Source of the DNA: an uncultured Methanosarcinales archaeon
GTDB lineage: Archaea > Nanobdellota > Nanobdellia > Woesearchaeales > WJKV01
DNA: 42,390 bases
Reading direction: 5' to 3'
Assembly (NCBI GenBank): GCA_964576505.1
Contig: CAZNVD010000004.1
Location: forward strand, 29,225-71,614
In this document: positions 1-42,390 of the stretch, piece by piece
How the letters are laid out: each line of letters opens with the position of its first letter
How positions within the stretch are numbered: the stretch's first letter is position 1
The notes under the pieces: model-generated
Seen by the model: the letters and a program-made list of their open reading frames with translations, nothing else
What the model was told of the DNA's origin: nothing
Database searches by the model: none
Position numbers and translations under genes: made by a program

Positions 1-1
1 A

Positions 2-696
2 CTTCAATCTTGTGAGGGCGTGCTCCAGCGTTTTGTGTATCACTTGGAAAGAAAAGAGGGGTGGCATGTTCACATCAGCTTTGTTATTCTACTGATATTT
101 CAACTTTGTTTGGATGTGATCTGATTATTGAAGCGGTTATTGAGGACATGAATGTAAAGAAATCATTGTTTAAGAAACTTAAGAAACATAGCTTTAGAAA
201 TACCATAGTTGCAAGTAATACCAGTAGCTTGTCAATATCTAAACTTGCAGCTAGTTATCATAGTCCTAGCAAGTTTATCGGGATGCATTTCATGAATCCT
301 GCAGATAAGATTGCGCTTGTTGAAGTTATTCCTGGAAAGAGAACGAGTAAAGCAGTGGTTAATAGTGTTATGAAGTTTCTTGAAAAAACTGGAAAGAAGC
401 CCGTGCTTGTTAAGGATGTACCCGGGTTTGCGGTAAATAGATTAGTAATTCCTATAATTAATCGGGCTTGTTTACTGGTTGAGCAGAAAGCTGCTACAGT
501 TGAAGATATAGATTTAATTATGAAGAATCTCGGGTTTCCAATGGGACCTTTTGAGCTTGCAGATTTAATTGGAATTGATGTTGTTGTGGCAATTCTCCGA
601 AATATAGGGGAAAAACCTTCAAAGCTGCTTTTGCATAAAATAAAGAAAAAACATATTGGAATGAAAAGCAAACAAGGGTTTTACAAAAGAAAGTAA
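2..696 (+). CDS. 3-hydroxyacyl-CoA dehydrogenase family protein (5'-partial; probable frameshift near 58-61)
   Basis: Family motifs DLIIEAVIED, ASNTSSLSI, GMHFMNPA, LVEVI, KDVPGF.VNR and PMGPFELADLIGIDV in ORF 61..696. Frame 1 has a TGA at 13-15, while frame 2 (LQSCEGVLQRFVYHLERKEG) is open and could be the missing upstream helix. Confidence 0.85.
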
Positions 697-748
697 AAGA
701 AACAAGTTTCTTTTGAGTCAATAGATTCCTGAATCCGTAAGACTCAAA
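695..748. other. Nested inverted repeats in the spacer before herA
   Basis: AAAAGAAAC-aa-GTTTCTTTT (695-714), plus TTTGAGTC (712-719)/GACTCAAA (741-748) enclosing GATTC-ct-GAATC. Confidence 0.5.
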
Positions 749-771
749 TACTTCTTCGTATTCGGCATATT

Positions 772-2310
772 GTGACAGTCGGGACCATTGTGTGGGGAAA
801 ATTTGGTGAAATATGTGTACGACAACAATCAGAGGCTGAAATTGAGCTTGGGGAGCTTCTGATTGCTGAAGGAAATAAGCAGAAAATTCTATTGCAGGTT
901 TATGATTTATTGCATGGGTCGCAACTGAGTACGCAGAAACGTGAAATGATTTCTGGAATGGAACTTGAAGAAGAGCATCAATATGAATTGATGGAGCCGC
1001 ATCTTCGGAACTATGTGCTGGCATTTGCAAAAAATGTATTGAGTCTTGCAGAAGGAAGTGTGAAACCGAATAAAGTGTTGCCTCATTTTATGGCTCCAGT
1101 ACGTGGTGTGAAGAAAGAAGATTTCGCATTTATGAGTCATGCTGCTTCACCACTGTTTCTTGGAAATCTAAGATCAGGAAGTAAAGTTTTAGATGTTCCC
1201 GTAAATCTTAATGGAGAGCTTGCATTGTCACATCACATTTTGATTCCTGCGTCAACTGGAAAAGGTAAATCAAATCTTCTTTCTGTGTTGCTGTGGAATG
1301 GGATGAAGCAGGATTATTGCAGTTTTCTGATATTAGATCCGCATGATGAATATTATGGAAGACATAAGCTCGGATTGAAAGATCATCCAACTGGTAAGAT
1401 TGCGTATTTTACAAGCAGACAGGTGCCTCCTGGTCAAAGGAGTCTTGTGATTAATTTATCACTGCTTAAGCCAGGACATTTTGATGGGTCGTATCCGTGG
1501 ACACCGGCTCAGAAGGAAGCCATGGGACTGGCGTATAAAGAGTTCAAAGATGAATGGATTCAGAGCATTATGCTTGATAAGTTGCCTACTCAATATGTTC
1601 ACGAAGGAACTGTTGGAGTGGTGAAAAGGAGATTGTCACAGATGCTTGATATTTCTGTTGTTAATGGTGAATTAGTTTGTGATGGATTGTTTAAGGATGA
1701 TGGAGGGGAAACTGTTGTTTCAGATATTATTTCTCTTCTTGAGAATCGGAAATCAGTTATTATTGATACATCATGTTATTCTAGTCCAGTTGAAATTTTA
1801 ATTGGTAGTTTATTATGTCATGAATTGTTTAGCAAGTTTCAGTATTATAGTAGAATTGGGACATTAGCACAAAAGCCTGTTGTTTCTATTGTTATTGAGG
1901 AAGCGCCACGGGTTTTAGGGAAAGATGTGCTGGAGCAGGGGCCAAACATATTTTCAACCATTTCACGGGAAGGGCGGAAGTTTAAAATCGGGTTGACTGC
2001 GGTGACTCAGTTACCGAGCTTGATACCAAAAGAAGTGCTTGCAAATATGAATACTAAAATCATTTTAGGTATGGAGATGAAGCCTGAGAGGCAAAGCATT
2101 ATTGAGTCGTCGTCGCAGGATTTGTCTCAAGATGGGCAGACGATTGCATCGCTTGACAAAGGTGAGGCGATTATTACTTCCACATTTTCTAAGTTTGCTA
2201 TTCCAGTGAAGATTCCTCTTTTTGAAGATGTTTGTAAAAAGGATCTTGAAAAATATAATGGGAAAGAGTATAAGATGAATATAGCCGGAATTAAGCAAGT
2301 AAGTCATTAG
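772..2310 (+). CDS. herA: HerA bipolar DNA helicase (HAS barrel + FtsK/HerA ATPase)
   Basis: [13 protein letters not shown] Walker A variant, [26 protein letters not shown] and TQLPS motifs; GTG start; next to mre11. Confidence 0.9.
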
Positions 2311-2324
2311 GTTAGTAATAAAAC

Positions 2325-3518
2325 ATGAAATTTGCACATATCGCCGACTGCCATCTTGGAGGATGGAGAGAGGAAACGCTTCGCAATATGAGCCTTCACA
2401 TATTTGAGAGAGCTGTAAGCCGAGTGATTGCTGAGAAAGTTGATTTTGTGCTCTTTTGTGGGGATTTGTTTAATACTGCATTGCCGAGTCATGATAGTCT
2501 TCATGCAGCCATTAGTGGATTTGTGAAACTTCGCGATCATGGGATTCCGGTTTATTTAATTGCAGGAAGTCATGATTATAGCTCTTCAGGAAAAAGCTGG
2601 CTTGATCTTCTTGAGCCTACGAAAATATTTGTTAATGTTGCGAAAGTCAAAGAAGATAATGGTAAACTTAAAGTTGAGTTGACTCATGATCCTAAAACAG
2701 GGGTTGCATTAGCTGGAATGCTTGGGAAAAGAGGAGGGCTGGAAACTGAATACTATAAAATGCTTTCATATGATGGTGGGCATGATCGGGATAAGTCAAT
2801 ATTTTTGTTTCATTCGGCGCTTGAAGAATTGAAAGAGGAAGATATGCAGGCGATTGTGTCGCAGCCTCTTTCTTTGCTGCCTACAGGATTCTGGTATTAT
2901 GCAGGAGGACATGTTCATAGACGGCTTGTAAAAGATGTTGCATCGCACGGGCGGATTGTATATCCCGGGCCACTTTTTCCTAATAATTTCAAGGAGCTTG
3001 AAGAGACTACTGGTGGATTCTATATTGTTAATGATGGGGAAATGCAGTTTATTGAGAATAAAGAGGTAAAGGTTGTAAGTGTTAATGTGTCATGCGAAGG
3101 GAAGAAAGCGGAAGATGTCAGGGTGGAAGTTGAAACAAAGATAGAGAAAATTGATGTTGCTGGAAAGATTGTGCTTTTCAGAATGAGTGGACAACTTAGA
3201 GAGGGAAGTCTCAATGAAATACAGATACCTGAACTCATGAAAAAAATGTATGATTGCGGGGCGTTTCAAGTGCTGAGACATTCTGCTGGATTGCATGTAG
3301 TTGAGTTTCAAGAAGTTAAAGTTTCAGGGGAGACAGTAGGGGAGATTGAACAACATGTTATTGCTGAACATAAAGATCAGATCTCTGTTAATGGATTTAA
3401 GGAGACACAAGTGAATGATATGTTAAATAAACTTGGGATTGAAAAAATTGATGGAGAAACTGTAAAAGATTTTAATGATAGGGTGATAAAGGTAAGTGAA
3501 GAAATATTTGGGAAGTAA
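2325..3518 (+). CDS. mre11: Mre11/SbcD DNA double-strand break repair nuclease
   Basis: Metallophosphoesterase motifs ADCHLG, GDLF, GSHD, GGHVH and VYPGP; follows herA. Confidence 0.92.
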   Translation: MKFAHIADCHLGGWREETLRNMSLHIFERAVSRVIAEKVDFVLFCGDLFNTALPSHDSLHAAISGFVKLRDHGIPVYLIAGSHDYSSSGKSWLDLLEPTKIFVNVAKVKEDNGKLKVELTHDPKTGVALAGMLGKRGGLETEYYKMLSYDGGHDRDKSIFLFHSALEELKEEDMQAIVSQPLSLLPTGFWYYAGGHVHRRLVKDVASHGRIVYPGPLFPNNFKELEETTGGFYIVNDGEMQFIENKEVKVVSVNVSCEGKKAEDVRVEVETKIEKIDVAGKIVLFRMSGQLREGSLNEIQIPELMKKMYDCGAFQVLRHSAGLHVVEFQEVKVSGETVGEIEQHVIAEHKDQISVNGFKETQVNDMLNKLGIEKIDGETVKDFNDRVIKVSEEIFGK

Positions 3519-3545
3519 GTACTGGTGCAAACAAGTTATATCCTC

Positions 3546-3687
3546 TGTTGACGGCACGACGCTCAATTGCGTAGCAATTGAGCTACTCGACACAAAAGAA
3601 AAGCTCTGCTTTTCTTTGTGCATAGAAAGCTAAAGGCTTTCTATTGCACCCCGTAGGGGGCATCCCCCCTCGAGTCGTGCGTCAACA
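3546..3687. repeat. Branched palindromic element, family A copy 1 (REP/BIME-like or structured ncRNA)
   Basis: Terminal arms TGTTGACG(G)CACGAC / GTCGTGCGTCAACA and four internal hairpins. The 22-mer ACCCCGTAGGGGGCATCCCCCC (3648-3669) is identical to 39970-39991. Confidence 0.8.
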
Positions 3688-3700
3688 AGAAATAATTTCG

Positions 3701-5140
3701 CTACTTAATCAGCTTCTTTAGAATTGAAAGAACTTTTGCTGGATCAGCGGCGCCTTTTGTCTGTTTCATGATCTGGCCGACTAAGAAGTTTAATGCTTTT
3801 TCTTCGCCTTTCTTGAAATCTTCAATTGCTTTTGGATTGCTGTCAAGCGCTTTTTTGCACATTGACTCAAGTTCATTGGAATTGTCTACTTTTTGTAATC
3901 CTTGCTTTTTGATGAACTCTTTTGGAGAAAATGATTTTTCCATTAATTGTTCTAAAATTTTCTTTGCAACTGTGTCTGTGATGTCGCCTTTTTGCAGCAG
4001 GTCGAGAAGTTCCACCAGATTTTCTGAAGTCATAGGAACTTCATGGGCTGCTTTTTCCTGATAATTGAGGACTCTTAATAGTTCAGATCTGAACCAGCGC
4101 TCTGCAAGTTTTGGATCAATCTTTTTCAGGACGGTTTCAAATAATTCTGCTAGGCTAATGTCTGATGCAATGATTTTTGCATTTTCTTTTGAGATTCCTG
4201 CCTTTTCAAATTTCTTGATTTTTTGGTCTGGTTTTTCTGGTAGAGTTTTGTTTAAAGATTGAATATATTTTTCTTCAAGGAAGATTGTTGGAAGATCTGG
4301 CTCTGGAATGAAACGGTAATCTGCGGCCTGCTCTTTTTTTCTCATGAAGAATGTAGCTTGTTTTTCGTCATTCCACATTCTTGTTTCCTGAGAATCCATT
4401 TTTTCTGAGTGCTGACGCTTTACTTCAAAATTAATTGCGGCTGCAATTGATTTCAATGAATTTACATTCTTAATTTCAGCTCTGATATAATTTGGAGGAA
4501 TGCTGATGTTTACGTCGCACTTAATACCTGAAGCCGAGTCAATTGCGTCTATGTATGATAATGCATTTAGGAGACTCTTCAGCCATTCTACTACTTGTTC
4601 AGGACTTGTGAAATCCGGGTCTGTGACAATTTCTGCTAATGGGAATCCGCATCGATTGTAGTCAACAAGTCCTGTTTTTGGATCCCATTTTGCTGGGTCT
4701 TCTTCCAGGTGTATTTGTTGAATACCTATGCCGAGAAATGTTCCTTTTGTTCCAACTGGAAATGAATAGGAGCCAGACATTGTTTTCTGAAAACCGTTTG
4801 GTAAGTCTGGCCAGTCGTAGTGTTTACGTTGGAACATTAACTTCTTACTTATTTTGCAATCGAGAAATAGTCCGCATTTGATAATTTTGTCAACTGCTTC
4901 TTTATTTGGAAGCATGGGCTTGCTTCCAGGTTGGGCTGTACAGACAGGACAAACATTGGTATTTGATTCTGAGTCCTGGTTAATATTGCAGTTGCAGAAT
5001 AATTTCTTTTTTGTTTTGGACATCCGCAGGTAACCGTGGATTTCAAGGCCTATTTTAGGAATGATTGTAGATTTAGTTTTATTGATATTTTTTGTGTCAG
5101 GTTGTGATTTCATTTCAGGAATTTGATTTTTGTGAAACAA
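3701..5140 (-). CDS. gatB: Asp-tRNA(Asn)/Glu-tRNA(Gln) amidotransferase subunit B (start uncertain, possibly 5113)
   Basis: IGLEIH, RKHYDWPDLP, IHLEEDPAK, DYNRCG.PL.EIVT.PD, EIKNVNS, DYRFIPEPDLP; C-terminal Yqey-like NFLVGQIMK. Confidence 0.95.
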   Translation of the reverse strand: MFHKNQIPEMKSQPDTKNINKTKSTIIPKIGLEIHGYLRMSKTKKKLFCNCNINQDSESNTNVCPVCTAQPGSKPMLPNKEAVDKIIKCGLFLDCKISKKLMFQRKHYDWPDLPNGFQKTMSGSYSFPVGTKGTFLGIGIQQIHLEEDPAKWDPKTGLVDYNRCGFPLAEIVTDPDFTSPEQVVEWLKSLLNALSYIDAIDSASGIKCDVNISIPPNYIRAEIKNVNSLKSIAAAINFEVKRQHSEKMDSQETRMWNDEKQATFFMRKKEQAADYRFIPEPDLPTIFLEEKYIQSLNKTLPEKPDQKIKKFEKAGISKENAKIIASDISLAELFETVLKKIDPKLAERWFRSELLRVLNYQEKAAHEVPMTSENLVELLDLLQKGDITDTVAKKILEQLMEKSFSPKEFIKKQGLQKVDNSNELESMCKKALDSNPKAIEDFKKGEEKALNFLVGQIMKQTKGAADPAKVLSILKKLIK

Positions 5141-5151
5141 ATTGTATTTAA

Positions 5152-6936
5152 TTATTCTTTATCTTTAGGTGGAGCTGCTTTTATGTCTACTTTGATGTGG
5201 GCGTCCTTTAATAATCTCTGATCTATTTCGCCAGGGCAACCATCCATTGGACATTGCGCCTTTTTGTTTTTCGGGAATGCGACAACTTCCCTGATGTCGT
5301 TGTAGCCGCACATTAATGCTACTAATCTGTCGAATCCTAAGGCGATTCCGCCGTGTGGAGGGGCACCGAATGTGAATGCATCTAATAAAAATGCGAATTT
5401 CTTTCTTGCTTCTTCTTCCTTTAGGCCTATAACTGCGAATGCTCTCTTTTGAAGTTCAGGTATGTTGATTCTGATTGAGCCTGAACCTAATTCTACTCCA
5501 TTCAAGACTACATCATAATGAGTACCTAGTGCAGATGCAGGGTCTTTGTCAAATGTATCTTTATGTTCAGGAAGTGGAGCGGTGAATACATGGTGTGTAG
5601 ATGCCCAGGTATTGTTTTCTTCGTCGTGTTCGAAAAGCGGGAATTCAAGAATCCAGCAGAATTTGTAGATATTCTGGTCAAGCAATCCTTTTTCTTTTGC
5701 AATTCTTTGTCTAAGTTGAGATAATACTGTGTTTGCAACTTTTTCTGAATCTGCCATGAATAATAATAAGTCGCCGTCTTTTGCATTCAACTTTTTGATT
5801 AATGATTTTTGAAGTTCAGGTGAGAAATATTTTACAATGTTGCTGTCTAATTTGCCGGCTTCTACTTTCATCCATGCTAATCCTTTGGCGCCATGTTCTT
5901 TTGCGAAATCAGTCCATTCTCCTTCAATCTGTTTTCTTGATAATGATCCTAATCCTTCTGCGTTTATTGCTTTGACAACTCCGCCTTGCTGGATTGATGA
6001 TTTGAATACTGAGAAATCTGATGCCTTTGCTAGGTCTGAAATGTTTTTCAGCTCTAATTCGTATCTTAAATCTGGTTTGTCACAACCATATTTGTCCATG
6101 GCTTCTTTGTAGGTAAGTCTTTGGAATGGTGGCTTAATTGTGATGCCTAAAACATCTTTCCACATTTTTACAAGGATACCTTCGATTACTGCAATAACAT
6201 CTTCTGCCTGGACGAAGCTCATCTCAATATCAATCTGAGTAAATTCTGGTTGACGGTCTGCTCTCAGGTCCTCGTCTCGCATGCATCTTGCTATTTGATA
6301 ATAACGATCGCATCCTGCAACCATCAAGAGCTGCTTGTATACTTGTGGTGACTCTGCCAGACCATAGAATTGTCCTGGGTTGACTCTTGACGGAACTAAA
6401 TAGTTTCTTGCTCCGCCTGGTGTTGAACGAATTAATATTGGAGTTTCTATTTCCATGAAATGTTGTTCGTTTAAGTATGATCTTGCTGCCTGGGCTGCTT
6501 TGTGTCTGATTAAAAGATGCTTTTGCATCATTGGCCTTCTCAAATCTAAGTAACGATATTGTAACCGGATGTCTTCAGAGGCTAGTTTTCGATCATCAAT
6601 TTCAATAGGCGGAGTGTCTGCTTTGTTGAGAACTTTTATTTCAGAAGTTGTTATTTCAATTTCACCTGTTGGAAGATGTTTGTTGATCATCTCTTTTGGT
6701 CTTGGTGAAACTGTTCCTTCTGCTTCTACTACGAATTCTCTTTTGATTGTTTCAGCTACTTTGAAAGCAGCTTTATTTTTTGGATCAATTACAACTTGAG
6801 TGATGCCATAGCGATCTCTCAAGTCTATGAATAATAAACCACCATGGTCTCTAATAGATTGAGCCCAGCCTTGAAGAATTACTTTTTGCTTAAGGTGCTT
6901 TGAAGTTAGTTCACCACAAGTGTGAGTACGTTTCAT
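5152..6936 (-). CDS. aspS: Aspartate--tRNA ligase, bacterial type with GAD insertion (probably non-discriminating)
   Basis: MKRTHTCGEL, RDHGG.FIDLRDRYG, RYLDLRR, RDEDLRADRQPEFTQ.D.EMSF, GAPPHGGIALGFDR; 594 aa. Confidence 0.96.
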   Translation of the reverse strand: MKRTHTCGELTSKHLKQKVILQGWAQSIRDHGGLLFIDLRDRYGITQVVIDPKNKAAFKVAETIKREFVVEAEGTVSPRPKEMINKHLPTGEIEITTSEIKVLNKADTPPIEIDDRKLASEDIRLQYRYLDLRRPMMQKHLLIRHKAAQAARSYLNEQHFMEIETPILIRSTPGGARNYLVPSRVNPGQFYGLAESPQVYKQLLMVAGCDRYYQIARCMRDEDLRADRQPEFTQIDIEMSFVQAEDVIAVIEGILVKMWKDVLGITIKPPFQRLTYKEAMDKYGCDKPDLRYELELKNISDLAKASDFSVFKSSIQQGGVVKAINAEGLGSLSRKQIEGEWTDFAKEHGAKGLAWMKVEAGKLDSNIVKYFSPELQKSLIKKLNAKDGDLLLFMADSEKVANTVLSQLRQRIAKEKGLLDQNIYKFCWILEFPLFEHDEENNTWASTHHVFTAPLPEHKDTFDKDPASALGTHYDVVLNGVELGSGSIRINIPELQKRAFAVIGLKEEEARKKFAFLLDAFTFGAPPHGGIALGFDRLVALMCGYNDIREVVAFPKNKKAQCPMDGCPGEIDQRLLKDAHIKVDIKAAPPKDKE

Positions 6937-6994
6937 AGCATGACTTTAATTATGGAGGTTTATAAATCTTATTGAAGGAAGAATCAGATCTCTT

Positions 6995-7222
6995 TTAGTC
7001 TTTAAAAATAGAAGGATAGCCTTTTCTGTTCTTAATATTATATAATTGAGCTATTTTTTCTGGGCCACCAGGCTGGTTGACAAGTTTTTTGATTGTTTCG
7101 TTTGCCTTATCAAATATAGCATTGATAAATGCAGTATGGTGCTTTTTCCAGTCTGGATTTGTTAGCACGTAATTTGCCCAGCGTTCAATCTGTTCTTTAC
7201 GAGAATCTCTTACTAACGGCAT
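6995..7222 (-). CDS. Small hypothetical protein coupled to a nucleotidyltransferase (possible TA partner)
   Basis: 75-aa ATG ORF overlapping the stop of the upstream NTase gene by 10 bp. Confidence 0.6.
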   Translation of the reverse strand: MPLVRDSRKEQIERWANYVLTNPDWKKHHTAFINAIFDKANETIKKLVNQPGGPEKIAQLYNIKNRKGYPSIFKD

Positions 7223-7770
7223 TTTTTAATCATCTCCTTGATTCTATTTATTTCACCCTCATCGATTTCATCCTTAAATATTGTTCGTAAATGGTGAGCA
7301 TCATCTAGGTCTTTTGGTGACTTTAAATACTCTTCCTTGAAAGCTATGTTCATCTCAATTGAGCTGAACCATACATCTAAATCAGTTAAGGGAATTTTCT
7401 TCCTTGTTTGTAATTGGTAATTGTCTAATACATCTTTAGCAAATTTCAATTCCATTTCAGGTAATGGGGTTTCTTTACTTGTATATCTAACTGAAACGTT
7501 TTTGTCTAAGTAATCATGATAGATAATTTGTGGATTGTCTGATTGCATACATATAAAACCATGTTTTATGAGATCGTTGTGAAGATCTGAAAACTTCTGC
7601 TCAGTCAGGCGCTCTACAATTACATCAATATCTTCTGTTCCTCGTGTCCTTCCTGAAGCAATAGCAACGAAGCCTGAGACAACTATGTATTTTCCATGCT
7701 TCTCTAAAATATTGCAAAATGTTTCACAGAATTTGTCTAACACATTGCGGTCATCAACAGAACGGTTCAT
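7213..7770 (-). CDS. Pol-beta-superfamily nucleotidyltransferase (AbiEii/DUF6036-like)
   Basis: VVSGFVAIASGRTRGTEDIDVIV (G...R.T.D.D motif) and C-terminal K...PKDLDD; ATG at 7770 has a TATA-like box upstream. Confidence 0.75.
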   Translation of the reverse strand: MNRSVDDRNVLDKFCETFCNILEKHGKYIVVSGFVAIASGRTRGTEDIDVIVERLTEQKFSDLHNDLIKHGFICMQSDNPQIIYHDYLDKNVSVRYTSKETPLPEMELKFAKDVLDNYQLQTRKKIPLTDLDVWFSSIEMNIAFKEEYLKSPKDLDDAHHLRTIFKDEIDEGEINRIKEMIKKCR

Positions 7771-7867
7771 GTAATCTTTTATGCATTTATAATATAAAAG
7801 GGTTGTGGCTGCATATGGCTTGTGAGGCATAGTAAGGTATTAAAGGAAATGGTGTTTGCCTCATAAT

Positions 7868-8980
7868 ATGAGCCTTTCGGAATCTATTGCATATTATGAA
7901 CATCATTATTTAAGAGAAAGAATGCATAGATGGCTGAAACCAAGGCAACTTGTAAAGGCACAATCTGCTGGGCGACATATAATGCAATACCTGCTTTCTA
8001 AAGAAGATTTAGGTGTACAGGTAATTCAATTTCCTAAAAGAAAAATTGTAAATGGAATTGAATTCAGGAGTCCTGTGGGAATTGCAGCTGGTTATGATAA
8101 AGTTGGAAAGCTTGTTGATATTTCCTATAATCAAGGGGCTGGGTATATGATTGTGGGATCGTTGACTGCTAAGAAACGAGATGGTAATGTGATTGAAGGA
8201 ATAAGGCATCCTTGTTTGTTGCTTCCCGATGGAAGTGCTGTTAATTGTTTAGGGTTGCCGAATCCCGGTTATGAAGGAGTCAAGGTAGAGTCAAAATATA
8301 AAGCATTTCCTGTTGGAATAAGTTTATCTGAGGATAATCAAATTTCTGATGATGCGGAACGGGTGAGGGCTTTGCTTACAGGGTTTGATGTTTTTGTTGC
8401 TCAAGCTGCATTTTTTGAACTTAATCTGTCGTGTCCGAATACAGGAGAGAAGATTCAAGATAGTGCGCAATTCTATTATGTTGTTGATACTGTAGGGGAC
8501 AAGCTTAGACAGTTGCGTAGTGTTGAAGATAAAAATATAGTGTGCTATGCTAAATTTTCTGTTGATACACCACTTGAGAAATTGGAGGAGATTATTCCTT
8601 TTCTTTATGATAAAGGCTTTTCTGGGATTAATCTAGGGAATACTTCTACTAAAGATTTGAAATACAAAGTGCTTGATAAAGATAAGGAGGCTTATTTGTG
8701 GTTTAAAGATAAAATTGGAGGAGGGGTGAGTGGGCCTTTGATTCATCATCTTGCTTTTAATGCATGCAAAACTGCACGGGATGTTATTGATGATTTTGGT
8801 TTGGGTGGTCAGTTTACACTGATTGGAACGGGAGGAATTACACATGCTGCTGATGTGAATAAATTCTTGTATGAGGCAGGGTGCGATCTTGTTCAACGGT
8901 TATCCGGACACTGGGATGGGTTTAGCAGGAGTGGTCATCTCTTGTATCAGCACTTGTATAGTTCTTTAGGATGGATTTAG
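7868..8980 (+). CDS. pyrD: Dihydroorotate dehydrogenase
   Basis: SPVGIAAGYDK, NCLGLPNPG, ELNLSCPN, GNT, GGVSG, IGTGGI and AGCDLVQ FMN-barrel motifs. Confidence 0.88.
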   Translation: MSLSESIAYYEHHYLRERMHRWLKPRQLVKAQSAGRHIMQYLLSKEDLGVQVIQFPKRKIVNGIEFRSPVGIAAGYDKVGKLVDISYNQGAGYMIVGSLTAKKRDGNVIEGIRHPCLLLPDGSAVNCLGLPNPGYEGVKVESKYKAFPVGISLSEDNQISDDAERVRALLTGFDVFVAQAAFFELNLSCPNTGEKIQDSAQFYYVVDTVGDKLRQLRSVEDKNIVCYAKFSVDTPLEKLEEIIPFLYDKGFSGINLGNTSTKDLKYKVLDKDKEAYLWFKDKIGGGVSGPLIHHLAFNACKTARDVIDDFGLGGQFTLIGTGGITHAADVNKFLYEAGCDLVQRLSGHWDGFSRSGHLLYQHLYSSLGWI

Positions 8981-8990
8981 AATGGGTCTA
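8978..8990. promoter_or_regulatory. Degenerate copy of the TRGAMT-N-RGTCYA palindrome
   Basis: TAGAAT-G-GGTCTA; centre 53 bp before ATG 9037 and 24 bp before ATTATAAA. Confidence 0.5.
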
Positions 8991-9036
8991 AAAATTCTAT
9001 GAAAAAGATTATAAATAAATAAAGAATAATAAGAAG

Positions 9037-9264
9037 ATGGTTGAATCTAAGTTAAAGCTATCAGTGGCAGAATTCTGGAAGGAATTTGATAATACTGTGA
9101 AAAATGGGAAACATAAAGAAATGAGCTTGAAGGAACTTGAAGCTCACATAGAAAGTATAAGAGGTTCAGTCAAGACAAAAACTACTGAAGAAGAATATGA
9201 AAGGGCACGAACTGAAGCATTTGAAGAGTTATATGGAGAATTATGTGACAAGAATTCAAAGTAA
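9037..9264 (+). CDS. Small charged hypothetical protein (antitoxin-like)
   Basis: 75 aa, ATG with TATA about 25 bp upstream; ends in ERARTEAFEELY; converges on the PIN gene. Confidence 0.6.
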   Translation: MVESKLKLSVAEFWKEFDNTVKNGKHKEMSLKELEAHIESIRGSVKTKTTEEEYERARTEAFEELYGELCDKNSK

Positions 9265-9687
9265 ATCTTCTGGTTTATGATAATTTGTAATGTCGAGTAA
9301 TTTCTTGAAATCATTGTCTCTTGTGACGAGAATAAGATTGTTATCTCTCGACAATATTGCGTGGAGTGCGTCGCCAATAGGAATTTTTCTTGTTATACTC
9401 AAGTGCGATGCTTCTTGTAGCTGTCCTCTGCCTGGAAATACTTTTAATATCTGATGTTTCAATGGATTAAGCATACTATTGATTGTATGATCAGCAACTC
9501 TTCTCCGTAATTCCTCTAATACAATATCAGACATAACTAAATTCTCTTTATTTGTAAGTATCTTCAAAACCAGCATTGAGGCATATTTTCCTAGAGGTTC
9601 ATCATGATATCCTTTCCTATCTTCGATGAGATCAATCCAGATAGAAGTATCAAAATAGTATTTATCAGTCACTATGGGTAAGGTCAA
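9256..9687 (-). CDS. PIN-domain (VapC-like) ribonuclease toxin
   Basis: YYFDTSIWID, VLEEL, GDALHA and LVTRDNDF PIN motifs; TTG start uncertain. Confidence 0.88.
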   Translation of the reverse strand: MTLPIVTDKYYFDTSIWIDLIEDRKGYHDEPLGKYASMLVLKILTNKENLVMSDIVLEELRRRVADHTINSMLNPLKHQILKVFPGRGQLQEASHLSITRKIPIGDALHAILSRDNNLILVTRDNDFKKLLDITNYHKPEDLL

Positions 9688-9718
9688 ATAGAGAATAAAA
9701 GATTAGCTGTGTTAAAAA

Positions 9719-9731
9719 TGGACTCAGTCCA
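9719..9731. promoter_or_regulatory. Palindrome TGGACT-C-AGTCCA upstream of BRE/TATA
   Basis: Perfect palindrome; TTTATAAA at 9748-9755; ATG at 9778. Confidence 0.75.
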
Positions 9732-9777
9732 AGTCTATTAGAAAATATTTATAAATGATGAGTGATACAATAGGAAC

Positions 9778-10073
9778 ATGACTGAACTGCTATTAACATG
9801 TATTATTAAAAATTAGACTGGCTTCTAAGACTTCAAACTTTTAGTGTGGTAATCACAATCAAGTCTAATTTTTAATCTGCGCAATCGCCCAAATGACAAG
9901 TCAATTGGCGATTGCGCATTATTAAGAAGGAACTCAGAGGAGGATATTCTTCGTTGTGTCCTGAGCTTGATATTGCAAGTAGAGGAGATTCTATTGAAGA
10001 AGCAAAAGAACACCTTAAGGAAGCTGTTGCTGGTCATCTCAAGGTAGCACAGGAAGAAGGAATGTTTATTTAG
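9778..10073 (+). pseudogene. hicB: HicB-family antitoxin interrupted by a 116-bp insertion
   Basis: MTELLLTC (9778-9801) joins IIKKELRGGYSSLCPELDIASRGDSIEEAKEHLKEAV... (9918-10073) to give a 59-aa HicB-fold protein. Confidence 0.85.
9802..9925. mobile_element. Double-hairpin insertion (family B copy 1) flanked by ATTATTAA direct repeats
   Basis: ATTATTAA at 9802-9809 and 9918-9925; stems ATTAAAAATTAGACT/AGTCTAATTTTTAAT and TGCGCAATCGCC/GGCGATTGCGCA. Confidence 0.75.
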
Positions 10074-10089
10074 TTGACATTTAGATAAG

Positions 10090-10515
10090 CTAAGAATCTT
10101 TCAACAACAAAAGAATTTTTCTTGTTGTAACAACAGGAATGCCTTGAAATTCTTTCAAAGTTAACAAATCTGCATCCCCACTTACAATGTAATCTGCCTT
10201 TGCACTTTCAGCACACTCTAGGAATTTGTTGTCATTTACATCTCTACAAATGTTTATCTTTATTGTTGGAGTTATAATTATGTGAGATAATGAAATTATT
10301 TTTTGCATAATTTGTGCTGGTGTTAATCCAGCATTTTTCATAACTTGATTGAACTTTGGTCTGTTAATTACGTCTTCCAACTCAGAAAGAATTTCTTTAG
10401 TAAGATAACATGTTGCCTTACCTTGTTCAATGCATTTAAGGAGTTCGGATTCATTTCCTCTCCAAAAGAAAGCTGAAATTATTGTGCTTGTATCCAGAAC
10501 TAATTTAATGGGCAT
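10090..10515 (-). CDS. PIN-family toxin (PIN_3/TIGR00305-like)
   Basis: LVLDTSTIISA, CRDVNDNKFLECA, ADYIVSGDADLL; coupled to the AbrB gene; alternative start 10524. Confidence 0.9.
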   Translation of the reverse strand: MPIKLVLDTSTIISAFFWRGNESELLKCIEQGKATCYLTKEILSELEDVINRPKFNQVMKNAGLTPAQIMQKIISLSHIIITPTIKINICRDVNDNKFLECAESAKADYIVSGDADLLTLKEFQGIPVVTTRKILLLLKDS

Positions 10516-10768
10516 TTCGTACATCCTTAATTGCCTTTATTAAGTCTGCCTTTGTCAATCCAGCCTGCTCTGCTGCTTTTTGTAATGGCTTTGCTATTTC
10601 GTCGAATGTTTTTTTAATTGCTGACTTATCAATTTTCTTTAAAATTACAGTTCCATCTTCGCCAAATATCATAAATTGATCTGACTTCTTAATTCCCATC
10701 TCTTTACGTAAAGGGGAGGGGATGACAATTTGTCCTTTTTCTGATATCTTAGTTAGTTCAACTTGCAT
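10505..10768 (-). CDS. AbrB/MazE/SpoVT-family antitoxin
   Basis: TKISEKGQIVIPSPLRKEMGI swapped-hairpin motif. Confidence 0.9.
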   Translation of the reverse strand: MQVELTKISEKGQIVIPSPLRKEMGIKKSDQFMIFGEDGTVILKKIDKSAIKKTFDEIAKPLQKAAEQAGLTKADLIKAIKDVRNAH

Positions 10769-10781
10769 AGTATTTCACCTT

Positions 10782-10806
10782 GTAAGATATGTAAAGCATA
10801 TCTTAC
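10782..10806. promoter_or_regulatory. Inverted-repeat operator of the AbrB-PIN operon
   Basis: GTAAGATATG-taaag-CATATCTTAC between TATA and start codon. Confidence 0.6.
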
Positions 10807-10925
10807 TTATATATTTAACTCATTTTAACTAGAACATCGAATAGAACATAGAATGTACCGAAGAAAGAATAGAAGTGGCCTTATTTCTTATTAGAAAATA
10901 TTTATATAGATAGACGGCTTAGAAT

Positions 10926-13676
10926 ATGGCTATGGGGAACAGTGGGGAAGAGACAGATAAGCCCAGCTTATCAAATAAACCAGCAGAGACTGTTGATTTG
11001 AGTGCAGCTAAGAAAGAAGAAGATTCTAAGATAGATACAGCTATTCCTTCTATTGATTTATCTGGAACACAAGGTGGAGAGTTAAGTGAGATTCCTTCTA
11101 TATCTTTACCTGGTCAAGATCCTCAGGCTACTGTTAGTATAGGGACACGAGAGAGTGGAGTAGGTACACGAGAAAGTAGAGCTGAAGATTCTGATAGAAC
11201 AATTAATACTGGAACGAGGGAGAAGGCTAAGTTGTATCCTAAGAAAGAAGGTAGTCCAGGTGCTACAGTAAGTGAAAGTGATGTAGAGAAGCTGGATCCT
11301 GAGAGAACATTTGATACGGGATTGAGGAGGAAATCACAGGTTTATCCAGGTGTAAGTAGAGATGGTCCAGATGTTACAGTAAGTGAAGGTGGTATTCCTA
11401 ATATTACATTAAGTGTTGCTGATGAATTATCTAATATTACTTCTATACATGCACCTGATGGACAGGAAATAATTAATGAATTAAGGCGAGTGTTTGGAGA
11501 TGGGAGGACTAGAGAATTTCTTGCTTCAGTAGGAAGTCCAGTGGCTCAAAGTACTAAACCGCTTGATTCACTTGAAGATAAAGTTAAAGGCAAATCAGGA
11601 AAAGATTCTGAATCTCAGGATTATAAAATTCCTCTTTTGCCTATAAATCATATTACTCCTGTTTATGGACTTGCTGCTATTGATGCTGAGGGAAGAATTG
11701 TTACTAAAGAAACAGGGGCGCCTGTATTTGAAAGGGAATTGAAACTGGATGAAGAATCGCAGTATGTTGGAAAGGATTATCGGGCGTTGCAGTACATAAT
11801 TGGGCAGGGCGGAATGGGGAGAATGCTGAAATATAGAGATAATACTGGTGAAGATTTAGTTGTTAAAGTTATTCTGAATAGAGGAGGAAGGAGTGCGGCT
11901 GTTGATAAATTCATTTATGAAGGTATAATTCAAAATCAGTTGAAGCATCCTAATATTGTGCCAGTTCATCTTGGGTTAGTAGAATATGAAGGGTCATGGA
12001 ATCCTGCGATTGCTATGAAGTTTGTGAAAGGAAAGACACTAGGAGATATACTTCATGAGCGGAATAAAAGGTGGGCGAAAGGTGAGAGTGAAGGGGAGTA
12101 TAGTTTGCATAGTCTGCTTGATATGTTTAAGAAAGTATGTCAAGGTGTTGCGTTTGCACATAGTAAAAAGATTATTCATAGGGATTTGAAGCCTGCCAAT
12201 ATTATGGTTGGAGAGTTTGGTGAAGTTCTTGTAATAGACTGGGGGATGGCTAAGCACATGGATGGTGCTGAAGCTACTACGGTTGATGAATCTGGTGAAC
12301 ACAGGGTGATTCAAGCTGGATCTACAAGTGTAAGTATTGACAGGACTATTGAGGGGAGCGTGATGGGGACACCTGCTTATATGTCGCCTGAGCAAGCTCT
12401 TGGTAAAGTTGATGAGTTAGATGAACGATCAGATGTATGGGCATTAGGCTGTATATTGTATGAGATTCTTACTGGTAAAAGAGTTATTGAGTATGATAGT
12501 AGTGATCCTCTCTTTGTTATTCTTGGTAGAGTAGCTTCAGATGATTATGTTATTGGGAAGCCAAGTGAAGTAAAACAAGGTGTAAGTAAGGAGTTAAGTG
12601 AATTGTGTATGTTAGCTTTGGTAAGAGATAAGAGGAAGAGGCTGAATAAATCAACCGTTTTTGTGGAATGCATAGATAGCCATGTTGCAAACAAAGGAAT
12701 TCAAATACAAAAATGTTTGGCGGAAGCTCAAGGCGATTCTTGGAATACATTGGATAGTATTGAGATGTTCGATAATACAATTAAGTCTTATGAGATTGCA
12801 CTTGATGGATTGCTGACAGATACCACAGGCTCTGGCGACCCGAGAATACTTTATTTGAAGGGTTATTTGGCAGAATTGTATCTGAAACGCGGTGAACGCG
12901 CCATGACATCTGGCGATGGAAAGAAAATAAGAGAAAGTTATGAGAGGGCCAAGACCATTAATGATCTGACAGAAGAAATACAAACCAAACTACAATGCCG
13001 AATTGATCGATTAACAGGAGTATGTGAACAAATTGAGGGTAACTTTGATAATGCAATAAGATACTACAAAAAAGCATTAGAAGGCGCAAAGGAATTAGAT
13101 GATCTTCAAATAATTGGTGGACTCCTTGAAATGATAGTAGATGTTAAAATAAAGCAATTTGACCGACAAAAAGGAGAAAAGGATTTTACTTTATTGAATG
13201 GAGGGGAGGGGGCACTTAAATATGCTATTGAACTGAAAGAAAAGTTAGGTGATTTAAATTCAAAAGTATTGTTTAGACTGGGTCATATTTACGATTTTCT
13301 TCAGCAAAAAGATGCAGCTTTTCAACATTATGACAATGCAATAAAAGCTGCTGAAGCGAACGAAGAGTGGCCGATCTTACTACGAACATGTTGGATGAAA
13401 GGATATTTGGCTTTGAGGGAAGATATGTATGACGAGGCAGAACAAGCATATCTAAAGGCATATCGATATTCAGAGTTTATCCAAAGCAAGCTATCAATGG
13501 CAAATAGTGCTCTTTTACTCGCAGATGTGCACTTTACGACTGGCAATGTGGAGGAAGGTATACAATTTGTAAGAAAAGCAATCGACATTGATAAGAACCT
13601 TGATGTTGCATTATCATATATGCCAAGGATAGAACAATTGTGCCAAGAGCACAATGTTAAACTACCACCACTTTAA
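10926..13676 (+). CDS. Hanks-type Ser/Thr protein kinase with long disordered N-terminus and C-terminal TPR-like repeats
   Basis: GQGGMG, VVK, HPNIVPV, HRDLKPANIMV, DWGMAK, GTPAYMSPEQA, SDVWALGCILYEILTG; helical repeats such as AIRYYKKAL and AFQHYDNAI; no obvious TM segment. Confidence 0.93.
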   Translation: MAMGNSGEETDKPSLSNKPAETVDLSAAKKEEDSKIDTAIPSIDLSGTQGGELSEIPSISLPGQDPQATVSIGTRESGVGTRESRAEDSDRTINTGTREKAKLYPKKEGSPGATVSESDVEKLDPERTFDTGLRRKSQVYPGVSRDGPDVTVSEGGIPNITLSVADELSNITSIHAPDGQEIINELRRVFGDGRTREFLASVGSPVAQSTKPLDSLEDKVKGKSGKDSESQDYKIPLLPINHITPVYGLAAIDAEGRIVTKETGAPVFERELKLDEESQYVGKDYRALQYIIGQGGMGRMLKYRDNTGEDLVVKVILNRGGRSAAVDKFIYEGIIQNQLKHPNIVPVHLGLVEYEGSWNPAIAMKFVKGKTLGDILHERNKRWAKGESEGEYSLHSLLDMFKKVCQGVAFAHSKKIIHRDLKPANIMVGEFGEVLVIDWGMAKHMDGAEATTVDESGEHRVIQAGSTSVSIDRTIEGSVMGTPAYMSPEQALGKVDELDERSDVWALGCILYEILTGKRVIEYDSSDPLFVILGRVASDDYVIGKPSEVKQGVSKELSELCMLALVRDKRKRLNKSTVFVECIDSHVANKGIQIQKCLAEAQGDSWNTLDSIEMFDNTIKSYEIALDGLLTDTTGSGDPRILYLKGYLAELYLKRGERAMTSGDGKKIRESYERAKTINDLTEEIQTKLQCRIDRLTGVCEQIEGNFDNAIRYYKKALEGAKELDDLQIIGGLLEMIVDVKIKQFDRQKGEKDFTLLNGGEGALKYAIELKEKLGDLNSKVLFRLGHIYDFLQQKDAAFQHYDNAIKAAEANEEWPILLRTCWMKGYLALREDMYDEAEQAYLKAYRYSEFIQSKLSMANSALLLADVHFTTGNVEEGIQFVRKAIDIDKNLDVALSYMPRIEQLCQEHNVKLPPL

Positions 13677-13780
13677 CTATACATTCTCCATGAAAAATGA
13701 ATTATGTACTTAACTAGTCAAATGTCAAAAGTAGAAAGAATTATGAAAATAAATAAAAAAAGTAATTTGTTCTGGGAAGT

Positions 13781-14824
13781 TTAACCATTACAATTCGCTG
13801 TTGCTTGAACATCAAAGTTACCACCGTTTGGACTAAATTTAGCACAGAATGGATTACTAGCTGTATCTAAACCACAAATACAAGTGTCGCCTCCAGACAA
13901 GCTAACATCTAGGGTGTCACTTGTTCCTTCTCTAAATTTCCACTGATAATCTCCAGCAGCAATCTGTCTTGCCACTATTTCTCCCAAAATTGTGCCACCA
14001 GTAGCAGTTGCACGAAGTCCGACTAAATCGTTGTTTGATAATGTACCAGTATGTTCAATGTCTAAGCTTCTCTTAGTGTCAGCGTCCGCAGAAATAACAA
14101 CAGAAGCTGTGGCGGCAGTCACACCAGTTAACGCGGAGGATGCACCAGACCCAAGAAATACATTCCTTAAATTAGTATCATCATCATTTGATACAATAAC
14201 CGAAACCGTATCATCATTGTCTAATAAATTTAAAGTCCTAACATTACCAGTCGTTAATCCAAATGTAAAGGAACCAATAATGCTTTCTCCAACTGAATTG
14301 GTAATAGTATAAAAATCCCGACCAGTAAGCGTAGCAGCTTGCACACCAGTGGTCGTTAGCTTTTTATAAATATGGCGATAAGTCCCACTTGTTGCAGAAC
14401 CCGCATCCCTAACATTAGTAAATGAAGGATCTGTAGTTGTTGCCGAATCACCATTAATAGTTATCACACCAGTATCCCGCACAACATCAAAGTGAGACAC
14501 TGAGCCCTTACAAACAGCAAATTCTTTAGTACTTGCTTGAGTAGCCGGATTAGTACAACCAATAATAACAGCAGTTTGACCTGCTGCTAATGTGTAAATG
14601 TGAGTACTGTTCGTACCAACTGTCAAATTTCCTTTAATCGATACGTTCTTTGGAAAGATATAAGTTGCGTTTCTAAAAGATCCACCACGAACTTGAGTTG
14701 CATCGTGACCTGGGTTTGGTGTGTCACCCGGAGAAGCTATAACAAATATTGTGATTGCAAGCATAAACAACATTAAAGCAACTAAGAACGTACGACGATT
14801 AGATAGATCCAGTGTAAATCGCAT
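13781..14824 (-). CDS. Secreted/membrane-anchored Thr/Gly-rich beta-structured surface protein (PNPGH motif)
   Basis: N-terminal hydrophobic helix then SPGDTPNPGHDATQV; GAGGT RBS and TTATAAA upstream. Confidence 0.75.
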   Translation of the reverse strand: MRFTLDLSNRRTFLVALMLFMLAITIFVIASPGDTPNPGHDATQVRGGSFRNATYIFPKNVSIKGNLTVGTNSTHIYTLAAGQTAVIIGCTNPATQASTKEFAVCKGSVSHFDVVRDTGVITINGDSATTTDPSFTNVRDAGSATSGTYRHIYKKLTTTGVQAATLTGRDFYTITNSVGESIIGSFTFGLTTGNVRTLNLLDNDDTVSVIVSNDDDTNLRNVFLGSGASSALTGVTAATASVVISADADTKRSLDIEHTGTLSNNDLVGLRATATGGTILGEIVARQIAAGDYQWKFREGTSDTLDVSLSGGDTCICGLDTASNPFCAKFSPNGGNFDVQATANCNG

Positions 14825-15012
14825 AATAATTACCTCTTTTTTTTCTTGACTTCAGAATGTGAAGAACATTTTATAAGTATTTCGTTAGCAGAGTGTGGAG
14901 GATAATCGAATTAAATTATAAAATTAGCAAGATTTGATTTTATTTTTATCACTGGACTCAGTCCAAATTCTCGAGGACAAAGCATATAAAAACTAAAATT
15001 ACCAGAATGTAC
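14660..15012. repeat. Repeat unit R1 (5' end of surface-protein gene + divergent promoter + palindrome)
   Basis: The 47-bp block 14831-14877 is identical to 16123-16169 and has 4 mismatches to 17687-17733. Block 14955-14999 is near-identical to 16247-16291. Confidence 0.85.
14953..14965. promoter_or_regulatory. Palindrome TGGACT-C-AGTCCA
   Basis: Centre 24 bp before CATATAAA and 54 bp before ATG 15013. Confidence 0.75.
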
Positions 15013-15852
15013 ATGGACAAAAATAAAGCTCTCATAGTATTCCAAGACAAGAAGATAAGAAGAACATGGCATAATGAACAATGGTTTTTCTCTGTTGTTG
15101 ATATTGTTGAAATTCTCACAGATAGCCCAAATCCGAGAAGATATTGGTCAGACCTGAAAATAAAATTAATGAGCGAAGGATTTGAGTTGTACGATAAAAT
15201 CGTACAACTGAAATTAATGGCTTCTGATGGTAAGAACTATGAAACTGATTGCGCTTCTACTGAGAATATATTCAGGTTCATTCAATCTATCCCATCTCCA
15301 AAAGCAGAACCGTTCAAGAGATGGCTTGCTAAAGTTGGTTATGAACGTGTTCAAGAGATAGAAAATCCCGAGTTAGCTCAAGAACGAATGAAACAACTTT
15401 ACGAACAAAAAGGATATTCTAAACCATGGATTGATACCAGACTGCGAGGAATTGCAGTCAGACAGGATTTAACTGAAGAATGGATGAAAAGAGGAATAGA
15501 AAGTAACAATGATTTTGCGATTCTTACTTCAGAGATAGCTAAAGCTACTTTTGGGATGACTCCTACAGAATATAAAGAATTCAAAGGCCTAAAAAATCAG
15601 AATCTTAGAGATCACATGACTGATCTTGAACTCATATTTACCATGTTGGGTGAGGCGTCAACAGCTGAGCTTGAAAGAGTGAAAGATCCAAAAACATTCC
15701 CAGAACATCAAGAAGTAGCTCAAGATGGAGGAAATGTAGCAAAAACAGCCAAACTTGATCTTGAAAGCAAAACTAAAAGAAAAGTTGTTACAGATCAAAA
15801 TTATATAGATGAGCCAGAGAAAGAAAAAAGAAAGAGATTACAATCAAAATGA
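15013..15852 (+). CDS. Bro-N domain (phage antirepressor-like) protein
   Basis: IRRTWHNEQWFFSVVDIV, YWSDLK, IQSIPSPKAEPFKRWLA, NLRDHMTDLELIF; alternative start 15007. Confidence 0.9.
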   Translation: MDKNKALIVFQDKKIRRTWHNEQWFFSVVDIVEILTDSPNPRRYWSDLKIKLMSEGFELYDKIVQLKLMASDGKNYETDCASTENIFRFIQSIPSPKAEPFKRWLAKVGYERVQEIENPELAQERMKQLYEQKGYSKPWIDTRLRGIAVRQDLTEEWMKRGIESNNDFAILTSEIAKATFGMTPTEYKEFKGLKNQNLRDHMTDLELIFTMLGEASTAELERVKDPKTFPEHQEVAQDGGNVAKTAKLDLESKTKRKVVTDQNYIDEPEKEKRKRLQSK

Positions 15853-16031
15853 AGCAACCAAAAGCTTCAATAGCCATTAGGCCCTTGAACTGTTTCTAAA
15901 AGTACCAATAAGGACCCTGAGTTGCACAGTGACTTAAGATATCATCCGAAGAAGCAATAACAAATATTGTAATGTAAGCATGAAAAACATTAAAGCAACT
16001 AGAAATAAACGAAGATTGTAAATCGCATAAT

Positions 16032-16122
16032 CAATATATCAAAAAATGTCAATGTTGGAAATGAGCGAATTTTTTGATTATGAGAAAACAATCCAGGCAG
16101 AAATAAAGGTTATTGTTTTCTC
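16032..16122. mobile_element. Double-hairpin insertion in R2, absent from R1 and R3
   Basis: About 88 extra bp between ATG and RBS; stems ATCAAAAAAT/ATTTTTTGAT and GAGAAAACAAT/ATTGTTTTCTC. Confidence 0.6.
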
Positions 16123-16244
16123 TACCTCTTTTTTTTCTTGACTTCAGAATGTGAAGAACATTTTATAAGCATTTTGGTGGTAGATTATGTAGTTGAGTGT
16201 AAAATATACCAAGAAATATTCTATTACAATTTTCAGAACATAAT

Positions 16245-16257
16245 TAGACTGAGTCCA
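16245..16257. promoter_or_regulatory. Palindrome TAGACT-G-AGTCCA
   Basis: Centre 24 bp before AATATAAA and 55 bp before ATG 16306. Confidence 0.75.
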
Positions 16258-16305
16258 AATTCGCGAGGACAAAGAATATAAAAACTAAAATCATCAGATA
16301 AATAT

Positions 16306-17154
16306 ATGGACACGGAGAAAATCATAAAACTCAAAAAAACGTTTGAAGAATATGCTCGCGAGGCAGAAGGAGTGGAATTTTGGTTTGCGAGAGATTTAAT
16401 GAAACTTTTAGGATATGACAAATGGGAGAATTTTCTTAATGTAATCGAAAATGCGAAAATTGCGTGCACAAATTCAGGTTACGATGTAAATGACCATTTT
16501 CCCGAGGTCAGGAAAATGGTCGAAATTGGCTCCGGAGCAAAAAGAGAAATAGAAGACATAATGCTTACGAGGTATGCCAGTTATCTTATTGCACAAAATG
16601 GTGATCCACGAAAAGAAGAAATCGCTTTTGCTCAAAGTTACTTCGCCATTCAAACAAGAAAACAAGAATTAATAGAACAAAGAATTTCATTGCAGGAAAG
16701 ATTACAGGCCAGACATAAGTTAATGGCTGCGGAATCTGAGCTTTCAAAACTCATATATGAACGAGGAGTTGATAATAATGGATTTGCAAGAATAAGAAGC
16801 AGCGGAGACAAGGTACTATTTGGAGGACACACCACTGCCCGAATGAAGACCAAACTTGGAGTTCCCTCAAATAGACCTCTTGCCGATTTTCTTCCCACTA
16901 TAACAATAACTGCAAAAAATTTTGCCACAGAAATTACTAATTTCAATGTCAAGAAAAATAATCTTGAAAAAGAAGATAACATAACGAAGGAGCACATTCT
17001 AAATAATGCAGATGTAAGAGACTTGTTGATAAAACGAGGAATAAAACCTGAAGAACTACCTCCTGAGGAAGATATTAAAAGTATCGAGCAATCAATAAAG
17101 AAAGACGAATACAATATTGCTGCCAGTTCAAAGCACAAGAAAAAATTAAAATGA
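16306..17154 (+). CDS. dinD: DNA damage-inducible protein D family
   Basis: EFWFARDL..LLGY..WENF, LTRYASYLIAQNGDPRKEEIAFAQSYFAIQTRKQE, RPLADFLPT, GIKPEELPPEEDIK. Confidence 0.92.
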   Translation: MDTEKIIKLKKTFEEYAREAEGVEFWFARDLMKLLGYDKWENFLNVIENAKIACTNSGYDVNDHFPEVRKMVEIGSGAKREIEDIMLTRYASYLIAQNGDPRKEEIAFAQSYFAIQTRKQELIEQRISLQERLQARHKLMAAESELSKLIYERGVDNNGFARIRSSGDKVLFGGHTTARMKTKLGVPSNRPLADFLPTITITAKNFATEITNFNVKKNNLEKEDNITKEHILNNADVRDLLIKRGIKPEELPPEEDIKSIEQSIKKDEYNIAASSKHKKKLK

Positions 17155-17170
17155 TCAAAAACCTGAAGAA

Positions 17171-17440
17171 CTACTTAACGCCTAGTTTCTTTGCAATCTC
17201 TCGTACGGCCTGCTCCCTTACTTCATGAATCTGCTCATCAGTAATTTTCCTATCCTTCTTTGATCCTGCGCCATATGCATGCTCTAAGCGAAATAATGCC
17301 TCCTGTGTTTCCAAATCCTTCATTTTTTCTCTAATAGCTTCTCGAATAAATTCGGCTTTAGTAGAATACCGATGCTCTTTCATGATCTTTTCCATATCAT
17401 GAATGAAAGAGTCTTCAAATCTAACTGATATTGTTTCCAT
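17171..17440 (-). CDS. Ribbon-helix-helix (CopG/Arc/MetJ) protein, orphan antitoxin-like
   Basis: METISVRFE...YSTKAEFIREAIREK. Confidence 0.85.
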   Translation of the reverse strand: METISVRFEDSFIHDMEKIMKEHRYSTKAEFIREAIREKMKDLETQEALFRLEHAYGAGSKKDRKITDEQIHEVREQAVREIAKKLGVK

Positions 17441-17508
17441 TGTATTACTTTGTAAGACTTTGTGCTATTTAAATTTTTCTGTAAAATACACTATAAAGAT
17501 AATAATCA

Positions 17509-17868
17509 AGAGCAAAAAAAGCTTCAACAGATAGATCCATGAATTATTTCTAAAAGTACCAATAAGAACCTGAGTTCAGAGTGACTTAAGATATCATCCG
17601 AAGAAGCTAACAAATATTGTAACGTAAGCATGAAAAACATTAAAGCAATAAGAAATCATTGAAGATTGTAAATCGCACGGGCGATTTACCTCTTTTTTTT
17701 CTTGGTTTCAGAATGTTGAGAACATTTTATAAGATTTATGATAGTAGATTATGCACATAACAAAAAAATATTTCATAAAATTATTTTTTTGCAATCTTAA
17801 GAAGATTATTGGAATGAGTCCAATAATAGAGGAGATAAACATATTAAAGATAAAATGCCTTAGTAATT
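17509..17868. repeat. Repeat unit R3 with a second degraded 5' fragment of the surface-protein gene
   Basis: Close to R2 (TTTCTAAAAGTACCAATAAG, GTGACTTAAGATATCATCCGAAGAAGC, GTAAGCATGAAAAACATTAAAGCAA). Confidence 0.85.
17810..17822. promoter_or_regulatory. Palindrome TGGAAT-G-AGTCCA (extended ATTATTGGA...TCCAATAAT)
   Basis: Centre 24 bp before CATATTAAA and 53 bp before ATG 17869. Confidence 0.72.
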
Positions 17869-18201
17869 ATGATCTTTTATGTCACGAAAGCTTTACCGTT
17901 TGATAAACTAAGTAACAAATATTCAATTTCTGAAAAGAGAATTAAAAAACTGAGAAACAAATTACAAATTAATCCTTTTGTGGGAGACCTACTTCAAACA
18001 CCAATACTGAGAGAAAAACGCTTTGATGGAAAAAGAGTATATTTTCTTGTCTTTGCTGATGAAAAAGTCGTTATTCTTGTCGCAATAAGCAATAAAAAAG
18101 CTCAGCAAGAAACTATTGATAACATCATCAGCATGATTCCACAATATAAACAAACTGCAATAAATATTCGTGTTAAATTAGAACGTACTAGTCAAAAGTA
18201 G
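17869..18201 (+). CDS. RelE/ParE-like toxin
   Basis: Basic 110-aa protein with L..NPFVGD.L...LREKRFDGKRVYFLV....VVILVAIS pattern. Confidence 0.7.
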   Translation: MIFYVTKALPFDKLSNKYSISEKRIKKLRNKLQINPFVGDLLQTPILREKRFDGKRVYFLVFADEKVVILVAISNKKAQQETIDNIISMIPQYKQTAINIRVKLERTSQK

Positions 18202-18421
18202 TACTTCTGCCTTCTTGCAATTCAACCAATGTTTCCTTGAATGCATTAAGAATTTCCTCTTGTGAAGCATCTTTAGATTCCTTAACCTTTTTTTGTTTGC
18301 TGCGAAATACAGTAACTCTGCCTGCTTTAATATCTTCAAGAGACTGTTCGAATTGCTCGACAAGCTCCATATTAACACCATTCTTTGGATTCTTTTTCTT
18401 TTCTAAGACGGTTTGTGCCAT
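18188..18421 (-). CDS. Small antitoxin-like protein with a duplicated motif
   Basis: ELVEQFEQSLEDIKAGRVTVF and EILNAFKETLVELQEGRSTTF; own TATA and palindrome upstream. Confidence 0.7.
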   Translation of the reverse strand: MAQTVLEKKKNPKNGVNMELVEQFEQSLEDIKAGRVTVFRSKQKKVKESKDASQEEILNAFKETLVELQEGRSTTFD

Positions 18422-18468
18422 AAAGTAGTGGGTAATTTCAGTATTTATTAATCTTATTGCGGATTTCT

Positions 18469-18481
18469 TGGACTTAGTCCA
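18469..18481. promoter_or_regulatory. Palindrome TGGACT-T-AGTCCA
   Basis: Centre 54 bp upstream of the minus-strand ATG at 18421. Confidence 0.75.
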
Positions 18482-18496
18482 TGATTAAGGAGAGAA

Positions 18497-19990
18497 TTAA
18501 CTATTAGATACAGAATAATTTCTTGCCAATAACATGTGAGTCTTGGAAGCATTGGTTTGATTTAATTTCTGAAGGACTACTGAGACCTGAGCATGCGTTT
18601 GGGCTCTCGTAAAATTATCTGCAGGTAATTTCAAGGCCTGGGCTAAATATACCAGGGAATCTTCTGTTTTATTTAGCTGGAAGACAACAGATCCCAAATT
18701 ATGCCAGAGCAATGATGAGTCTTTGCCAAAGTATTTGGCAGCTTCTATATATGTTGCTTCTGCCTGAGTCCAGTTCTTCTGATCTGAATAGTATTTTCCA
18801 AGGTATAACCAGGTTTCATATGATTGGGGATTCTTTTGAAGTGAAGATTGCCAAAGTAAAGCATTGTCTAAATACAAGGCATTTGTATATAATGTCTGAA
18901 TACCAAAGAATACAGAAATAATAAGCAGGAAGATTACACTTAATGGAACAAGATATTTCTTTTTTCCAGCAACAAATTCAATTTCTGGCAATTTCTGCAA
19001 TAAATATGCAATAATGGTACTCAAAAAGAGAGATGGGATATAGAGCATTGTATCAGATAAAAGAGGACCAAGGGAAAGGAATGATGGTATAGAAATGATT
19101 AAAAGCATTGAAAGAAGGAAGAAGCCAATTGATTTTGATTTTCTCAATACGAAAACTGAAAGGAGGAATAAGATAACTAATGCAACAGCTGTAATAATTG
19201 CAGAAAAAGAGATTGCTGTTGGAACAGTAACAGTGTAATCAGGATTCAATGTCCAAGGCATTATGTAATGGAATAATGATAAGATAATGAGTTTTGATCT
19301 AACAACAAGATATAGACCAAATTGTGTTATGAGAATCTGCTTGAATAAGGCGGCTTGTTTTACTATTACAACTAGTAATGTAATTATGAAGGCTGAAGTC
19401 CAGAAAATTATTGTAGTAATGTATTTATGCGATTTGCTAACATATTTCTCATACAAAAGAATTGTCAAAGGTAATGCAAATGTTAAAGGATGGAGAGCGA
19501 AGGCTGCGAAATATAATGCAATTGATCCAAGTAATGTGTAGGGAATATATCTTACTTTTAATGAACCTTGTTTCAAGTACAAGAGCAAGGATAAAAGAAG
19601 GCAAAAGGTGGCTAAAAGCAAGGACGTGCCTGTTGGAACTGGAAGCACTGATGAAACTAAAGGATGAAGCATGAATAATAAAGAGGAAGCGACTGAGACA
19701 AACAGATTTGAAGTAATAATTGTGAGAATGATGAATAATAAGATTGTGTTTATTGTATGAAGAATTGTGTTTGGGAAATGAGGAAGGATGATTTCTGATG
19801 AGCCTAACCAGTTTGAAGCAGTAATATTGTATTTTTCTACAGATGAAATTTGCGATGAAGGAATAATTGTTGAGTTAAAGACAATAGTTGGTGAGCCTAA
19901 TGAGAAAGATTGAAGATGGGATGAATAAGCCTGCATCAGAATACCTAGAACTATGAACAGAATAAGGTAATACCATTTATTTGATTGCAT
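18497..19990 (-). CDS. Multi-TM membrane protein with C-terminal TPR (TMTC-like GT-C glycosyltransferase, divergent)
   Basis: Many hydrophobic helices, LH..N, LLFMLHP, PWTLNPDY, LYIPS, LWQSSLQKNPQS followed by TPRs; ATG 19990 preferred over 20101. Confidence 0.75.
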   Translation of the reverse strand: MQSNKWYYLILFIVLGILMQAYSSHLQSFSLGSPTIVFNSTIIPSSQISSVEKYNITASNWLGSSEIILPHFPNTILHTINTILLFIILTIITSNLFVSVASSLLFMLHPLVSSVLPVPTGTSLLLATFCLLLSLLLYLKQGSLKVRYIPYTLLGSIALYFAAFALHPLTFALPLTILLYEKYVSKSHKYITTIIFWTSAFIITLLVVIVKQAALFKQILITQFGLYLVVRSKLIILSLFHYIMPWTLNPDYTVTVPTAISFSAIITAVALVILFLLSVFVLRKSKSIGFFLLSMLLIISIPSFLSLGPLLSDTMLYIPSLFLSTIIAYLLQKLPEIEFVAGKKKYLVPLSVIFLLIISVFFGIQTLYTNALYLDNALLWQSSLQKNPQSYETWLYLGKYYSDQKNWTQAEATYIEAAKYFGKDSSLLWHNLGSVVFQLNKTEDSLVYLAQALKLPADNFTRAQTHAQVSVVLQKLNQTNASKTHMLLARNYSVSNS

Positions 19991-20048
19991 TGAATCTTTA
20001 CTGCAGGATTTTATATAAAAAAATATGTTTGTACTTGAGAAGGACAAA

Positions 20049-20061
20049 TAGACTAGGTCCA
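20049..20061. promoter_or_regulatory. Degenerate palindrome TAGACT-A-GGTCCA
   Basis: Centre 24 bp before CTTATTAA facing the AbrB-MazF operon; ATG spacing differs (95 bp). Confidence 0.45.
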
Positions 20062-20123
20062 AAAAAGGGAAGGCTAAACTTATTAAGAGTAAAAACCTCA
20101 CATAATAGAAAGAAAAGACATAT

Positions 20124-20143
20124 AAGTAAGAAAATTCTTACTT
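20124..20143. promoter_or_regulatory. Inverted-repeat operator of the AbrB-MazF operon
   Basis: AAGTAAGAA-aa-TTCTTACTT just before the ATG. Confidence 0.6.
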
Positions 20144-20149
20144 GTGTCT

Positions 20150-20407
20150 ATGACAATCACAATGGTTACAGTTTCGGAAAAAGGACAAATTGCAATACCT
20201 AATTCAATCAGAAGTAAAATTGGCATTAAAAAAGGAGATAAATTACTTTTAGTTCAAATAGATGATAAAATAATACTTGAGAAATCCAAACATATAGAAG
20301 ATAAGATGAAAGATAGCATGAAAGACATTTTATCATTAAGCGAAAAATCACTCAAGGAAGTTTGGGATAATGAAGAAGACGAGATTTGGAGCCAATATCT
20401 AAAATGA
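20150..20407 (+). CDS. AbrB/MazE/SpoVT-family antitoxin
   Basis: TVSEKGQIAIPNSIRSKIGIKKGDKL; C-terminal LSEKSLKEVWDNEEDEIW. Confidence 0.9.
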   Translation: MTITMVTVSEKGQIAIPNSIRSKIGIKKGDKLLLVQIDDKIILEKSKHIEDKMKDSMKDILSLSEKSLKEVWDNEEDEIWSQYLK

Positions 20408-20742
20408 ATGTCAAACAAAAAGAACTAGTTTTGCTGCGGTTTCCTTTTTCTAATTTGGAAGGAGGCAAAGTGAGACCTGCACTAGTTGTTTCAAATAACT
20501 TATTCAATAACAAATCTGATGATTGCATCATGATTCCACTTACAAGTGTGATTAAAGATGAACCATATTCAAGACTAATCAAACAAGAAGATTTGGAAAT
20601 CGGCAAATTACTCAAAACCAGCAGAGTGAGGACTGACAAAATATTCGCAGTTGAGAAAAATCTTATTGAAATGAAAATTGGAATATTACATAACGACTGT
20701 TTTAATAGCATTAGAAAACAAATATCCAGCATATTTGAATAA
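20404..20742 (+). CDS. PemK/MazF-family toxin
   Basis: LVLLRFPFSNLEGGKVRPALVVSN, PLTS, SRVRTDKI; ATGA overlap with the antitoxin. Confidence 0.92.
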   Translation: MNVKQKELVLLRFPFSNLEGGKVRPALVVSNNLFNNKSDDCIMIPLTSVIKDEPYSRLIKQEDLEIGKLLKTSRVRTDKIFAVEKNLIEMKIGILHNDCFNSIRKQISSIFE

Positions 20743-20751
20743 AAATAAAAT

Positions 20752-21387
20752 ATGGAACCTGTAGCAACCCAAGATAAGACATTCACATTCTATAATGAGA
20801 AGTATCAGGAGCATTATCATCATCCATTCGGAGCTGCGACTGAGGCTATTAAAAAGTTTGTAGAGCCAAGTTTGCCCCATATTAAAGATAAACAAAAGAT
20901 TGTTGTTTATGATGTATGCTTTGGGCTGGGATATAATGCAGCGGCTTTGCTTGATGCAATTGCAGGAACAGATAAGACTGTATTAGTGTATGGATTTGAG
21001 ATTGATGAAGAAGTGTTGGGGCAATTGAAACAATTAGAAACTCCGTTTCAATCGTTTCATAAGATTCTAGAAGCTATTGAGAAAGGAGAGTATAAAGATA
21101 AGAATGTTACAATAAAGATGGTTATCGGGGATGTGAGGTCAACATTGAAAGGTATTGAGAAGGCAGATGTTGTGTTTCATGATCCGTTTTCAGTGTCAAA
21201 GTGTCCTGAATTGTGGACACCTGAATTCTTTGCGTTATTGTATAAGAATATGAATAAAGGCGGAATGTTGACAACATATTCATGTGCGCGGAAAGTACGG
21301 GATGCAATGAGAAGTGCAGGGTTTATTGTTTCTGATGGACCAATTGTTGGAAGAAGGGGGCCGGCGACGGTGGCTGTGAAGGAGTAA
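20752..21387 (+). CDS. MnmC-like (MnmD domain) SAM-dependent tRNA methyltransferase
   Basis: TFYNEKYQEHYH, GA..EA..KFV.P, DVCFGLGYN, HDPFS..KCPELWT.EFF, LTTYS. Confidence 0.85.
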   Translation: MEPVATQDKTFTFYNEKYQEHYHHPFGAATEAIKKFVEPSLPHIKDKQKIVVYDVCFGLGYNAAALLDAIAGTDKTVLVYGFEIDEEVLGQLKQLETPFQSFHKILEAIEKGEYKDKNVTIKMVIGDVRSTLKGIEKADVVFHDPFSVSKCPELWTPEFFALLYKNMNKGGMLTTYSCARKVRDAMRSAGFIVSDGPIVGRRGPATVAVKE

Positions 21388-21389
21388 AT

Positions 21390-21710
21390 TTATGCTGCTA
21401 TTGAATTTTCTTCTTCTAATGACTTTAATTTTTCTATAACCAGATCATCATACAATTCTATCAATTGCTTCGCAGCAATATTATTTTGATTGATTTTATA
21501 TAATGTTGCTCTTCCAATTTTTCTGGTAATTGTAATAACACCGAGATGTAAAAGCTTAGGAATTTCTGTATTTAATGTTCCCCAGCTTACACCTGCGTTA
21601 ATTAAATCAGTCAAGGTGTAATCTAACTCTCTTCCTTCTATAAAGAACTGAAGAATTCTCATCCTAGGATTGTCTCCAACATAATCTAGGAAAATTGATT
21701 CAGATTTCAT
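21390..21710 (-). CDS. Winged-helix DNA-binding protein
   Basis: GDNPRMRILQFFIEGRELDY, AGVSWGTL, TRKIGRATLYKIN. Confidence 0.75.
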   Translation of the reverse strand: MKSESIFLDYVGDNPRMRILQFFIEGRELDYTLTDLINAGVSWGTLNTEIPKLLHLGVITITRKIGRATLYKINQNNIAAKQLIELYDDLVIEKLKSLEEENSIAA

Positions 21711-21802
21711 ATATCTAAGTAAAAATAAAGAATATAGAGTATTTAATTAATTTAATTCCGAAAAGTTTATATATTATATCAGAGTATAACTAAAGTATAA
21801 CT

Positions 21803-22012
21803 ATGGCAAGCGAAGTTGTTTTGAGGAAATGGGGAAATTCATTGGGAGTAGTTCTACCAAAAGAACTTGTTGAAAACAAAGGACTCCATGAAAAAGAAGT
21901 AATTTTAATCGAAGTTGTAAAGGAAGCTAACCTGAAGGATGTATTTGGAAGTCTTAAGAGAAAAATGTCAGGTCAGGAATTTAAGGATCTAGTTAAGCAA
22001 GGGTGGGAATGA
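21803..22012 (+). CDS. AbrB/MazE-family antitoxin
   Basis: LRKWGNSLGVVLPKE; preceded by direct repeat AGTATAACTA x2. Confidence 0.9.
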   Translation: MASEVVLRKWGNSLGVVLPKELVENKGLHEKEVILIEVVKEANLKDVFGSLKRKMSGQEFKDLVKQGWE

Positions 22013-22377
22013 AAACCTTCTTTTTTGACACTTATGCTTTCTTTGAGATAATAGAAGGAAATCCTTCATACAATAAATATTCTGAACATGTTGCAATTGT
22101 TACCACCAAACTTCAACTCATGGAATTGTATTATGGATTACTCAAGTTATATGGTAAGCATGAAGCTGAATTTATGTACGATCGATTTGTGGGCTCCGCA
22201 GTTGAGATATCTAATGAAGAAATTAAAGCTGCGATGGATTTCAGACACAGGCATTCTAAAAAGAAATTCTCGTACATTGATTGCACAGGGTATGTATCAG
22301 CACAAAGACGGGGGATTATGTTTCTCACAGGAGACAAAGCATTCGATGGTATTCCAGGAGTAGAATTTGTGAAATAA
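22009..22377 (+). CDS. PIN-domain (VapC) toxin
   Basis: FFDTYAFFE, LMELYY, FSYIDC.GY, FLTGDKAF; ATGA overlap. Confidence 0.9.
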   Translation: MKTFFFDTYAFFEIIEGNPSYNKYSEHVAIVTTKLQLMELYYGLLKLYGKHEAEFMYDRFVGSAVEISNEEIKAAMDFRHRHSKKKFSYIDCTGYVSAQRRGIMFLTGDKAFDGIPGVEFVK

Positions 22378-22414
22378 ATTTGACTGATCAAATCATTATT
22401 ACTTTCAAATTAAC

Positions 22415-24181
22415 TTACTTATGTTTTGAATGATACTTATTCCACAAAGTTTTGAATTCTTTTGAAGTTTTCATCAATTCTTTTTGAGTGCCTGAGGCTA
22501 TTAGTTTTCCTTTACTAAACATTAAAATGCGATCAAAGGCTGGAAGTAGGTGTAATCTGTGCATGGCTGAGATAATTGTTTTGTTCCTGAACTTTTTCAT
22601 GATTTCTGAATATATCAAGAGTTCATTTTGTGCATCTACACTACTTGTTGGTTCGTCTAACAATAGAATGGGCTTGTCCATGGCTGCTAATAATCCACGG
22701 GCTAATGCAAGTCTCTGCTTTTCTCCGCCACTCAGATTGACACCTTTTTCTACTATGGATGATTTTAATCCTTTTGGTAAACGTTTCACAACTTTTGTAA
22801 ATTGAGCCATATCGATGACTTTCTTTATGGTTTGTTTGTCATAGTTAATGCCCAAGGTAATATTTTCTTCAATTGTTGTTTCAAATATTTCAGGATCTTG
22901 CGGAATTAATGTAATATGAGATTCTATTCCATGTAAACCACCTTTTACATGAGTATTGTCAACTAATACTTCAACGTGAGAGGGATCATACAAAGCCCTT
23001 AGTAGTTTGAGGAAGGTTGATTTACCGCTTCCACTTTCTCCGATTAATGCGATTCGTTCGCCATTCTTGATGTCGAGATTTATGTTGCTTAAATGAAGTC
23101 TTTCTTTATGAGTTAAATATGAGAAAGACAGATTGTTGATAGAGATATGTTTCCAGTTAGTAAGATTTGCTTGCTTGATCTTCTTTTTGTCAGCGAATTG
23201 TTTGGTGATTTCTCCTACATTTTCCAGAGCTGCGCTCAGAACTGTAAGGTCCTGCCAGTTTTCAGCAGCATCCCTGAATACGGCATTAAGTCTATTGATG
23301 TAACTGAACAAGGCACTTACATAACCAATTAAGATTACGTTTCCTGCGCGGTAATTTGTATAAATATAAGTTGCCACAACTACAAAAGAGATAAGTCCGG
23401 CAACAGTATCAACAACAAACCATCTAAACTCATTTAGTCTTGAGCGTTTCATGAAGGCCGAATAGGTGCTTCTTAATGCAGTAGTAATTTCTCTGAATAC
23501 TTGATTCTCGAGGCGCAGAGTGATGACTGTTGAAATATTTGTTATGATGTCGTAAAGTTTTGCGGCAATTCTATTTTTAATTTGCAAAATTTGTTTAGTA
23601 TGCTCTTTTAACTTTCTGTCAAGCTGAAGTAGTAGTGGTACCCAGATTACAATAAGCACTACTGCAAGATAGCTTGCCTGCAGATTAAAGAAAAATATTG
23701 CGCCAAGAGACATGACAAAATTCAGAATGAAATCAACATATTTGTATGATCGGTCCGCAAAACCATACAATCCCCCGGCTGCAGCATTTATGCGTTCAAG
23801 AGTGTCGCCTGAATGATGATAAGTATGCCAACCTAATGGAAGAAGAATTGTTCCTTCCATAAGATATTTTCGATAGTTAATATCCATGGCAAACGCATTC
23901 TTTCTTTCCAGAATTCTAGCTGGTCCATGAAGACACCAGAACAATATCGATATTGTCGGTAATAAAGCTAGAATGCCAATGAGTTTCATTATGTTTGTCT
24001 GGTTTACACCCTCAAATTGAATTGTATTGAGAAACCAGGCAGTTACAAGAGGTTCGGCAAATCTTAGTACGCGGGCTAGTAACCGGATAAGCAAATTGAT
24101 AATTACCAGATGCCTAGTTCCTTTGGAGAATCTCCAGTATGTTGAGACAATCAGAGATATAGGGTTTCTACCAGAAGACAT
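22415..24181 (-). CDS. ABC transporter fused permease/ATPase (exporter type)
   Basis: N-terminal TM domain, GESGSGKST, LSGGEKQRL, LLLDEPTS, HRL. Confidence 0.93.
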   Translation of the reverse strand: MSSGRNPISLIVSTYWRFSKGTRHLVIINLLIRLLARVLRFAEPLVTAWFLNTIQFEGVNQTNIMKLIGILALLPTISILFWCLHGPARILERKNAFAMDINYRKYLMEGTILLPLGWHTYHHSGDTLERINAAAGGLYGFADRSYKYVDFILNFVMSLGAIFFFNLQASYLAVVLIVIWVPLLLQLDRKLKEHTKQILQIKNRIAAKLYDIITNISTVITLRLENQVFREITTALRSTYSAFMKRSRLNEFRWFVVDTVAGLISFVVVATYIYTNYRAGNVILIGYVSALFSYINRLNAVFRDAAENWQDLTVLSAALENVGEITKQFADKKKIKQANLTNWKHISINNLSFSYLTHKERLHLSNINLDIKNGERIALIGESGSGKSTFLKLLRALYDPSHVEVLVDNTHVKGGLHGIESHITLIPQDPEIFETTIEENITLGINYDKQTIKKVIDMAQFTKVVKRLPKGLKSSIVEKGVNLSGGEKQRLALARGLLAAMDKPILLLDEPTSSVDAQNELLIYSEIMKKFRNKTIISAMHRLHLLPAFDRILMFSKGKLIASGTQKELMKTSKEFKTLWNKYHSKHK

Positions 24182-24216
24182 TATCGGGTTAAATCAAGAC
24201 GAATTTAAAAAAGTAA

Positions 24217-25104
24217 TTATTTAATTTGAACTAACTTTCTCTTTAACAAACAAGTTTGACAGATTTCTTTTGTTGTGGGAGCGCCGCATTGTTTGCATTC
24301 AAGTACTTCAGTCATGTCATTCTTGAATTTCTTTTGCAACTCAGGAATCATTTGCAACAATCGTTCCATGAGTTTCATCTTTACACCAGATTCTCTCATT
24401 TCCCATTCGTTTAATGCGTCTCGGACTTGGGCTCGGAATGATTGGACTGCGTAAGGACATTCATTGAATTCTACTGGAAGTTTTTGTATCAAGCAATATG
24501 CCATGATTTCTCTCTCTTGACACATATAGAGTGGTTTGATTCTTGGCAGAAAATGTTCGTCCTGAATAATGCCGGAGCGGGGTCCTTGCCTCGCGATGAG
24601 GAAGGGTTGATTCTTCAATAAATTCATCATGAAAGACTGGACTTCGTCATCTAAGTTATGACCGGTTGCTATCAGGTCTACACCTTTGATACTATTGAGA
24701 AGAGTTCTTCTGAATGTTCCACAATATGAACAAGGTTTGAAACTTGGATGCTTTTTTACCAATGTGTCCATGGTCATTCCAATCTTGTCTGAGTATGAAC
24801 TGATTTGCAATGGAATATTACGTTCTTTACAGAATTCAGTAAGATTATGTAATGTTTTATCTCTATAACCTTGGATTCCTTCGTCAACTGCGAAAGCATG
24901 TATTTTGTATTTTTTTGACAAAATGTGGAGTAGAACGGTGCTGTCTTTGCCTCCGCTTGCAGCAACTCCTACTTCGTCTGTCTTTTTTATTAATTTGAAG
25001 CGTTTAATGCAGTCAAATACCTTTTTTTCAAATTGTTCTGAAAAGTGAGCACTACATAATTTGTTGTGGACACTCTTTTTCCGGCAGATAGTACAAAGAG
25101 CCAT
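24217..25104 (-). CDS. ttuA: tRNA 2-thiolation protein TtuA/Ncs6 (TIGR00269-like)
   Basis: SGGKDS PP-loop, CSYC, TGHNLDDE, RIKPL, CPY; terminal Zn fingers. Confidence 0.88.
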   Translation of the reverse strand: MALCTICRKKSVHNKLCSAHFSEQFEKKVFDCIKRFKLIKKTDEVGVAASGGKDSTVLLHILSKKYKIHAFAVDEGIQGYRDKTLHNLTEFCKERNIPLQISSYSDKIGMTMDTLVKKHPSFKPCSYCGTFRRTLLNSIKGVDLIATGHNLDDEVQSFMMNLLKNQPFLIARQGPRSGIIQDEHFLPRIKPLYMCQEREIMAYCLIQKLPVEFNECPYAVQSFRAQVRDALNEWEMRESGVKMKLMERLLQMIPELQKKFKNDMTEVLECKQCGAPTTKEICQTCLLKRKLVQIK

Positions 25105-25302
25105 TTATCCTCCAGAGACTACTGAGAAAATTGTTACTTCGTCTTTGTCTGTGAGTTTTTCATCTAATTCAACTATTGCGCCGTTTTTTGCAACCAATAC
25201 TTCAACCGGATTTATATTTAATTTGCTTAATAGCTGTGTAACTGTGCCTGAGAATTTTAGGTTCTTTGTTTCAGTTCCTTGTCTTTTGATTTCTATTTTC
25301 AT
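25105..25302 (-). CDS. ThiS/MoaD/SAMP ubiquitin-like sulfur carrier
   Basis: 65 aa ending in VVSGG; adjacent to ttuA. Confidence 0.9.
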   Translation of the reverse strand: MKIEIKRQGTETKNLKFSGTVTQLLSKLNINPVEVLVAKNGAIVELDEKLTDKDEVTIFSVVSGG

Positions 25303-26144
25303 GTTGTAATTTTGTCAATCTTCTTTTTCATTTCTTTTGGAAGAGCGATGATTGGTCTAAAAGTAGGACGAACTAATTCTTCTCTTAGATCAGGGAAGGT
25401 TTCAGCTGTGACCAGGGCAGAAGCCTGACGACGAATCATGAATTCTGCAATTTCATTGTCTTTGACTGAATGGACTACAAGTGGAAATGGTGAGAATGGT
25501 TCTAGCCTTTTACATATTTCATCTGCTATTTTTCTGTTTGATTCATCCAGAATAATTGGAAGAACACGGCATCCTCGCTTGAGCATTAAATACATGGAAT
25601 ATAATGCGTCTGGTTCTGCAATTAAGACTGCAACAGTTCCTTCGATTCCGACTGGTAAACCTCCAGGTCCTTGGAATACTTGGGTGAATATAGTAGCTTT
25701 ATCATGGATCTCGATTCCAATGGTGCAATCAGGTTTTGTGCAATCAACTTTCAGATGATAGGTATCTGCAATGTGGGCACCTACAATAGTACAGATTTCC
25801 TGAGATGGAATAAGGTTTTTTACCAGCCTGCGACAGGCAACTTTGAATGATTTTACTTTTCTTAATTTTAATTCGGCTTCCATTGTTTGACTTGCGCATT
25901 TAATGATGTGATCCATTGCACATTCTGTTTCAACACCTGGTGAGCATGATGATACGCCGCAAGTTTTTGTTATTGCTGCGATTACTGATTCAGATGGTTC
26001 ATCTGATTCTATGTATAATCTTCCGCGTCGTCTCATGACTTTGCCTTTTACTTTTTTTCTAAGGTTTTCAACTAGCTGAATCTCGAAGTCTGCCCGGTTT
26101 GCTCCTTTGGTTCCTATCTCTCCGTAACGGATTATGTATTTCAT
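25299..26144 (-). CDS. thiI: ThiI-like THUMP-domain protein with degenerate catalytic domain
   Basis: IIRYGEIGTKG.NR..FE, THUMP domain, GPGGLPVG, KRGC, FRPI; the PP-loop SGGIDS is absent. Confidence 0.8.
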   Translation of the reverse strand: MKYIIRYGEIGTKGANRADFEIQLVENLRKKVKGKVMRRRGRLYIESDEPSESVIAAITKTCGVSSCSPGVETECAMDHIIKCASQTMEAELKLRKVKSFKVACRRLVKNLIPSQEICTIVGAHIADTYHLKVDCTKPDCTIGIEIHDKATIFTQVFQGPGGLPVGIEGTVAVLIAEPDALYSMYLMLKRGCRVLPIILDESNRKIADEICKRLEPFSPFPLVVHSVKDNEIAEFMIRRQASALVTAETFPDLREELVRPTFRPIIALPKEMKKKIDKITT

Positions 26145-26203
26145 GGTATTTTTAAGCTGTCAGAGAGAAAACGTTTTTAAATGCTTTCCCTCTAAATGGG
26201 ATT

Positions 26204-27490
26204 ATGGAGCTCCAAAATGCAAAAGGGGTGCGGGATTTTGGGCCTGCTGAAAAGAAGGTCAGGCAGCATATTACTTCTCTTATTCAGGAAACATTTGAAG
26301 AGTTTGGATACTTACCACTTGAAACTCCAGTAATCGAACGGAAGGATGTACTTATTTCTAAGTATACAGGTGGGGAAGAGATTACTAAAGAAATGTATGT
26401 TTTTACAGATCAGGGTGGAAGGGAGCTTGCTCTTCGTTATGATTTAACGGTTCCTTTTGCACGATTTGTGGGAATGAATAAAGAGTTGAAAATGCCTTTC
26501 AAAAGGTATCATATTGACCGGGTTTTCAGAGATGGGCCTATGAAGACTGGACGGTACCGTGAGTTCTGGCAGTGTGATGGGGATATTGTCGGATGCAAAG
26601 ATGTAACAGCGGAAGCTGAGCTTCTGTCTCTGGCTCAACGCGTGTTTGAGAAACTTGGAGTTGAATATTCTATTGAGATTAACAGTAGGAAAATTCTTAC
26701 AGGAATTATGGAGCAGGCTGGTATTAGAGCAGATAGACAGAATAGCATGATTTTAGTAATTGACAAATTTGAGAAAGTAGGAGAAGCGGGAGTAAAGAAA
26801 GAACTTGTTGAAAAGGGATTCAGTGATAGAGAAATTACTGATGTTTTCTTTTTCGTTAAGATTAGCGGGACAAATAAAGGGAAAATCGAATTCTTGAAAG
26901 AAAAAATTGAGAATGAGATCGGAAAAGCTGGAATTCAGGAAGTTGAAAAGGTGCTCGGGCTTTTGGAACATGTGAATCATGTTATATTTTCACCGTTCCT
27001 TGCACGTGGACTTGCATATTATACTGGATTGATTTATGAATTCTTTTTGGCTGATCGCAAAGAGTTTGGGTCATCAATTGGAGCTGGTGGAAGATACGAT
27101 AAAATGATTGGAGATCTGCTTGAAAGCAAGCAAGAATATCCTGCTGTTGGTGTTAGCTTCGGGTTAGATGTGTTAAGCGACATAATTATGAAGAAACAAA
27201 AGATTCAGTATGCGGCAGATGTTTTTGTGGTACCTATTCAGAAGTTTAAGGAAGGTTTCAGATTAGCGCAGTTTCTCCGGAAAGATGGAGTCAAGGTTGA
27301 TATGGATCTTATGGAACGGGGAATTACCAAGAATTTAAAGTATGCAGACAGTTTAGGAATTCCATATGTGATTATAGTTGGTGAAGAAGAAATGAAAGCT
27401 GGTAAATTCACATTTAAAGATATGAAGAGTGGAGTTGAAGACAGGCTAACATTTGAAGAGATTGTTGAACGGGTGAGAAGAAAAAAATAA
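26204..27490 (+). CDS. hisS: Histidine--tRNA ligase
   Basis: KGVRDF, LALRYDLTVPFAR, GRYREFWQCD.D, LARGLAYYTG, GGRYD. Confidence 0.96.
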   Translation: MELQNAKGVRDFGPAEKKVRQHITSLIQETFEEFGYLPLETPVIERKDVLISKYTGGEEITKEMYVFTDQGGRELALRYDLTVPFARFVGMNKELKMPFKRYHIDRVFRDGPMKTGRYREFWQCDGDIVGCKDVTAEAELLSLAQRVFEKLGVEYSIEINSRKILTGIMEQAGIRADRQNSMILVIDKFEKVGEAGVKKELVEKGFSDREITDVFFFVKISGTNKGKIEFLKEKIENEIGKAGIQEVEKVLGLLEHVNHVIFSPFLARGLAYYTGLIYEFFLADRKEFGSSIGAGGRYDKMIGDLLESKQEYPAVGVSFGLDVLSDIIMKKQKIQYAADVFVVPIQKFKEGFRLAQFLRKDGVKVDMDLMERGITKNLKYADSLGIPYVIIVGEEEMKAGKFTFKDMKSGVEDRLTFEEIVERVRRKK

Positions 27491-28366
27491 TTATTCGCTT
27501 GTCAATCTAATTGCTTTTTTGTCTTTAATCAAGAATGTGTGTTCATGCTGGCTTACTAAACCACCTGCTTTTTCTACTAAAGGTCGATAGAAGATACATG
27601 AATTATTGTTCAGGATTTCTTTTAAGCCTAATTCCAAACCAAGTTGAGGAAGCCAGCGTTTTGCAAATGGGAGACCATTGTATTGCTGGCAATGTTGAAT
27701 GATATTTCTGGCAAATGGTGTACGAGCTTTTGCTGTTTTCTCCAGGCAAAAGATTTGTGGATGGGATGCTTCTAAAACTTCGCCTAATCCAGTGGTTGCA
27801 AAAGGTTCGACTGCTAAATAAGTGCCGGCTTCTAAATAGCGGTCGTCGCCAGTATCTATATTTGGAATTGTGATCCCTGCGTGCAATTCATAAGGTTCGA
27901 GAGAATGTCCAGACAAATTCTTAATTGGGATGAAGCCTGCGTCCTGAATGATTGACTCTATAGCGTGCCCAATTTCTCCGATGGTGACTCCCGCTTTCAG
28001 AATTTTTTCCACAGCTGCGACTGCGTCCATGGATGCTTTTACAAGTTTTGCATTATTTCCAGAGAGATCAATTGTTAATGCGTTGTCGCCTATTGCGCCG
28101 TTAACACTGACTCCCACGTCAAGTTTTACGACTTCGGTGCCTGCGAATGTTTGAGGATCGTTGAATTTTGGACTAAAATGTGCGGCTCCAGAGTCTAAAG
28201 AAATGTTAACAGGGAATGCAGGGTGGCCGCCTAATTGTTTTATTTTTTCTTCAATCTGGTGGGCTACTGAAAGAAGGGTTACACCAGGCTTAACTAATTT
28301 TTTACCAAATAGTAAACTTTGCTGTGCAATATTCCCTGCTTTTTCCCAGTCCTTGTCAGTTGCCAT
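27491..28366 (-). CDS. map: Type II methionine aminopeptidase
   Basis: AFPVNIS, AAHF, KLDVG...G.IGD.A, NLSGH, LHAG, AVEPFAT, SQHEHT. Confidence 0.95.
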   Translation of the reverse strand: MATDKDWEKAGNIAQQSLLFGKKLVKPGVTLLSVAHQIEEKIKQLGGHPAFPVNISLDSGAAHFSPKFNDPQTFAGTEVVKLDVGVSVNGAIGDNALTIDLSGNNAKLVKASMDAVAAVEKILKAGVTIGEIGHAIESIIQDAGFIPIKNLSGHSLEPYELHAGITIPNIDTGDDRYLEAGTYLAVEPFATTGLGEVLEASHPQIFCLEKTAKARTPFARNIIQHCQQYNGLPFAKRWLPQLGLELGLKEILNNNSCIFYRPLVEKAGGLVSQHEHTFLIKDKKAIRLTSE

Positions 28367-28398
28367 ATTAGAAAAATGATAATAAAAAAATCATTTAT

Positions 28399-28674
28399 TT
28401 ATTTAGACAATGCTGCTTTTTTCATGCAACACTGAGTTTGCTGATCAGTACATTTGTATTCTGCTCTAACTTCTTCATCATCTGCACCAAATCCATCCTG
28501 ACACAAGCTTGGCAAAACGCATCGTCCGCCTTTTGCGCCACAGCTGTCTGCTTCCTGGGTAAATTTACCGATTCTTCCGGTGAAAATTACTGCAAGAACT
28601 ACAAGTACAAGTATAGATAGTGCTGCAATAACGATTGTTGTTAAAGAAAGACCTTGTCCCCTTTTTTGGCTCAT
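28399..28674 (-). CDS. Small pilin-like protein with class III signal peptide and Cys-rich C-terminus
   Basis: MSQKRGQ-GLSLTTIVIAALSILVLVVLAVIF; C..KGGRC...C...C...CC. Confidence 0.8.
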   Translation of the reverse strand: MSQKRGQGLSLTTIVIAALSILVLVVLAVIFTGRIGKFTQEADSCGAKGGRCVLPSLCQDGFGADDEEVRAEYKCTDQQTQCCMKKAALSK

Positions 28675-28752
28675 ATTAATAACCTCAGTTTTCGGGAAAG
28701 AATTTTGCTATATAAATATTATTGTTTTGCAGCACATACAACTTGGCTGCTT

Positions 28753-29685
28753 TTATATGTTGGATACTTTGTCATTGGTAGTTGTTCCCAGAAAACCAAG
28801 ATGGCTGCCTTGAATTCCCAATATGTGATGACTTATGATTGCAAGTGAGTGAGATAGATAAATCTCAGCTGGATTTTGTTTACCGTGTTCAGCGAGACGT
28901 GTTTTCAAATCATCATAAGCTGATGAGATTTCAAGAGCTTTTTCAGGAGTCATTTGATAGATGAAATTATAACAGGAAGAAAATAAGGAGGATACTTCAT
29001 TGCAGAGGGTGCCAAAATCAGGGGAAAGAGAAGATGTTTTTGCGGCGGCAGAGTACAATACTTTAAACTGATCGCTTATTTCTTCCAGACGATGAATGGT
29101 GAGATACATACTGTAGGATCTTTGTGTGTTTGGAGCAAATCCATTTTTTGAAATCTGGCGCAGGCAGGTGTGGGTGAGTTTGTTGATTTCTTTATCCTTT
29201 GCGGCAAGTTGTTGAAGAGTTTTAAGGTCATGTTTTGCGAGAGCTGAGCTTCCATCTTCAATCAGAGTTTTTATTTGCAGAAACAGGCGACGCAAAAGAT
29301 TGCTGAATTCTTTTGGGGCAGTTCCAGTCACATCTTTCATGACAATTGTGGAAGCAGACTGATCAGTGATTTCAAATCCAAGAAGTTCATCTAAAATGCG
29401 AGTTGATTCAGGATTGTTCAGATCAGAAATTTTTGAAACTTCAATTGCATCAAAACCTAAATGGTATGCATTAATAACACTTCGATTGACCAGCCTGCCA
29501 AGAGCATGAGCATCAAATGAAGTTGATGGTCCAGTTACAGGGTTTGTTGTTCTTATGATAAGTTCCGAGCCTCTATCTTCTATGTCAATTTCCTGGTCTC
29601 CAGATAGATTAAATCTATGTGTCCATGCACTTGGCAAAGAAATGGTTAAAGTCGATGCACCTTGTTTGACTATCTTGCGTCTCAT
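28753..29685 (-). CDS. Archaeal AbrB-PhoU phosphate uptake regulator-like protein
   Basis: MRRKIVKQGASTLTISLPSAW, AYHLGFDAIEV, LLGFEI, LLRRLF, DKEINKL, LEEISD. Confidence 0.85.
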   Translation of the reverse strand: MRRKIVKQGASTLTISLPSAWTHRFNLSGDQEIDIEDRGSELIIRTTNPVTGPSTSFDAHALGRLVNRSVINAYHLGFDAIEVSKISDLNNPESTRILDELLGFEITDQSASTIVMKDVTGTAPKEFSNLLRRLFLQIKTLIEDGSSALAKHDLKTLQQLAAKDKEINKLTHTCLRQISKNGFAPNTQRSYSMYLTIHRLEEISDQFKVLYSAAAKTSSLSPDFGTLCNEVSSLFSSCYNFIYQMTPEKALEISSAYDDLKTRLAEHGKQNPAEIYLSHSLAIISHHILGIQGSHLGFLGTTTNDKVSNI

Positions 29686-29710
29686 GAAAAATTATAAAGG
29701 AACATGAGCT

Positions 29711-29813
29711 ATTAAAAATTATCGATTATATTTCGGTTTAGATAATTTTTAACGCCTCTCAATCGCTGCATTTGGTATCTAAATTTAACTGGAGAGCGAT
29801 TGCGAGTTATTTA
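29711..29813. repeat. Double-hairpin element, family B copy 2
   Basis: TTAAAAATTATC/GATAATTTTTAA then CTCTCAATCGCT/AGCGATTGCGAG; same arms and order as the hicB insertion. Confidence 0.7.
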
Positions 29814-29814
29814 A

Positions 29815-30903
29815 TTATTTACTTTTTTTCTTTACTGCTTTCTTTGCTTTGTTAGAAATGGAGGGAGTGTGGTCTCTCATGAAGGACAAGAAGAGGTCAC
29901 GATCTTTAGATTGAACTGTTGCACCGCATGCATGTGGATGACCACCACCGCTGGCATTAAGTTTTTGAACTACTGGTTCAAGGATTGAAAGTAAATCTCC
30001 ATGATATCTTAAACTCATCTTCAACTGACCGTCTTTTTTCCTTGCAACCATGACAAGTGAATCTGGATTGTGATAGAATAATTCATTGCAAAGATCAGAA
30101 GTTACAGTAAGTGTATTATTTTCATACTCGAAATAAATTAAAGTGCGATCTTCAAGTTGTCTGATCTGGGATTCTGCACTTTTTTTCAATTCAAGATATA
30201 CTTTTTCAAACATATCATATGATTGATATACAACATCCATGGATGGATTATGTCTATCCAGGATTTCACGAGGATCTTTTAATCTGGCGAAAACAGGAAT
30301 TATTTTCTTGATACGACTGACTGCATCTTTCATGAAAAATGAAACAATAGTTATGACTAAACCAAAACGAGTGTTATAACGGAAATCTTCCATTGATTTA
30401 TTCAAGTCAGGTATTAAATCAGGATATTCTTTTGCGACTTTGTCCAGAAATGGAGGGACGTAGGCATCTGAAATGCTTCCCAAGGCGCCAAGCCAATAAT
30501 CCTGGCCAACTGCTTCGCAGCAAATTGCTGAGACTGGAACATAGGCATTGTGATCTTTCAAACAAGGATTGATTGTGACATGAACAGGAAGTTTTGGATT
30601 GTGTTGATGGTGATCGATCCATACAATAGGAGCAGTAGATTGTTTAACAAATGATTCATCCAATCTTGGAATGTCGAGAATGAATATTTTGTCGGGAGCG
30701 TACTCGATTACTTTTGGAATGAAGTATGAATCTAAGGGTTTCTTTTTTACAACAATTCCATGTCCTTCTTTTTTGTATCTGTATAATAGCATGAAACTGC
30801 AGAATCCATCAGGATCATCATCAAATAAAAAAAGAGGGCGGGTGCAGCTATCTAATTCTGATCTTATTTTGTCTAAATCTTTTTGAGTAATTCCAGGAAG
30901 CAT
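29815..30903 (-). CDS. DHH/DHHA1 phosphoesterase (RecJ/NrnA superfamily)
   Basis: FDDDPDG, ILD, WIDHH, ISD, SLR, GGGHPHACGA. Confidence 0.9.
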   Translation of the reverse strand: MLPGITQKDLDKIRSELDSCTRPLFLFDDDPDGFCSFMLLYRYKKEGHGIVVKKKPLDSYFIPKVIEYAPDKIFILDIPRLDESFVKQSTAPIVWIDHHQHNPKLPVHVTINPCLKDHNAYVPVSAICCEAVGQDYWLGALGSISDAYVPPFLDKVAKEYPDLIPDLNKSMEDFRYNTRFGLVITIVSFFMKDAVSRIKKIIPVFARLKDPREILDRHNPSMDVVYQSYDMFEKVYLELKKSAESQIRQLEDRTLIYFEYENNTLTVTSDLCNELFYHNPDSLVMVARKKDGQLKMSLRYHGDLLSILEPVVQKLNASGGGHPHACGATVQSKDRDLFLSFMRDHTPSISNKAKKAVKKKSK

Positions 30904-30926
30904 GATTGTGGTTTGTAGAAAGTCAT

Positions 30927-32393
30927 TTATAAATTGGTTGGTTGTTGATTTGGGTCTGATTGAGTAGAAGGTTGAGATTCAATTGTTTCTTTTGTTTCAA
31001 TAATTTCAGTTGCTTCAACTGATTCTGATAGCTTTGTTTTTTTGGGTTTCTTTTCTTTTTGGGGTTTGGGTTCTTTCTTAGGTTTAGGTTCCTTTACAGG
31101 CTTTTCATTCATTTTTATTGCATGATGTTTCCTTAATGAGTATGCAACCGGGTTTGTGATTTTTCTACAAAGATTATCTGGATGGCAGATGCCAATTCCT
31201 TTGTAGTAATCCATGTTGTCGCAATTAGGCGGAAGAATGAGTTCTTTTTTCATGTGGTAGGAGATATGATTTAGTATGTCTGCGTCTCTTAATGGTTTAG
31301 GGTTGTTGCGGTTCCAGGCTAGCAGATAATCTTCTATTTGCTTTTGGGGCCATGACATGTGCTTAAGGAAGTTGACTGCGGCAAATAAGGCCCGCTTCTT
31401 TCCATCTTCAATTCCCTTCATCAGATGGTGCATGCAGGGAGGAAACAAGGTTTCAGGAATAAATTCTGTGGATTGAATGTGGGGGCGTTCAGATTGTTTT
31501 GACTGGCGCTGCTGGTCTTCCAGAGTTTTAATGCTGGTGGCGTGGTCCATGGCAGCGATGAAAAGAGATCTCGTGGTTCCTTGTTTATTTTCCAAGAAAC
31601 GGAATGGAGCGATGGTGAAACGATCAGGGTGAGCCTGGTCTTTCTCAAATGATGGTATATCTGATGGTTTTAATGGTAAAGAGATAAGACCCGATTTTTC
31701 GTTTAATGAGTATGGCATTCTGAATAAATGTCTTGATGAAATGAGAACTGTGTCTATTTTGAGGAGGGTGAATGGATTGAGTTGATTGTTTTCTAATAGT
31801 TCTTCTTGAAGACGGTTTGTTATTTTTGAAATATCTTCTATGGTGTATTGTTTGAGGAATGCTGTTGCTAATGGATTTTTTATTGAGTGGGTGAGGTAGG
31901 CAGCAATTTTTCTTGCTGCATCAGGGAACATATGTTCGATAGGTTTGGAATTTATTGTTTCAGGGAATGTTTCAAAGGCAACACCCAAATGAAATCCAGA
32001 TGAACCCGAGAATTTGACTGAGAATGGAACGTCGTAGGATTCTAAAGTATTAGAGAGAACTGTTGCACAGATTTTGCTGAGCTCAAAATATGGACAGTCT
32101 ATATCAAGAATTAAGTCCCAGCCTTTTCTGTTGGAGTCGAGTTCTTTTGCGGTTAATCCTGGCTTCAGAGACAGAGGATCGTGCCAGCGTTCTTCAGATG
32201 CATGAAATGATGAGGCTCCTTGTTTTGCCAGTGCAAGAATTTCATCAGGATATTGGATAATATCAGGACGTTTTCCATAGTTGCCGGTTGCGTAGCGGAT
32301 TGAGACTTCACGGGATTCAGCTAATGCGAGGATTTCCTCCTGGACATCTCTACGCTTGTAATGGTTTAAAATGTCAGATGTTGTGAGAGACAT
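30927..32393 (-). CDS. Fused archaeal DNA primase (PriS catalytic domain + PriL C-terminal Fe-S domain)
   Basis: GWDLILDID, KFSGSSGFH, SSRHLFRMPYSLNEKS; then FPPCM and PPNC...C.PD..C; low-complexity K/E/P tail. Confidence 0.9.
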   Translation of the reverse strand: MSLTTSDILNHYKRRDVQEEILALAESREVSIRYATGNYGKRPDIIQYPDEILALAKQGASSFHASEERWHDPLSLKPGLTAKELDSNRKGWDLILDIDCPYFELSKICATVLSNTLESYDVPFSVKFSGSSGFHLGVAFETFPETINSKPIEHMFPDAARKIAAYLTHSIKNPLATAFLKQYTIEDISKITNRLQEELLENNQLNPFTLLKIDTVLISSRHLFRMPYSLNEKSGLISLPLKPSDIPSFEKDQAHPDRFTIAPFRFLENKQGTTRSLFIAAMDHATSIKTLEDQQRQSKQSERPHIQSTEFIPETLFPPCMHHLMKGIEDGKKRALFAAVNFLKHMSWPQKQIEDYLLAWNRNNPKPLRDADILNHISYHMKKELILPPNCDNMDYYKGIGICHPDNLCRKITNPVAYSLRKHHAIKMNEKPVKEPKPKKEPKPQKEKKPKKTKLSESVEATEIIETKETIESQPSTQSDPNQQPTNL

Positions 32394-32491
32394 AGAACTT
32401 TTGAGGATTTGTTTCTATAAAAAGGTTTGGGAGAGAACTAAAGTATTACATGAGTATGCAAGTTTATAAATTAAAACCAGTTATCTAACTC

Positions 32492-33256
32492 ATGGAAAAG
32501 TGGGAAATTGCACTTCAAAAATTTCTTAAAAAGTGGGAAAACAAAAAGGAAGTAGTAGGTGCGCTTGTGTGTGGAAGCTATATAACTGGAAATCCCAGCA
32601 AACATTCAGATATTGATGTTCATTTGATTTTAAATTCTAAAACAAAGTGGAGACAAAGAGGTAATGAGATTATAGATGGAATTCTTATTGAATATTTTGC
32701 AAACCCTGCAAGAACACATTTTGAATATTCTGAAAGTGACTACAAACAAAGAAGAAAGAGCAATGCACACATGTTTTGTAGTGGCAAGATTTTGTTTGAC
32801 AAAACAGGAGAGCTGAAGAAACTTATTCAGGATTCCAAAAAGAATCTTGTGCGGAAATTCCCTAAACAAAACAGGATTAGCGTTGAAATTTCAAAATATG
32901 GCTTATGGGATATGATGGACAATCTGGAAGAGATATTTGAATCTAATGGAGATGAGTTTGTATTTGTTTACAATGTATTTCTTTACAAGTTATTTGACCA
33001 GTATTCTGCATTTCTGAGGTTTGATTCAATCCTTGTAAATAAACTGAAACGATTTTTAACAAATGAACAAGATAAGAAAAAATATCATATTGCTCATTTT
33101 CCAGATCAGACTTTTGTGCGCATTTTTGTGAAAGCGATGGAAACAAAAGACAAGAAAAACATGATGAGTGAATACAAAAAACTGACTAATCACGTCCTTG
33201 TTAAAATGGGTGGATTTGAAATTGATGGCTGGAAAATAAGAAGTCCTGCTGAATAA
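32492..33256 (+). CDS. Nucleotidyltransferase-domain protein with helical C-terminal domain
   Basis: GALVCGSYITG...HSDIDVH (GS...DID) motif. Confidence 0.85.
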   Translation: MEKWEIALQKFLKKWENKKEVVGALVCGSYITGNPSKHSDIDVHLILNSKTKWRQRGNEIIDGILIEYFANPARTHFEYSESDYKQRRKSNAHMFCSGKILFDKTGELKKLIQDSKKNLVRKFPKQNRISVEISKYGLWDMMDNLEEIFESNGDEFVFVYNVFLYKLFDQYSAFLRFDSILVNKLKRFLTNEQDKKKYHIAHFPDQTFVRIFVKAMETKDKKNMMSEYKKLTNHVLVKMGGFEIDGWKIRSPAE

Positions 33257-33262
33257 GTAAAA

Positions 33263-33487
33263 TCACAATAATTCAAAGAATTCTTCTCTTGTGAGATTAG
33301 CTTGTTTTATTATTGACAATAATGTTTTCTTCCAGATCTCTGGATGATTTGGAATTGTAAGTCTTAGATGAGGCGGATCTTTATGACGGAGAATTATATG
33401 GCTTCCAGACTGATGGTCCAATTCATAGCCATGCTTTATGAAAATATTAACGAGTTCTTTACCCGAGAGAACTGGAAGCTTAGGCAT
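33263..33487 (-). CDS. hicA: HicA-family toxin
   Basis: MPKLPVLSGKEL...GY...HQSGSHIIL...LTIPNH.EI...TL.SIIKQA. Confidence 0.92.
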   Translation of the reverse strand: MPKLPVLSGKELVNIFIKHGYELDHQSGSHIILRHKDPPHLRLTIPNHPEIWKKTLLSIIKQANLTREEFFELL

Positions 33488-33689
33488 ATATCTCAATCAT
33501 TTCTTCCTCTATAGAAGGTATTGATTCATTATGTTTTTTTAGACTTTTTATGTAGCCTTCAATCGCATCCTTAAGATTAGTTACTGCTTCATTTCGCGTA
33601 TTTCCCTGAGATATGCATCCTGGCAGAGAAGGACATTCTGCTACAAAATGACCTTCTTCATCCTTTTCAATGAATACTCTGAATTTCAT
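33480..33689 (-). CDS. hicB: HicB-family antitoxin
   Basis: MKFRVFIEKDEEGHFVAECPSLPGCISQGNTRNEAVTNLKDAI. Confidence 0.92.
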   Translation of the reverse strand: MKFRVFIEKDEEGHFVAECPSLPGCISQGNTRNEAVTNLKDAIEGYIKSLKKHNESIPSIEEEMIEIYA

Positions 33690-33824
33690 GTTGTTCATGA
33701 TGAATATAGACATTGTTTACTTAAATAGTTTGTGTTAGAAAGTTGGAAATGTCTTTTATTAAGTATATATAAAATATGTAACATATGAAGAAGGTTCAAT
33801 TAGTAATCTGGCATCCATCTGGAC

Positions 33825-34259
33825 ATGCTAAACAAACACGATACCCGGCTGATTTCCCTGCTGCGACAAACAGGGGGAAAAAATATTTTTGATTATTTGA
33901 AACACCATGGATTGAAGAAATCTACAAGTTATGAAAAAATAAAAAATCACAGTGGACTTGTTAAGCAAGTTACTACTGTGTTAGATTATGAGAAACTTGG
34001 ATATGAATATCGTGTTCTGTTTATCTTTCATGGGGTTCAATGCAATTCTCAGCTGCTTAGTGAACTACCTAATAATGAATGTGTGAATTATTGTGCAGTA
34101 AGCAATAAAAGAGATGTTGTAGTAGAAGGATTGTTTAAGGAACTTCAAGATATTCCAAGGTTCAAAGAGCATGCTTTTGAGCTATTAGAGTATTCAAGCA
34201 GTACAGTAATTCCATTGAGCCAGATTGTGTGTGAAGAACATTTTCTGTGTGGAGGCTAG
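33825..34259 (+). CDS. Lrp/AsnC-family regulator (divergent)
   Basis: MLNKHDTRLISLLR, KSTSYEKIK HTH, TTVLDYEKLGY linker. Confidence 0.75.
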   Translation: MLNKHDTRLISLLRQTGGKNIFDYLKHHGLKKSTSYEKIKNHSGLVKQVTTVLDYEKLGYEYRVLFIFHGVQCNSQLLSELPNNECVNYCAVSNKRDVVVEGLFKELQDIPRFKEHAFELLEYSSSTVIPLSQIVCEEHFLCGG

Positions 34260-34936
34260 TGCTGAAGATTTCTTTTTGCCTTTCGATTTTTGCCAGTTTG
34301 TATAAATAGTTCCATAAATGTGAGCAATTCCTGAAAAGAGAGAGGATTAGTCTTAATTTTACATTTATTTTTTCTTATTGCGGCAAAAATTGAATCTATG
34401 GCTGGTTTTGCGTCTATATTTGTATAGTTGCGATCAAGCTGGTCCAGACGATGACAATCTGAATTTGCAATCAATGGTTTTTTCAGGATGAATGATGCAA
34501 GTCTTGCAAAAATGTTGAGATTGAAAAATCTGGTGTAAAAAAAGCTGTACTCTATTGCGTCAATTGCTTTGTGCCACCATAACAATTTGAAACCCATTGA
34601 ATGCGCAATAAATCCAGGATGGGCGGCGATAGTCAGAAGATTGTGAGTTTTTTTGTATTGAATGAGTTGAGCAAAGGTGTGGACTTTCATAATGCCCGAG
34701 ACATCTCCAAGGCATAAGACGTGACACCCCTGAATTGTTCGCTCGGTGCCGGGAATGACGAGCACATTGTATTTTTTCCCCCAGTGTATGGCATTTTTAA
34801 TTGGATCTATGCTATCGTGATTTGTTACTGCAACGACATTGTAGCCCAGCTTTGAGGCGGTCTTTACAAATAGTTCTTCATCGTAGACAGTTTCAAATGG
34901 TTCAGAAGCGTGAGCGTGGAAGTCGCATTTGAGCAT
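34256..34936 (-). CDS. PHP-domain phosphoesterase
   Basis: LKCDFHAH, AVTNHD, IPGTE, IAAHP, ANSDCH. Confidence 0.9.
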   Translation of the reverse strand: MLKCDFHAHASEPFETVYDEELFVKTASKLGYNVVAVTNHDSIDPIKNAIHWGKKYNVLVIPGTERTIQGCHVLCLGDVSGIMKVHTFAQLIQYKKTHNLLTIAAHPGFIAHSMGFKLLWWHKAIDAIEYSFFYTRFFNLNIFARLASFILKKPLIANSDCHRLDQLDRNYTNIDAKPAIDSIFAAIRKNKCKIKTNPLSFQELLTFMELFIQTGKNRKAKRNLQH

Positions 34937-34987
34937 TTTATTATTAGACAGGCGTATCTTTTAAGGATTGTGGAAGCCTAATTAGAA

Positions 34988-35629
34988 TTAATGCTGGACA
35001 AGTTGCATGATGGCTTGATGAGCAGGGACTGTGTCTTCGTTTTTTACATATAAGAATACTTCGGGTGGACAAATAATAAGTTCATGAATGTTTATTGTGC
35101 TGAGAGCAATCTCACCTGTGATCCTGGCAACAACACCTGGAGTAGGAATAGCATCTCTTTTCATTAAAATCCCGACCTCACTTAGATTTTCTTCAATGTG
35201 GAGAATATTCGCTTTGCCCACAATGTCTATTACTGCTGGAAGGCTTACAGTCTGAGCTATGATTTTGACTTCATTTCTTCCAGTAATAATTCTTGGAAGA
35301 TCACGGGTGACAATGGCTTTATTTTTGAACAAAACGGGAATATCTTTTTTTGCTTTGTCTGAACAGGTGATTGAAACAAGATTGTTTCTTGTAACAATGG
35401 TGGCATTCTGGAAAATTTCTCTTACTGTTAGTTCGTGTTCATCTAATGTCTTCTCAGATTCATAACGTCTAATTGCAGAAATAACTGCGTCAACGCTTGC
35501 AGATAGATTGTACTTTCTTATGAAGTACTTTGCAAGGCCTCTTGAATTTACAGCTCCTCGCATGAGGTTCTTTTGAATGCTTACGTCCAGGTCTATATAA
35601 CGCCAGATTTGCCTATTTATTGAAGTCAT
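34988..35629 (-). CDS. Archaeal regulator with N-terminal helical domain and C-terminal ACT-like domain
   Basis: GAVNSRGLAKY...SVDAVISAIRRY and TPGVVARITGEIALSTINIHELI. Confidence 0.75.
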   Translation of the reverse strand: MTSINRQIWRYIDLDVSIQKNLMRGAVNSRGLAKYFIRKYNLSASVDAVISAIRRYESEKTLDEHELTVREIFQNATIVTRNNLVSITCSDKAKKDIPVLFKNKAIVTRDLPRIITGRNEVKIIAQTVSLPAVIDIVGKANILHIEENLSEVGILMKRDAIPTPGVVARITGEIALSTINIHELIICPPEVFLYVKNEDTVPAHQAIMQLVQH

Positions 35630-35760
35630 AAGGGTGTTTATAAGGGGTATTTTTTAAAGTTTGTCATTTTTGATGTAAATTTGTCAAAAAGGTATAAATA
35701 TTTGAGTAAGAATGAATTTAATTAAAAAAGTTTAAAAATGATTTTCTTTCGAGACTGTTT

Positions 35761-37083
35761 ATGAAGCGCGTTTATTTTGAAACACAGGGATGCAGCACGA
35801 ATTTTTCTGAAAGTGAGATGATGGCTGGTTTACTTGCCAGAGATGGGTATGAAACTAGTCTACAAGCAGAAGATGCTGACCTTATTGTTGTTAATGTGTG
35901 CACAGTTAAGGGGACTAAGACTGCTGCTAAAGAGATTAAGAAACAATACAAGTTCGCTGTTGATCATGGAAAGAAGCTTGTTGTTTCTGGTTGCATTCCA
36001 AGGCTTGCTTTTCCGCAGTTTAAGAAAATAGCGCCAGAGGCGTCGTTTGTTTCAACACACAATATTACAAAGATTGGATCGGCTGCACAAGCTGTTTTTT
36101 CAGGAGAGCAGGTTGCATATATAGATCGGGCTCATGAAGATAAATCAGCCAATCCACGGGTTCGATTGAATCCACATGTTTCAATTCTTCAGATCAATAA
36201 TTCTTGTAGTGGGGCATGCACATTCTGTTCTACTGTGCTGATTAAAGGAAAACTGAAGAGTTATGATGAAGTTAATTTATTGCATCAATTCAGCAGTGCG
36301 GTGAAGGAAGGAGTGGGGGAGTTCTGGCTGACTTCAATGGATACTGCAAGTTATGGGATTGATGAAACTGGAGAATCTAAGCTGCCACAGCTTGTTAAAA
36401 AAATCTGTGAGATTGGCGGAGATTTTAGAATGCGAGTTGGAATGCTGAATCCAGATACAATTGCACCAGTTGTGGATGAAATGATAAGTGCAATGAAATC
36501 TGAAAAGGTGTATAAGTTTCTTCATATTCCAATTCAAGCGGGAAATAATAGAATATTGAAACTTATGAACAGGAAATATACAAGAGAAGAATATTTTGAG
36601 ATTGTGAAACGATTTAGAGAAGAGATTCCAGATATTGTGATTGCAACAGACATAATTTGCGGATTTCCAGGAGAAACCAGGGAGGAGTTCATGGAAAGCT
36701 GTGATGCTGTTGAAAAATTGAATATTGATGTTGTAAATATTTCACGATTCCAGGGCAGAGAAGGAACGGCTGCTTCAGTAATGGATGGACAGATTGATGG
36801 CGGTGAATTGAAGAAGCGGTCGAGAGTATTAAGTTCACTGTTCCGAAAAGTTAGTTTGCAACAAAATAAAAAAATGGCTGGATGGAAAGGATGGTGCTAT
36901 GTTGCTGAGAAAAGGAAAGATTATATTGCAAGAACTTCTAATTACAAACAAGTTGTTATTGAGAGTGATCAAGACATTCTTGGAAAATGGGTTTATGTTG
37001 AGGTAAAAACTGCTACACAATTTGTTTTGCAGGGAGAAATTCTTGAAACAAAAGAAGCAGAGTTGCACGGGATCAGTCGATAG
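35761..37083 (+). CDS. Radical SAM tRNA methylthiotransferase (MtaB/e-MtaB type) with TRAM domain
   Basis: ETQGCSTN, VNVCTVK, VSGC, CSGACTFC, RVGMLNP, FLHIPIQAG, TDIICGFPGET. Confidence 0.92.
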   Translation: MKRVYFETQGCSTNFSESEMMAGLLARDGYETSLQAEDADLIVVNVCTVKGTKTAAKEIKKQYKFAVDHGKKLVVSGCIPRLAFPQFKKIAPEASFVSTHNITKIGSAAQAVFSGEQVAYIDRAHEDKSANPRVRLNPHVSILQINNSCSGACTFCSTVLIKGKLKSYDEVNLLHQFSSAVKEGVGEFWLTSMDTASYGIDETGESKLPQLVKKICEIGGDFRMRVGMLNPDTIAPVVDEMISAMKSEKVYKFLHIPIQAGNNRILKLMNRKYTREEYFEIVKRFREEIPDIVIATDIICGFPGETREEFMESCDAVEKLNIDVVNISRFQGREGTAASVMDGQIDGGELKKRSRVLSSLFRKVSLQQNKKMAGWKGWCYVAEKRKDYIARTSNYKQVVIESDQDILGKWVYVEVKTATQFVLQGEILETKEAELHGISR

Positions 37084-39037
37084 GTACATCTGTTCCTAAG
37101 CCAAAGGCTTCTTTGTCTGTTACAGTTCCAGGCAGTAAATAATCTGGAGGACGGATTGCAGTTCCCATGTATGCGCGGTTGAGTTGGTTCCAGTAAACAG
37201 GACCAGAATCTGAGTGATAAATTGTTTTTCCTCCTTCTCCACCTTGTGACCAGGATTCTAAAAGTTGTCGTTCAGGACCTTCAAGCCATCCTTCTGATGT
37301 CATTGGGACATCAATTCCTTTTTCTCTTAGTGCTAATAATGCGTCTGAGATTAAATGCTGGCCCTGACCCATTGGAAGGTGGACGTGAGCCCGGCCCATG
37401 CCATCTACTATATGCAAGTTACCTATGTAGTCACCTTTTGCAGCTAAAGTATTGACCTGTTCTAAATACCATTTATCGAATTGATGCTTTCTTGCTCCTT
37501 CGTAGTCTCCTTGTTTGAGCAATTTCTTTTCATCGTCATCTAAATTCTCTTTGTCTAATACGAAATGTTTCTGCCACATTCCTAAATGCTGGAAGTCTAA
37601 GGTTGTTTTGATATGCTTTTTTGCGATTTCAAGAGCCTTCTTTTTTCCTTCTTCTCCCGCAAATGATTTATCGTAATATGGATTTCTTATTTTGCCTTCC
37701 TGAGCTCCAGTTGGATCTGGAATTTCTTTTTCACTCAAACGATCCACGAATGCCTGTCTTGCTTTATCTAGAATGTCCATGACATCTTCAACTTTGCCAC
37801 CATACATGTTTGCGGCTAAATTTTCTGCGGTGATTGTGAGAGGACGATCAAGTTTATGAGCCTGGGTTTGCTGCATTGCGTAAATGCCTAATTTTGCAAG
37901 ATTGTCTGCAGAACGGGTGAGAGCGACTTCTGAAATTGGGACGATGTTATCCATCGCTTCTTCTGTGTCCTTTTTTTTCTTGAGCTGGGCAGCGATTGCA
38001 AGATTTTCTGCGGCCATTCTATCCTGATACATTTTTCTTGCATTTTCCATTTTATTGAATGCTCTGTCAATTTCATCTTGATTTGGAGCTGGTTCCCTTG
38101 AGCGTACCCTTTCTGCAGTAATTTCTGCGGCAACATTGTCTTTTGTTTTATCTTTTAATTCGTTGTATCCACTTTTGTATTCATCCCTGCGGCCTATGTG
38201 TTGCTCAATTTCTGCATTAAGATCTTCAATACCGCTCTTAAAATAATCTTTAAAGAGAGCCCGGGCAATTATGTCGCCGGTCAAGGGTTTGTTTGCTTGC
38301 AGTTCTTCTTCAAAATATTTATTTTTGAATGCATCAGGGTTTCTATCAAATTCAGTCTTGTAATTGTACCAGGTAACTTCTTCAATTATTGGAATGCCGT
38401 TATCATCAAGCTTAATTTCGCCTTGATGTCCTTCATCATCCCTTCGAGCGACACGTTTTACTTTATAGTCCCGGGGAAGCTGCTGGACTTTACCTGATTT
38501 TTTGTCAGCGAAATATGCAGCCTGGCCGTATGCGGAACCTTCGTAATCTTCGAAACCTTTAATTTGATCTACAGGACGAGGAAATTCTCCAAGGTGGACG
38601 ACGACTGAGCCACCATGGGTAACATCGGCTGCAAAATCGATTGCAGATTTAATTTCATCTACTGTTCCAGCAGCTTGCTCTTCATTAAATTGTCCTTGTC
38701 TGGCGTCCCAACCTGAGAATCCAGTTAAATAAGAAGGGGCGTGAACAGACTGAATGTCAACTTCATTGACTTCAGCCATTCGTTTAATTTCATCTCTTAC
38801 TTCTTTACCGTGAGTTTCAGCACCACTGTCTGCAGCATTTCTTCCACCAAGCTGAATCTCCATGCTTTTGGCACCAAGCTTCATCTTCTGGTCCATGACC
38901 TGCTTGATTTTTCCTTCTATTTCTGCAACGCCTACACCAATATCCTTGCGAAACATCTTGTTTTTTTCAGTATGTCTCAGAGGACCCCAACTGTAATCCA
39001 TTGCAGTCGGGTAATCTCCCCACATTTGGTCTGCCAT
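37073..39037 (-). CDS. Xylose isomerase/AP endonuclease 2-like TIM-barrel protein with large helical insertion
   Basis: SVHAP, AIDFAADV..GGSVVVHLGE, ITAEN, TLDFQH, NLHIVD, HVHLPMGQG, TSEG. Confidence 0.75.
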   Translation of the reverse strand: MADQMWGDYPTAMDYSWGPLRHTEKNKMFRKDIGVGVAEIEGKIKQVMDQKMKLGAKSMEIQLGGRNAADSGAETHGKEVRDEIKRMAEVNEVDIQSVHAPSYLTGFSGWDARQGQFNEEQAAGTVDEIKSAIDFAADVTHGGSVVVHLGEFPRPVDQIKGFEDYEGSAYGQAAYFADKKSGKVQQLPRDYKVKRVARRDDEGHQGEIKLDDNGIPIIEEVTWYNYKTEFDRNPDAFKNKYFEEELQANKPLTGDIIARALFKDYFKSGIEDLNAEIEQHIGRRDEYKSGYNELKDKTKDNVAAEITAERVRSREPAPNQDEIDRAFNKMENARKMYQDRMAAENLAIAAQLKKKKDTEEAMDNIVPISEVALTRSADNLAKLGIYAMQQTQAHKLDRPLTITAENLAANMYGGKVEDVMDILDKARQAFVDRLSEKEIPDPTGAQEGKIRNPYYDKSFAGEEGKKKALEIAKKHIKTTLDFQHLGMWQKHFVLDKENLDDDEKKLLKQGDYEGARKHQFDKWYLEQVNTLAAKGDYIGNLHIVDGMGRAHVHLPMGQGQHLISDALLALREKGIDVPMTSEGWLEGPERQLLESWSQGGEGGKTIYHSDSGPVYWNQLNRAYMGTAIRPPDYLLPGTVTDKEAFGLGTDVPID

Positions 39038-39165
39038 TTTGGTTTTTGATAGTTGTTTGAATTTAGTAATTTGAGTTTTGGGTTATTTGTATTTAGTTTG
39101 AAGTATTTAGTTTGAATTTTTGTTTTTAGTTATTGGTGTTTAGTTATTAGTTTGAGTATTAGTTA
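39038..39165. repeat. Low-complexity degenerate short tandem repeats (TAGTTTGA/TATTTAG)
   Basis: About 130 nt with no C on the + strand; TATTTAGTTTGA occurs twice. Confidence 0.6.
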
Positions 39166-39840
39166 ATGAATTGTATAGTCTCTTTGCTCTTTATCTTTTT
39201 TTGCACTTAATTTATCTTTTGTTAAACTATCGTATAATTCCTCGCCTTTTGTTTTTGGTCTGGAATCATACTGATGCTGAGGAAGGTTTCCTTCCAGACC
39301 TTTGTTAGCATCATACTTGTTATCGGAATTTGATGGTTTAGCCAGGTAGTCTTGAGGCTTTTGATATAGTGAGCCGTTGTCATCCTGCTTTTTTTGATAT
39401 TGATCATAATTCGCTTTGAATTTATATAGATTATCGTTGCCTGGTTGAGGGGCTGCAATTTGAGCTGGAGCATCTTCCTTTTTTTCTGTTAATTGTTCTA
39501 CCAGATTTGTGATAGATTTGGAGTCATCAGATTCCTTTTCAGATTCATTCTTTTCAGGTTTACCATCTTTTTCTTCTTTTTTCTGCGACTGTAAAGGTTG
39601 CAATGATTGAATCATTTCTGCAAGCTTGCTGTCGTTTGGCACAGGAGTTTTTGCAGACGGACTGGTGAGAAGAACCTTAATTTTGCTTAAGGCTTCTTCC
39701 AGAATCTTAAGGTTAGCAAGATCTTTTTCGCTCCATACATCCCGCTTTTTTTCATGCTCAATCTTGGTTTCTAAAAGCGAGGCTAGCTTAGTTAAAGCCA
39801 AATTCTTAGTTTTTGGAGTTTTCTCCTCAAGTGAAGCCAT
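39163..39840 (-). CDS. Hypothetical hydrophilic low-complexity protein
   Basis: 225-aa ATG ORF, K/E/D/Q-rich, co-oriented with the TIM-barrel gene. Confidence 0.7.
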   Translation of the reverse strand: MASLEEKTPKTKNLALTKLASLLETKIEHEKKRDVWSEKDLANLKILEEALSKIKVLLTSPSAKTPVPNDSKLAEMIQSLQPLQSQKKEEKDGKPEKNESEKESDDSKSITNLVEQLTEKKEDAPAQIAAPQPGNDNLYKFKANYDQYQKKQDDNGSLYQKPQDYLAKPSNSDNKYDANKGLEGNLPQHQYDSRPKTKGEELYDSLTKDKLSAKKDKEQRDYTIH

Positions 39841-39912
39841 TTATAAATTTCAAGAATCTACTATTTAAATTGTTTATGCTGAAAATAGTGTACAAACAAA
39901 TCTAAAAATACA

Positions 39913-40017
39913 AATAGTAGCAGGGTTGCGGCATGACGGACATTTTGCGTGCAAAATGTCCTACGCGTGACCCCGTAGGGGGCATCCCCCCACGCGTCAT
40001 GCGCAACATATACTATT
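39913..40017. repeat. Branched palindromic element, family A copy 2
   Basis: GTTGCG(G)CATGAC / GTCATGCGCAAC arms, side hairpin GGACATTTTGC-gt-GCAAAATGTCC + TAC, same 22-mer apex as 3648-3669. Confidence 0.8.
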
Positions 40018-40077
40018 CTCGCCAGCCTCCACGATCACAAACATTTAAAAACAATTTGTGCCTTTCACGGGGTAGTT

Positions 40078-42198
40078 ATGGCGAAAAAAAAGGGGCAAGT
40101 GAGTGTTTATGTAGTCGTCGGATTATTACTTCTTATCGCAAGTATAATTCTTTTTACTGTCAGACGTGAGGGAGATGTTCCAACAGCTGAAGAAGAACTT
40201 CAAAGAGTGCCATCTCAATTCCATCCAATTTTTCTTTTTGTAGATGATTGTGTGCAAAGGGTAAGTCGTGAAGGATTAGAGCTTTTAGGAAGGCAGGCGG
40301 GTTATATTAGTGTTACAGATAAAGAATTGGCTGGCAGAGAATTCAAATTTGGGGGAGAACCAACTGAAAGTGATGGGGTAGTGCTTGGGGAAAATGTTGC
40401 GGTTCCGTACTGGCATATGCTTAAGAGCAGAAATACATGCAGAGAATGTAGTTTTGAACAGAGAGTGCCAACATCTGACCAAATTCGACAAGGATTGCAG
40501 ACATATATTCAAAAAGAACTTCCAGTATGCATAGATAATTTTAATCAATTCAAAACTCAAGGATATTCTTTTGAAGTTACAGGAGAGCCGAAGGCAACAG
40601 TACTTGTGCGGGCTGAAGATGTAGTGGTGAGAGTTGATTATTCATTTGATGCGACAATTGGTGAGGAGAAGTTTTCATTCCTGTCTTTCGGGGCTATGCA
40701 TGATGTCAGTCTATCAAGAGTTATTGATTTTGGTAAGCTTGTGCTTAAGCAGCAGGTTGATAATGCGTTCCTTGAATATAATACTATGAGCTTTGTTTCT
40801 GCATACGGAGCGGTTAAACAAGACAAATTGCCACCGATTGCTGCTGAGACAGTAGGGCCACAAAAGGTGTATTGGACGGTGCCACAGGTTAGAAATAGAA
40901 TTCAAGAGATACTTCTTACTTATATTCCTGCAATAAGTGTGATGGGAACTAATAATTTCTTTCCATTTGTTGTTGATGCGGATGCTGGACTTGGAGGACA
41001 GCTGAGGCAAGGAATGTATAATTCGCTTGTGTTTAATTTGGGGGAAGATAAATTAGTCAAATATGATGATTTGGATGTTTCATTTGCTTATCTTGACTGG
41101 CCTATTTACTTTGATATTACTCCAAGGGATGGTCAAATTGTGAGACCTGAGGAATTGCAGCAGAATTTCCCATCAGTGTTCAATCTTTTTGCCCAGTCAT
41201 ATAATTTCTATTATGATATTTCTTATCCTGTACTTGTCGAGATCAGACAGCAAGATGCATTTAATGGTGAAGGATATAGTTTCTGGTATGCGCTTGAATC
41301 TAATGTTAGAAATAATAAACCTTTGAAGACGAGTATTGATGAAATTGGTGAATTTAATCAAGGCGGTGCATCGTTATTTGGAAGTGAGGTGCAAAGAATA
41401 AGTGCGCCGGTAACTGCTACTGCTTATAATGATTTATTACAGCCGGTTTCTGAGGCTCATGTCTATTACGATTGCGGAGATGATTCTGCTTATATTGGCG
41501 AGACTGGTGCAGATGGAGTGCTGACTGCTCAATATCCTTTGTGCAGAGGTGGATTTGTTGTATTTTCAAAGGATGAATATGCTGGAGATAGAAAACCACT
41601 TGATACTACACAAAGTAAAGCTGAATCTGTTTATGGGGTGCTGAGGGAACTTCACAGGAAAAATGTGAGCCTATACATTAGAGATGAACTTACTTTGTCT
41701 CGGGTTAAAGCAGGACTTGAAAGTGAAGGCGGGCTTGCGAGCCAGACAAAACTCATTTCTGGAGAGGATAGCGCATATATTACGTTGAATCAAATTGGAC
41801 AGGATGGTCAGATTATTCATACGCAAGTGGCTGCTTTTGATGGGAATCAACCGATTGCTGAAATTTCGGTTGCACCGGGAGTATATGAAGTGTCTGGACA
41901 GTTTGTTTCTTCTGCGGGAATATATATTCCTGCAAGAAAAGTAACAGTTGGAAAACAAAGTGTTGAATTGCCAGAGATTGAAGTTAAGCCTGCGACACTA
42001 GGTGGAGTGGTGCTTTCAAGGCAAACTCAGATGTGGACAGCAGATAGAGTGTTTATTGAAGATCCTGCAAAGCAATTAGATATTTTCATGATTCGTGCGA
42101 CTCCTCCGAAGAGTCATGAGCAACTTGGGGCGGCGCTGGATAGTGCTCTTATATTGTCAAAGAATTATACTAAATACATTATACCTAGATGGAGATAA
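40078..42198 (+). CDS. Large surface protein with class III (pilin-like) signal peptide
   Basis: MAKKKGQ-VSVYVVVGLLLLIASIILF, FVDDC......GL..LG.QAGY. Confidence 0.8.
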   Translation: MAKKKGQVSVYVVVGLLLLIASIILFTVRREGDVPTAEEELQRVPSQFHPIFLFVDDCVQRVSREGLELLGRQAGYISVTDKELAGREFKFGGEPTESDGVVLGENVAVPYWHMLKSRNTCRECSFEQRVPTSDQIRQGLQTYIQKELPVCIDNFNQFKTQGYSFEVTGEPKATVLVRAEDVVVRVDYSFDATIGEEKFSFLSFGAMHDVSLSRVIDFGKLVLKQQVDNAFLEYNTMSFVSAYGAVKQDKLPPIAAETVGPQKVYWTVPQVRNRIQEILLTYIPAISVMGTNNFFPFVVDADAGLGGQLRQGMYNSLVFNLGEDKLVKYDDLDVSFAYLDWPIYFDITPRDGQIVRPEELQQNFPSVFNLFAQSYNFYYDISYPVLVEIRQQDAFNGEGYSFWYALESNVRNNKPLKTSIDEIGEFNQGGASLFGSEVQRISAPVTATAYNDLLQPVSEAHVYYDCGDDSAYIGETGADGVLTAQYPLCRGGFVVFSKDEYAGDRKPLDTTQSKAESVYGVLRELHRKNVSLYIRDELTLSRVKAGLESEGGLASQTKLISGEDSAYITLNQIGQDGQIIHTQVAAFDGNQPIAEISVAPGVYEVSGQFVSSAGIYIPARKVTVGKQSVELPEIEVKPATLGGVVLSRQTQMWTADRVFIEDPAKQLDIFMIRATPPKSHEQLGAALDSALILSKNYTKYIIPRWR

Positions 42199-42207
42199 AA
42201 TAAAAAG

Positions 42208-42390
42208 ATGAATGTAAATACATCAAAACTGAAAAGTAATGCGTTGATAATGATTTATCTAGTTTTGAGTTTGTCATTTTTTGCAACACCAGCGATTGCG
42301 ACAAGATCTTCTGAATTTGCAGGAATTATTAAGAGCATCCAGGTTTATGATTCATTAGAAATACACCAGGTTGCAAGACTAAATAGTCAG
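42208..42390 (+). CDS. Secreted protein, 3'-partial
   Basis: MNVNTSKLKSNALIMIYLVLSLSFFATPAIA signal peptide; frame is open to the window end. Confidence 0.65.
   Translation, partial: MNVNTSKLKSNALIMIYLVLSLSFFATPAIATRSSEFAGIIKSIQVYDSLEIHQVARLNSQ

Follow-up and report, generated by a model that had tools for sequence, protein, structure and literature searches.

The GC-rich element at positions 3546-3687 of the window (the whole 42,390-nt stretch of DNA that was analysed) is probably a DNA-level, non-autonomous palindromic repeat of ~80-145 nt, spread through the intergenic regions of some Woesearchaeota. A sequence-only reading of this DNA had placed two explanations side by side, a repeat mobilised as single-stranded DNA (ssDNA) and a structured non-coding RNA. 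The results presented here favour the first of these, a DNA-level and probably single-stranded DNA element. Its DNA-level nature is favoured on the basis of Watson-Crick covariation in the stems, the lack of strand or orientation preference, inverted pairs of copies in other genomes, a G-N-A loop in the apex and the absence of a match in Rfam.

Anatomy of the element between mre11 and gatB

The host genome (G000) comprises 1.31 Mb in 81 contigs, has a G+C content of 38% and is 97% complete. The element lies between two convergent genes that both end outside it, a Mre11-type phosphoesterase gene on the plus strand (2325-3518) and gatB on the minus strand (3701-5140). Pfam searches confirmed this placement, identifying a Metallophos domain in the product of the former, with HerA upstream, and GatB_N and GatB_Yqey domains in the product of the latter. 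The gap between gatB and its convergent partner is 182 nt, ~140 nt of which is the element. In G003, a genome of the same family and another genus, gatB is followed by a convergent, syntenic 398-aa ORF whose product is 44% identical to the Mre11-type protein of the window, and the stop codons of the two genes are ~10 nt apart. gatB and its convergent neighbour are separated by 9 nt in G006 and by 15 nt in G002; only in G003 was this neighbour confirmed as mre11. The search for an empty site in relatives, which had been suggested from the sequence, returned gaps of 9-15 nt in three same-family genomes vs. 182 nt here, and on this comparison of gene order the element is shown to be an insertion relative to these relatives. 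Since the whole repeat family is missing from them, it is simpler to assume that the element was gained in this lineage. The relatives that show an empty site share only 44-61% identity with the host in the flanking proteins, too little to read the exact insertion boundaries.

The element is a long-form, insert-bearing copy of a repeat family that we call family A, and its anatomy as originally proposed was borne out by the sequence, the folds and two related copies on other contigs of the host genome (98% identical on C18 and 85% on C19). Positions are given on the plus strand, an orientation chosen for description only. The left arm of the closing stem (3546-3560) consists of a variable outer part (3546-3552), a bulged G (3553) and the inner sequence GCACGAC (3554-3560). 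The outer part is paired with 3681-3687 and the inner part with 3674-3680, so that the whole arm pairs with 3674-3687. The bulged G is kept in all seven short copies of the host genome. Side hairpin 1 (3561-3583) has a 10-bp stem and a GTA loop, and its sequence varies between copies with the pairing preserved. It is followed, at 3584-3590, by the junction TAC (3584-3586) and by TCGA (3587-3590), the 5′ arm of stem 3, which pairs with the TCGA at 3670-3673. Between the arms of stem 3 lie a nested, A/T-rich two-hairpin insert ending in CA (3591-3648, with hairpins at 3591-3620 and 3621-3646), which is missing from the short form, and the apex module (3649-3669). The latter is composed of CCCC (Y1), a GTA loop, GGGG (R), the linker GCAT and CCCCC (Y2), i.e., CCCC-GTA-GGGGG-CAT-CCCCCC. 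The 3′ arm of stem 3 and the right arm of the closing stem (GTCGTGC and GTCAACA) complete the element at 3670-3687, in complementarity to 3587-3590 and 3546-3560, respectively.

Folding of the plus strand with RNA parameters gave -77.2 kcal/mol and a z-score of -10.7, with none of 200 shuffled sequences equally good; for the minus strand the z-score was -10.3. With DNA parameters, 3546-3687 folded into the same architecture at -48.6 kcal/mol (z -11.9). The multibranched hairpin far exceeds chance with RNA and DNA parameters alike. A second copy in the window, a short form of family A without the insert, is located between divergent ORFs at 39925-40006 (plus strand), with a score of 90.8 bits against the family-A covariance model R1 and a DNA-fold z-score of -5.8.

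It had also been claimed from the sequence that the element carries two inverted units of the GTAG-plus-palindrome type known from bacterial REPs. Among 148 parsed copies, the side hairpin is followed by a CCTA(C) foot, which reads GTAG on the minus strand, in 84, a 4-nt likeness from which homology is not demonstrable, and it is preceded by GACGG (CGTC on the minus strand) in 99. The second unit, GTAG followed by GGGG-CAT-CCCC in the apex, fell away: its GTA is found in 34 of the 148 copies and belongs to a variable G-N-A loop, and so there are no two inverted REP units inside one element.

A dispersed and patchily distributed repeat family

BLAST, motif scanning and covariance models together recovered 21 copies in the host genome, of which 15 belong to family A and 6 to family B. 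With these copies and with presence and absence varying between genomes, the description of the element as a dispersed, extragenic, structured palindromic repeat was upheld. The covariance models were built from seven short family-A copies (R1) and five family-B copies (R2). Family A has the order described above, from the bulged-G closing stem through the side hairpin, TAC and stem 3 to the apex. Family B forms a longer hairpin, which has internal loops and an invariant CCTTAAG. The apex module is common to both. BLAST additionally gave many partial matches via the apex, and a regular expression for the apex matched 17 times in the host genome, in members of both families. All 17 of these copies lie between long ORFs, three of them touching only ORFs with alternative start codons; this tabulation covered the 17 apex-matched copies of the 21. 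None of the 21 copies abuts another.

Six of the 21 copies carry the two-hairpin insert, four copies of family A and one of family B having it in front of the apex and one further copy of family A at the position of the bulged G. Searched for as an independent repeat in 60 relatives, the insert gave no clear match, only short A/T-rich ones. The insert is nested and lineage-specific. In the copy at C2:73856, the apex is interrupted by another, different hairpin-rich insert.

R1 had matches in 15 of the 61 genomes examined from the same order (host genome counted), with 1 to 26 matches per genome. No match was obtained in the seven genomes of the same family, four of which (G001, G002, G005 and G006) are unpublished. 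Among 151 genomes sampled across the phylum, 17 had matches, all of them labelled as the same order, and copy numbers reached 22-23. Family B is essentially private to the host genome (2/61, the other match being weak). A degenerate pattern combining the side-hairpin foot and the apex was found in at least 113 stretches among 185,579 species genomes. Among the 80 matches listed, 57 are titled Woesearchaeota, Nanoarchaeota or Nanoarchaeia, 20 are titled "uncultured Methanosarcinales archaeon", which are automatic labels of metagenome-assembled genomes (MAGs), and 3 carry other titles. The same pattern had no match in viral contigs, and plasmid and phage collections gave no blastn match to the copy at 39925-40006. 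Two genomes of one genus, G030 and G118, have a single copy each, at loci without detectable homology. Together these searches show that the repeat family is widespread but patchy in Woesearchaeota-labelled MAGs (GTDB Nanoarchaeota).

To describe the gene context, we considered 70 copies in three genomes. For 49 of them ORFs were called on both sides, and these were tandem in 26 cases, convergent in 13 and divergent in 10, compared with 267 tandem, 98 convergent and 151 divergent gene pairs in the background of the host genome. The tandem contexts were split evenly, with 13 copies along the gene direction and 13 against it, i.e., without orientation preference. Many copies lie 6-30 nt from ORF ends. 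Ten pairs of abutting copies in the order plus then minus were found in G015, G074, G113, G116 and G165, and some copies of G011 are followed by a T-run. Three copies of the host genome are located 37-60 nt downstream of sequences resembling tRNA 3′ ends; a linkage to tRNA genes was rejected, since it concerns these three copies only and none of 47 loci in G011 and G074 has a tRNA within 100 nt.

We found no recurrent neighbouring protein; the largest cluster among 582 ORFs covered 5 of 80 loci. The neighbours at the G074 and G011 loci are unrelated housekeeping genes, and a recurrent neighbouring gene was rejected for the G074, G011 and G022 loci. Three ORFs of 434-464 aa beside G074 copies were considered as a partner and discarded, being mutually unrelated.

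Covariation of the stems and the apex module

The fold of the element is conserved while the stem sequences differ from copy to copy. In an alignment of 84 copies from 17 genomes, which was fitted to the model and is thus biased towards structure, 89.6% of the pair cells were standard and 28 of 32 pairs had changed on both sides. The covariation score of these 84 copies was 0.563, vs. 0.142 in shuffles and at most 0.11 with slid partners. Two-sided changes were seen at every pair of helix 1 (the closing stem), at 8/8 pairs of helix 2 (the side hairpin, with 92.3% of cells paired) and at 7/7 pairs of stem 3, and the counts of one-sided changes were near zero in all three helices.

Such a strong fold, together with strong covariation in its three main helices, is also what a structured non-coding or cis-acting RNA would display. 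It might act as a stabiliser or terminator in 3′ untranslated regions, as REPs can do in bacteria, or the repeat might carry an RNA that cleaves itself or binds a protein. The conserved junction nucleotides and apex motif, the T-run after some G011 copies and the three host-genome copies near tRNA-like 3′ ends would fit this reading as well. A functional RNA acting from one strand is expected to tolerate G·U and to avoid A·C. Instead, among 2426 cells of the conserved helices, 39 were G·T or T·G and 53 were A·C or C·A, and the stems switch from one Watson-Crick pair to another. Strand-specific tolerance of G·U over A·C was not found in these cells, and because G·T is as rare as A·C, neither strand is favoured.

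Several further observations speak against an RNA. The even gene orientation (13 vs. 13) and the existence of abutting inverted dimers give no strand preference, and copies within 6-30 nt of an ORF end leave no room for a promoter of their own. The phyletic spread is patchy, with none of the seven same-family genomes positive, and the tRNA adjacency is not general (0/47 loci in G011 and G074). The comparison with Rfam, which had been proposed as a check, matched no known RNA: at gathering scores there were no matches in the whole window, and at E ≤ 10 the locus gave three weak matches of 14.9-18.2 bits vs. cut-offs of 50-90. Moreover, the G-N-A triloops of the apex are of a kind far more stable in DNA than in RNA. 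With no Rfam match, no excess of G·U and no strand preference, the RNA reading is disfavoured, and we consider it unlikely. Separately, K-turn, H/ACA, C/D box, hammerhead, retron and DGR were compared by eye with their consensus features and rejected, their defining motifs or partner genes being missing.

Among the non-pairs of the alignment, pyrimidine-pyrimidine combinations prevailed (111 cells) and clustered at a single position of the side hairpin and at a tandem pair of stem 3. By recurring at these sites, the mismatches give the two strands different structures and would be compatible with the recognition of one folded single strand. The host-genome copies are fairly diverged yet well paired, which selection for a host function would fit too.

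Covariation in the apex supports a CCCC/GGGG (Y1:R) mini-hairpin with a G-N-A loop across copies. It gives no support to the GGGGG-CAT-CCCCC hairpin, which was the one drawn in the sequence-only reading and present in the energy minimum. Of the 148 parsed copies, 72 have a G-N-A loop and 12 a GTAA loop, with a 5′-C/3′-G closing pair. Two sources report exceptional stability of G-N-A mini-hairpins in DNA and far lower stability in RNA (PMC3201870; PMC13037366), and those of the CC-GAA-GG type occur at ssDNA priming sites and in the hairpin promoters of phage N4 (PMC13037366). The match to the DNA mini-hairpins treated in the available part of PMC13037366 (GCGNAGC / GCGNNAGC) lies in the C-GNA-G or C-GNNA-G apex closed by a C-G pair; here, by contrast, the motif is embedded in a dispersed repeat.

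The third segment, Y2, changes together with Y1:R in mirror register. CTCC/GGAG is accompanied by CCCTC in 10/10 copies from five genomes, TCCC/GGGA by CCCCT in eight copies from three genomes (with one CCCCC exception), and GCCC/GGGC by CCCCA in six copies from three genomes, whereas a class of 12 copies, CCCC-GTAA-GGGA ... CCCCC, breaks the mirror rule. Covariation in this register is what a short pyrimidine-purine-pyrimidine triplex on the mini-hairpin would need. We treat the triplex as a lead and not as a result, because each apex variant may have arisen only once.

Mobility, candidate enzymes and known repeat systems

Copying of the repeat has been recent, as seen from the 98% identical pair in the host genome and from identical copies at unlinked loci, three in G056 and two in G165. 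The identity around these copies stops sharply, at 184 nt in G056 and 141 nt in G165, and a longer repeat carrying them was rejected on these grounds. The closing stem of the G011 and G074 copies is long, keeps its sequence within each genome and resembles terminal inverted repeats; in the host genome, the outer stems are short and variable. A 17-nt end motif of G011 occurs 54 times in that genome vs. once for the reversed control. Ten of the sites that R1 had missed were fetched; eight are small elements of 88-147 nt, one of them with an unrelated interior, and two lack a paired right end.

Target-site duplications were searched for in 92 copies, and flanking direct repeats at p ≤ 0.05 were present in four, which is about the level of chance, two of them being convincing. 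No short target duplication was apparent by eye at the well-defined ends in G011. The family is thereby shown to leave no target-site duplication. We also looked for insertion polymorphism in four groundwater DNA runs of one study, with low-depth contigs, and found none: there were neither joints nor an empty site, and only other copies of the repeat were mapped. The runs listed as containing the stretch are these four, with no RNA run among them. In a fine-scale comparison of G074 with its congener G192, no empty site was seen, and the element itself was the sole aligning part.

In being small, non-autonomous and intergenic, with genome-specific terminal inverted repeats in G011 and G074, the family resembles MITEs, and a high MITE density has been reported for a Woesearchaeal genome, which ranks among the MITE-densest archaea in the census as far as its available text goes (PMC11602168). 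One derivative fits that class fully. G056 holds three identical 184-nt elements with 17-nt terminal inverted repeats, perfect 9-bp target duplications and a family-A core in the centre. The 17-nt ends are unrelated to the closing stem of the family, and the core therefore looks like cargo or a nested insert; the composite is a classic MITE that either carries a family-A core or was invaded by one. That the family as a whole consists of ordinary MITEs of a DDE transposase with decayed target-site duplications is very improbable. Against the G056 derivative and the inverted-repeat-like outer stems of G011 and G074 stand the near-chance frequency of direct repeats, the G011 ends without duplication and the lack of a parent insertion sequence (IS) sharing those ends, as the extra end-motif sites were small elements or had no paired right end. 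There is likewise no multicopy gene in the host genome. Unlike MITEs, the family is generally without target duplications, a parent IS or a transposase remnant, and its internal branched fold is conserved, not just its ends.

The link to RAYT, the Y1 HUH transposase of bacterial REPs, which the sequence-only reading had suggested, was not supported. Y1 (PF01797) had no match in the 97%-complete host genome or in any of the five highest-copy genomes among the 61 of the order (G000, G011, G015, G058 and G036). Y1 genes are present in 14 of the 61 genomes and in 6 of the 15 that bear the element, never on a contig that holds it. A TnpB zinc ribbon gave a single weak match below the cut-off in the host genome. 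IS110 had no match there and was found in six of the 61 genomes, none of them of high copy number. In the host genome, neither multicopy ORFs nor DNA repeats of ≥200 bp were found. Y1, the TnpB zinc ribbon and IS110 were rejected as partners, being absent or uncorrelated with the copies. MAG assemblies often lose repeated transposase genes, and absence is no proof; in these genomes, the mobilising enzyme would be something other than a Y1 or IS110 transposase that can be recognised as such.

The likeness to REP, REPIN and BIME sequences is nevertheless considerable. Like the bacterial repeats, including those of the CGTC class (Di Nocera et al. 2013, PMC3733652), the ones described here are imperfect palindromes, short, GC-rich and extragenic, with tens of copies. 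They also have in common an uneven spread among related genomes and no target duplication. Inverted dimers, here seen in genomes other than the host, and short tags at the hairpin feet, here (G/A)TAG...CGTC on the minus strand, add to the likeness. That the repeats are true REPs or REPINs mobilised by RAYT would be suggested by these GTAG- and CGTC-like feet flanking the side hairpin, by the absent target duplications and the inverted dimers in other genomes, and by the Y1 genes of the order. The distribution of those genes, with none in the host or in the five highest-copy genomes and none on a contig with a copy, points the other way, as does the apex "GTAG", which is part of a variable loop. 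The published GTAG and CGTC superfamilies are, in the available text, all bacterial single hairpins of 20-40 nt, the CGTC class being without a transposase (PMC3733652). Here, the host is archaeal (DPANN), the unit has three arms and 80-145 nt, the stem sequences vary and covary within one genome, the high-copy genomes have no RAYT and the host genome has no inverted dimers. We regard mobilisation by RAYT as most improbable.

attC sites of integrons act as folded single strands, with a terminal structure that is sometimes branched. The repeats have in common with them a structure conserved over sequence, two nested paired boxes, a bulge on one arm and a variable terminal structure, and this architecture could mean that they serve the host as a single-stranded or cruciform DNA signal, either a priming or initiation site or an attC-like site for a tyrosine recombinase. 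The recurring pyrimidine-pyrimidine mismatches would then mark one strand, and the apex would recall the CC-GAA-GG-type mini-hairpins at ssDNA priming sites and N4 promoters (PMC13037366, available text). Also in line with a host signal, two same-orientation copies in G022 flank one Mrr gene beside a tyrosine recombinase, and integrons have been reported in Nanoarchaeota, according to the accessible portion of PMC9668308. On the other side, the copies are solitary, 5-35 kb apart among housekeeping genes and in both orientations, and with a patchy distribution a core host function is less likely. Cassette arrays and an integron integrase are absent, and by eye the outer stems of the host-genome copies do not appear to fit the R-box consensus. 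The G022 recombinase is XerA-like and falls under every curated cut-off, including those of the integron-integrase models; an integron reading of this locus, the one case that resembles a cassette, was rejected accordingly. A host-used signal of this kind is quite unlikely.

For the favoured reading, a DNA-level repeat, we infer the following mode of action. Each copy, built of a bulged-G closing stem, a side hairpin and a third arm that ends in the C-rich apex, would be copied or moved as folded single-stranded DNA or as an extruded cruciform. Its shape would be read in trans by an enzyme, together with the bulged G, the GACGG/CCTAC feet, the pyrimidine-pyrimidine mismatches and the apex. The stems would stay paired if propagation were limited to folded variants or if mismatches between the arms were repaired. 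Such a mode of action would resemble that of REP/REPIN or attC sites. A bolder proposal, to which we attach a low probability, is that the family forms the DNA half of an undescribed archaeal structure-specific transposition or recombination system. Its enzyme would be unrelated to Y1/RAYT, IS110 and the integron integrases and would read a folded single strand, and its signature would be a three-way junction plus a C-rich apex with three co-varying segments.

In behaviour, the element is REP/REPIN- or MITE-like, and it fails the defining tests of both. GC-rich palindromic clusters and double-hairpin elements are also known from AT-rich organelle genomes (algal and fungal mitochondria). The repeats described here likewise reside in an AT-rich genome, nest in one another and spread without a known transposase, but the hosts are unrelated and the likeness is one of analogy. 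Our searches of the literature on DPANN and Woesearchaeota repeats gave no description of this family. A 2025 survey of archaeal "REPs" counts generic hairpins, as far as its available text goes (PMC12306157), and the family may already be listed, without description, among the sequences of the MITE census (PMC11602168).

The small palindromic repeats whose mobilising enzyme is known (REP-RAYT) come from bacteria, and archaeal ones, especially those of the reduced DPANN genomes, have only been counted in bulk. In these genomes the family is a source of false calls of structured RNA and of assembly breaks. Should its enzyme prove to be a host recombinase or a diverged form of HUH protein, we would be dealing with a routine extension of a known family. 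With compensated changes, self-nesting, no target duplication and no recognisable transposase, the repeats are a defined substrate with which a new structure-specific DNA enzyme could be sought.

Apex covariation and the sister repeat family B

In family A, the branched palindromic repeat, the apex is a C-rich module of three segments (CCCC, GGGG and CCCCC; window 3649-3669 in the copy at 3546-3687). Alignments of the copies (A4 and A5) revealed that these segments covary in mirror register, CCCC/GGGG/CCCCC being replaced by CTCC/GGAG/CCCTC, TCCC/GGGA/CCCCT or GCCC/GGGC/CCCCA; counter-examples fall into one class of 12 copies. The three-segment covariation may reflect a small triplex on a mini-hairpin, with variants that are not necessarily independent events.

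The same apex is common to family B, a sister repeat of approximately 115 nt with six copies in the genome holding the window (G000; C numbers denote contigs), none of them inside the window: C7:26154-26267, C8:17255-17369, C10:31199-31313, C19:10511-10624, C23:3938-4054 and C36:5645-5812. Two internal loops interrupt its long hairpin, CCTTAAG is invariant, and compensated changes were observed in 15 of its 33 pairs. Family B is essentially confined to G000, as matches occurred in 2 of 61 genomes, the second one being weak.

A nested A/T-rich module

We observed a two-hairpin A/T-rich module at window 3591-3648 and further in G000 on C18, C19, C10, C36 and C2 (41062-41122). It was found solely nested within copies of families A and B (6 of the 21), where it occupies two structural positions, either ahead of the apex or at the bulged G of the closing stem. 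Because of this nested-only occurrence and the two different positions, the module looks like an insert targeting loops or junctions of its host element. No clear match to it was seen among 60 relatives.

Flanks of family-A copies and other window repeats

Three family-A copies in G000 (C4:361-444, C31:7457-7545 and C2:73856-73948) lie about 37-60 nt downstream of putative tRNA 3′ ends and share orientation with these tRNA-like sequences. Such adjacency was not seen in two relatives, G011 and G074, where none of 47 loci had a tRNA closer than 100 nt. Four to five family-A copies of G000 are followed, 12-16 nt beyond the closing stem, by an A/T-rich tail that is only loosely conserved and terminates in GCACC or GCAAC (right flanks at C11:909, C18:5523, C4:361 and C2:15107, and window 3688-3705).

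Elsewhere in the window (14724-17781), segments of 70-95 nt recur as three direct copies at intervals of 1.2-1.65 kb (families D1-D3, D9 and D13). They have in common a T-rich block and, after it, 40 nt of conserved sequence. The arrangement resembles paralogous gene units in tandem whose upstream regions are conserved.

Family-A cores in related genomes

A search of G043, G055, G028, G062 and G072 with covariance models from seven short family-A copies (R1) and five family-B copies (R2) gave no scoring matches, despite very many first-look candidates (108-242); GC-rich hairpin repeats of other families may be present in these relatives. In G056, the family-A core lies at the centre of a 184-nt MITE whose inverted ends measure 17 nt and whose 9-bp target duplications are perfect (L150-L152, on C60, C104 and C113), and an extra left end abuts one copy (L151:2149-2165). 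G022 carries two family-A copies in the same orientation, 1.9 kb apart (L046, C25:11358-14441), which flank one Mrr-type restriction endonuclease gene adjoining an XerA-like recombinase; the two differ just in the side hairpin, with full compensation, and are otherwise identical. At loci L095-L110 of G074, more GC-rich hairpin modules, for example of the GCGAG...GAGCAG and CAGAAGC...GCTTCTGAGCA types, recur past the right end of family-A elements, so that G074 harbours mosaic clusters of several repeat kinds.

Follow-up and report, generated by a model that had tools for sequence, protein, structure and literature searches.

The 42,390-nt stretch of DNA considered here (the window) carries seven copies of a short palindrome that recurs throughout a 1.31-Mb genome of archaeal gene content, where it probably serves as the operator of one predicted homodimeric regulator, expanded in this lineage. 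The complete element is a 15-bp inverted repeat of 7-1-7 design, TTRGAMT-S-AKTCYAA, the core of which is the 13-bp palindrome described in an earlier sequence-only reading of the window. Conservation extends to both halves, and their degenerate positions mirror each other (R/Y, M/K, T-7/A+7), which looks like a homodimer site. A single palindrome that links toxin-antitoxin pairs with recombination genes looks like an undescribed stress-response circuit.

Within the window, the seven palindromes lie where the sequence-only reading had placed them, and the three it called perfect are exactly TGGACTNAGTCCA (at 9719, 14953 and 18469). The pattern search returns 11 matches, against an expectation of 0.06 and a maximum of 1 in 100 shuffles, and these reduce to seven sites because four of them match on both strands. 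The TATA-like box reported after each centre starts 24-26 bp downstream, and for the six sites said to be locked to an ATG, the distance from the centre is 53 (9037), 53 (9778), 48 or 54 (15007 or 15013), 55 (16306), 53 (17869), and 54 nt (18421, minus strand). The site centred at 20055 is devoid of an ATG lock, its earliest start being a GTG at 20144 (+89). The sites are as follows:

8978..8990, plus strand: palindrome site 1, sequence TAGAATGGGTCTA; TATA box starts at 9009; heads the 75-aa gene 9037-9264
9719..9731, bidirectional: palindrome site 2, perfect; plus-strand TATA box at 9749 and ATG at 9778, PIN gene on the minus side
14953..14965, plus strand: palindrome site 3, perfect; TATA box at 14984, ATG at 15007 or 15013
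16245..16257, plus strand: palindrome site 4; TATA box at 16276, ATG at 16306
17810..17822, plus strand: palindrome site 5; TATA box at 17841, ATG at 17869
18469..18481, minus strand: palindrome site 6, perfect; minus-strand TATA box at about 18444-18451, ATG at 18421
20049..20061, plus strand: palindrome site 7, differing from the perfect form at two positions; TATA-like box at 20080, first start GTG 20144

The genes and repeats around them are:

9037..9264, plus strand: 75-aa gene without a family, convergent with the PIN gene (9-nt overlap)
9256..9687, minus strand: PIN-domain toxin gene (PIN, 48 bits)
9778..10073, plus strand: interrupted HicB-like gene, with a 116-nt structured insert at about 9810-9925
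14724..15006, unstranded: repeat unit R1, comprising the 5' end and promoter of a minus-strand 347-aa gene (13781-14824), followed by site 3 and the promoter of Bro-N
15007..15852, plus strand: Bro-N domain protein, 281 aa (Bro-N, 40 bits)
15878..16298, unstranded: repeat unit R2, in which a broken 5' fragment from the 347-aa gene family and its promoter are followed by site 4 and a promoter
16306..17154, plus strand: DinD (DNA-damage-inducible protein D) with an N-terminal Bro-N domain (NCBIfam equivalog, 357 bits, cut-off 242)
17171..17440, minus strand: ribbon-helix-helix protein, 89 aa, convergent with dinD and without a motif of its own
17532..17781, unstranded: repeat unit R3, which matches R2 at about 90% identity across the gene fragment and its promoter
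17869..18201, plus strand: toxin-like gene, 110 aa, without a family match
18188..18421, minus strand: 77-aa gene, convergent with 17869-18201 (14-nt overlap), with its own motif promoter
20144..20742, plus strand: MazE/AbrB antitoxin (20144-20407) and PemK/MazF toxin (20386-20742), by family search

As the sequence-only reading had cautioned, the sites centred at 14959, 16251 and 17816 are not independent, because R1-R3 are repeats. A target it had overlooked is the minus-strand PIN gene at site 9725: a GTG, read from the sequence, lies at +53 and is the likely start, so that the gene would span 9256-9672, and the 75-aa gene is presumably its antitoxin-like partner. The gene labels were borne out for Bro-N (15007), DinD (16306) and MazE with PemK/MazF (20144-20742), but not for the other three. 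The "hicB" frame from 9778 is open for 12 codons only, the HicB-like C-terminus resuming in another frame past the insert, and a Pfam search of 9912-10073 returned no family at E<=0.001; an 8-nt direct repeat occurs in this gene at 9802 and 9918, and the insert contains TTAGACT-42 nt-AGTCTAA. For the "RelE-like" (17869) and "antitoxin-like" (18421) genes, the family search gave no match. The product of the former is 36% identical to a 104-aa toxin-like gene of the relative G004, where the same site is present, and the latter is presumed to be an antitoxin. The ribbon-helix-helix protein shares 33% identity with one that is convergent with a PIN-like gene on contig C6.

Across the genome, the symmetric pattern TRGAMTNAKTCYA occurs in 38 copies, versus 1-3 in five Markov simulations, and a PWM scan yields 80 oriented matches above 17 bits, versus 0-2 in the nulls. 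Among the 38 sites, selected without regard to geometry, 30 lie outside crude gene calls (the intergenic share of the genome being 9.0%), 28 have a TATA box at +23 to +27 and 20 a start codon at +52 to +56, whereas the corresponding figures for 4000 random intergenic positions are 11.9% and 2.0%. Thus, the background frequency or random start distances that would have spoken against the sequence-only reading are clearly not what the genome displays. As the mRNAs of this genome are mostly leaderless, the predicted transcription start is about 51 bp downstream of the centre and the ATG 53-55 bp. Divergent gene pairs share a single central palindrome at C2:45829, C11:22874, C14:4264, C17:16770, C28:7331, and window position 9725. 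In a set of 41 motif promoters, picked by us on geometry, 14 have a third half-site, AKTCYAA, at exactly +31, abutting the TATA box, and 10 of these are perfect; generic leaderless promoters have it in 19 of 291 cases, none perfect. Between promoters of unrelated genes, the 10-nt spacers are as dissimilar as between generic promoters (identity 0.29 vs 0.30), and therefore the fixed spacing is kept by selection and not by recent descent.

Toxin-antitoxin genes are found downstream of 22 of the 41 motif promoters and small membrane proteins downstream of five, counts that are inflated by paralogy (PIN151/44-aa cassettes, three to four times; R1-R3; two membrane-protein pairs). The other targets are RadA (Rad51, 266 bits), RadB (TIGR02237, 217 bits), DinD/Bro-N, NUDIX/YdjM, and a PLD nuclease (PLDc_2), so that the repair targets anticipated earlier are present: radA and radB carry the site, as do dinD, ydjM and the NUDIX gene. 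The "stress/DNA-damage" label derives from gene names, and the toxin-antitoxin and small membrane protein genes make up 22 and five of the 41; a stress or DNA-damage trigger of these promoters would be putative. Many toxin-antitoxin modules of the genome are free of the motif, e.g., window 10090-10768 and 21803-22377. At radA, the palindrome deviates by one mismatch and is 99 nt upstream of the ATG, with a second promoter, of the CACTGGACA type, in between. This related motif, CACTGGACA, is order-wide and stands before replication and repair genes.

Links between site and gene are also seen in two other genera, with radA, a RelE-like toxin, and a PIN toxin as the downstream genes. In G004, the site occupies the rpa-radA interval, with the two-element arrangement seen at radA here, and it also lies 51 nt before the RelE-like homologue, while in the relative G003 it is upstream of the PIN homologue. 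Between genera the sequence of the site drifts and its place is kept, which, together with the mirrored halves, argues for selection for binding by a symmetric protein. In 38 further relatives the site was found at background level only, the copy number being 38 in this genome versus 0-7 in 40 relatives, and a scan of public collections found no multi-copy occurrence of the element. The palindrome was not found at the radB promoters of six relatives from the family, and therefore at least part of the regulon is lineage-specific.

The non-background frequency, the locked geometry, the suggested targets, and the links recurring in two genera support the operator proposed in the sequence-only reading; of the rest of its interpretation, the cassette alternative holds in part and the stress label is a proposal. 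The palindrome forms the upstream part of a stereotyped archaeal promoter, its centre 24-26 bp ahead of where a strong TATA box begins, and the homodimeric DNA-binding protein predicted to bind it would exert its effect on the pre-initiation complex from a constant distance. The operator would join about 40 promoters, including those of about 20 toxin-antitoxin modules of unrelated families, RadA, RadB, DinD, a Bro-N paralogue, a divergent YdjM/NUDIX pair, a PLD-type nuclease, and several small membrane proteins. The regulator and a small regulon (radA, RelE-like toxin, PIN toxin) would be common to other genera of the family, and the regulon would have grown at least five-fold in this genome, partly via copied cassettes with ends at the palindrome. 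Given an operator, we lean slightly towards an activator, because a strict spacing upstream of BRE/TATA without overlap is the usual position of archaeal activators; a repressor clamping the TATA box would also fit the third half-site after TATA in a third of the promoters and the strong TATA boxes. The search for the regulator in this genome found no LexA, M78/IrrE, Fur or TetR (TetR_N). The sole S24-type match was rejected as LexA, being signal peptidase I, and the sole HTH_3 (XRE-type) protein was rejected since it is aMBF1. The previously suggested regulators (wHTH 21390-21710 and Lrp 33825) have motif-free promoters of their own and gave no NCBIfam family; nothing ties either of them to the site.

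The palindrome could instead be primarily a recombination site, with promoter-bearing cassettes moving by crossover at or beside it and the geometry travelling along, which we consider unlikely. The typical cassette would be a convergent toxin/antitoxin pair with an inward promoter at each end, and in its circular form a single palindrome would separate divergent promoters. A 697-bp stretch is common to two PIN151/44-aa cassettes (76.5% identity), beginning 8 nt ahead of the left centre and ending 7 nt past the right one; third codon positions are 62% identical, the flanks 23-25%, and flank alignments score no better than shuffles. A partial copy at C33:5733 stops at the same outer edge. Since an operator alone does not predict such exact ends, they count against a pure operator, and recombination at the site therefore also occurs. 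In the same direction point five convergent pairs of differing gene content, each enclosed by a pair of inward-facing motif promoters (window 8984/9725 and 17816/18475, C1 twice, C33), the divergent pairs with one central palindrome, tandem promoter duplications of 61-bp period (C28:4312/4373, and C11:32513/32574 adjoining a tRNA-Glu gene), the split motif copy in the hicB-like insert, and the copy number itself. However, the boundary evidence comes from one cassette family only, the homology of R1-R3 crosses the palindrome and breaks at the start codon, and recombination fails to explain why another genus keeps the site upstream of radA, a core gene, or why the spacers of unrelated promoters lack common descent. 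Tyrosine recombinases have core sites longer than a 7-1-7 element with one central base, and the odd centre of such an element misfits the 2-bp stagger of serine recombinases; moreover, a scan of about 190 neighbouring proteins revealed no recombinase linked to the sites. Integron cassettes, which are small, rich in toxin-antitoxin genes, and bounded by attC palindromes of 55-140 bp, resemble these cassettes in size, content, and perfect or imperfect bounding palindromes, but here there is neither an array nor an integrase at the loci, the cassettes have their own promoters, and the palindrome is 15 bp long and at 5' ends.

Quite unlikely, too, is a propagated mobile promoter without a dedicated regulator, i.e., a strong promoter of about 60 bp, beginning at the outer edge of the palindrome and reaching the start site, reused with the palindrome passive or structural. 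Reuse of prokaryotic promoters independently of their genes is described in one report (PMC3575422), and, as in the modules treated there, similar units stand here before non-homologous genes, some duplicated as units: the tandem copies repeat with the 61-bp period, and R2 and R3 have a common promoter up to the ATG followed by different genes. Most copies, unlike mobile promoters, have only functional elements in common; once the palindrome, the flank, the TATA box and the third half-site are set aside, unrelated promoters resemble each other only as much as generic ones do, and the mirrored degeneracy and the drift with kept place between genera speak for binding by a symmetric protein against a passive module. 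Very improbable is a hairpin (a terminator of the upstream gene, followed by AWTTT) or cruciform: an A/T-rich run with T's follows the repeat and some sites lie at 3' ends of co-directional genes (C11:23641, C12:18809), but with a single central base the hairpin would be limited to a stem of 5-6 bp and a 3-nt loop, six sites are flanked by divergent genes with nothing to terminate, and the distance is fixed to the TATA box and variable to upstream stop codons.

As an operator, the palindrome recalls several known systems. In E. coli, according to one report (PMC6590174), dinD, ydjM, recA, and several toxin genes have known LexA/SOS boxes. One palindromic operator thus precedes, in that regulon as here, a recombinase gene (recA in E. 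coli, radA and radB in this genome), dinD, ydjM, and toxins; the differences are that no LexA-like protein was found in this genome, that the site is upstream of BRE/TATA and not over the promoter, and that the host is archaeal. We know of no LexA box that resembles the palindrome in sequence or spacing. The radiation/desiccation response of Deinococcus uses a LexA-independent palindrome (RDRM) before repair genes, with the DdrO repressor and the IrrE protease, and is similar in having such an operator without LexA, yet no M78/IrrE peptidase was found in this genome and its only XRE-type HTH protein is aMBF1. The E. coli antitoxin MqsA is a global regulator whose toxin-antitoxin promoter palindrome is also used at other stress promoters, a sharing seen here as well, but in this genome more than five unrelated antitoxin families have the site, and therefore no single antitoxin is indicated as the regulator. 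The box of FadR, a TetR-family protein of Thermus thermophilus, is reported as the 15-bp 5'-TTRNACYNRGTNYAA-3' (PMC5597230), and the consensus found here, TTRGAMTSAKTCYAA, fits it with C at M and G at K, which are the commoner variants; 7-1-7 sites of this kind can therefore be bound by HTH homodimers. This genome differs in that no TetR_N domain was found and the targets are unrelated to fatty-acid metabolism. Archaeal upstream activating sites include those of GvpE at divergent gas-vesicle promoters, Ptr2, and TFB-RF1, and SurR and TrmBL1 activate from upstream of BRE/TATA. They share with the palindrome a dimer site just upstream of BRE/TATA at fixed spacing and one central element for two divergent promoters, and differ from it in motif sequence, regulon size and content, and the extra half-site that follows TATA here.

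The sequence-only reading had described seven position-locked palindromes in the window, and all seven are there: its pattern, TRGAMTNRGTCYA, has 11 matches that correspond to seven sites, four of them matching on both strands. In 100 dinucleotide shuffles of the window, 0.06 matches are expected and the largest value in any shuffle is 1. Three of the sites are perfect copies of TGGACTNAGTCCA, as had been stated, and when the flanks are read a TATA-like box begins 24–26 bp past each of the seven centres. The proposed lock on the start codon held for six centres, which have start codons 53–55 bp downstream, and did not extend to the site centred at 20055, where the first start codon is a GTG at 20144, at +89. 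The warning that the sites in the repeat units R1–R3 are not independent was justified, since R1–R3 are true repeats and their three sites therefore share descent.

Palindrome sites in the window (first position of each)
8978, palindrome site
9719, palindrome site centred at 9725, facing genes on both strands
14953, palindrome site centred at 14959, in R1–R3
16245, palindrome site centred at 16251, in R1–R3
17810, palindrome site centred at 17816, in R1–R3
18469, palindrome site
20049, palindrome site centred at 20055, ahead of MazE+MazF

Across the whole genome assembly (1,312,496 bp in 81 contigs, 97% complete), of which the window is C4:29225–71614, the element occurs neither at background frequency nor at random distances from start codons. 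The symmetric pattern TRGAMTNAKTCYA has 38 matches vs 1–3 in five first-order Markov simulations and, with one mismatch allowed, 81 vs 52–71. A position weight matrix, derived from a set of motif promoters that we chose ourselves, gave 80 oriented matches above 17 bits (about 40 sites), and 0, 2 and 1 in three second-order Markov genomes. Intergenic DNA makes up 9.0% of this genome, and 30 of the 38 perfect sites fall outside crude gene calls. The same 38 sites, which were not picked on geometry, were compared with 4000 random intergenic and 3243 random genome positions.

Geometry of the 38 perfect sites and of the control positions
TATA-like box at +23 to +27 in at least one orientation: 28/38 sites; 11.9% of intergenic controls; 5.3% of genome controls
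The same box plus an ATG or GTG (ORF of at least 30 aa) at +52 to +56: 20/38 sites; 2.0% of intergenic controls; 0.5% of genome controls

In 1200 genes of this genome the start of the TATA box peaks 31–27 nt upstream of the ATG (counts of 47, 124, 131, 78 and 31), a spacing that suggests that most mRNAs are probably leaderless, and the ATG is locked to the palindrome because the TATA box is. A few motif promoters have their ATG at +64 to +68 with GGTGAT ahead of it, which fits transcription starting near +51. The generic marks of a transcription-factor operator are all present, namely over-representation, symmetric conservation, and a fixed place relative to the core promoter.

The anatomy of the element was described from an alignment of 41 oriented promoters at 40 sites, 30 of them perfect and ten with one mismatch to the symmetric pattern; this set was selected for a downstream TATA-like box, so it describes the geometry and cannot prove it. 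The element is a 15-bp palindrome of 7-1-7 architecture (T at −7 in 34/41 and A at +7 in 36/41), with a degeneracy that is itself mirrored (R/Y at ±5, M/K at ±2). Its promoter-proximal half is slightly nearer to the consensus and is followed by an A/T-rich flank, and the TATA box (TTATAAA) is strongly conserved. Right after the TATA box, at exactly +31, a third half-site, AKTCYAA, is found with at most one mismatch in 14 of the 41 promoters (ten perfect; four of the 14 come from one paralogous family), vs 19 of 291 generic leaderless promoters, none of them perfect. This half-site is 30 bp, i.e., three helical turns, from the proximal half of the palindrome, and at other offsets no auxiliary half-site recurs among the motif promoters. 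Divergent gene pairs share a single central palindrome at C2:45829, C11:22874, C14:4264, C17:16770, C28:7331, and window 9725.

The genes headed by the sites, assigned by Pfam and NCBIfam, are of toxin-antitoxin type at 22 of the 41 motif promoters. They include the paired families MazE/AbrB+PIN, VapB+PIN, MazE+MazF, DUF4258+DUF2283, and RelE-like PBECR2 nuclease+DUF2283, along with toxin-like ORFs followed by Zn-ribbon-AbrB proteins, PIN151 genes convergent with 44-aa genes, and, in the window, the pairs 75 aa/PIN and 110 aa/77 aa. Small partners that match no family are presumed members of such modules, as judged from their pairing. The site is absent from the toxin-antitoxin modules at window 10090–10768 and 21803–22377. 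Recombination, repair or damage-associated genes follow six of the 41 promoters, and radA, which had been suggested as a target, is headed by a site, as is radB.

Recombination, repair or damage-associated targets
RadB: TIGR02237, 217 bits vs a cut-off of 172
RadA: Rad51, 266 bits; site with one mismatch; ATG at +99
DinD and a Bro-N paralogue
NUDIX, divergent from a YdjM-family gene
PLDc_2 nuclease

Small membrane proteins account for five further promoters, and the other eight precede a TctA transporter, a lamin-tail-domain protein, and secreted proteins or unknowns. The target at C13:12420 (L012 3159–3437) is a 92-aa protein without a family, whose closest atlas clusters are unnamed and mostly bacterial.

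The palindrome is probably the operator of a dimeric regulator, with a spacing to the TATA box that is fixed and stereo-specific. Within the operator reading, activation is slightly favored, because the site lies upstream of BRE/TATA without overlapping it, as do the sites of the archaeal activators GvpE, Ptr2, TFB-RF1, and SurR/TrmBL1 in its activating position. The opposite sign would be that of a repressor bracketing the TATA box, a possibility compatible with the strength of the TATA boxes and with the +31 half-site.

Among the targets are radA, radB, dinD, and ydjM. According to PMC6590174, E. coli recA, dinD, ydjM, and the toxin genes dinQ, symE and tisAB have known LexA boxes. This parallel makes a damage or stress trigger plausible for the motif regulon, and it is not evidence of one. 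The LexA repressor combines a winged helix with an S24 self-cleaving peptidase, and no such protein was found in the 97%-complete genome: PF00717 gave two matches, one below the cut-off and a better one with 30.5 bits, which NCBIfam identifies (92.8 bits) as signal peptidase I. The operators differ as well, as that of LexA overlaps the core promoter, whereas the site described here is centred 24–26 bp upstream of the TATA box and does not overlap it.

The 15-bp box of T. thermophilus FadR, a TetR-family regulator, is fitted by the motif consensus in the form given in PMC5597230; the fit shows only that HTH homodimers use such sites, and TetR_N (PF00440) has no match in the genome. The DdrO/IrrE (RDRM) regulon depends on an XRE-family repressor and a COG2856/M78 metalloprotease, and this pair was not found: M78/IrrE (PF06114) has no match, and the sole PF01381 (HTH_3) match is aMBF1. 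The 7-1-7 boxes of the Fur family need a FUR-domain protein, and PF01475 has no match in this genome, while 14 of 14 control genomes matched. Damage and defense regulators of the WYL type (PafBC, DriD, BrxR, CapW) consist of HTH, WYL, and WCX domains. The only WYL protein of the genome, with 181 aa, is encoded on the 3.4-kb contig C61 (L031, C61:225–3239) and has no recognizable HTH; a 213-aa helix-rich protein adjoins it, neither has an NCBIfam family, and no strong motif site is nearby. The WYL family had no match in any of the four archaeal control genomes.

The strongest rival reading makes the palindrome primarily a recombination site, and the boundaries of the PIN151/44-aa cassettes, a paralogous family of convergent pairs, bear on it. 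Two of them (C1:29862–30543 and C1:71891–72572) can be aligned at 76.5% identity along a stretch of 697 bp that starts 8 nt ahead of the left palindrome centre and stops 7 nt past the right one; identity is 62% at third codon positions and 23–25% in the 50-nt flanks, whose alignment scores are no higher than those of shuffles. A partial copy at C33:5733 stops at the same outer palindrome edge, and three boundaries at a palindrome were seen for this family. At R1–R3, homology passes across the palindrome, and R2 and R3 have a common promoter as far as the ATG, with different genes behind it. Promoters are also duplicated in tandem with a 61-bp period at C28:4312/4373 and C11:32513/32574. From these boundaries, duplications and repeat breaks it follows that recombination around the motif modules is real, though not always at the palindrome, and we consider recombination unlikely to be its primary function. 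No recombinase was found among the scanned proteins neighboring the sites, and no joints at palindromes were found in the contigs of four groundwater DNA runs (one study, depth ~3–6), contigs being a form of data that hides rare variants. On cassette insertion, synteny gives no guide either way, since the neighbors of L15e are unconserved in six family relatives within ±1.5 kb.

Slightly less likely again is a promoter that has propagated without a dedicated factor. Among unrelated motif promoters the 10-nt spacer before the BRE has an identity of 0.29 vs 0.30 in generic promoters, so that what the promoters share is functional blocks rather than the common descent of whole promoters; the G+C content of the spacer is 0.47 vs 0.35. 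That the palindrome is a hairpin or terminator is very improbable.

Two further observations may be added. The C11 duplication (L010 3394–3570) directly follows a tRNA-Glu gene, and its second copy is a full promoter with no ORF behind it, which could produce a non-coding transcript or be a decayed cassette. The contigs of the groundwater runs have recurrent loose ends at 9013, 10730, 15185/15215, 20121, and 21757, which may derive from paralogues or other organisms.

Five convergent pairs, differing in gene content, are each framed by two inward-facing motif promoters, a further sign of recombination. In the toxin-like/partner pairs listed here, the 3′ ends overlap by 9–17 nt and both genes are preceded by a separate copy of this promoter.

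Convergent toxin-like/partner pairs
Window 17869–18421
Window 9037–9687
L001 3555–4128
L003 3555–4128
L020 2754–3327

Among type II systems such a convergent layout, with the toxin gene and the presumed antitoxin gene each under a copy of the same regulated promoter, is unusual, and it makes antisense interplay possible.

Among relatives, the pattern is counted 0–7 times per strand in 40 family or order genomes (reversed control 0–10), and 38 times in the genome studied here (reversed control 5). Within the family, G004 has seven matches (control 0) and G003 four (control 2), in an A/T-richer form, TRGAATNATTCYA. G004 has a perfect site between an RPA-like gene and radA, with two weaker copies ~20 bp apart upstream; downstream of the palindrome come a CACTGGACA word, 15 nt, and the TATA box, so that the two elements are laid out as at radA of the genome studied here. 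Another G004 site precedes, by 51 nt, the start codon (ATG) of a 104-aa gene sharing 36% identity with the window gene at 17869. In G003, a site whose flank and TATA spacing are unchanged precedes a PIN gene, which shares 29% identity with the PIN-like target on C6. By sequence comparison, the site is conserved at homologous genes, namely radA and the RelE-like gene in G004 and the PIN gene in G003. Palindromes are absent from the radB promoters of six family relatives, though these promoters are of the leaderless type, and none of the seven matches in the order-level relative G039 has the promoter geometry. The radB comparison covers G003, G004, and four unpublished genomes (G001, G002, G005, and G006), which also enter the pattern counts, the cassette-neighbor synteny, and the Bro-N and CACTGGACA counts; the conservation claims draw on G003 and G004 only. 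One and the same array of ~70 bp, with three TAGAAT-type sites ~20 bp apart, occurs twice in G004, before radA (L205, C10 ~1430–1520) and at L212 (C53 ~1350–1430). The L212 copy is 350 nt ahead of a gene for an Ogg glycosylase, and the DNA between the two includes a tRNA-like stretch that ARAGORN does not call.

Public collections, from which the window's own genome may be missing, were queried with the composite pattern GACTSAGTCYAAWWTN{12,15}TWTAWAW, which occurs seven times in the genome. Among 185,579 species, each represented by a single genome, it gave 26 stretches, all single and in unrelated bacteria; metagenome contigs gave at least 116 stretches, all single among the matches listed. 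A second relaxed site was found at none of 142 matched public loci, again among the matches listed. These counts indicate that the element is family-level and expanded at least five-fold in the present genome.

A second motif is order-wide. In three order-level relatives, (CAC)TGGACA lies 12 nt upstream of the TATA box in Bro-N promoters, and across 41 genomes CACTGGACA occurs 478 times vs 114 for the reversed control (totals summed by hand from a per-genome table), e.g., 31 vs 1 in G009, 24 vs 2 in G022, 18 vs 1 in G039, and 8 vs 1 in the genome studied here (G000). It is placed 12–15 nt upstream of TATA boxes, often in tandem with a 9- or 7-bp period.

Sites of CACTGGACA
G000: C13:3500, C11:21676, C2:18505, C71:1649, C22:15863, C17:20919
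Relatives G039, G033, G015 (loci L183–L204)

The genes behind it are those for PolD DP2, RadA, and the C-terminal half of a Hel308-like helicase in G000, and for Hef (helicase+ERCC4), two Bro-N proteins, an RNase_H-fold exonuclease and a LAGLIDADG endonuclease in G039, where a conserved GGTGCGCGTGAG block stands between CACTGGACA and the TATA box, just ahead of the latter. The Hel308-like ORF (L185, C2:16600–18700) begins at Helicase_C, with the DEAD half absent from this frame, and the gene may be split. Bro-N, present in 22 of the 41 genomes, was rejected as the regulator, as CACTGGACA is also enriched in genomes that lack it (G023, G026, and G027) and there is no correlation. The CACTGGACA element and the palindrome have a TGGAC core and some targets in common, and the R1 promoter of the window has CACTGGAC where its palindrome begins.

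Taken jointly, these elements could form an SOS-like circuit that works without LexA, in a groundwater archaeon with a small genome, a composite that we offer tentatively and regard as possible rather than likely. One dimeric regulator, acting through the TATA-locked 15-bp operator, would co-control ~20 toxin-antitoxin modules together with RadA, RadB, DinD, YdjM, and NUDIX. Toxin-antitoxin cassettes, complete with promoters, would be copied with the operator as their joint, and the regulon would thus grow by recombination at its own operator, and the circuit would overlie the older, order-wide CACTGGACA element heading PolD, RadA, Hef, and Hel308.

An operator-defined regulon is of a known kind; what is new is the host group, the mix of targets, and the link to cassette copying. 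String and keyword searches of the literature outside supplements found no description of the palindrome or of the CACTGGACA motif: the strings returned only primer-type matches in unrelated papers, and the keywords nothing on such an archaeal regulon. We know of no archaeal DNA-damage or stress regulon defined by a cis-element outside Sulfolobales, and to our knowledge almost nothing is known about gene regulation in small-genome (DPANN-like) archaea. A sharp operator with ~40 targets makes the coordination of recombination genes with toxin-antitoxin modules experimentally testable, and a regulon may be able to expand by way of cassette copies such as those ending at the operator. Independently of the palindrome, the presence of CACTGGACA before PolD, RadA, Hef, and Hel308 hints at a conserved replication/repair regulon.

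Of the names previously given to window genes behind the sites, Bro-N at 15007 (profile match), DinD at 16306 (NCBIfam equivalog, 357 bits vs a cut-off of 242), and AbrB-MazF, as MazE+MazF at 20144–20742, were borne out. The label hicB at 9778 did not hold as it stood, as the reading frame there is open for only 12 codons; the site at 9725 also faces a minus-strand PIN gene, with an in-frame GTG at +53. The HicB-like gene (9778–10073) is split by a 116-nt insert with a strong fold (−39.6 kcal/mol), lying between two direct repeats of 8 nt, ATTATTAA, at 9802 and 9918, and without the insert the frame runs on for 59 codons. This stretch, which may have arisen by insertion or be intron-like, holds both motif half-sites, 42 nt apart, and four words of 11–18 nt tested from it occur nowhere else in the genome. 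On the minus strand at 13781–14824, a 347-aa gene encodes a secreted or pilin-like protein that matches no family; its first ~100 nt recur, with promoter and Shine-Dalgarno sequence, at 15878–16100 (R2) and 17532–17690 (R3), in copies that are ~90% identical to each other and broken by frameshifts. The cluster of window sites also encloses genes for two TPR proteins (10926–13676 and 18497–20101), of which one is a Ser/Thr kinase of 916 aa and the other has 534 aa.

Follow-up and report, generated by a model that had tools for sequence, protein, structure and literature searches.

A hairpin-rich mobile repeat interrupts an orphan hicB-like gene in an uncultured Woesearchaeota-like archaeon

Classical miniature elements (MITEs), such as the Correia elements and the SM elements of Sulfolobus, are bounded by inverted repeats that run from end to end, and a DDE transposase determines their target duplication. 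REPINs, which occur in bacteria, are symmetric doublets of a single repeat, and the associated RAYT gene is single-copy and REP-flanked. Elements of the IS200/IS605 type excise precisely. Gene-less derivatives of IS200/IS605 have been described in Haloquadratum walsbyi as PATEs; these lack terminal inverted repeats, have near-terminal palindromes and a short fixed targeting sequence, and are too short for a transposase (PMC3119063).

We analysed a stretch of 42,390 nucleotides (the window) from an uncultured groundwater archaeon, in which a hicB-like gene is cut in two by a hairpin-rich repeat. The insert is one copy of a dispersed non-coding mobile repeat that has spread through Woesearchaeota-like DPANN archaea. 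The repeat family belongs to a known type of selfish DNA but is itself as yet undescribed; we found a description of it neither in Rfam nor in the available text of the literature searched.

The hicB-like gene lies on the plus strand and begins with the ATG at 9778. A TATA-like box (tttataaa, 9748..9755, plus strand) that may act as its promoter is located 22 nt 5' of this ATG, and the 8 orthologous loci compared have a box of the same type about 24 nt 5' of their ATG. The 5' fragment (9778..9809) consists of codons 1-10 plus 2 nt and ends in the first of two copies of ATTATTAA, which can be read directly in the sequence at 9802..9809 and, with a period of 116, at 9918..9925. The 3' fragment (9918..10073) contributes 51 codons plus a stop (TAG, 10071-10073). 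The insert carries in a TAG at 9814..9816 of the plus strand, in frame with the ATG, and the frame is also shifted because 116 is not a multiple of 3. The sole plus-strand entry in the ORF listing of this region is a 53-aa ORF that starts with TTG (9912-10073), so an ORF caller would miss the hicB-like gene.

When 9778-9809 was fused by script to 9926-10073, with removal of 116 nt, a 59-aa ORF was obtained that aligns without gaps to P0001, an intact and uninterrupted 59-aa homologue used as reference (residues 1-59 to 1-59, 44/59 identical). The 3' fragment by itself is 75% identical to P0001 along its whole length (100% of the query). The 8 best orthologous loci, all from DPANN archaea, are uninterrupted, and the joined ORF aligns with every one of them over residues 1-57/58, with 37-45 of 57-58 residues identical. 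Its 12 N-terminal residues agree with the orthologue motif M-x-E-L-I-L-T-C-I-I/V-K-K, and intact homologues begin at M-x-E-L, 9 codons 5' of the junction, not at the TTG at 9912. The original prediction, a gene missed by the ORF track, split by a 116-bp insert between 8-bp direct repeats with an in-frame TAG and a frame shift, and restored by removal to a 59-aa HicB, is therefore borne out. Neither outcome that it named as a refutation was observed, since the joined protein aligns end to end and intact homologues start upstream of that TTG, and the uninterrupted orthologues that it proposed to look for were found. The insert junctions recur with 0 differences in independent Logan contigs of 4 runs from a single study, one of which may be the window's own source, so the insert is not an artefact of MAG assembly; together with the colinearity with orthologues, these contigs rule out chance or assembly error as its origin. 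The precise empty junction that the original prediction proposed to look for was not found in the contigs of these 4 runs (depth 2.6-6.2; contigs drop rare variants). A close orthologue from the same family, from which an empty hicB site could be read at the DNA level, was not found either, the best non-self match having 39% identity.

The likeness of this gene to the HicB of HicAB modules (PF15919 / PF21748) consists of a similar N-terminal domain, at E 1e-4 to 3e-3. P0001 matches the PF15919 HicB_lk_antitox and PF21748 UPF0150 profiles with 22.5 and 22.8 bits (E ~1e-4, from profile position 4), and the 3' fragment matches HicB_lk_antitox with 18.2 bits (E 0.003, profile positions 12-54), all of them short of the 27 and 27.3 bits that are the curated cut-offs for these profiles. 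In the orthologues the HicA gene comes next: a 78-79-aa ORF lies directly 3' of hicB in 6 of the 8 best ones, and the sole ORF of these that was scanned is a HicA_toxin match at 69.7 bits. Seven of the 8 are 92-94 aa long, compared with 59 aa for the joined ORF. The window copy, in contrast, is not only interrupted but is also without the C-terminal third (roughly 34 residues) and without an adjacent hicA; 16 nt past its stop a PIN gene begins on the opposite strand. The genome to which the window belongs has 3 hicA genes, all at other sites, and when the DNA 3' of 10073 was searched by local alignment in six frames for traces of hicA or the C-terminal part of HicB, the scores were 19-36 only and were taken as noise without a formal control. 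Since there is no adjacent hicA in the window, we file the gene as an orphan hicB remnant and not a working HicAB module. It is an ordinary dead gene, already orphaned by the loss of its toxin partner and C-terminal third. The earlier statement that it has no other visible lesion thus holds against the 59-aa P0001 but fails against the 92-94-aa orthologues.

Two hairpins make up the insert. The inverted repeat at 9805-9824 / 9857-9876 is 20 nt long and 90% complementary with a perfect 15-bp core, and that at 9878-9889 / 9907-9918 is 12 nt long and 100% complementary; both overlap the ATTATTAA direct repeats. Our repeat search found no inverted repeat linking the two ends of the insert, in agreement with the original prediction of 15-bp and 12-bp hairpins without end-to-end TIRs. 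The ATTATTAA pair is missing from the output of this repeat search, probably because runs of 3-base units are left out of it. As RNA, the region 9795-9935 folds at -40.6 kcal/mol (z = -5.88), a stability reached by 0 of 200 shuffles. With bounds taken from other copies, the family unit occupies 9803..9922 on the minus strand, and these 120 nt are the 116 nt of extra DNA plus the 4 nt (ATAA/TTAT) held in common with the target. Read on that strand, a unit consists of ATAA(C/T), hairpin A, a G-rich spacer of 2-4 nt, hairpin B and a TAATAA end; here it reads ATAAT, hairpin A, CAG, ATTAAAAATT, hairpin B and AATTTTTAATAA, the spacer being GG in most copies of the family. Hairpin A (9878..9918, minus strand) has perfect 12-bp arms whose letters vary between copies with the pairing kept. 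The outer 10 bp of hairpin B (9805..9876, minus strand), ATTAAAAATT / AATTTTTAAT, are invariant across the family, and a T5 run follows the stem whichever strand is read. In an alignment fitted to the covariance model, 98% of the cells in the family's hairpins are paired, against 38-54% when partners are slid by 1-3 columns, and in the same alignment 9 of 9 pairs of hairpin A vary on both sides by compensatory changes. The element is antisense to the hicB-like gene and its site falls in codons 9-11, the target ATAA being the TTAT within ATT-ATT-AAG of the hicB coding strand. At 116-120 nt here and 85-200 nt in other members, the unit is too short to encode a transposase.

A covariance model built from the copies of this genome scores the unit at 9803..9922 with 120.4 bits (E 4e-22). 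The genome-wide search that the original prediction had called for yielded 5 loci at E ≤ 4.5e-10, the window insert and four more, together with a degenerate sixth copy at E 1.8e-4. One of these copies, 102 nt long and intergenic, is in the window itself at 29709..29810 on the minus strand (86 bits, E 1e-14), where it starts 5 nt past the stop of a DHH-family gene (29815-30903, minus strand) and leaves 23 nt between its end and the start codon (ATG) of a PhoU-like gene (28753-29685, minus strand). The copy in hicB is flanked on its 3' side by a PIN-domain gene (9256..9687, minus strand) and lies 167 nt 3' of the PIN_3 stop of a co-directional MazE/AbrB-like and PIN_3 gene pair (10090..10768, minus strand). 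Mean column identity among the copies of this genome is 59%, and no near-identical sister copy was found. The copies are old and diverged, and the one in hicB is probably immobile now. Of the original proposal of a recent non-autonomous insertion with target duplication, the copy of a dispersed non-coding repeat stands, but the low identity and the lack of a sister copy give no backing to "recent" and, as discussed below, the constant ATAA ends fit insertion without a duplication equally well.

Other Woesearchaeota-like genomes contain about 25 loci with a common plan, namely ATAAC, hairpin A, GG, GATTAAAAATT, hairpin B and AATTTTTAATAA; this plan is present in 25 of the 80 genome-contig loci inspected (out of 95 matching stretches). 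The model built only from copies of the window's genome matches outside loci at E 1.4e-8 to 9e-3. Of the 401 genomes of the order, 10 contain the exact pattern and 0 a reversed-pattern control. BLAST gave about a dozen matches to the element portion in each of two genomes, G402 and G418, and 4 further element loci in a third, G050, at 84-96% identity. One contig, C22, begins inside an element copy. Copies are usually located just behind stop codons: in 5 of 25 a long ORF is terminated by the TAA that ATAAC contains, and in 4 more an ORF ends ≤40 nt upstream. One unit in G050 follows directly on the TAA that stops a conserved AAA-ATPase gene (...M-F-G-stop); in 3 of 3 orthologous loci examined this gene has an identical end and no element, a filled and empty comparison that fits insertion beside a fixed motif, with or without a 4-bp duplication. 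A metagenome scan returned the family plan in 1 of 75 loci (L156), the other 74 being A/T-rich chance matches or other repeats, and none of 8 matches in viral contigs had the plan. The hairpin-B arms alone were discarded as a search pattern, as all 53 matches, mostly from Bacteroidota and cyanobacteria, were unrelated heptamer palindromes of the AATTAGG type without hairpin A. There were 0 Rfam matches at the gathering score across the whole window, and a search of 7 element loci at E ≤ 1 gave one chance-level match (E 0.51, in L264). The flanks of the copies are unrelated, and no recurring protein family was found among 212 ORFs flanking 31 loci: two-member clusters join two loci each, and the sole three-member cluster is composed of ORFs that overlap the element.

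With classical MITEs the element has in common a length of about 100-150 nt and a non-coding, multi-copy, foldable, often intergenic and sometimes gene-disrupting nature; its ends, however, are not inverted repeats, and the flanks beyond ATAA rarely agree. Like REPs and REPINs it is a short, structure-conserved hairpin unit found behind genes, and the movement of REPs has been attributed to a domesticated Y1 enzyme, but neither a RAYT-like arrangement nor a symmetric doublet was seen with it. The PATEs too lack terminal inverted repeats and protein capacity, have palindromes at or near both ends, a fixed flank motif of 4-5 nt and a conserved oligonucleotide at the other end, and occur as heterogeneous copies within a genome (PMC3119063). 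Unlike PATEs, the element has two outer hairpins that are dissimilar and abut its ends, and its hairpin B is clamped by the invariant A/T-rich outer stem. Further differences are that only some members (L280, L246 and L255) show similarity to IS200 ends, in their inner hairpins, and that the window's genome has no detected Y1 or TnpB gene.

We searched this genome with profiles for the Y1 transposase (PF01797) and TnpB (PF07282). No Y1 transposase was found in it (97% complete, 81 contigs; an unassembled copy is possible) or in any of the 8 genomes of its family, itself included, although 126 of the order's 401 genomes have PF01797 matches, a tally that includes one unpublished genome (G319). 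Among the other carriers of the element, Y1 is found in G050 and G418 and was not found in G402 (76% complete), G311, G095 or G423. TnpB gave no match above the cut-off in the window's genome or in G050, and the family's end motifs were present at 0 of 30 Y1 loci of the order. IS200-like insertion sequences occur in the same order, an example being a 544-bp element in G050, present in 2 identical copies and encoding a 142-aa Y1 transposase, which sits after TTTATT and ends in TTTATT. It resembles the family in having a TTTATT/TTATT flank with the same letters at its right tip, an arrangement that gives apparent direct repeats without duplication. It also has hairpin-rich ends, and a short GGGTTTAATACCCCGG motif with a hairpin that recurs in the hairpin-B interior of L280. 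In addition to encoding a transposase, it differs in having the same hairpin at both ends, 15-19 nt from the cut sites, and in having no ATTAAAAATT clamp. The ends of IS608-type elements likewise have a geometry unlike that of our element, whose hairpins abut the cut sites and differ from each other. A profile of four IS200 left ends finds matches inside hairpin B in L280 (E 7e-4), L246 (E 2e-3) and L255 (E 0.038), compared with a best match of E 3 in a 374-kb control sequence, and identities of 15-17 nt link the IS200 end hairpins with the inner hairpins of L280 and L246. The IS200 right-end profile had no match in hairpin A. Because the window copy itself shows no similarity to IS200 ends (p 0.97 and 0.76), the link to IS200 passes through other family members only.

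From these comparisons, we consider it likely that the insert is a non-autonomous, palindrome-associated, IS200/IS605-like element that inserts beside ATAA (TTAT on the plus strand of the window) and that hit an already orphan hicB. A Y1 (HUH) transposase supplied in trans would act on the single-stranded hairpin ends, cutting after a fixed motif of 4-5 nt that stands both at the left flank and at the right tip of the element, so that no real target duplication would be produced. The ATTATTAA pair would then be the target motif plus the terminal motif of the element, the 3-4 extra matching bases being due to chance or to a wider target preference. With the unit inserted next to ATAA within hicB codons 9-11, translation of hicB ends after 12 codons (TAG 9814), the frame is shifted beyond, and the T5 run after hairpin B should terminate archaeal transcription of the gene. 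As hicB was already an orphan, the insertion was most likely neutral.

An alternative that we think unlikely is a classical cut-and-paste miniature element with a DDE-type transposase that prefers an A/T-rich site (ATAA or the longer TTAATAAT), for which the 8-bp ATTATTAA would be a true duplication at this site. The repeat is indeed perfect over 8/8 nt, more than the 4 nt of the family motif require, ATAA is found at both ends of nearly all copies, as duplication of a preferred 4-bp site would give, and the window's genome has no Y1 transposase that we could find. Similarity between copies, however, begins at ATAAC and ceases at TAATAA; the left end is ATAAC or ATAAT and the right end TAATAA in 17 of 18 aligned copies each, the exception in both cases being one copy of the window's genome with G for the last A. 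On the hairpin-B side, 7 of the 8 bases of the repeat belong to the invariant part of the element in 17 of 18 aligned copies, so the target was not their source. Only ~7 of 29 copies (manual count) have the left-hand C again behind the right-hand ATAA, which excludes a duplication of 5 bp or more as a family rule. To this can be added the lack of an inverted repeat between the two ends and of any candidate transposase recurring beside copies. Judged by the letters at the ends, a duplication could be at most 4 nt, and the ATAA ends fit a 4-bp duplication or a fixed ATAA without duplication equally well; the best reading is that the 8-bp "target duplication" is mostly the constant end motif of the family.

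The positions of the copies bear on another possibility, to which we give only a slight chance: that the unit is a host-useful module that also spreads, a putative portable bidirectional terminator or small structured RNA behind genes, and that the hicB site is simply its usual place 3' of the minus-strand MazE/PIN operon. Of 25 copies, 9 are found no more than 40 nt past a co-directional ORF, and several lie between convergent ORFs. An A-run and a T5 run frame each hairpin in most members, placing T5 after a stem on either strand, the stem covariation and recurring C-U-N-A-A-G loops resemble constraint at the RNA level, and the window copy sits 167 nt past the minus-strand PIN_3 stop, before the next PIN gene. 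Purifying selection on any ATAA-targeting selfish insert, however, would also leave copies behind stop codons, hairpin A of the copies in the window's genome has no T-run, and the patchy spread of the exact pattern through the order speaks against an essential role. It is very improbable that the insert is removed or skipped and full HicB still made, by bulge-helix-bulge splicing, by a DNA-excision switch or by ribosomal bypass between ATT-ATT-AA sites. Such a reading would make sense of the promoter-like box and the two intact ORF halves, the identical 8-nt sites could be take-off and landing sites or excision junctions, and elements of the IS200/IS605 type do excise precisely. The archaeal bulge-helix-bulge has two 3-nt bulges with a 4-bp helix between them and flanking helices at the exon-intron junctions, but the best candidate from a script that covered 9 equivalent junction placements in 16 bulge registers each has the 4 central pairs and none in either outer helix. 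In bypass of the phage T4 gene 60 type the take-off and landing codons match, the take-off codon is followed at once by a stop, and the gap is short (~50 nt); here matched ATT-ATT-AA sites are present, but the TAG comes two sense codons after the repeat and the gap is 116 nt, unlike known bypass sites. No ribozyme or intron family was matched in Rfam, no Y1 transposase was found in the genome that could excise the insert, and there is no nearby hicA in need of control, so the excisable switch or intron entertained in the original prediction is not supported.

If the IS200/IS605-like reading is extended to the family as a whole, a tentative and unlikely picture is that of a distinct DPANN-specific class of IS200/IS605-like passengers, with end hairpins in A-run/T-run clamps, that park behind stop codons (ATAA being xxA-TAA) and act as portable two-way terminators; lineages with Y1 could restore genes like hicB by precise excision. 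The genomes concerned have almost no intergenic space.

For the hicB locus itself the meaning of these findings is small, as a truncated, orphan antitoxin gene was struck by selfish DNA. The by-product is a compact and recognisable repeat family (ATAAC ... GATTAAAAATT ... AATTTTTAATAA) in several Woesearchaeota-like genomes. Such inserts will lead gene callers to miss or split genes, and they are places at which assemblers break contigs. If the IS200-type link is true, the family would offer a simple system for single-strand transposition and stop-codon-adjacent targeting in DPANN archaea, and it may mark transcript ends in the genomes that carry it.

The hicB-like gene, as read from the sequence, starts with an ATG at 9778 (+) and ends with a stop codon at 10071–10073 (+). 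Its frame is broken between two copies of the direct repeat ATTATTAA (9802–9809 and 9918–9925), which lie 116 nt apart. The reading frame from this ATG meets a TAG at 9814–9816 (+), and the only ORF listed on this strand at the locus is a 53-aa frame from TTG 9912. A repeat search found two inverted repeats that fill the insert and overlap the direct repeats. These form the arms of hairpin B (9805–9824 and 9857–9876; 20 nt, 90% complementary with a perfect 15-bp core) and of hairpin A (9878–9889 and 9907–9918; 12 nt, perfect), and no inverted repeat connecting the two ends of the insert was detected. Sequence and repeat search thus agree with the description given in the original prediction, which listed the repeats, the TAG, the hairpins and the lack of end-to-end terminal inverted repeats. 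The RNA fold of 9795–9935 has a predicted energy of −40.6 kcal/mol (z = −5.88), and none of 200 shuffles was equally stable.

The joined ORF (9778–9809 plus 9926–10073, translated by script) encodes 59 aa that align without gaps, residues 1–59 to 1–59, to the uninterrupted homologue P0001, with 44 of 59 positions identical. P0001 is the single protein matched by the 3' fragment in a large protein collection (59 aa, 75% identity, 100% query coverage). A scan of species-representative genomes gave 386 pattern matches and 216 confirmed relatives, of which 80 were retained; the best eight (L012–L019) come from Woesearchaeota, Aenigmatarchaeota and Nanoarchaeia-type MAGs, some carrying the depositor label Methanosarcinales. 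All eight lack the interruption, have a common M-x-E-L-I-L-T-C start and match the joined ORF at 37–45 of 57–58 residues. Since this shared start lies upstream, intact homologues do not begin at TTG 9912, and the prediction of an interrupted hicB with a colinear joined product is upheld by both the P0001 alignment and the eight orthologues. The window and the orthologues share a tttataaa box 22–24 nt upstream of the start codon.

The HicB label is due mainly to gene context in the orthologues; matches to Pfam HicB_lk_antitox and UPF0150 are weak (E 1e-4 to 3e-3, every score under the curated cut-off). In six of the eight, a 78–79-aa ORF lies directly 3' of the gene, and the single one scanned is HicA_toxin (69.7 bits). 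Seven of the eight orthologues are 92–94 aa long, while the window gene and P0001 both stop at residue 59. An opposite-strand PIN gene starts 16 nt beyond the hicB-like stop in the window, and none of the three hicA genes of G000, the genome containing the window (on contigs C28 and C62 and at C4:62517–62687, which is window 33293–33463), adjoins the split locus. The window gene is already a remnant, without its C-terminal part and hicA. The claim that the gene bears no other visible lesion is therefore valid relative to a short homologue of the P0001 type, but not relative to the 92–94-aa orthologues with hicA. The orthologue at L015:2947–3189 (labelled uncultured Methanosarcinales) is also short, with 62 aa from the shared start and no downstream hicA, so that loss of the toxin and C-terminus occurred more than once. 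Elsewhere, window 33293–33683 (−) holds an apparently intact hicB-like and hicA pair, with HicA scoring 63 bits at C4:62517–62687 and a HicB-like match at C4:62755–62907 (38% identity to P0001). Toxin-antitoxin parts are clustered around the split gene (9256–10768): a PIN gene at 9256–9687 (−) with no obvious antitoxin upstream, and a PIN_3 gene at 10090–10524 (−) that overlaps a MazE/AbrB-like gene at 10505–10768 (−).

BLAST and pattern scans of G000 (1.31 Mb, 81 contigs, 38% G+C, 97% complete) revealed further units with both hairpins in the same order, A then B on the minus strand, bearing out the proposal that a non-autonomous element had inserted. Copies lie at window 29709–29810 (−), with a DHH-family and a PhoU-like gene on either side, at C5:57145–57261, at C16:10822–10925 and at C22:1–80, where the contig end cuts the unit; a degenerate copy is found at C17:6417–6531 (covariance model E 1.8e-4). 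A covariance model built from five G000 copies scores those same five at E 4e-22 to 4.5e-10. The stems persist, the loops are unalignable, and compensatory changes affect 5 of 23 predicted pairs in five G000 sequences. Mean column identity is only 59%, which does not support a "recent" insertion. Contig C22 starts inside hairpin A of its copy, suggesting that assemblies break at the repeat and that MAGs show fewer copies than exist. The copy at 29709–29810 begins 5 nt past the stop of the DHH/DHHA1 gene, and 23 nt separate the end of its TTTTTAATAG tip from the ATG of the PhoU-like gene. A TATA box driving a leaderless transcript would lie at this distance, so the element may provide a promoter for the PhoU-like gene. 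A second short repeat in G000 (about 38 nt, ATAACGAAGAGCTTTAAATTTTAATAATTATTTGTAAA-like) also starts with ATAAC and occurs at least three times (C7:28344–28374, C13:1610–1683 and C13:11101–11177).

Outside G000, the G000-derived model gave one match among 60 relatives, in the archaeal genome G050. A wider scan of genome contigs with the hairpin-B arms plus the preceding G (GATTAAAAATT ... AATTTTTAATAA) yielded 95 stretches; 80 loci were examined by eye, and 25 had the full plan of ATAAC, hairpin A, GG, GATTAAAAATT, hairpin B and AATTTTTAATAA, all from Woesearchaeota-like or unclassified archaeal MAGs. Foreign copies are scored by the G000-only model at E 1.4e-8 to 9e-3. One of 75 metagenome matches (L156) and none of eight viral contig matches belonged to the family. 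The exact pattern occurs in 10 of 401 sampled genomes of the order, G000 counted, and in none of the seven other genomes of G000's own family; the reversed pattern occurs in none of the 401. These counts are too low, because BLAST with one G050 copy found about a dozen matches to the element portion in G402 and as many in G418, together with four additional G050 loci (84–96% identity), in a tally that includes the unpublished genomes G408 and G422. The hairpin-B arms alone failed as a family marker, their 53 matches all being heptamer palindromes with no relation to the family, the majority in Bacteroidota and cyanobacteria. These palindromes (L099–L151; AATTAGG, AATTAAG or AATTAAA), several per genome in Chitinophagaceae, Saprospiraceae, Sediminibacterium and others, are clearly a separate repeat family.

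Across 18 aligned sequences, the blocks TTAAAAATT and ATTTTTAATA do not vary, and the 5' ATAAC and the bases flanking both blocks are nearly invariant. In a 14-sequence alignment fitted by the model, 98% of cells pair, against 38–54% with partners slid by 1–3 columns; model fitting favours pairing, but the slid controls come from the identical alignment. Hairpin A in this alignment has changes on both sides in all nine pairs; in hairpin B the outer 10 bp do not vary and the inner three pairs covary. In longer members, both modules contain inner hairpins whose loops read C-U-N-A-A-G. Within hairpin B (for example L256:1501–1556 and L280:1167–1235), a 5' arm TCGCA or TCGGA has two possible partners: a nearby complement, which produces a small hairpin (loop UAAA or UGAA), and a distal one that closes the whole module. 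Such mutually exclusive predicted helices are reminiscent of a switch or of guide/cleavage-site pairing.

Similarity between near-identical copies begins exactly at ATAAC and stops at TAATAA, with unrelated flanks, and among 31 loci no protein family is repeatedly found next to the element; the few small clusters join just two loci each or represent ORFs overlapping the element. At the sequence level, shared boundaries with unrelated surroundings indicate spread by transposition and not by segmental duplication. In 5 of 25 copies the TAA within ATAAC is the stop codon of a long ORF (94–390 codons); four further copies have a co-directional long ORF ending at most 40 nt upstream, and in several a convergent ORF ends within 40 nt of the opposite element end. 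One G050 unit begins immediately past the GGA-TAA of a conserved AAA-ATPase gene, which in other genera ends in M-F-G-stop with no element (3 of 3 orthologous loci; G232, G424 and G326). Of the copies seen, only that in hicB falls within a reading frame. Its minus-strand placement, 167 nt past the co-directional MazE/PIN_3 pair on the downstream side and upstream of another PIN gene, is nevertheless the usual one for the family.

Nearly all copies have ATAA at both ends, but in only about 7 of 29 is the base after the right-hand ATAA the same as the left-hand C, so that a duplication of at least 5 bp is not the family rule; a 4-bp duplication and no duplication would give the same sequence picture. 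Of the eight repeated bases, seven on the hairpin-B side of the hicB copy belong to the element's invariant sequence. The ATTATTAA repeat is best explained by a target motif at one junction and the element's terminal sequence at the opposite one, and the additional identity may reflect chance or a wider site preference. The target duplication originally proposed is not supported.

Palindrome-associated transposable elements (PATEs), gene-less derivatives of IS200/IS605, and their parents are described as having near-terminal palindromes, a 4–6-nt targeting sequence and a conserved terminal oligonucleotide, with copies that are heterogeneous and with neither terminal inverted repeats nor a duplication (PMC3119063), a description that the features of this family fit. 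Genes for the Y1 (HUH) transposase of this type are widespread in the order, occurring in 126 of 401 genomes (unpublished G319 included). G050, which also carries the repeat family, contains a minimal IS200-like element of 544 bp that encodes a Y1 transposase of 142 aa and is present as two 100% identical copies (L323 and L324, 1422–1965, on G050 contigs C22 and C31), each flanked by TTTATT and ending in TTTATT. TTATT also precedes hairpin B of the repeat in the opposite orientation. A profile of four IS200 left ends matches the hairpin-B interior of L280 (E 7e-4), L246 (E 2e-3) and L255 (E 0.038), all in this opposite orientation, the best match in a 374-kb control being E 3; the end hairpins of two G418 IS200-like elements are identical over 15–16 nt to inner hairpins of L280 and L246. 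On the other side, a right-end profile matched nothing in hairpin A, none of 30 Y1 loci had the family's end motifs, no Y1 transposase was found in G402, G311, G095 or G423, nor in G000 or seven other genomes of its family, and no similarity to IS200 ends could be detected in the window's own copy. We therefore have high confidence that the insert is a non-autonomous mobile repeat, but, if so, whether it is of IS200/IS605 type and moved by a Y1 enzyme is about evenly balanced.

The insert had also been proposed to be a switch or intron-like element. No bulge-helix-bulge motif was present across all equivalent junction placements. In a single groundwater study, the contigs of four runs all contain the insert with no differences, and no contig joint in those runs skips it, which shows that the insert is present and not that an empty allele is absent. 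The switch or intron reading is not supported. Ribosomes might alternatively bypass the insert, but its layout is at odds with the known cases. The A-run/stem/T5 layout and the placement of copies behind genes suggest that the mobile repeat is a candidate terminator or small RNA. The element has no match in Rfam, and a description of the family was found neither there nor in literature searches of listings and passages. The split hicB locus is itself ordinary; the repeat family seems to be undescribed and is of a known kind.

Follow-up and report, generated by a model that had tools for sequence, protein, structure and literature searches.

How did three copies of the start of one gene come to be set out along a single archaeal contig, each followed by different genes? 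The locus that raises this question lies between positions 13,781 and 18,480 of the window, the whole stretch of 42,390 nucleotides that we analysed. An initial annotation had read it as cassettes captured serially at one hotspot that regenerates its target each time, resembling an integron-like array or serving as a store from which the variable 3' part of the gene could be exchanged. The outline of a hotspot survives our analysis; the idea of a store finds no support, and the live gene was not copied afresh at each step.

A direct repeat in three copies beside an orphan gene

The target gene (13781–14824, minus strand, from the ORF listing) encodes an orphan protein of 347 residues whose N-terminus holds a hydrophobic anchor or signal (MRFTLDLSNRRTFLVALMLFMLAITIFVIASPG), putatively a surface protein. 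It matched no family in Pfam, NCBIfam, PADLOC or PHROGs, and a search of 5.8 billion proteins returned only its own fragment. Comparison with 40 relatives gave one weak N-terminal match, and every match in the protein atlas scored below 0.9.

A repeat search, MAFFT alignment and BLAST against the whole genome (1.31 Mb, 81 contigs) recovered a direct repeat in three copies, none assigned a strand as a unit: R1 (~14660–14964), R2 (15853–16256) and R3 (17515–17821), with E values of 5.3e-33, 1.1e-23 and 3.1e-15. Their boundaries agree within a few bases with those first proposed. The repeats are far beyond chance and confined to one locus in the genome, and in none of the 81 contigs did BLAST find the gene-fragment part a fourth time. 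Every copy combines the opening ~55 codons of the target gene and the gene's Shine-Dalgarno/TATA block with a spacer and a palindrome. By block-wise identity and a palindrome scan, R1, the live copy, consists of codons 1–55 (14660–14824), the Shine-Dalgarno and TATA block (14829–14877), the spacer (14878–14953) and the palindrome GGACTCAGTCC (14954–14964). R2 and R3, for which frame analysis was added to block-wise identity, are dead copies. R2 has a frameshifted 5' fragment (15853–16027, minus strand), the promoter block (16121–16169), the spacer and the palindrome AGACTGAGTCC (16246–16256), and it alone carries an insertion of ~86 nt at 16035–16120. The corresponding parts of R3 are a frameshifted 5' fragment (17515–17677, minus strand), the promoter block (17685–17733), the spacer and the palindrome GGAATGAGTCC (17811–17821). 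Terminator-like oligo-T/hairpin sites lie at the stub ends (15869–15850 on the minus strand, and 17668–17689), and the R3 promoter copy is directed into a ribbon-helix-helix (RHH) gene.

The mosaic of similarities noted from the letters was borne out. In the gene fragment R2 and R3 are closest (92%), against 69–81% for R1–R2 and 69–75% for R1–R3. In the promoter blocks the closest pair is R1 and R2, which share 47 of 49 positions of the Shine-Dalgarno/TATA block, with 47 nt identical (14831–14877 and 16123–16169), compared to 44/49 for both R1–R3 and R2–R3; in the block from palindrome to TATA, R1 and R2 are 86% identical and either is 53–54% identical to R3. Spacer identity is 68% for R2–R3 and about 50% for R1 against R2 or R3 (51% for R1–R2). 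As annotated, only R1 belongs to an intact gene. Both R2 and R3 are truncated at the same point and survive as frameshifted pseudo-fragments, and deletions of 13 nt and 1 nt shift the frame at identical places in both; R3 has one more shift. These common frameshifts mean that at least one event copied an already-dead fragment, or that gene conversion came afterwards. Because nothing past the 5' ~55 codons is present in the fragments, and the genome has no alternative 3' segment, the idea that they serve as a swap reservoir is not supported.

The palindrome had been counted as a component of the repeated unit. A genome scan found it genome-wide and promoter-proximal, typically 47–49 nt upstream of an ATG, and this occurrence rules it out as a unit-specific or recombination site; judged from its sequence and placement, it is a predicted genome-wide operator. 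Each cargo gene is preceded by its own palindrome and TATA, 47–49 nt before its ATG, and these blocks most likely belong to the cargo promoters.

Beyond R3, at 17822–18201 (plus strand), lies a RelE/ParE-like gene (17869–18201) with its own TATA block, which differs from its R1 and R2 equivalents (53–54% identity). The RelE-like label held, although the match to TIGR02683 is below the cut-off (0.0045; 17.3 bits versus 62.85); by language-model features the protein scores 0.96 to atlas clusters automatically named RelE. This gene is probably the original divergent neighbour of the target gene. From the ORF listing and the palindrome scan, a 77-residue ORF (18188–18480, minus strand) overlaps its end and is convergent rather than co-directional with it. 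A fourth palindrome (18470–18480) stands 48 nt upstream of this ORF's ATG, with no fourth gene-fragment copy.

Two related but distant cargo genes

Cassette 1 (14965–15852, plus strand; Pfam, PADLOC and PHROGs searches) consists of a TATA block (~14978–15001) and a Bro-N/DinD-like gene. Its product matches Pfam Bro-N (4.7e-10) and phrog_15286 (2.8e-94), and aligns at full length to the PADLOC PDC-S13 model PDLC04920 (3.1e-121; residues 3–276 on profile positions 1–276 of 286). It reaches just 21 bits against the DinD model NF008573, so it is not a DinD member. From the N-termini of homologs and the spacing, translation likely starts at 15013 (MDKNKALIVFQ), 48 nt past the palindrome.

Cassette 2 (16257–17514, no overall strand; NCBIfam and PADLOC searches) carries a TATA block, a dinD gene (16306–17154, plus strand) and the RHH gene (17171–17440, minus strand). 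The DinD protein matches NF008573, DNA damage-inducible protein D, at 7.2e-107 (357 bits against an equivalog cut-off of 242) and PDLC04919 at full length (3.6e-116; residues 1–277 on profile positions 1–279 of 281). Both the Bro-N and DinD labels of the initial annotation thus stand, and the RHH label is retained on weak NikR/CdrS/ParD-like matches, all below cut-off. The RHH gene has an upstream AT-rich region of its own, and no homolog of it was found beside dinD among 80 other DinD loci.

The cargo varies from unit to unit less than the initial annotation supposed: the two cargo genes are not unrelated captures. By their model matches both are assigned to PDC-S13, a candidate defence family, and the pair recurs as neighbours in further genomes of archaea. 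Their proteins are 22% identical, far more diverged than the repeats around them (70–96%), which indicates that the cargo came in separately or was replaced; one old triplication followed by divergence, which the initial annotation had named as a possible refutation, therefore fails. The inserts measure ~0.9 and ~1.26 kb and the flanking repeats ~290–400 nt.

Mobility genes, folds and the soundness of the assembly

Profile searches of the window ORFs that were scanned found no integrase or transposase families at the locus, and no tRNA or Rfam RNA was found there. The annotation had also proposed searching the genome for further copies and for tyrosine recombinases; no further fragment copy was recovered, and two recombinases are encoded on other contigs, C15 and C25. 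The former is XerA (NF040815, 240.8 bits versus a cut-off of 220), and its score on the integron-integrase model TIGR02249 is 209.6 versus a cut-off of 265; the latter is divergent, with weak model matches. Single-strand DNA folding of both strands gave no attC-like structure common to the three boundary units (z from +1.06 to -2.59), as judged by general folding rather than a dedicated attC model. The integron comparison thus holds by analogy only.

Could the array be an artefact of the metagenome bin, made of chimeric or mis-joined repeats? The assembly is fragmented into 81 contigs, and matching contigs from public runs (four runs of one study, possibly of the source sample) are short and low-depth, with none spanning the array and no population variation visible. 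These contigs nevertheless match the array at 100%, and in separate runs they bridge three junctions: R2 to dinD (16202–16789), RHH to R3 (17114–17604) and R3 to RelE (17670–17916). No alternative joints were seen among them, and base composition is even across the region. Since the copies differ by 8–30% outside the 47-nt block, and by indels, they could not have been collapsed, and we consider misassembly scarcely credible. The repeat unit was not found in 400 genomes of the order or in the searched metagenome contigs, and synteny of the flanking genes with relatives was not found.

Recurrence in other genomes

A DinD relative is encoded in 546 of 599 pattern-matched stretches, and the 80 DinD loci that we kept, at 61–78% identity, span DPANN archaea, methanogens and many bacterial phyla; judging from these homologs, DinD is evidently promiscuous across lineages. 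Bro-N directly precedes DinD in 5 of the 80. Members of the Bro-N family were found in 191 of the order's 401 genomes, a tally that takes in two unpublished genomes (G215 and G319). With scoring limited to 6 candidates per genome, the genome with most gave at least 6–7 matches, and some matches have internal stops.

Defining a flanking repeat as a direct repeat between 350-nt flanks with a local score of at least 45, we found one at 9 of 76 DinD loci and 7 of 47 Bro-N loci (5/29 and 2/18). Together this makes 16 of 123 copies compared to 5 of 220 other ORFs from these loci that served as controls (Fisher p = 0.002 for DinD and 0.001 for Bro-N, among loci that include non-independent kin), and all five repeat-flanked controls adjoin DinD arrays. 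The other 107 copies have no flanking repeat. The flanking repeats of loci L071 and L075 were rejected as target duplications, being multi-copy palindromic intergenic elements.

The repeats in other genomes are local host sequence of 31–400 nt, and their kinds vary among 5' ends, 3' ends and promoters. What was duplicated at three archaeal loci is the 5' end of the adjacent gene: the ATG and 13 codons of a PD-(D/E)XK gene at L067, and the promoter and 12 codons of a GT gene at L042 and L050. At L127 it is the final ~17 codons of a gene for an Eco57I-type methylase, and on contig C17 of the source genome 51 nt from the 3' end of a DUF4440 gene flank a PIN cassette. L042 and L050 share one GT host gene (82% amino-acid identity) with two arrays that differ in cargo and unit number; with A for the duplicated piece, these read A-BroN'-A-BroN''-DinD-A:GT and A-DinD-A-Fic-GT. 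Both truncated copies at L050 are nearer to the L042 gene start than to L050's own. A stub-cassette-gene pattern with a single DinD occurs at unrelated host genes (L067 and L039). Furthermore, tandem Bro-N/Bro-N pairs and truncated Bro-N stubs before DinD were found among L118, L127, L143, L144, L037, L042 and L046, and at L127 and L180 a Bro-N gene directly follows an Eco57I-type methylase gene and is thus in or at a restriction-modification locus.

Origin of the array

We think it about evenly balanced whether two candidate-defence cassettes were inserted successively beside an orphan secreted-protein gene, each leaving a long target duplication. The layout of the locus, the family membership of its genes and their recurrence are shown above; no close relative was found to supply an empty site, and what led to this layout, step by step and by which route, is inferred. 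The cassettes would have entered the divergent promoter region next to the target gene, each with its own operator/TATA promoter, and each insertion would have left a direct duplication of ~290–400 nt, from codon ~55 through the Shine-Dalgarno/TATA and spacer to the palindromic operator. R1, joined to the gene body, would remain functional, and the distal R2 and R3 would be dead 5' stubs. The Bro-N cassette was likely the earliest, creating one stub that decayed, and the DinD and RHH cassette likely came later, duplicating the decayed stub into R2 and R3; gene conversion between adjacent copies would afterwards have produced the 47-nt identity of R1 and R2. The route may have been de novo duplication in break repair, or Campbell-type integration of a small circle already bearing a target copy. 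The same architecture at other host genes (L042, L050 and L067) supports a cassette hotspot with a regenerated target copy. Several observations argue against this history. R2 and R3 are 92% identical in the fragment and 68% in the spacer, which would not be expected from a single neutral duplication. Both cassettes would have had to use almost identical boundaries, as a process guided by site or homology would do more readily than random breaks. Most family members (107 of 123) have no flanking repeat, and the repeats at L071 and L075 are not target duplications.

The mosaic could instead be due to tandem accretion, which we regard as possible but doubtful. Two related non-autonomous elements, small circles with cargo and a vestigial target copy, would have been joined by a recombinase acting in trans; the crossover, whether site-specific or homologous, would lie in the palindrome or the conserved promoter block and would make R1 attL-like, R2 a junction between elements and R3 attR-like. 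The left arms are indeed alike in R2 and R3 with R1 apart, the right arms (palindrome to TATA) are alike in R1 and R2 with R3 apart, and the central block is the best conserved in all three copies (44–47 of 49), but the spacer, closest in R2–R3 rather than R1–R2, breaks this simple arm pattern. Frameshifts common to R2 and R3 are expected if a dead fragment moves with the elements, and the affinity of the L050 stubs to the L042 gene start points the same way. Against a fixed, element-borne att site stand the repeats elsewhere, which are local and variable in length and kind, and neither the rest of the genome nor the searched collections yielded a copy of the unit. XerA and a divergent tyrosine recombinase exist on other contigs, but none at or near the locus, and the core conserved in all copies doubles as the live promoter of the target gene.

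Ordinary tandem duplication of stub, promoters and gene, with the cargo then replaced by foreign Bro-N and DinD alleles and with gene conversion, seems to us improbable. It is a common process, the two cargo genes are distant homologs of like architecture with near-identical promoters, and Bro-N tandems and truncated stubs before DinD are known at other loci. It nevertheless requires extra replacement steps; the RHH gene in cargo 2 and the RelE-like gene after R3 are unrelated, and this reading leaves unexplained the stub-cassette-gene pattern at L067 and L039. A programmed system, in which the stubs and promoter copies work, for instance, through antisense or leader transcripts that keep toxic cargo in check, or form an integron-like platform with an unrecognised recombinase, is very unlikely: the fragments are frameshifted, the units share no attC-like fold, the best tyrosine recombinase is XerA, and each cassette brings its own promoter, with genes in both orientations. 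Such a system would account for a promoter block kept at 90–96% in dead copies against 50–68% in the spacer, for the terminator-like sites and the R3 promoter copy facing the RHH gene, and for the different cargo at one host gene in L042 and L050.

DPANN-type archaea have few recognisable mobile elements. We speculate, as an unlikely reading, that they may build recombinase-free integron-like arrays of one-gene defence units at ordinary gene ends, duplicating the target each time, and that the abundant PDC-S13 proteins, whose predicted fold is closest to the DNA-break-binding protein DdrC, may promote or exploit the break repair that inserts them. If so, PDC-S13 genes would be self-spreading, and the cargo of such arrays would include PDC-S13 Bro-N/DinD, Fic, Schlafen-like and PIN genes.

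Comparison with known systems

Integrative elements that bear a replacement target-gene end include tRNA-gene islands, e14 and phage 21 at icd, and ICE/CIME accretion. As in these, the intact gene lies at one end, truncated pseudo-copies mark the boundaries, one site would have been reused and the mosaic of the copies is like that of attL, junction and attR. In contrast, our array has no integrase in or near it, its cassettes are only 0.9–1.3 kb, its target is a 5' end and promoter rather than a 3' end or tRNA, and its 290–400-nt repeats are only 70–96% identical.

Integrons have been reported from archaea by Ghaly et al. 2022 (10.1101/2022.02.06.479319). Our array shares with integrons the gathering of single-gene accessory or defence cassettes at one site, and its cargo resembles that of chromosomal integrons, which includes toxin-antitoxin and defence-like genes. 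Here IntI, attI and attC-like folded sites are lacking, and a duplicated start of a host gene forms the boundary. Each cassette has a promoter of its own and both orientations occur, with RHH on the opposite strand, whereas integron cassettes are promoterless, one-way and read from a common promoter.

PADLOC phage defence candidates come from 'guilt by embedding' (Payne et al. 2024, 10.1101/2024.01.29.577857), and DPANN archaea are described as enriched in single-gene PDCs and SoFic (PMC12988326). Our two cargo genes match PDC-S13 models, and Bro-N genes sit at restriction-modification loci in L127 and L180; the main texts of both papers hold no mention of PDC-S13, DinD or Bro-N, and flanking target duplications are not discussed there.

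Among known processes the closest is insertion with long target duplication, which bacterial restriction-modification genes undergo and which Nobusato et al. reportedly described in 2000. According to the account of Furuta, Abe and Kobayashi 2010 (PMC2853133), units without mobility genes carry target duplications from 46 bp to 417/423 bp, and flanking repeats are significantly commoner at these genes than at average genes; the authors propose invasion, repeat-mediated amplification and release. Their selection, as set out there, required an insert below 20 kb, no other mobile-element genes, direct repeats above 30 bp and an empty site in a relative, and left zero archaeal cases. Our inserts and repeats fall within those size limits and no mobility gene was found. 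Because the cargo is PDC-S13 and RHH (with Fic, Schlafen-like and PIN genes at other loci) rather than restriction-modification genes, the locus is at most a variant of this process. It resembles the published cases, as far as they are described there, in its small defence-type units and its long, variable, local repeats, which often run over an adjacent gene's end. It differs in its duplicated piece, a gene 5' end with a bidirectional promoter, in its DPANN-type archaeal host, and in the stacking of two events into an array at one target.

Organization of the array

Contig C4, which contains the window, belongs to a 1.31-Mb genome in 81 contigs that is rated 97% complete. The genome is AT-rich (GC 0.31–0.42), has archaeal-type TATA promoters and is found in groundwater metagenome runs. 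Repeat search and alignment identified three direct copies of one unit, R1 (~14660–14964), R2 (15853–16256) and R3 (17515–17821). Read from left to right on the plus strand, the unit holds the first ~55 codons of the target gene at 13781–14824 (minus strand), the Shine-Dalgarno and TATA block of that gene, a spacer and an 11-nt palindrome. When R1 was searched by BLAST against all contigs of the genome, the gene-fragment part was recovered at this locus only (E 5.3e-33, 1.1e-23 and 3.1e-15), together with two weak matches elsewhere that were limited to the palindrome-TATA part. The three-copy unit described in the initial annotation is therefore borne out by all three analyses, and the further genomic copies that it suggested looking for were not found.

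The mosaic similarity claimed for the copies was likewise confirmed by the identities of the individual segments. The gene fragments of R2 and R3 are 92% identical (R1–R2, 69–81%; R1–R3, 69–75%), and the promoter block is closest between R1 and R2 (47/49 positions, compared to 44/49 for both R1–R3 and R2–R3). Identities are 51% (R1–R2), 50% (R1–R3) and 68% (R2–R3) in the spacer, and 86%, 54% and 53%, respectively, in the palindrome-TATA block. R2 and R3 have a common left boundary and common deletions of 13 nt and 1 nt that shift the frame at identical places, and R3 has one extra shift. R2 alone carries an insertion of ~86 nt (16035–16120), which separates its pseudo start codon from the Shine-Dalgarno block and for which a search across the genome gave no second copy. 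We also observed terminator-like hairpins with T runs at the exact outer end of the R2 stub (15850–15869, minus strand) and, in R3, in the stretch from the pseudo start codon to the Shine-Dalgarno block (17668–17689, plus strand), as well as a T8 run on the plus strand of all three copies; these might terminate transcription from the duplicated promoters.

Three of the array junctions are bridged at 100% identity by short Logan contigs, assembled from four runs that belong to a single study, which is weak independent support because the runs may include the source sample. No alternative joints, circles or variants were seen in the Logan contigs, whose low depth and short length leave them silent on rare forms. 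Comparison of the unit DNA with 400 genomes of the order gave short, chance-level matches only, a 27-nt degenerate unit pattern matched nothing in metagenome contigs, and the flanking kinase and TPR-membrane genes revealed no syntenic locus in relatives. The synteny search included the unpublished genomes G002, G005 and G006, which support none of the conclusions here.

In a Pfam profile search, PIN, MazE and MazF genes were frequent between 9 and 22.4 kb of the window: PIN at 9256–9687, PIN_3 with MazE at 10090–10768, MazE–MazF at 20144–20742 and MazE–PIN at 21803–22377. The array is thus set within a toxin-antitoxin-dense stretch (9037–10768 and 20144–22377), a density that fits a variable accessory region. 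An Rfam scan of 9–23 kb matched no family, and a bacterial sigma-70 scan stayed at chance level (18 hits vs 18.7 expected), as expected for an archaeon. A tRNA scan of the window found none, so the array is not a tRNA-targeting island.

Target gene and cassette proteins

The target gene encodes a protein of 347 amino acids with an N-terminal hydrophobic segment and without a family match in Pfam, NCBIfam, PADLOC or PHROGs. Its only homolog among 5.8 billion proteins was its own fragment, no reliable atlas neighbour was found, and 40 relatives had no homolog barring one weak N-terminal match. It is a putative surface protein, a label that rests on this N-terminus.

Cargo 1 (15013–15852, plus strand), between R1 and R2, has a Bro-N domain by Pfam. 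Cargo 2 (16306–17154, plus strand), between R2 and R3, is a DinD protein, scoring 357 bits against a curated NCBIfam cut-off of 242. The two share only 22% identity, and both are full-length matches to the PADLOC candidate defence family PDC-S13 (3.1e-121 and 3.6e-116, respectively). The RHH gene that accompanies cargo 2 (17171–17440, minus strand) gave weak profile matches that were all under the cut-off, and the gene after R3 (17869–18201, plus strand) is RelE/ParE-like by weak profile evidence and language-model evidence. A viral origin of cargo 1 was not supported by a peptide-pattern scan, which found no relative in viral contigs, though PHROGs families do match.

An AlphaFold model of cargo 1 (m17c4847453d7; window 15013–15849), built from a 34-sequence alignment, has a mean pLDDT of 81. 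Foldseek gave significant fold matches in the PDB for one protein only, DdrC of Deinococcus radiodurans, which acts in the DNA-damage response (E 4e-6 to 3e-4, yet TM 0.30–0.49), and the comparison showed no nuclease or recombinase fold. Searching PDB chains with the sequences of cargo 1 and cargo 2 gave nothing with E < 0.4. On the basis of this model, PDC-S13 is possibly a DdrC-like, DNA-damage-linked family. We found no tests of PDC-S13 antiviral activity among the papers listed in a literature search, none of which contains the term, and it is also absent from the main text of two defence papers (10.1101/2024.01.29.577857, PMC12988326).

Both families are widespread. DinD relatives are encoded by 546 of 599 pattern-matched stretches in a species-level genome collection, and the 80 that we kept, 61–78% identical, are spread over DPANN archaea, methanogens and many bacterial phyla. 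At E ≤ 1e-10, the Bro-N family of cargo 1 has members in 191 of the 401 genomes of the order, a tally that includes the unpublished genomes G215 and G319, with identities of ~57–74% among the matches listed. Matches reach at least 6–7 in single genomes of 1–2 Mb, with at most six candidates per genome taken for scoring, and some copies contain internal stops. In 5/80 DinD loci the gene immediately upstream of DinD is a Bro-N homolog, in many cases a truncated one, and the cargo 1 and cargo 2 types are therefore a recurrent pair. Among the Bro-N loci (L117–L145, L163–L180) we also noted tandem Bro-N pairs at L118, L127, L143 and L144, and a Bro-N gene that overlaps the end of an Eco57I-type restriction-modification methylase gene by 4 nt at L127 and L180.

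A palindromic promoter element

The sequence GGACTNAGTCC has six exact copies in the genome, compared to 0.57 expected. Sites of the palindrome (TT)GGACTSAGTCC(AA) lie at 9720–9730, 14954–14964, 16246–16256, 17811–17821 and 18470–18480 of the window and on contigs C1, C2, C6, C7, C11, C17, C20, C28 and C33 of the same genome. When sites with up to one mismatch were counted, 17 of 29 site/ATG rows had the ATG 47–49 nt further downstream and a TATA box in the interval. The 17 downstream ORFs that we scanned have mixed functions: some are of housekeeping or repair type (a Rad51/KaiC-type ATPase, a NUDIX protein, a class I Tyr/Trp-tRNA synthetase and a TctA transporter) and others of toxin-antitoxin type (MazE, VapB and DUF4258, with PBECR2-like and PIN matches under their Pfam cut-offs). 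The fixed ATG distance at many unrelated promoters, including those of housekeeping genes, rules out a recombination site, and we read the palindrome as a promoter element rather than a component of a mobile unit; it may be the operator of a stress or DNA-damage regulon.

In other genomes a related motif, CACTGGACA followed after about 14 nt by a TATA box, precedes 10 of 18 Bro-N copies, and it also stands ahead of the DinD genes in L042, L043, L045 and L050. Because of these occurrences, we assign the palindrome-TATA block to the putative promoters of the cargo genes themselves, which would account for its similarity between R1 and R2 but not R3.

A different conserved hairpin element, CGAAGAGCTTTA ... 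TAAAGCTCTTCG, has at least 14 copies in the genome and none in the window (C2:2370, C3:58235, C3:70341, C5:54958, C6:4811, C6:6017, C7:28356, C7:30429, C8:39291, C10:12202, C13:1665, C13:11159, C17:20782 and C38:4237). A second hairpin, TATAGTGGAGGAA..., frequently comes after it, and pairs of copies bracket gene groups of 1–4 kb. The element may be a terminator, a small RNA or a miniature mobile element.

Flanking duplications at other loci

We aligned the 350 nt upstream of each DinD or Bro-N gene with the 350 nt downstream and counted local scores of at least 45. Flanking repeats were found at 9/76 DinD loci (77 were tested; L062 was excluded as an indexing artefact, and L038, with a score of 34, was not counted) and at 5/29 and 2/18 Bro-N loci in two samples, or about one Bro-N/DinD copy in eight. 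Among 220 other ORFs of at least 200 amino acids in the DinD loci there were five positives, all of which adjoin DinD in arrays. The excess over this control is significant by Fisher's test (p = 0.002 for DinD and 0.001 for Bro-N), although these values overstate the case because related genomes are not independent.

The repeats differ in what they duplicate. The 42-nt repeat at L067 is the ATG and 13 codons of a downstream PD-(D/E)XK nuclease gene, those at L042 and L050 are the promoter and initial 12 codons of a gene that lies downstream and is glycosyltransferase-like by its N-terminus only, the 52-nt repeat at L127 is the last ~17 codons of the Eco57I-type methylase gene, and the 70-nt repeat at L039 is a promoter-like segment. 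At all five of these loci the repeat is local host sequence. The repeats at L071 and L075 are multi-copy palindromic intergenic elements and were rejected as target duplications. The variation in unit number and cargo between genomes that the initial annotation proposed to look for was seen at L042 and L050, where the host genes are orthologous (82% amino acid identity) and the arrays different: L042 reads stub, Bro-N fragment, stub, Bro-N fragment, DinD and intact gene, and L050 reads stub, DinD, stub, Fic gene and intact gene.

The window's own genome has what is, judged from its repeats, a clean single-cassette case of the same insertion signature (L181, contig C17). Here a PIN gene and a 75-aa ORF, on the minus strand and with their own AT-rich promoter region, lie between the two copies of a 51-nt direct duplication (17716–17766 and 18473–18523, identical at 46/51 positions) that derives from a DUF4440/SnoaL-like gene and covers its 3' end. 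At L099, in another archaeal genome, a perfect 55-nt promoter-like direct repeat (412–466 and 1866–1920) surrounds a 440-aa Schlafen/AlbA_2 + HATPase_c_4 + HTH gene that lies immediately 5' of a Bro-N>DinD pair of adjacent genes.

At six of the nine repeat-positive DinD loci (L050, L060, L067, L071, L075 and L098) the upstream repeat ends 82–89 nt before the DinD start codon, and several of these leaders contain a hairpin. No conserved leader accompanying DinD from phylum to phylum was found: the ~85 nt between repeat and ATG differ among phyla.

Discussion

The anatomy of the array is most likely that of an insertion with long target duplication. We infer two stacked events at the target: the Bro-N cassette would have entered first, producing one stub that then decayed, and the DinD and RHH cassette would have entered second, duplicating the decayed stub, from which the common boundary and frameshifts of R2 and R3 would follow. 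The promoter blocks of R1 and R2 would then have been homogenised by gene conversion. This proposal leaves unexplained the uneven divergence of R2 and R3 (92% vs 68%), the ~86-nt insertion in R2 and the recurring 82–89-nt DinD distance.

The main rival is a small circle already bearing a copy of the target, integrating by crossover in a conserved block. It yields an identical product and fits the attL/junction/attR-like mosaic, but it is weakened by the spacer pattern (R2–R3 68%, R1–R2 51%) and by the repeats elsewhere, which are always local sequence and of very different lengths. Three ancient paralogous surface genes, each truncated, are ruled out by the common truncation point, the common frameshifts and the lack of paralogs, and one ancient triplication by cargo at 22% identity beside repeats at 70–96%. 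The earlier idea of a capture hotspot stands in part, with similar arrays occurring elsewhere. Its integron-like form fails: no IntI was found in the genome (the tyrosine recombinases there, XerA and a divergent one, are both encoded on other contigs), folding of the units gave no attC-like fold, and the cassettes, which have promoters of their own, are found in both orientations. Nor does the array keep alternative 3' ends of the surface gene in reserve, as it holds 5' stubs only.

To our knowledge, the spread of single-gene defence systems among tiny symbiotic archaea is not understood, and we know of no obvious plasmids, transposons or integrases adjoining such genes there. The locus and its parallels point to a concrete route, insertion at gene ends with long target duplication, by which the host gene is preserved and dated 'scars' remain in the genome. 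The weight of the finding lies in a signature that recurs around a very abundant gene family rather than in this locus alone. With the Bro-N family in 191 of 401 genomes and about an eighth of copies flanked, there is a large natural data set for testing the mechanism, and PDC-S13 is flagged as a candidate for antiviral testing.

Insertion with long target duplication was described for bacterial restriction-modification genes by Furuta et al. 2010 (PMC2853133). In that paper, the direct repeats range from 46 to 417/423 bp and consist of local target sequence, mobility genes are lacking, there is an excess over average genes and no archaeal case survived selection; the mechanism and enzymology are left open there, and a link to DNA breakage is suggested. 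Among the matches listed in a literature search on long target duplication, none concerned such archaea or DinD/Bro-N by title or abstract. The array resembles the restriction-modification cases in its long direct repeats of local target and its lack of mobility genes. Unlike those bacterial cases, however, it is archaeal, its cargo consists of candidate defence cassettes and these are stacked into a small array, and it is best filed as a new form of that insertion type, one that is archaeal, stacked and built of defence cassettes.

Follow-up and report, generated by a model that had tools for sequence, protein, structure and literature searches.

Within the window (the whole 42,390-nt stretch of DNA analyzed here), divergent open reading frames starting at 39840 on the minus strand and at 40078 on the plus strand flank an intergenic element, copy 2, that is predicted to fold into a three-way junction at 39925-40007, or at 39913-40017 when an outer 7-bp stem is included (Table 1). 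A second element of the same family, copy 1, lies ~36.3 kb away between convergent open reading frames ending at 3518 (plus strand) and 3701 (minus strand). The two copies share a 21-nt apex core with exactly two occurrences in the window (3649 and 39971), where 100 shuffles gave an expectation of 0.00, and they are identical over 22 nt once the preceding A is counted with the core. Depending on the outer stem, copy 2 comprises 83-105 bases, and across copies the element measures 80-140 nt. The P1 outer stem has 12 bp and one bulged G, and the side hairpin P3 keeps the GG/CC pairs beside the junction while the remaining stem is variable.

The predicted fold of copy 2 is far more stable than that of shuffled sequence in either chemistry and on either strand. 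As RNA it reaches z-scores of -4.7 (plus strand) and -4.0 (minus strand), and as DNA -5.5 (plus strand) and -5.9 (minus strand), with 0/200 shuffles as good in each case. The fold elements and the shared apex had been described in an earlier interpretation made from the DNA letters alone (the sequence-only reading), and all of them are present. That reading also proposed that the bulged G and the unpaired TAC junction are kept between copies, which holds among 106 distinct copies from 24 genomes: the bulged G is found in 91, and the junction begins with T in 106/106 (TAC 66, TAT 20, TGC 16, other 4). The GAC trinucleotide precedes the junction in 102-105 of the 106.

Copy 1 additionally contains twin AT-rich hairpins, and the sequence-only reading explained their absence from copy 2 as a modular loss of two hairpins. 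The genome-wide picture speaks against a loss. The twin hairpins have six occurrences in the genome, all inside elements, and occupy two positions, either before the apex or inside the outer stem (G000:C2:41060-41118, in the copy at G000:C2:41119); they directly precede CAC each time and are absent from most family members. The twin hairpins form a module of their own that was inserted separately, and their presence in copy 1 is more likely a gain.

Table 1. Features of copies 1 and 2 in the window, with pairing partners and the basis of each assignment.
Feature	Position	Strand	Remarks
Outer extension stem, 5' arm	39913..39919	+	7 bp with 40011-40017, with a small internal loop between; fold prediction
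Outer extension stem, 3' arm	40011..40017	+	Partner of 39913-39919
P1 outer stem, 5' arm	39925..39937	+	Extra-helical G 39931, invariant GAC 39935-39937; covariation
P1 outer stem, 3' arm	39996..40007	+	Pairs with 39925-39937; covariation
Side hairpin P3	39938..39961	+	39938-39947 x 39952-39961, 10 bp; 4-nt loop 39948-39951
Junction TAC, unpaired	39962..39964	+	First base T in 106/106 copies
Inner stem P2, 5' arm	39965..39969	+	5 bp with 39991-39995; covariation
Inner stem P2, 3' arm	39991..39995	+	Partner of 39965-39969; covariation
Apex module	39970..39990	+	A 39970; C-run 39971-39974; loop GTA 39975-39977
Apex module, continued	39978..39990	+	G-run 39978-39982; linker CAT 39983-39985; second C-run 39986-39990
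Copy 1, same family and same orientation as copy 2	3547..3686	+	Sequence and covariance-model match
Twin AT-rich hairpin module of copy 1	3591..3646	+	Inserted directly before the apex

Distribution of the Repeat Family

The element belongs to a gene-less repeat family whose copies are scattered through genomes of Woesearchaeales-type DPANN archaea. A covariance model found 15 full copies in the source genome (1.3 Mb, Woesearchaeota-type, 97% complete), and six more copies carry the apex in a second scaffold. The model matched 22 of 100 relatives sampled from the same order (23/101 with the source genome included) and none of seven genomes of the same family. In a sample of the phylum, 17 of 151 genomes matched, and all positives belong to the same order. 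The conserved core is present in 38 other genomes, counted as 22 in the order sample and 16 in the phylum sample with five in both, and copy number per genome ranges from 0 to about 25. Among public genomes, the 53 model-confirmed matches are confined to MAGs of Woesearchaeota/Nanoarchaeota type and to six that carry the label Methanosarcinales.

No Rfam 15 family matched at gathering score across the whole window, for which the best sub-threshold matches (E 0.38-2.4) fell far under gathering, and six paired copies from relatives returned only two sub-threshold miRNA-family matches that were also far under gathering. A search of the main text of published articles found no description of the element. 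When the complete genome was searched for generic three-block motifs, 18 matches were returned; each is arranged C-run, G-run, C-run and shares the apex of the element. Structure-based RNA gene finders would mistake such a covarying, strongly folded DPANN repeat for a small RNA gene.

Covariation and a Candidate Triple Helix at the Apex

An alignment of 111 distinct copies bears out the claim of the sequence-only reading that one fold is built from different stem sequences. Two-sided changes occur at 29 of 32 pairs, including 10/10 pairs of P3 and 5/5 pairs of P2, and covariation as high as observed was reached in 0 of 500 shuffles, these covariation counts being of sequences and not of independent events. 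G-T pairs are rare in the stems, at about 1.4% of cells. The same reading took the compensatory changes as a sign of selection on a single-stranded structure. The stems do covary, but stem compensation is by itself no proof of such selection; rare G-T pairs are expected for DNA palindromes kept complementary. Stronger evidence comes from three-way covariation at the apex.

Energy prediction places the G-run of the apex antiparallel to the second C-run, in a hairpin without any supported double change. The helix that covaries is the one between the first C-run and the G-run (CG in 82 copies, GC in 11 and UA in 9 at one pair; CG in 99 and UA in 9 at the next), closed by a G-N-A loop in which the G is found in 103/106 copies and the A in 94/106. 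The third run, the second C-run, covaries with this hairpin in parallel register. Triples in one layer are CGC in 74 copies, TAT in 9, GCA in 9 and other in 14, and triples in another are CGC in 92, TAT in 9 and other in 5, tracking the isosteric series C-G+C / T-A+T at two layers (9/9 each). This three-way covariation fits an apex in which the C-run/G-run hairpin would be joined by a third strand in a triple helix, rather than the predicted hairpin, and the three triple variants may go back to no more than three evolutionary events, with each variant passed down within a subfamily. The cellular relevance of the triple helix in BoxC/PIT-type repeats has rested on test-tube work, and third-strand covariation in an isosteric series is an evolutionary rather than a chemical test of triplex repeats.

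The sequence-only reading described the element on the strand given in Table 1 (the written strand). Non-Watson-Crick cells on that strand are one-sided, with A-C outnumbering G-T (82 vs 21) and pyrimidine-pyrimidine outnumbering purine-purine (145 vs 17), so the complementary strand probably folds better and is favoured by these positions. On the complementary strand the apex triples would be A.A-T and G.G-C, a purine motif. Holder et al. (2015; PMC4666352) state in their introduction that a purine-motif triplex is one that DNA forms and RNA cannot, and that pyrimidine-type triplexes do occur in RNA. Two physical caveats apply to a triple helix here. First, four C+.G-C layers on the written strand would need protonated cytosines. 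Second, a model on either strand implies that a linker of 3-5 nt must span the entire helix to join the third run, unlike the plain fold-back seen in known classes of intrastrand triplex. The strand signals also appear to conflict, as the G-N-A loop would suit the written strand and the mismatches would suit the complementary strand.

Insertion, Flanks and Arrangements

Compared with related genomes, copy 1 is an insertion. The convergent gatE/Mre11-like pair that surrounds it is separated in the source genome by a gap of 182 nt, filled by copy 1, and in G006, G002, G003, G023 and G028 by a gap of 2-15 nt; these empty sites come from genomes only 53-59% identical in GatE. The comparison is limited to the copy 1 site because a search of the seven same-family genomes found no homologue of the left-hand gene of copy 2 (E 1e-10 or better). 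Metagenome scans for empty copy 1 and copy 2 sites gave 0 hits each. Across 38500-41500, contigs from three of four DNA runs bridge the filled copy 2 site, and the contigs of the four runs hold neither joints nor an empty form. Loose contig ends in this interval stem from other copies.

Some copies are nearly identical. Copy 1 and the copy at G000:C18:5528-5661 share 97.8% identity over 134 nt, yet their outermost base pairs differ and are complementary in each. Perfect inverted repeats of at least 6 bp flank 72 of 104 copies, copy 2 among them, where about 11 would be expected; most often (44/72) these repeats stand off from the element by 3-4 nt at its 5' end and by 0 at its 3' end. Copies also occur in nested or paired arrangements, and in G091 one copy is carried inside an IS encoding a DDE_Tnp_1 transposase, 51 nt in from the IS end. 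An association of the element with contig ends in G091 is explained by this IS and its internal copy. In some relatives, A-runs and T-runs border the long hairpin. The idea that the repeat had inserted into terminator hairpins already in place was considered for this arrangement and rejected, since the outer A-run/T-run stem was never found empty in G088, G078, G083 and G076; in the subfamily tested, the stem is therefore part of the repeat.

Orientation and Replication Strand

In the source genome, 21 of 21 apex-bearing elements have the written strand on the G-rich strand. The GC skew is contig-wide, with an absolute value of 0.1-0.2, and is unrelated to the coding strand (r = 0.10); the tRNA genes of the same genome split 12 versus 10 with respect to skew. 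Orientation with respect to neighbouring genes is mixed, with two copies sense and five antisense in tandem pairs, three between convergent genes, three between divergent genes, and two after tRNA genes.

The polarity is not universal across genomes. In G091, which is also strongly skewed, all of the inverted pairs (5/5) share one direction on the G-rich strand, under an orientation rule that was read from single copies and then followed by the five pairs. Five short-stem single copies in this genome are all opposite to one long-stem single, and two subfamilies point opposite ways. In G076, where skew is weak, orientation divides 10 versus 6; no one rule fits the single copies of G083 and G049, and the skew of G192 is not usable. 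Windows of at most 3 kb in other genomes gave 17 positive vs 23 negative and are too noisy to read. By analogy, the G-rich strand may be the lagging-strand template. The perfect polarity and strong skew of the source genome, together with the absence of four searched enzyme families, would tie such repeats to replication in an experimentally approachable way.

Candidate Partner Enzymes

Y1 transposases are enriched among carriers of the element, with Y1 genes in 12/22 carriers vs 20/78 non-carriers, yet Y1_Tnp (PF01797) has 0 matches in the source genome and none in the four other high-copy carriers G011, G015, G058 and G083, and a Y1 partner was rejected. The source genome also has no match to TnpB (PF07282) or DDE_Tnp_1 (PF01609), no GIY-YIG gene and no multi-copy IS. 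Genes of the DUF559 family (PF04480) are found in 5/23 carrier genomes vs 5/78 non-carriers; no model-detected copy of the element lies within about 1.5 kb of eight DUF559 loci, and this candidate was set aside. The source genome does have a small DUF559-like ORF on G000:C63. Finally, a second tyrosine recombinase is encoded in the source genome (G000:C25:4084-5124), and its only close homologue among the 100 relatives (43% identity) is in G091, which is also element-rich. Homologues, mostly of <30% identity, occur in 6/23 carriers and 8/78 non-carriers, so the presence of the recombinase does not track carriers and it was dropped as a partner.

A Probable Structure-Defined DNA Repeat

On balance, and by no wide measure, we think it probable that the element is a dispersed, gene-less DNA repeat defined by its structure, comparable to REP/MITE elements and to BoxC/PIT 'triplex motif' repeats, which would act as folded single-stranded DNA in a manner dependent on the replication strand. 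Mixed gene orientation, unconserved flanks, rare G-T pairs and one-sided non-Watson-Crick cells argue for DNA rather than RNA. The conserved unit would be a stem closed by a three-stranded cap, composed of the C-run/G-run hairpin and a mirror-image third run; in this element the cap would be borne by a three-way junction that has a bulged G. Its active form would be folded single-stranded DNA rather than RNA, with a particular one of its two strands presumably doing the folding. An enzyme would copy the element into intergenic spacers, insertion or survival could be set by the strand occupied at the replication fork, and the element may be mobile in the present day.

A bolder proposal, which we hold only tentatively and consider rather doubtful, is that the family represents a new class of archaeal mobile element, a triplex-capped three-way junction that is inserted or maintained with the fork by an enzyme unrelated to known transposases. 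If true, this would account for the single replication strand shared by all copies of a genome burst, and the family would be the first natural repeat family with a DNA triple helix backed by evolutionary covariation.

The closest kinds of known element are the BoxC/PIT/TM triplex repeats and REP elements. BoxC/PIT-type triplex repeats have been known for ~30 years and, to our knowledge, have neither a function nor a partner enzyme. The intrastrand-triplex repeats known as BoxC, PIT elements and TM_ECO are found in bacteria, E. coli among them (Holder et al., 2015; PMC4666352, citing Hoyne and Maher). As portrayed in that source, they resemble the present element in being short, multi-copy and strictly intergenic, in having three consecutive G- or C-rich blocks, with single-strand triplex potential that is putative in the element, and in lacking both an associated transposase and any straightforward relation to the direction of adjacent genes; triples on the complementary strand of the element would also have the same G.G-C chemistry. 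TM_ECO differs in being bacterial and 37 nt long, with a pyrimidine-purine-purine order and a third strand that folds back; the consensus given in PMC4666352 is not matched by the element, and the same text describes TM_ECO as having no strand bias in E. coli. The element, unlike TM_ECO, is archaeal and has a pyrimidine-purine-pyrimidine order (purine-pyrimidine-purine on the other strand), with a third run that would cross the helix via the 3-5 nt linker, a cap seated either on the three-way junction or on another, palindromic scaffold, and an orientation in step with strand composition. The G-quadruplex/C-track repeats that recur in Methanomicrobiaceae are likewise archaeal, intergenic and multi-copy, but they belong to methanogens, have another block order and sequence, and have G-quadruplex potential but no three-way junction and no reported strand polarity (PMC8044849).

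As in REP/BIME, the element is an extragenic palindromic repeat that occurs singly or in inverted pairs. REP/BIME and IS200/IS605 miniatures are extragenic palindromes, single or in inverted pairs, whose irregular hairpins are recognised as single-stranded DNA, and insertion of IS200/IS605 is tied to the lagging-strand template, which leads to an orientation bias. The element shares such a bias in the source genome, although it is not uniform in other genomes. Unlike REP/RAYT, where the repeats usually lie on both sides of the RAYT (Y1 transposase) gene, and unlike IS200/IS605, it is accompanied by no Y1 or TnpB gene in the source genome, and unlike REP elements (the subject of the RepRanger paper, PMC12306157) it is longer, branched, carries the putative triplex cap and has no conserved GTAG-type head. 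A DDE MITE would have terminal inverted repeats in common with an autonomous IS, plus a direct target-site duplication; the element differs in that its flanks are inverted rather than direct repeats and that the IS of G091 holds its copy internally rather than as a terminus. Ssn site-specific single-strand nucleases with their NTS/SRM repeats, as outlined in PMC11893778, offer a parallel in concept, in that a multi-copy repeat is recognised by a host-encoded enzyme solely in its single-stranded DNA form; unlike that system, the source genome has no GIY-YIG gene, and the sequence and fold of the repeat differ.

Alternative Explanations

An unlikely alternative would make the element a structured RNA module that works in either orientation, as a small RNA or as part of a 3' UTR that protects transcripts or aids termination, with a C+.G-C, U.A-U triplex on the written strand. 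Strong covariation in all helices is what such a module should show, but the same helices would contain G-U in only about 1.4% of cells. The position of copies in the source genome is suggestive, with the element 13-53 nt past the stop codon in 10/12 gene-end gaps and 52-83 nt ahead of the next start in 11/14 gaps; against this, gene orientation is mixed, three copies lie between divergent starts, and flanks of the source-genome copies reveal no conserved position and no sign of a promoter of their own. The A-run/T-run framing in some relatives resembles a two-way terminator, whereas the copies of the source genome have no T-run after them. A loop on the complementary strand would presumably read as a U-N-C-G tetraloop, which counts toward an RNA. 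Pyrimidine-type triplexes are available to RNA (PMC4666352), yet the two RNA readings conflict: the written strand has the A-C and pyrimidine-pyrimidine cells, and the other strand needs purine triples, which according to PMC4666352 are not formed in RNA. Additionally, no Rfam family matches, and all 21 copies follow strand composition, which tRNA genes do not. Readings as a K-turn, H/ACA, hammerhead, twister or HDV-like RNA found no support from conserved bases or Rfam.

Another alternative is a host DNA signal that is spread through the chromosome and read one way by the replication or segregation machinery, such as a polar fork-pausing, priming or orienting site like Ter, Chi or KOPS. We consider this improbable. 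Perfect polarity in the source genome (21/21), the consistent inverted pairs of G091 (5/5) and the lack of any transposase found in the source genome are what it would predict. An essential signal should be vertically conserved, however, and the element is absent from 78/100 same-order relatives and 7/7 same-family genomes. Its copy number of 0 to about 25, the copies inside an IS, nested or paired, and the opposite directions of the two G091 subfamilies also argue against a host signal.

An integron-type attC site, or a similar folded-strand site of a tyrosine recombinase that remains as a lone chromosomal site, is very improbable. Integron attC sites keep their fold while their sequence varies, carry extra-helical bases, end in a tip that varies and may branch, and are used in a strand-specific way. 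The element is likewise an imperfect palindrome with varying sequence under a conserved fold and a variable branched tip, and its conserved extra-helical G (91/106) is comparable in resemblance only. A second tyrosine recombinase is encoded, with its closest homologue in element-rich G091, but homologues in 6/23 carriers and 8/78 non-carriers, mostly of <30% identity, weaken that connection. The R-box consensus is not conserved, as relatives start with other bases; GTT/AAC, where present, is outermost rather than inner, and there is no unpaired central spacer. Copies lie >10 kb apart among housekeeping genes rather than in cassette arrays; they have no R-box/L-box consensus, and none has an integron integrase next to it.

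That the element is just a common terminator hairpin or a palindrome arisen by chance, as might be suggested by its intergenic, GC-rich nature in an AT-rich genome and by the A-runs and T-runs that adjoin it in some relatives, is barely credible given a core conserved in other genomes, invariant unpaired bases, an apex expectation of 0.00, three covarying apex positions, and a copy 2 that sits between divergent gene starts with no T-run. The sequence-only reading had already argued against a plain terminator, and the mixed gene orientation and T-run-free copies of the source genome agree with it, T-runs being seen only in some subfamilies of relatives.

Fold and Setting of the Element

The sequence-only reading gave copy 2 of the element an outer stem with a bulged G, a side hairpin, a TAC junction, an inner stem and an apex, and each of these parts proved to be present in the sequence. 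We call the forward strand of the window, on which that fold was described, the reader's strand; the apex reads along it as a C-run, a GTA loop, a G-run, a CAT linker and a second C-run. The apex has a 21-nt core that is found at two window positions, 3649 and 39971, against an expectation of 0.00. Folded against shuffled sequence, the element gave z-scores of -4.7 and -4.0 as RNA and -5.5 and -5.9 as DNA (two strands in each case). A search of the whole window against Rfam 15 returned no match at the gathering score, and a search around both copies at E values up to 10 returned nothing credible.

Coordinates of the element, its parts and other repeats (window positions unless a genome and contig are named; G000 is the window's own genome, G091 a relative, L a fetched stretch of DNA)
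Feature	Location	Strand	Remark
Copy 1	3547-3686	+	between convergent ORFs ending at 3518 (+) and 3701 (-)
Twin AT-rich hairpins of copy 1	3591-3646		just before the apex
Copy 2	39913-40017	+	between divergent ORFs starting at 39840 (-) and 40078 (+)
Outer extension, 7 further bp	39913-39919 with 40011-40017	+	lengthens the outer stem
Outer stem, 12 bp	39925-39937 with 39996-40007	+	one extra G at 39931
Side hairpin, 10 bp	39938-39961	+	directly adjoins the outer-stem 5' arm
Junction TAC, 3 unpaired bases	39962-39964	+	
Inner stem, 5 bp	39965-39969 with 39991-39995	+	leads to the apex
Apex, 21 nt	39970-39990	+	
Family B copies	G000:C8:17230-17335, C36:5650-5830, C7:26196, C10:31252, C19:10564, C23:3993		outside the window
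IS of G091	L275:12650-13855 (G091:C60)		316-aa DDE_Tnp_1 transposase; complete element copy 51 nt inside the end
Other repeat pair	G000:C13:11115-11247 with C22:9503-9630		
Other repeat triplet	G000:C17:20774-20899 with C38:4229-4356 and C6:5950-6069		
Other repeat pair	G000:C7:1584-1712 with C14:22038-22164		
Other repeat pair	G000:C1:54881-55000 with C5:23444-23563		

Distribution

A covariance model of the element, built from four copies, matches 15 full copies plus a single partial one in G000 (1.31 Mb, 81 contigs). A generic search of the same genome for a C-run, a G-run and a further C- or G-run gave 18 matches, all with the same apex, four of which sit in a second palindromic scaffold and were missed by the model. 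With two copies found before, these four make up family B (six copies), which carries the same apex on a scaffold of approximately 110-180 nt whose outer stems co-vary between copies and which includes twin AT-rich hairpins in one case. The genes next to copies are ordinary archaeal housekeeping genes (eIF-6, aRF1/Pelota-like, ArgRS, AspRS, GatB/E, TFS, Nre, dUTPase).

The model was positive in 22 of 100 relatives, all of the same order and each carrying between 1 and 23 matches, and in none of seven genomes of the same family, a set that includes three (G001, G002, and G006) flagged as unpublished. An even sample of the phylum yielded 17 positives among 151 genomes, G000 included, and every one belongs to the same order. 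When a degenerate apex pattern was scanned against one genome per species, at least 122 stretches were found; 80 loci among the matches listed were taken to the model, which confirmed 53 matches. Among the matches listed, the confirmed ones come from Woesearchaeota, Nanoarchaeota or unclassified archaeal MAGs and from six MAGs labelled Methanosarcinales, and none of the loci from Streptomyces and other bacteria passed the model. The public "uncultured Methanosarcinales" MAGs with confirmed copies (L063, L083, L085, L098, L123, and L124) contribute short to medium contigs; these copies could reflect mis-binned DPANN contigs, or transfer between symbiont and host lineage.

Covariation and a Probable Triple-Helix Apex

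Sixty further copies were fetched and 112 matches (111 distinct) were aligned to the model; our own counts use 106 copies, with L019-L023 (long inserts or truncation) left out. In the adopted structure 90.4% of cells are paired, changes on both sides occur at 29 of 32 pairs, and the covariation score was reached by none of 500 shuffles. Although the alignment was fitted to our own model, and is hence biased towards the modelled structure, the three main helices are safe because double changes are many and because pairing falls to 36-42% when partners are slid by 1-3 columns.

Within the apex, the hairpin predicted from folding energy, which pairs the G-run with the second C-run, has no support: its variants are mostly unpaired, and two of its five pairs have a single double-change cell each while three have none. 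Covariation joins the first C-run to the G-run, with G-N-A as the loop between them (CG 82, GC 11, UA 9, and UG 4 at one pair; CG 99 and UA 9 at the next). These pairs also co-vary, in parallel register, with the second C-run. For the lowest layer, 74 copies have C,G,C at the three positions, T,A,T and G,C,A account for 9 copies each, and the remaining 14 are assorted combinations; one layer up, C,G,C is seen in 92 copies, T,A,T in 9, and something else in 5. The third base is T at every T-A pair (9/9 at each of the two layers), and, when the variant sequences were checked by hand, no antiparallel register of the G-run and second C-run suited both variants. In a triple helix, C-G+C and T-A+T are base triples of the isosteric kind. 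Each triple variant is present in five or six genomes of different families, and together the variants may trace back to as few as three events passed down within subfamilies; support for the triple helix is thus good, if not overwhelming.

Strand and Chemistry

The apex covariation is mirror-symmetric between strands. On the reader's strand the apex could form a pyrimidine-motif triplex, in RNA or DNA, with the third strand parallel to the G-run, and cytosines would have to be protonated in its four C+.G-C layers. On the complementary strand the same positions would form a purine-motif triplex of G.G-C and A.A-T layers, with the third strand antiparallel to the purine strand of the duplex. 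With the three outermost pairs excluded, 2577 of 2842 helix cells are Watson-Crick. The remainder, read on the reader's strand, are 145 pyrimidine-pyrimidine, 82 A-C, 21 G-T, and 17 purine-purine cells, clustered at fixed sites around the junction (the final two outer-stem pairs, the initial two inner-stem pairs, and the third pair of the side hairpin); viewed on the complementary strand, these cells are mainly G-T and purine-purine contacts of the G-A type, which helices tolerate. The apex loop is nearly invariant, with G in 103 and A in 94 of 106 copies, and on the reader's strand G-N-A is the classic, very stable DNA triloop. The mismatches favor the complementary strand and the loop points the other way, and either strand may be the one that folds.

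It is unlikely, though credible, that the element is an RNA module. The pyrimidine-motif triplex could form in RNA, but the reader's strand then carries unfavorable mismatches, whereas the complementary strand would call for a triplex that is not known to occur in RNA: the purine-motif triplex does not form in RNA according to the available part of one report (Holder et al., PMC4666352). Moreover, G-T pairs make up approximately 1.4% of cells, a share that is low by the standard of structured RNAs and usual in DNA palindromes. Single-stranded DNA is favored because the RNA reading conflicts on either strand and the DNA reading does not. On balance, the element is probably a repeat defined by its structure in single-stranded DNA.

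Relation to Described Repeats

In the parts of the sources available to us, the closest described kind is the bacterial intrastrand-triplex repeats BoxC, PIT, and TM_ECO (PMC4666352), and the triples of the element, if read on the complementary strand, have the same chemistry as those of BoxC and TM_ECO; a repeated G-run/C-track motif of Methanomicrobiaceae is an archaeal cousin (PMC8044849). As described in those parts, the purine third strands of both the bacterial repeats and the Methanomicrobiaceae motif fold back directly (PMC4666352, PMC8044849). In the element, unlike the simple fold-back classes presented there (PMC4666352), the 3-5 nt linker to the third run must span the helix on either strand. 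It further differs from both in block order, in the branched scaffold under its cap, and in its polar orientation; the same portion of the bacterial report notes no strand bias for TM_ECO in E. coli (PMC4666352). A full-text literature search found no description of the element, which we regard as a previously undescribed branched form, from archaea, of the triplex-motif/REP class of repeats. REP/RAYT, IS200/IS605 miniatures, MITEs, and attC sites have some traits in common with it, and each fails a defining feature that was tested.

Orientation Relative to Genes and Strand Composition

The G000 copies take no single sense relative to their gene neighbors: seven lie between tandem genes (two sense, five antisense), three between convergent genes, three between divergent genes, and two after tRNA genes. 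Irrespective of copy sense, 10 of the 12 gaps that follow a stop codon measure 13-53 nt, and 11 of the 14 that precede a start measure 52-83 nt. Readings of the element as attC-like, as a terminator, or as something unforeseen are, even taken together, less probable than an RNA module.

GC skew in G000 contigs (e.g., C1-C24; the window is part of C4) is unusually strong and contig-wide, with absolute values of 0.1-0.2 on most contigs above 20 kb, and is unrelated to coding-strand share (r = 0.10); AT skew is opposite. Such skew is notable in a DPANN archaeon and useful for replication mapping. The reader's strand lies on the G-rich strand in 21 of 21 G000 elements (17 first examined and four further family B copies); tRNA genes divide 12 vs. 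10. By analogy with organisms that have mapped origins, the G-rich strand is probably the lagging-strand template.

The other genome found with strong skew is G091, a distant, element-rich relative. All five single copies of its subfamily with a 2-bp stem segment are opposite to the G000 orientation, and one single copy of the "TGC" subfamily is oriented as in G000. This rule was read from the single copies and then met by inverted pairs, 5/5 of which place the TGC member in the sense direction of the G-rich strand. Three copies carried by the IS, along with one other copy, are either mixed or located in weak local skew. Elsewhere, G076 (weak skew) gave 10 vs. 6, the skew of G192 was not usable, lone copies from G083, G049, and G084 fit no single rule, and skew windows of 3 kb or less were too noisy (17 positive vs. 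23 negative). Strand polarity is real in two genomes and subfamily-specific; beyond those two it is a candidate rule. That the element is a polar signal of host DNA, as the G000 orientation alone might invite, is very improbable. With evolutionary evidence for base triples and replication-strand polarity in G000, the element is more than a covarying hairpin.

Insertion, Copying, and Modules

The gatE/Mre11-like phosphoesterase convergent pair on either side of copy 1 is conserved among relatives, with a stop-to-stop gap of 182 nt in G000 and of 9, 15, 10, 2, and 6 nt in G006, G002, G003, G023, and G028. By this comparison copy 1 is an insertion relative to related genomes, a conclusion that holds on G003, G023, and G028 alone (G006 and G002 are unpublished); the empty-site relatives, at 53-59% GatE identity, are too distant to place the insertion ends. 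The gatE homologue of G004, L243 (G004:C95:3210-4553), has one in-frame TGA that upset the reading of its stop codon, and G004 was therefore excluded from the gap comparison. Two metagenome scans found no empty form of the copy 1 and copy 2 sites, and DNA contigs from sequencing runs bridge the copy 2 site in filled form only. Copy 1 is 97.8% identical over 134 nt to G000:C18:5528-5661; their outermost base pairs are unlike, yet complementary within each copy. Copying within G000 appears to be recent.

Perfect inverted flanking repeats of at least 6 bp are present at 72 of 104 copies across relatives, against approximately 11 with partner-shuffled flanks, and 44 of the 72 are offset by 3-4 nt on the 5' side and by none on the 3' side. 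These outer stems belong to the repeat, since they recur between copies and genomes and were never found without an element in four genomes searched. Several genomes also hold abutting inverted pairs of two different subfamilies, always "+ then -" on the listed strand. Three identical copies in G091 lie at contig ends, where they break the assembly, each set in by 51 nt from the end of a DDE_Tnp_1-encoding IS; the IS-borne copy is a passenger, not the IS terminus.

The twin AT-rich hairpins occur six times in G000, only inside elements and directly before CAC every time. A second position for them (G000:C2:41060-41118) falls within the outer stem, immediately past the bulged G. They are evidently a separate inserted module, and it looks like a small insertion module with a CAC target.

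Search for a Partner Enzyme

Profile searches of G000 (97% complete) gave no matches to Y1_Tnp, TnpB, DDE_Tnp_1, or GIY-YIG, no multi-copy IS was found there, and no enzyme partner was identified among the families searched. Y1_Tnp is present in 12/22 carrier relatives vs. 20/78 non-carriers and was rejected as a partner, being missing from G000 and four other high-copy carriers. DUF559 (5/23 carriers vs. 5/78 non-carriers) was rejected as no element copy lies within approximately 1.5 kb of eight DUF559 loci. A 137-aa ORF with a weak DUF559 match (L303:321-734, G000:C63) sits beside a 425-aa ORF on a 3.1-kb contig with no element copy nearby. G000 encodes two tyrosine recombinases. Of 100 relatives, G091 alone has a close homologue of the second one (347 aa; L318:1144-2187, G000:C25:4084-5124; 43% identity), which suggests a shared mobile element or virus. 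Weaker homologues of this recombinase do not track carriers (6/23 vs. 8/78), and it too was rejected.

Finally, G000 holds other scattered repeats of 120-130 nt, 81-88% identical and in pairs and triplets, which may be further small repeat families.
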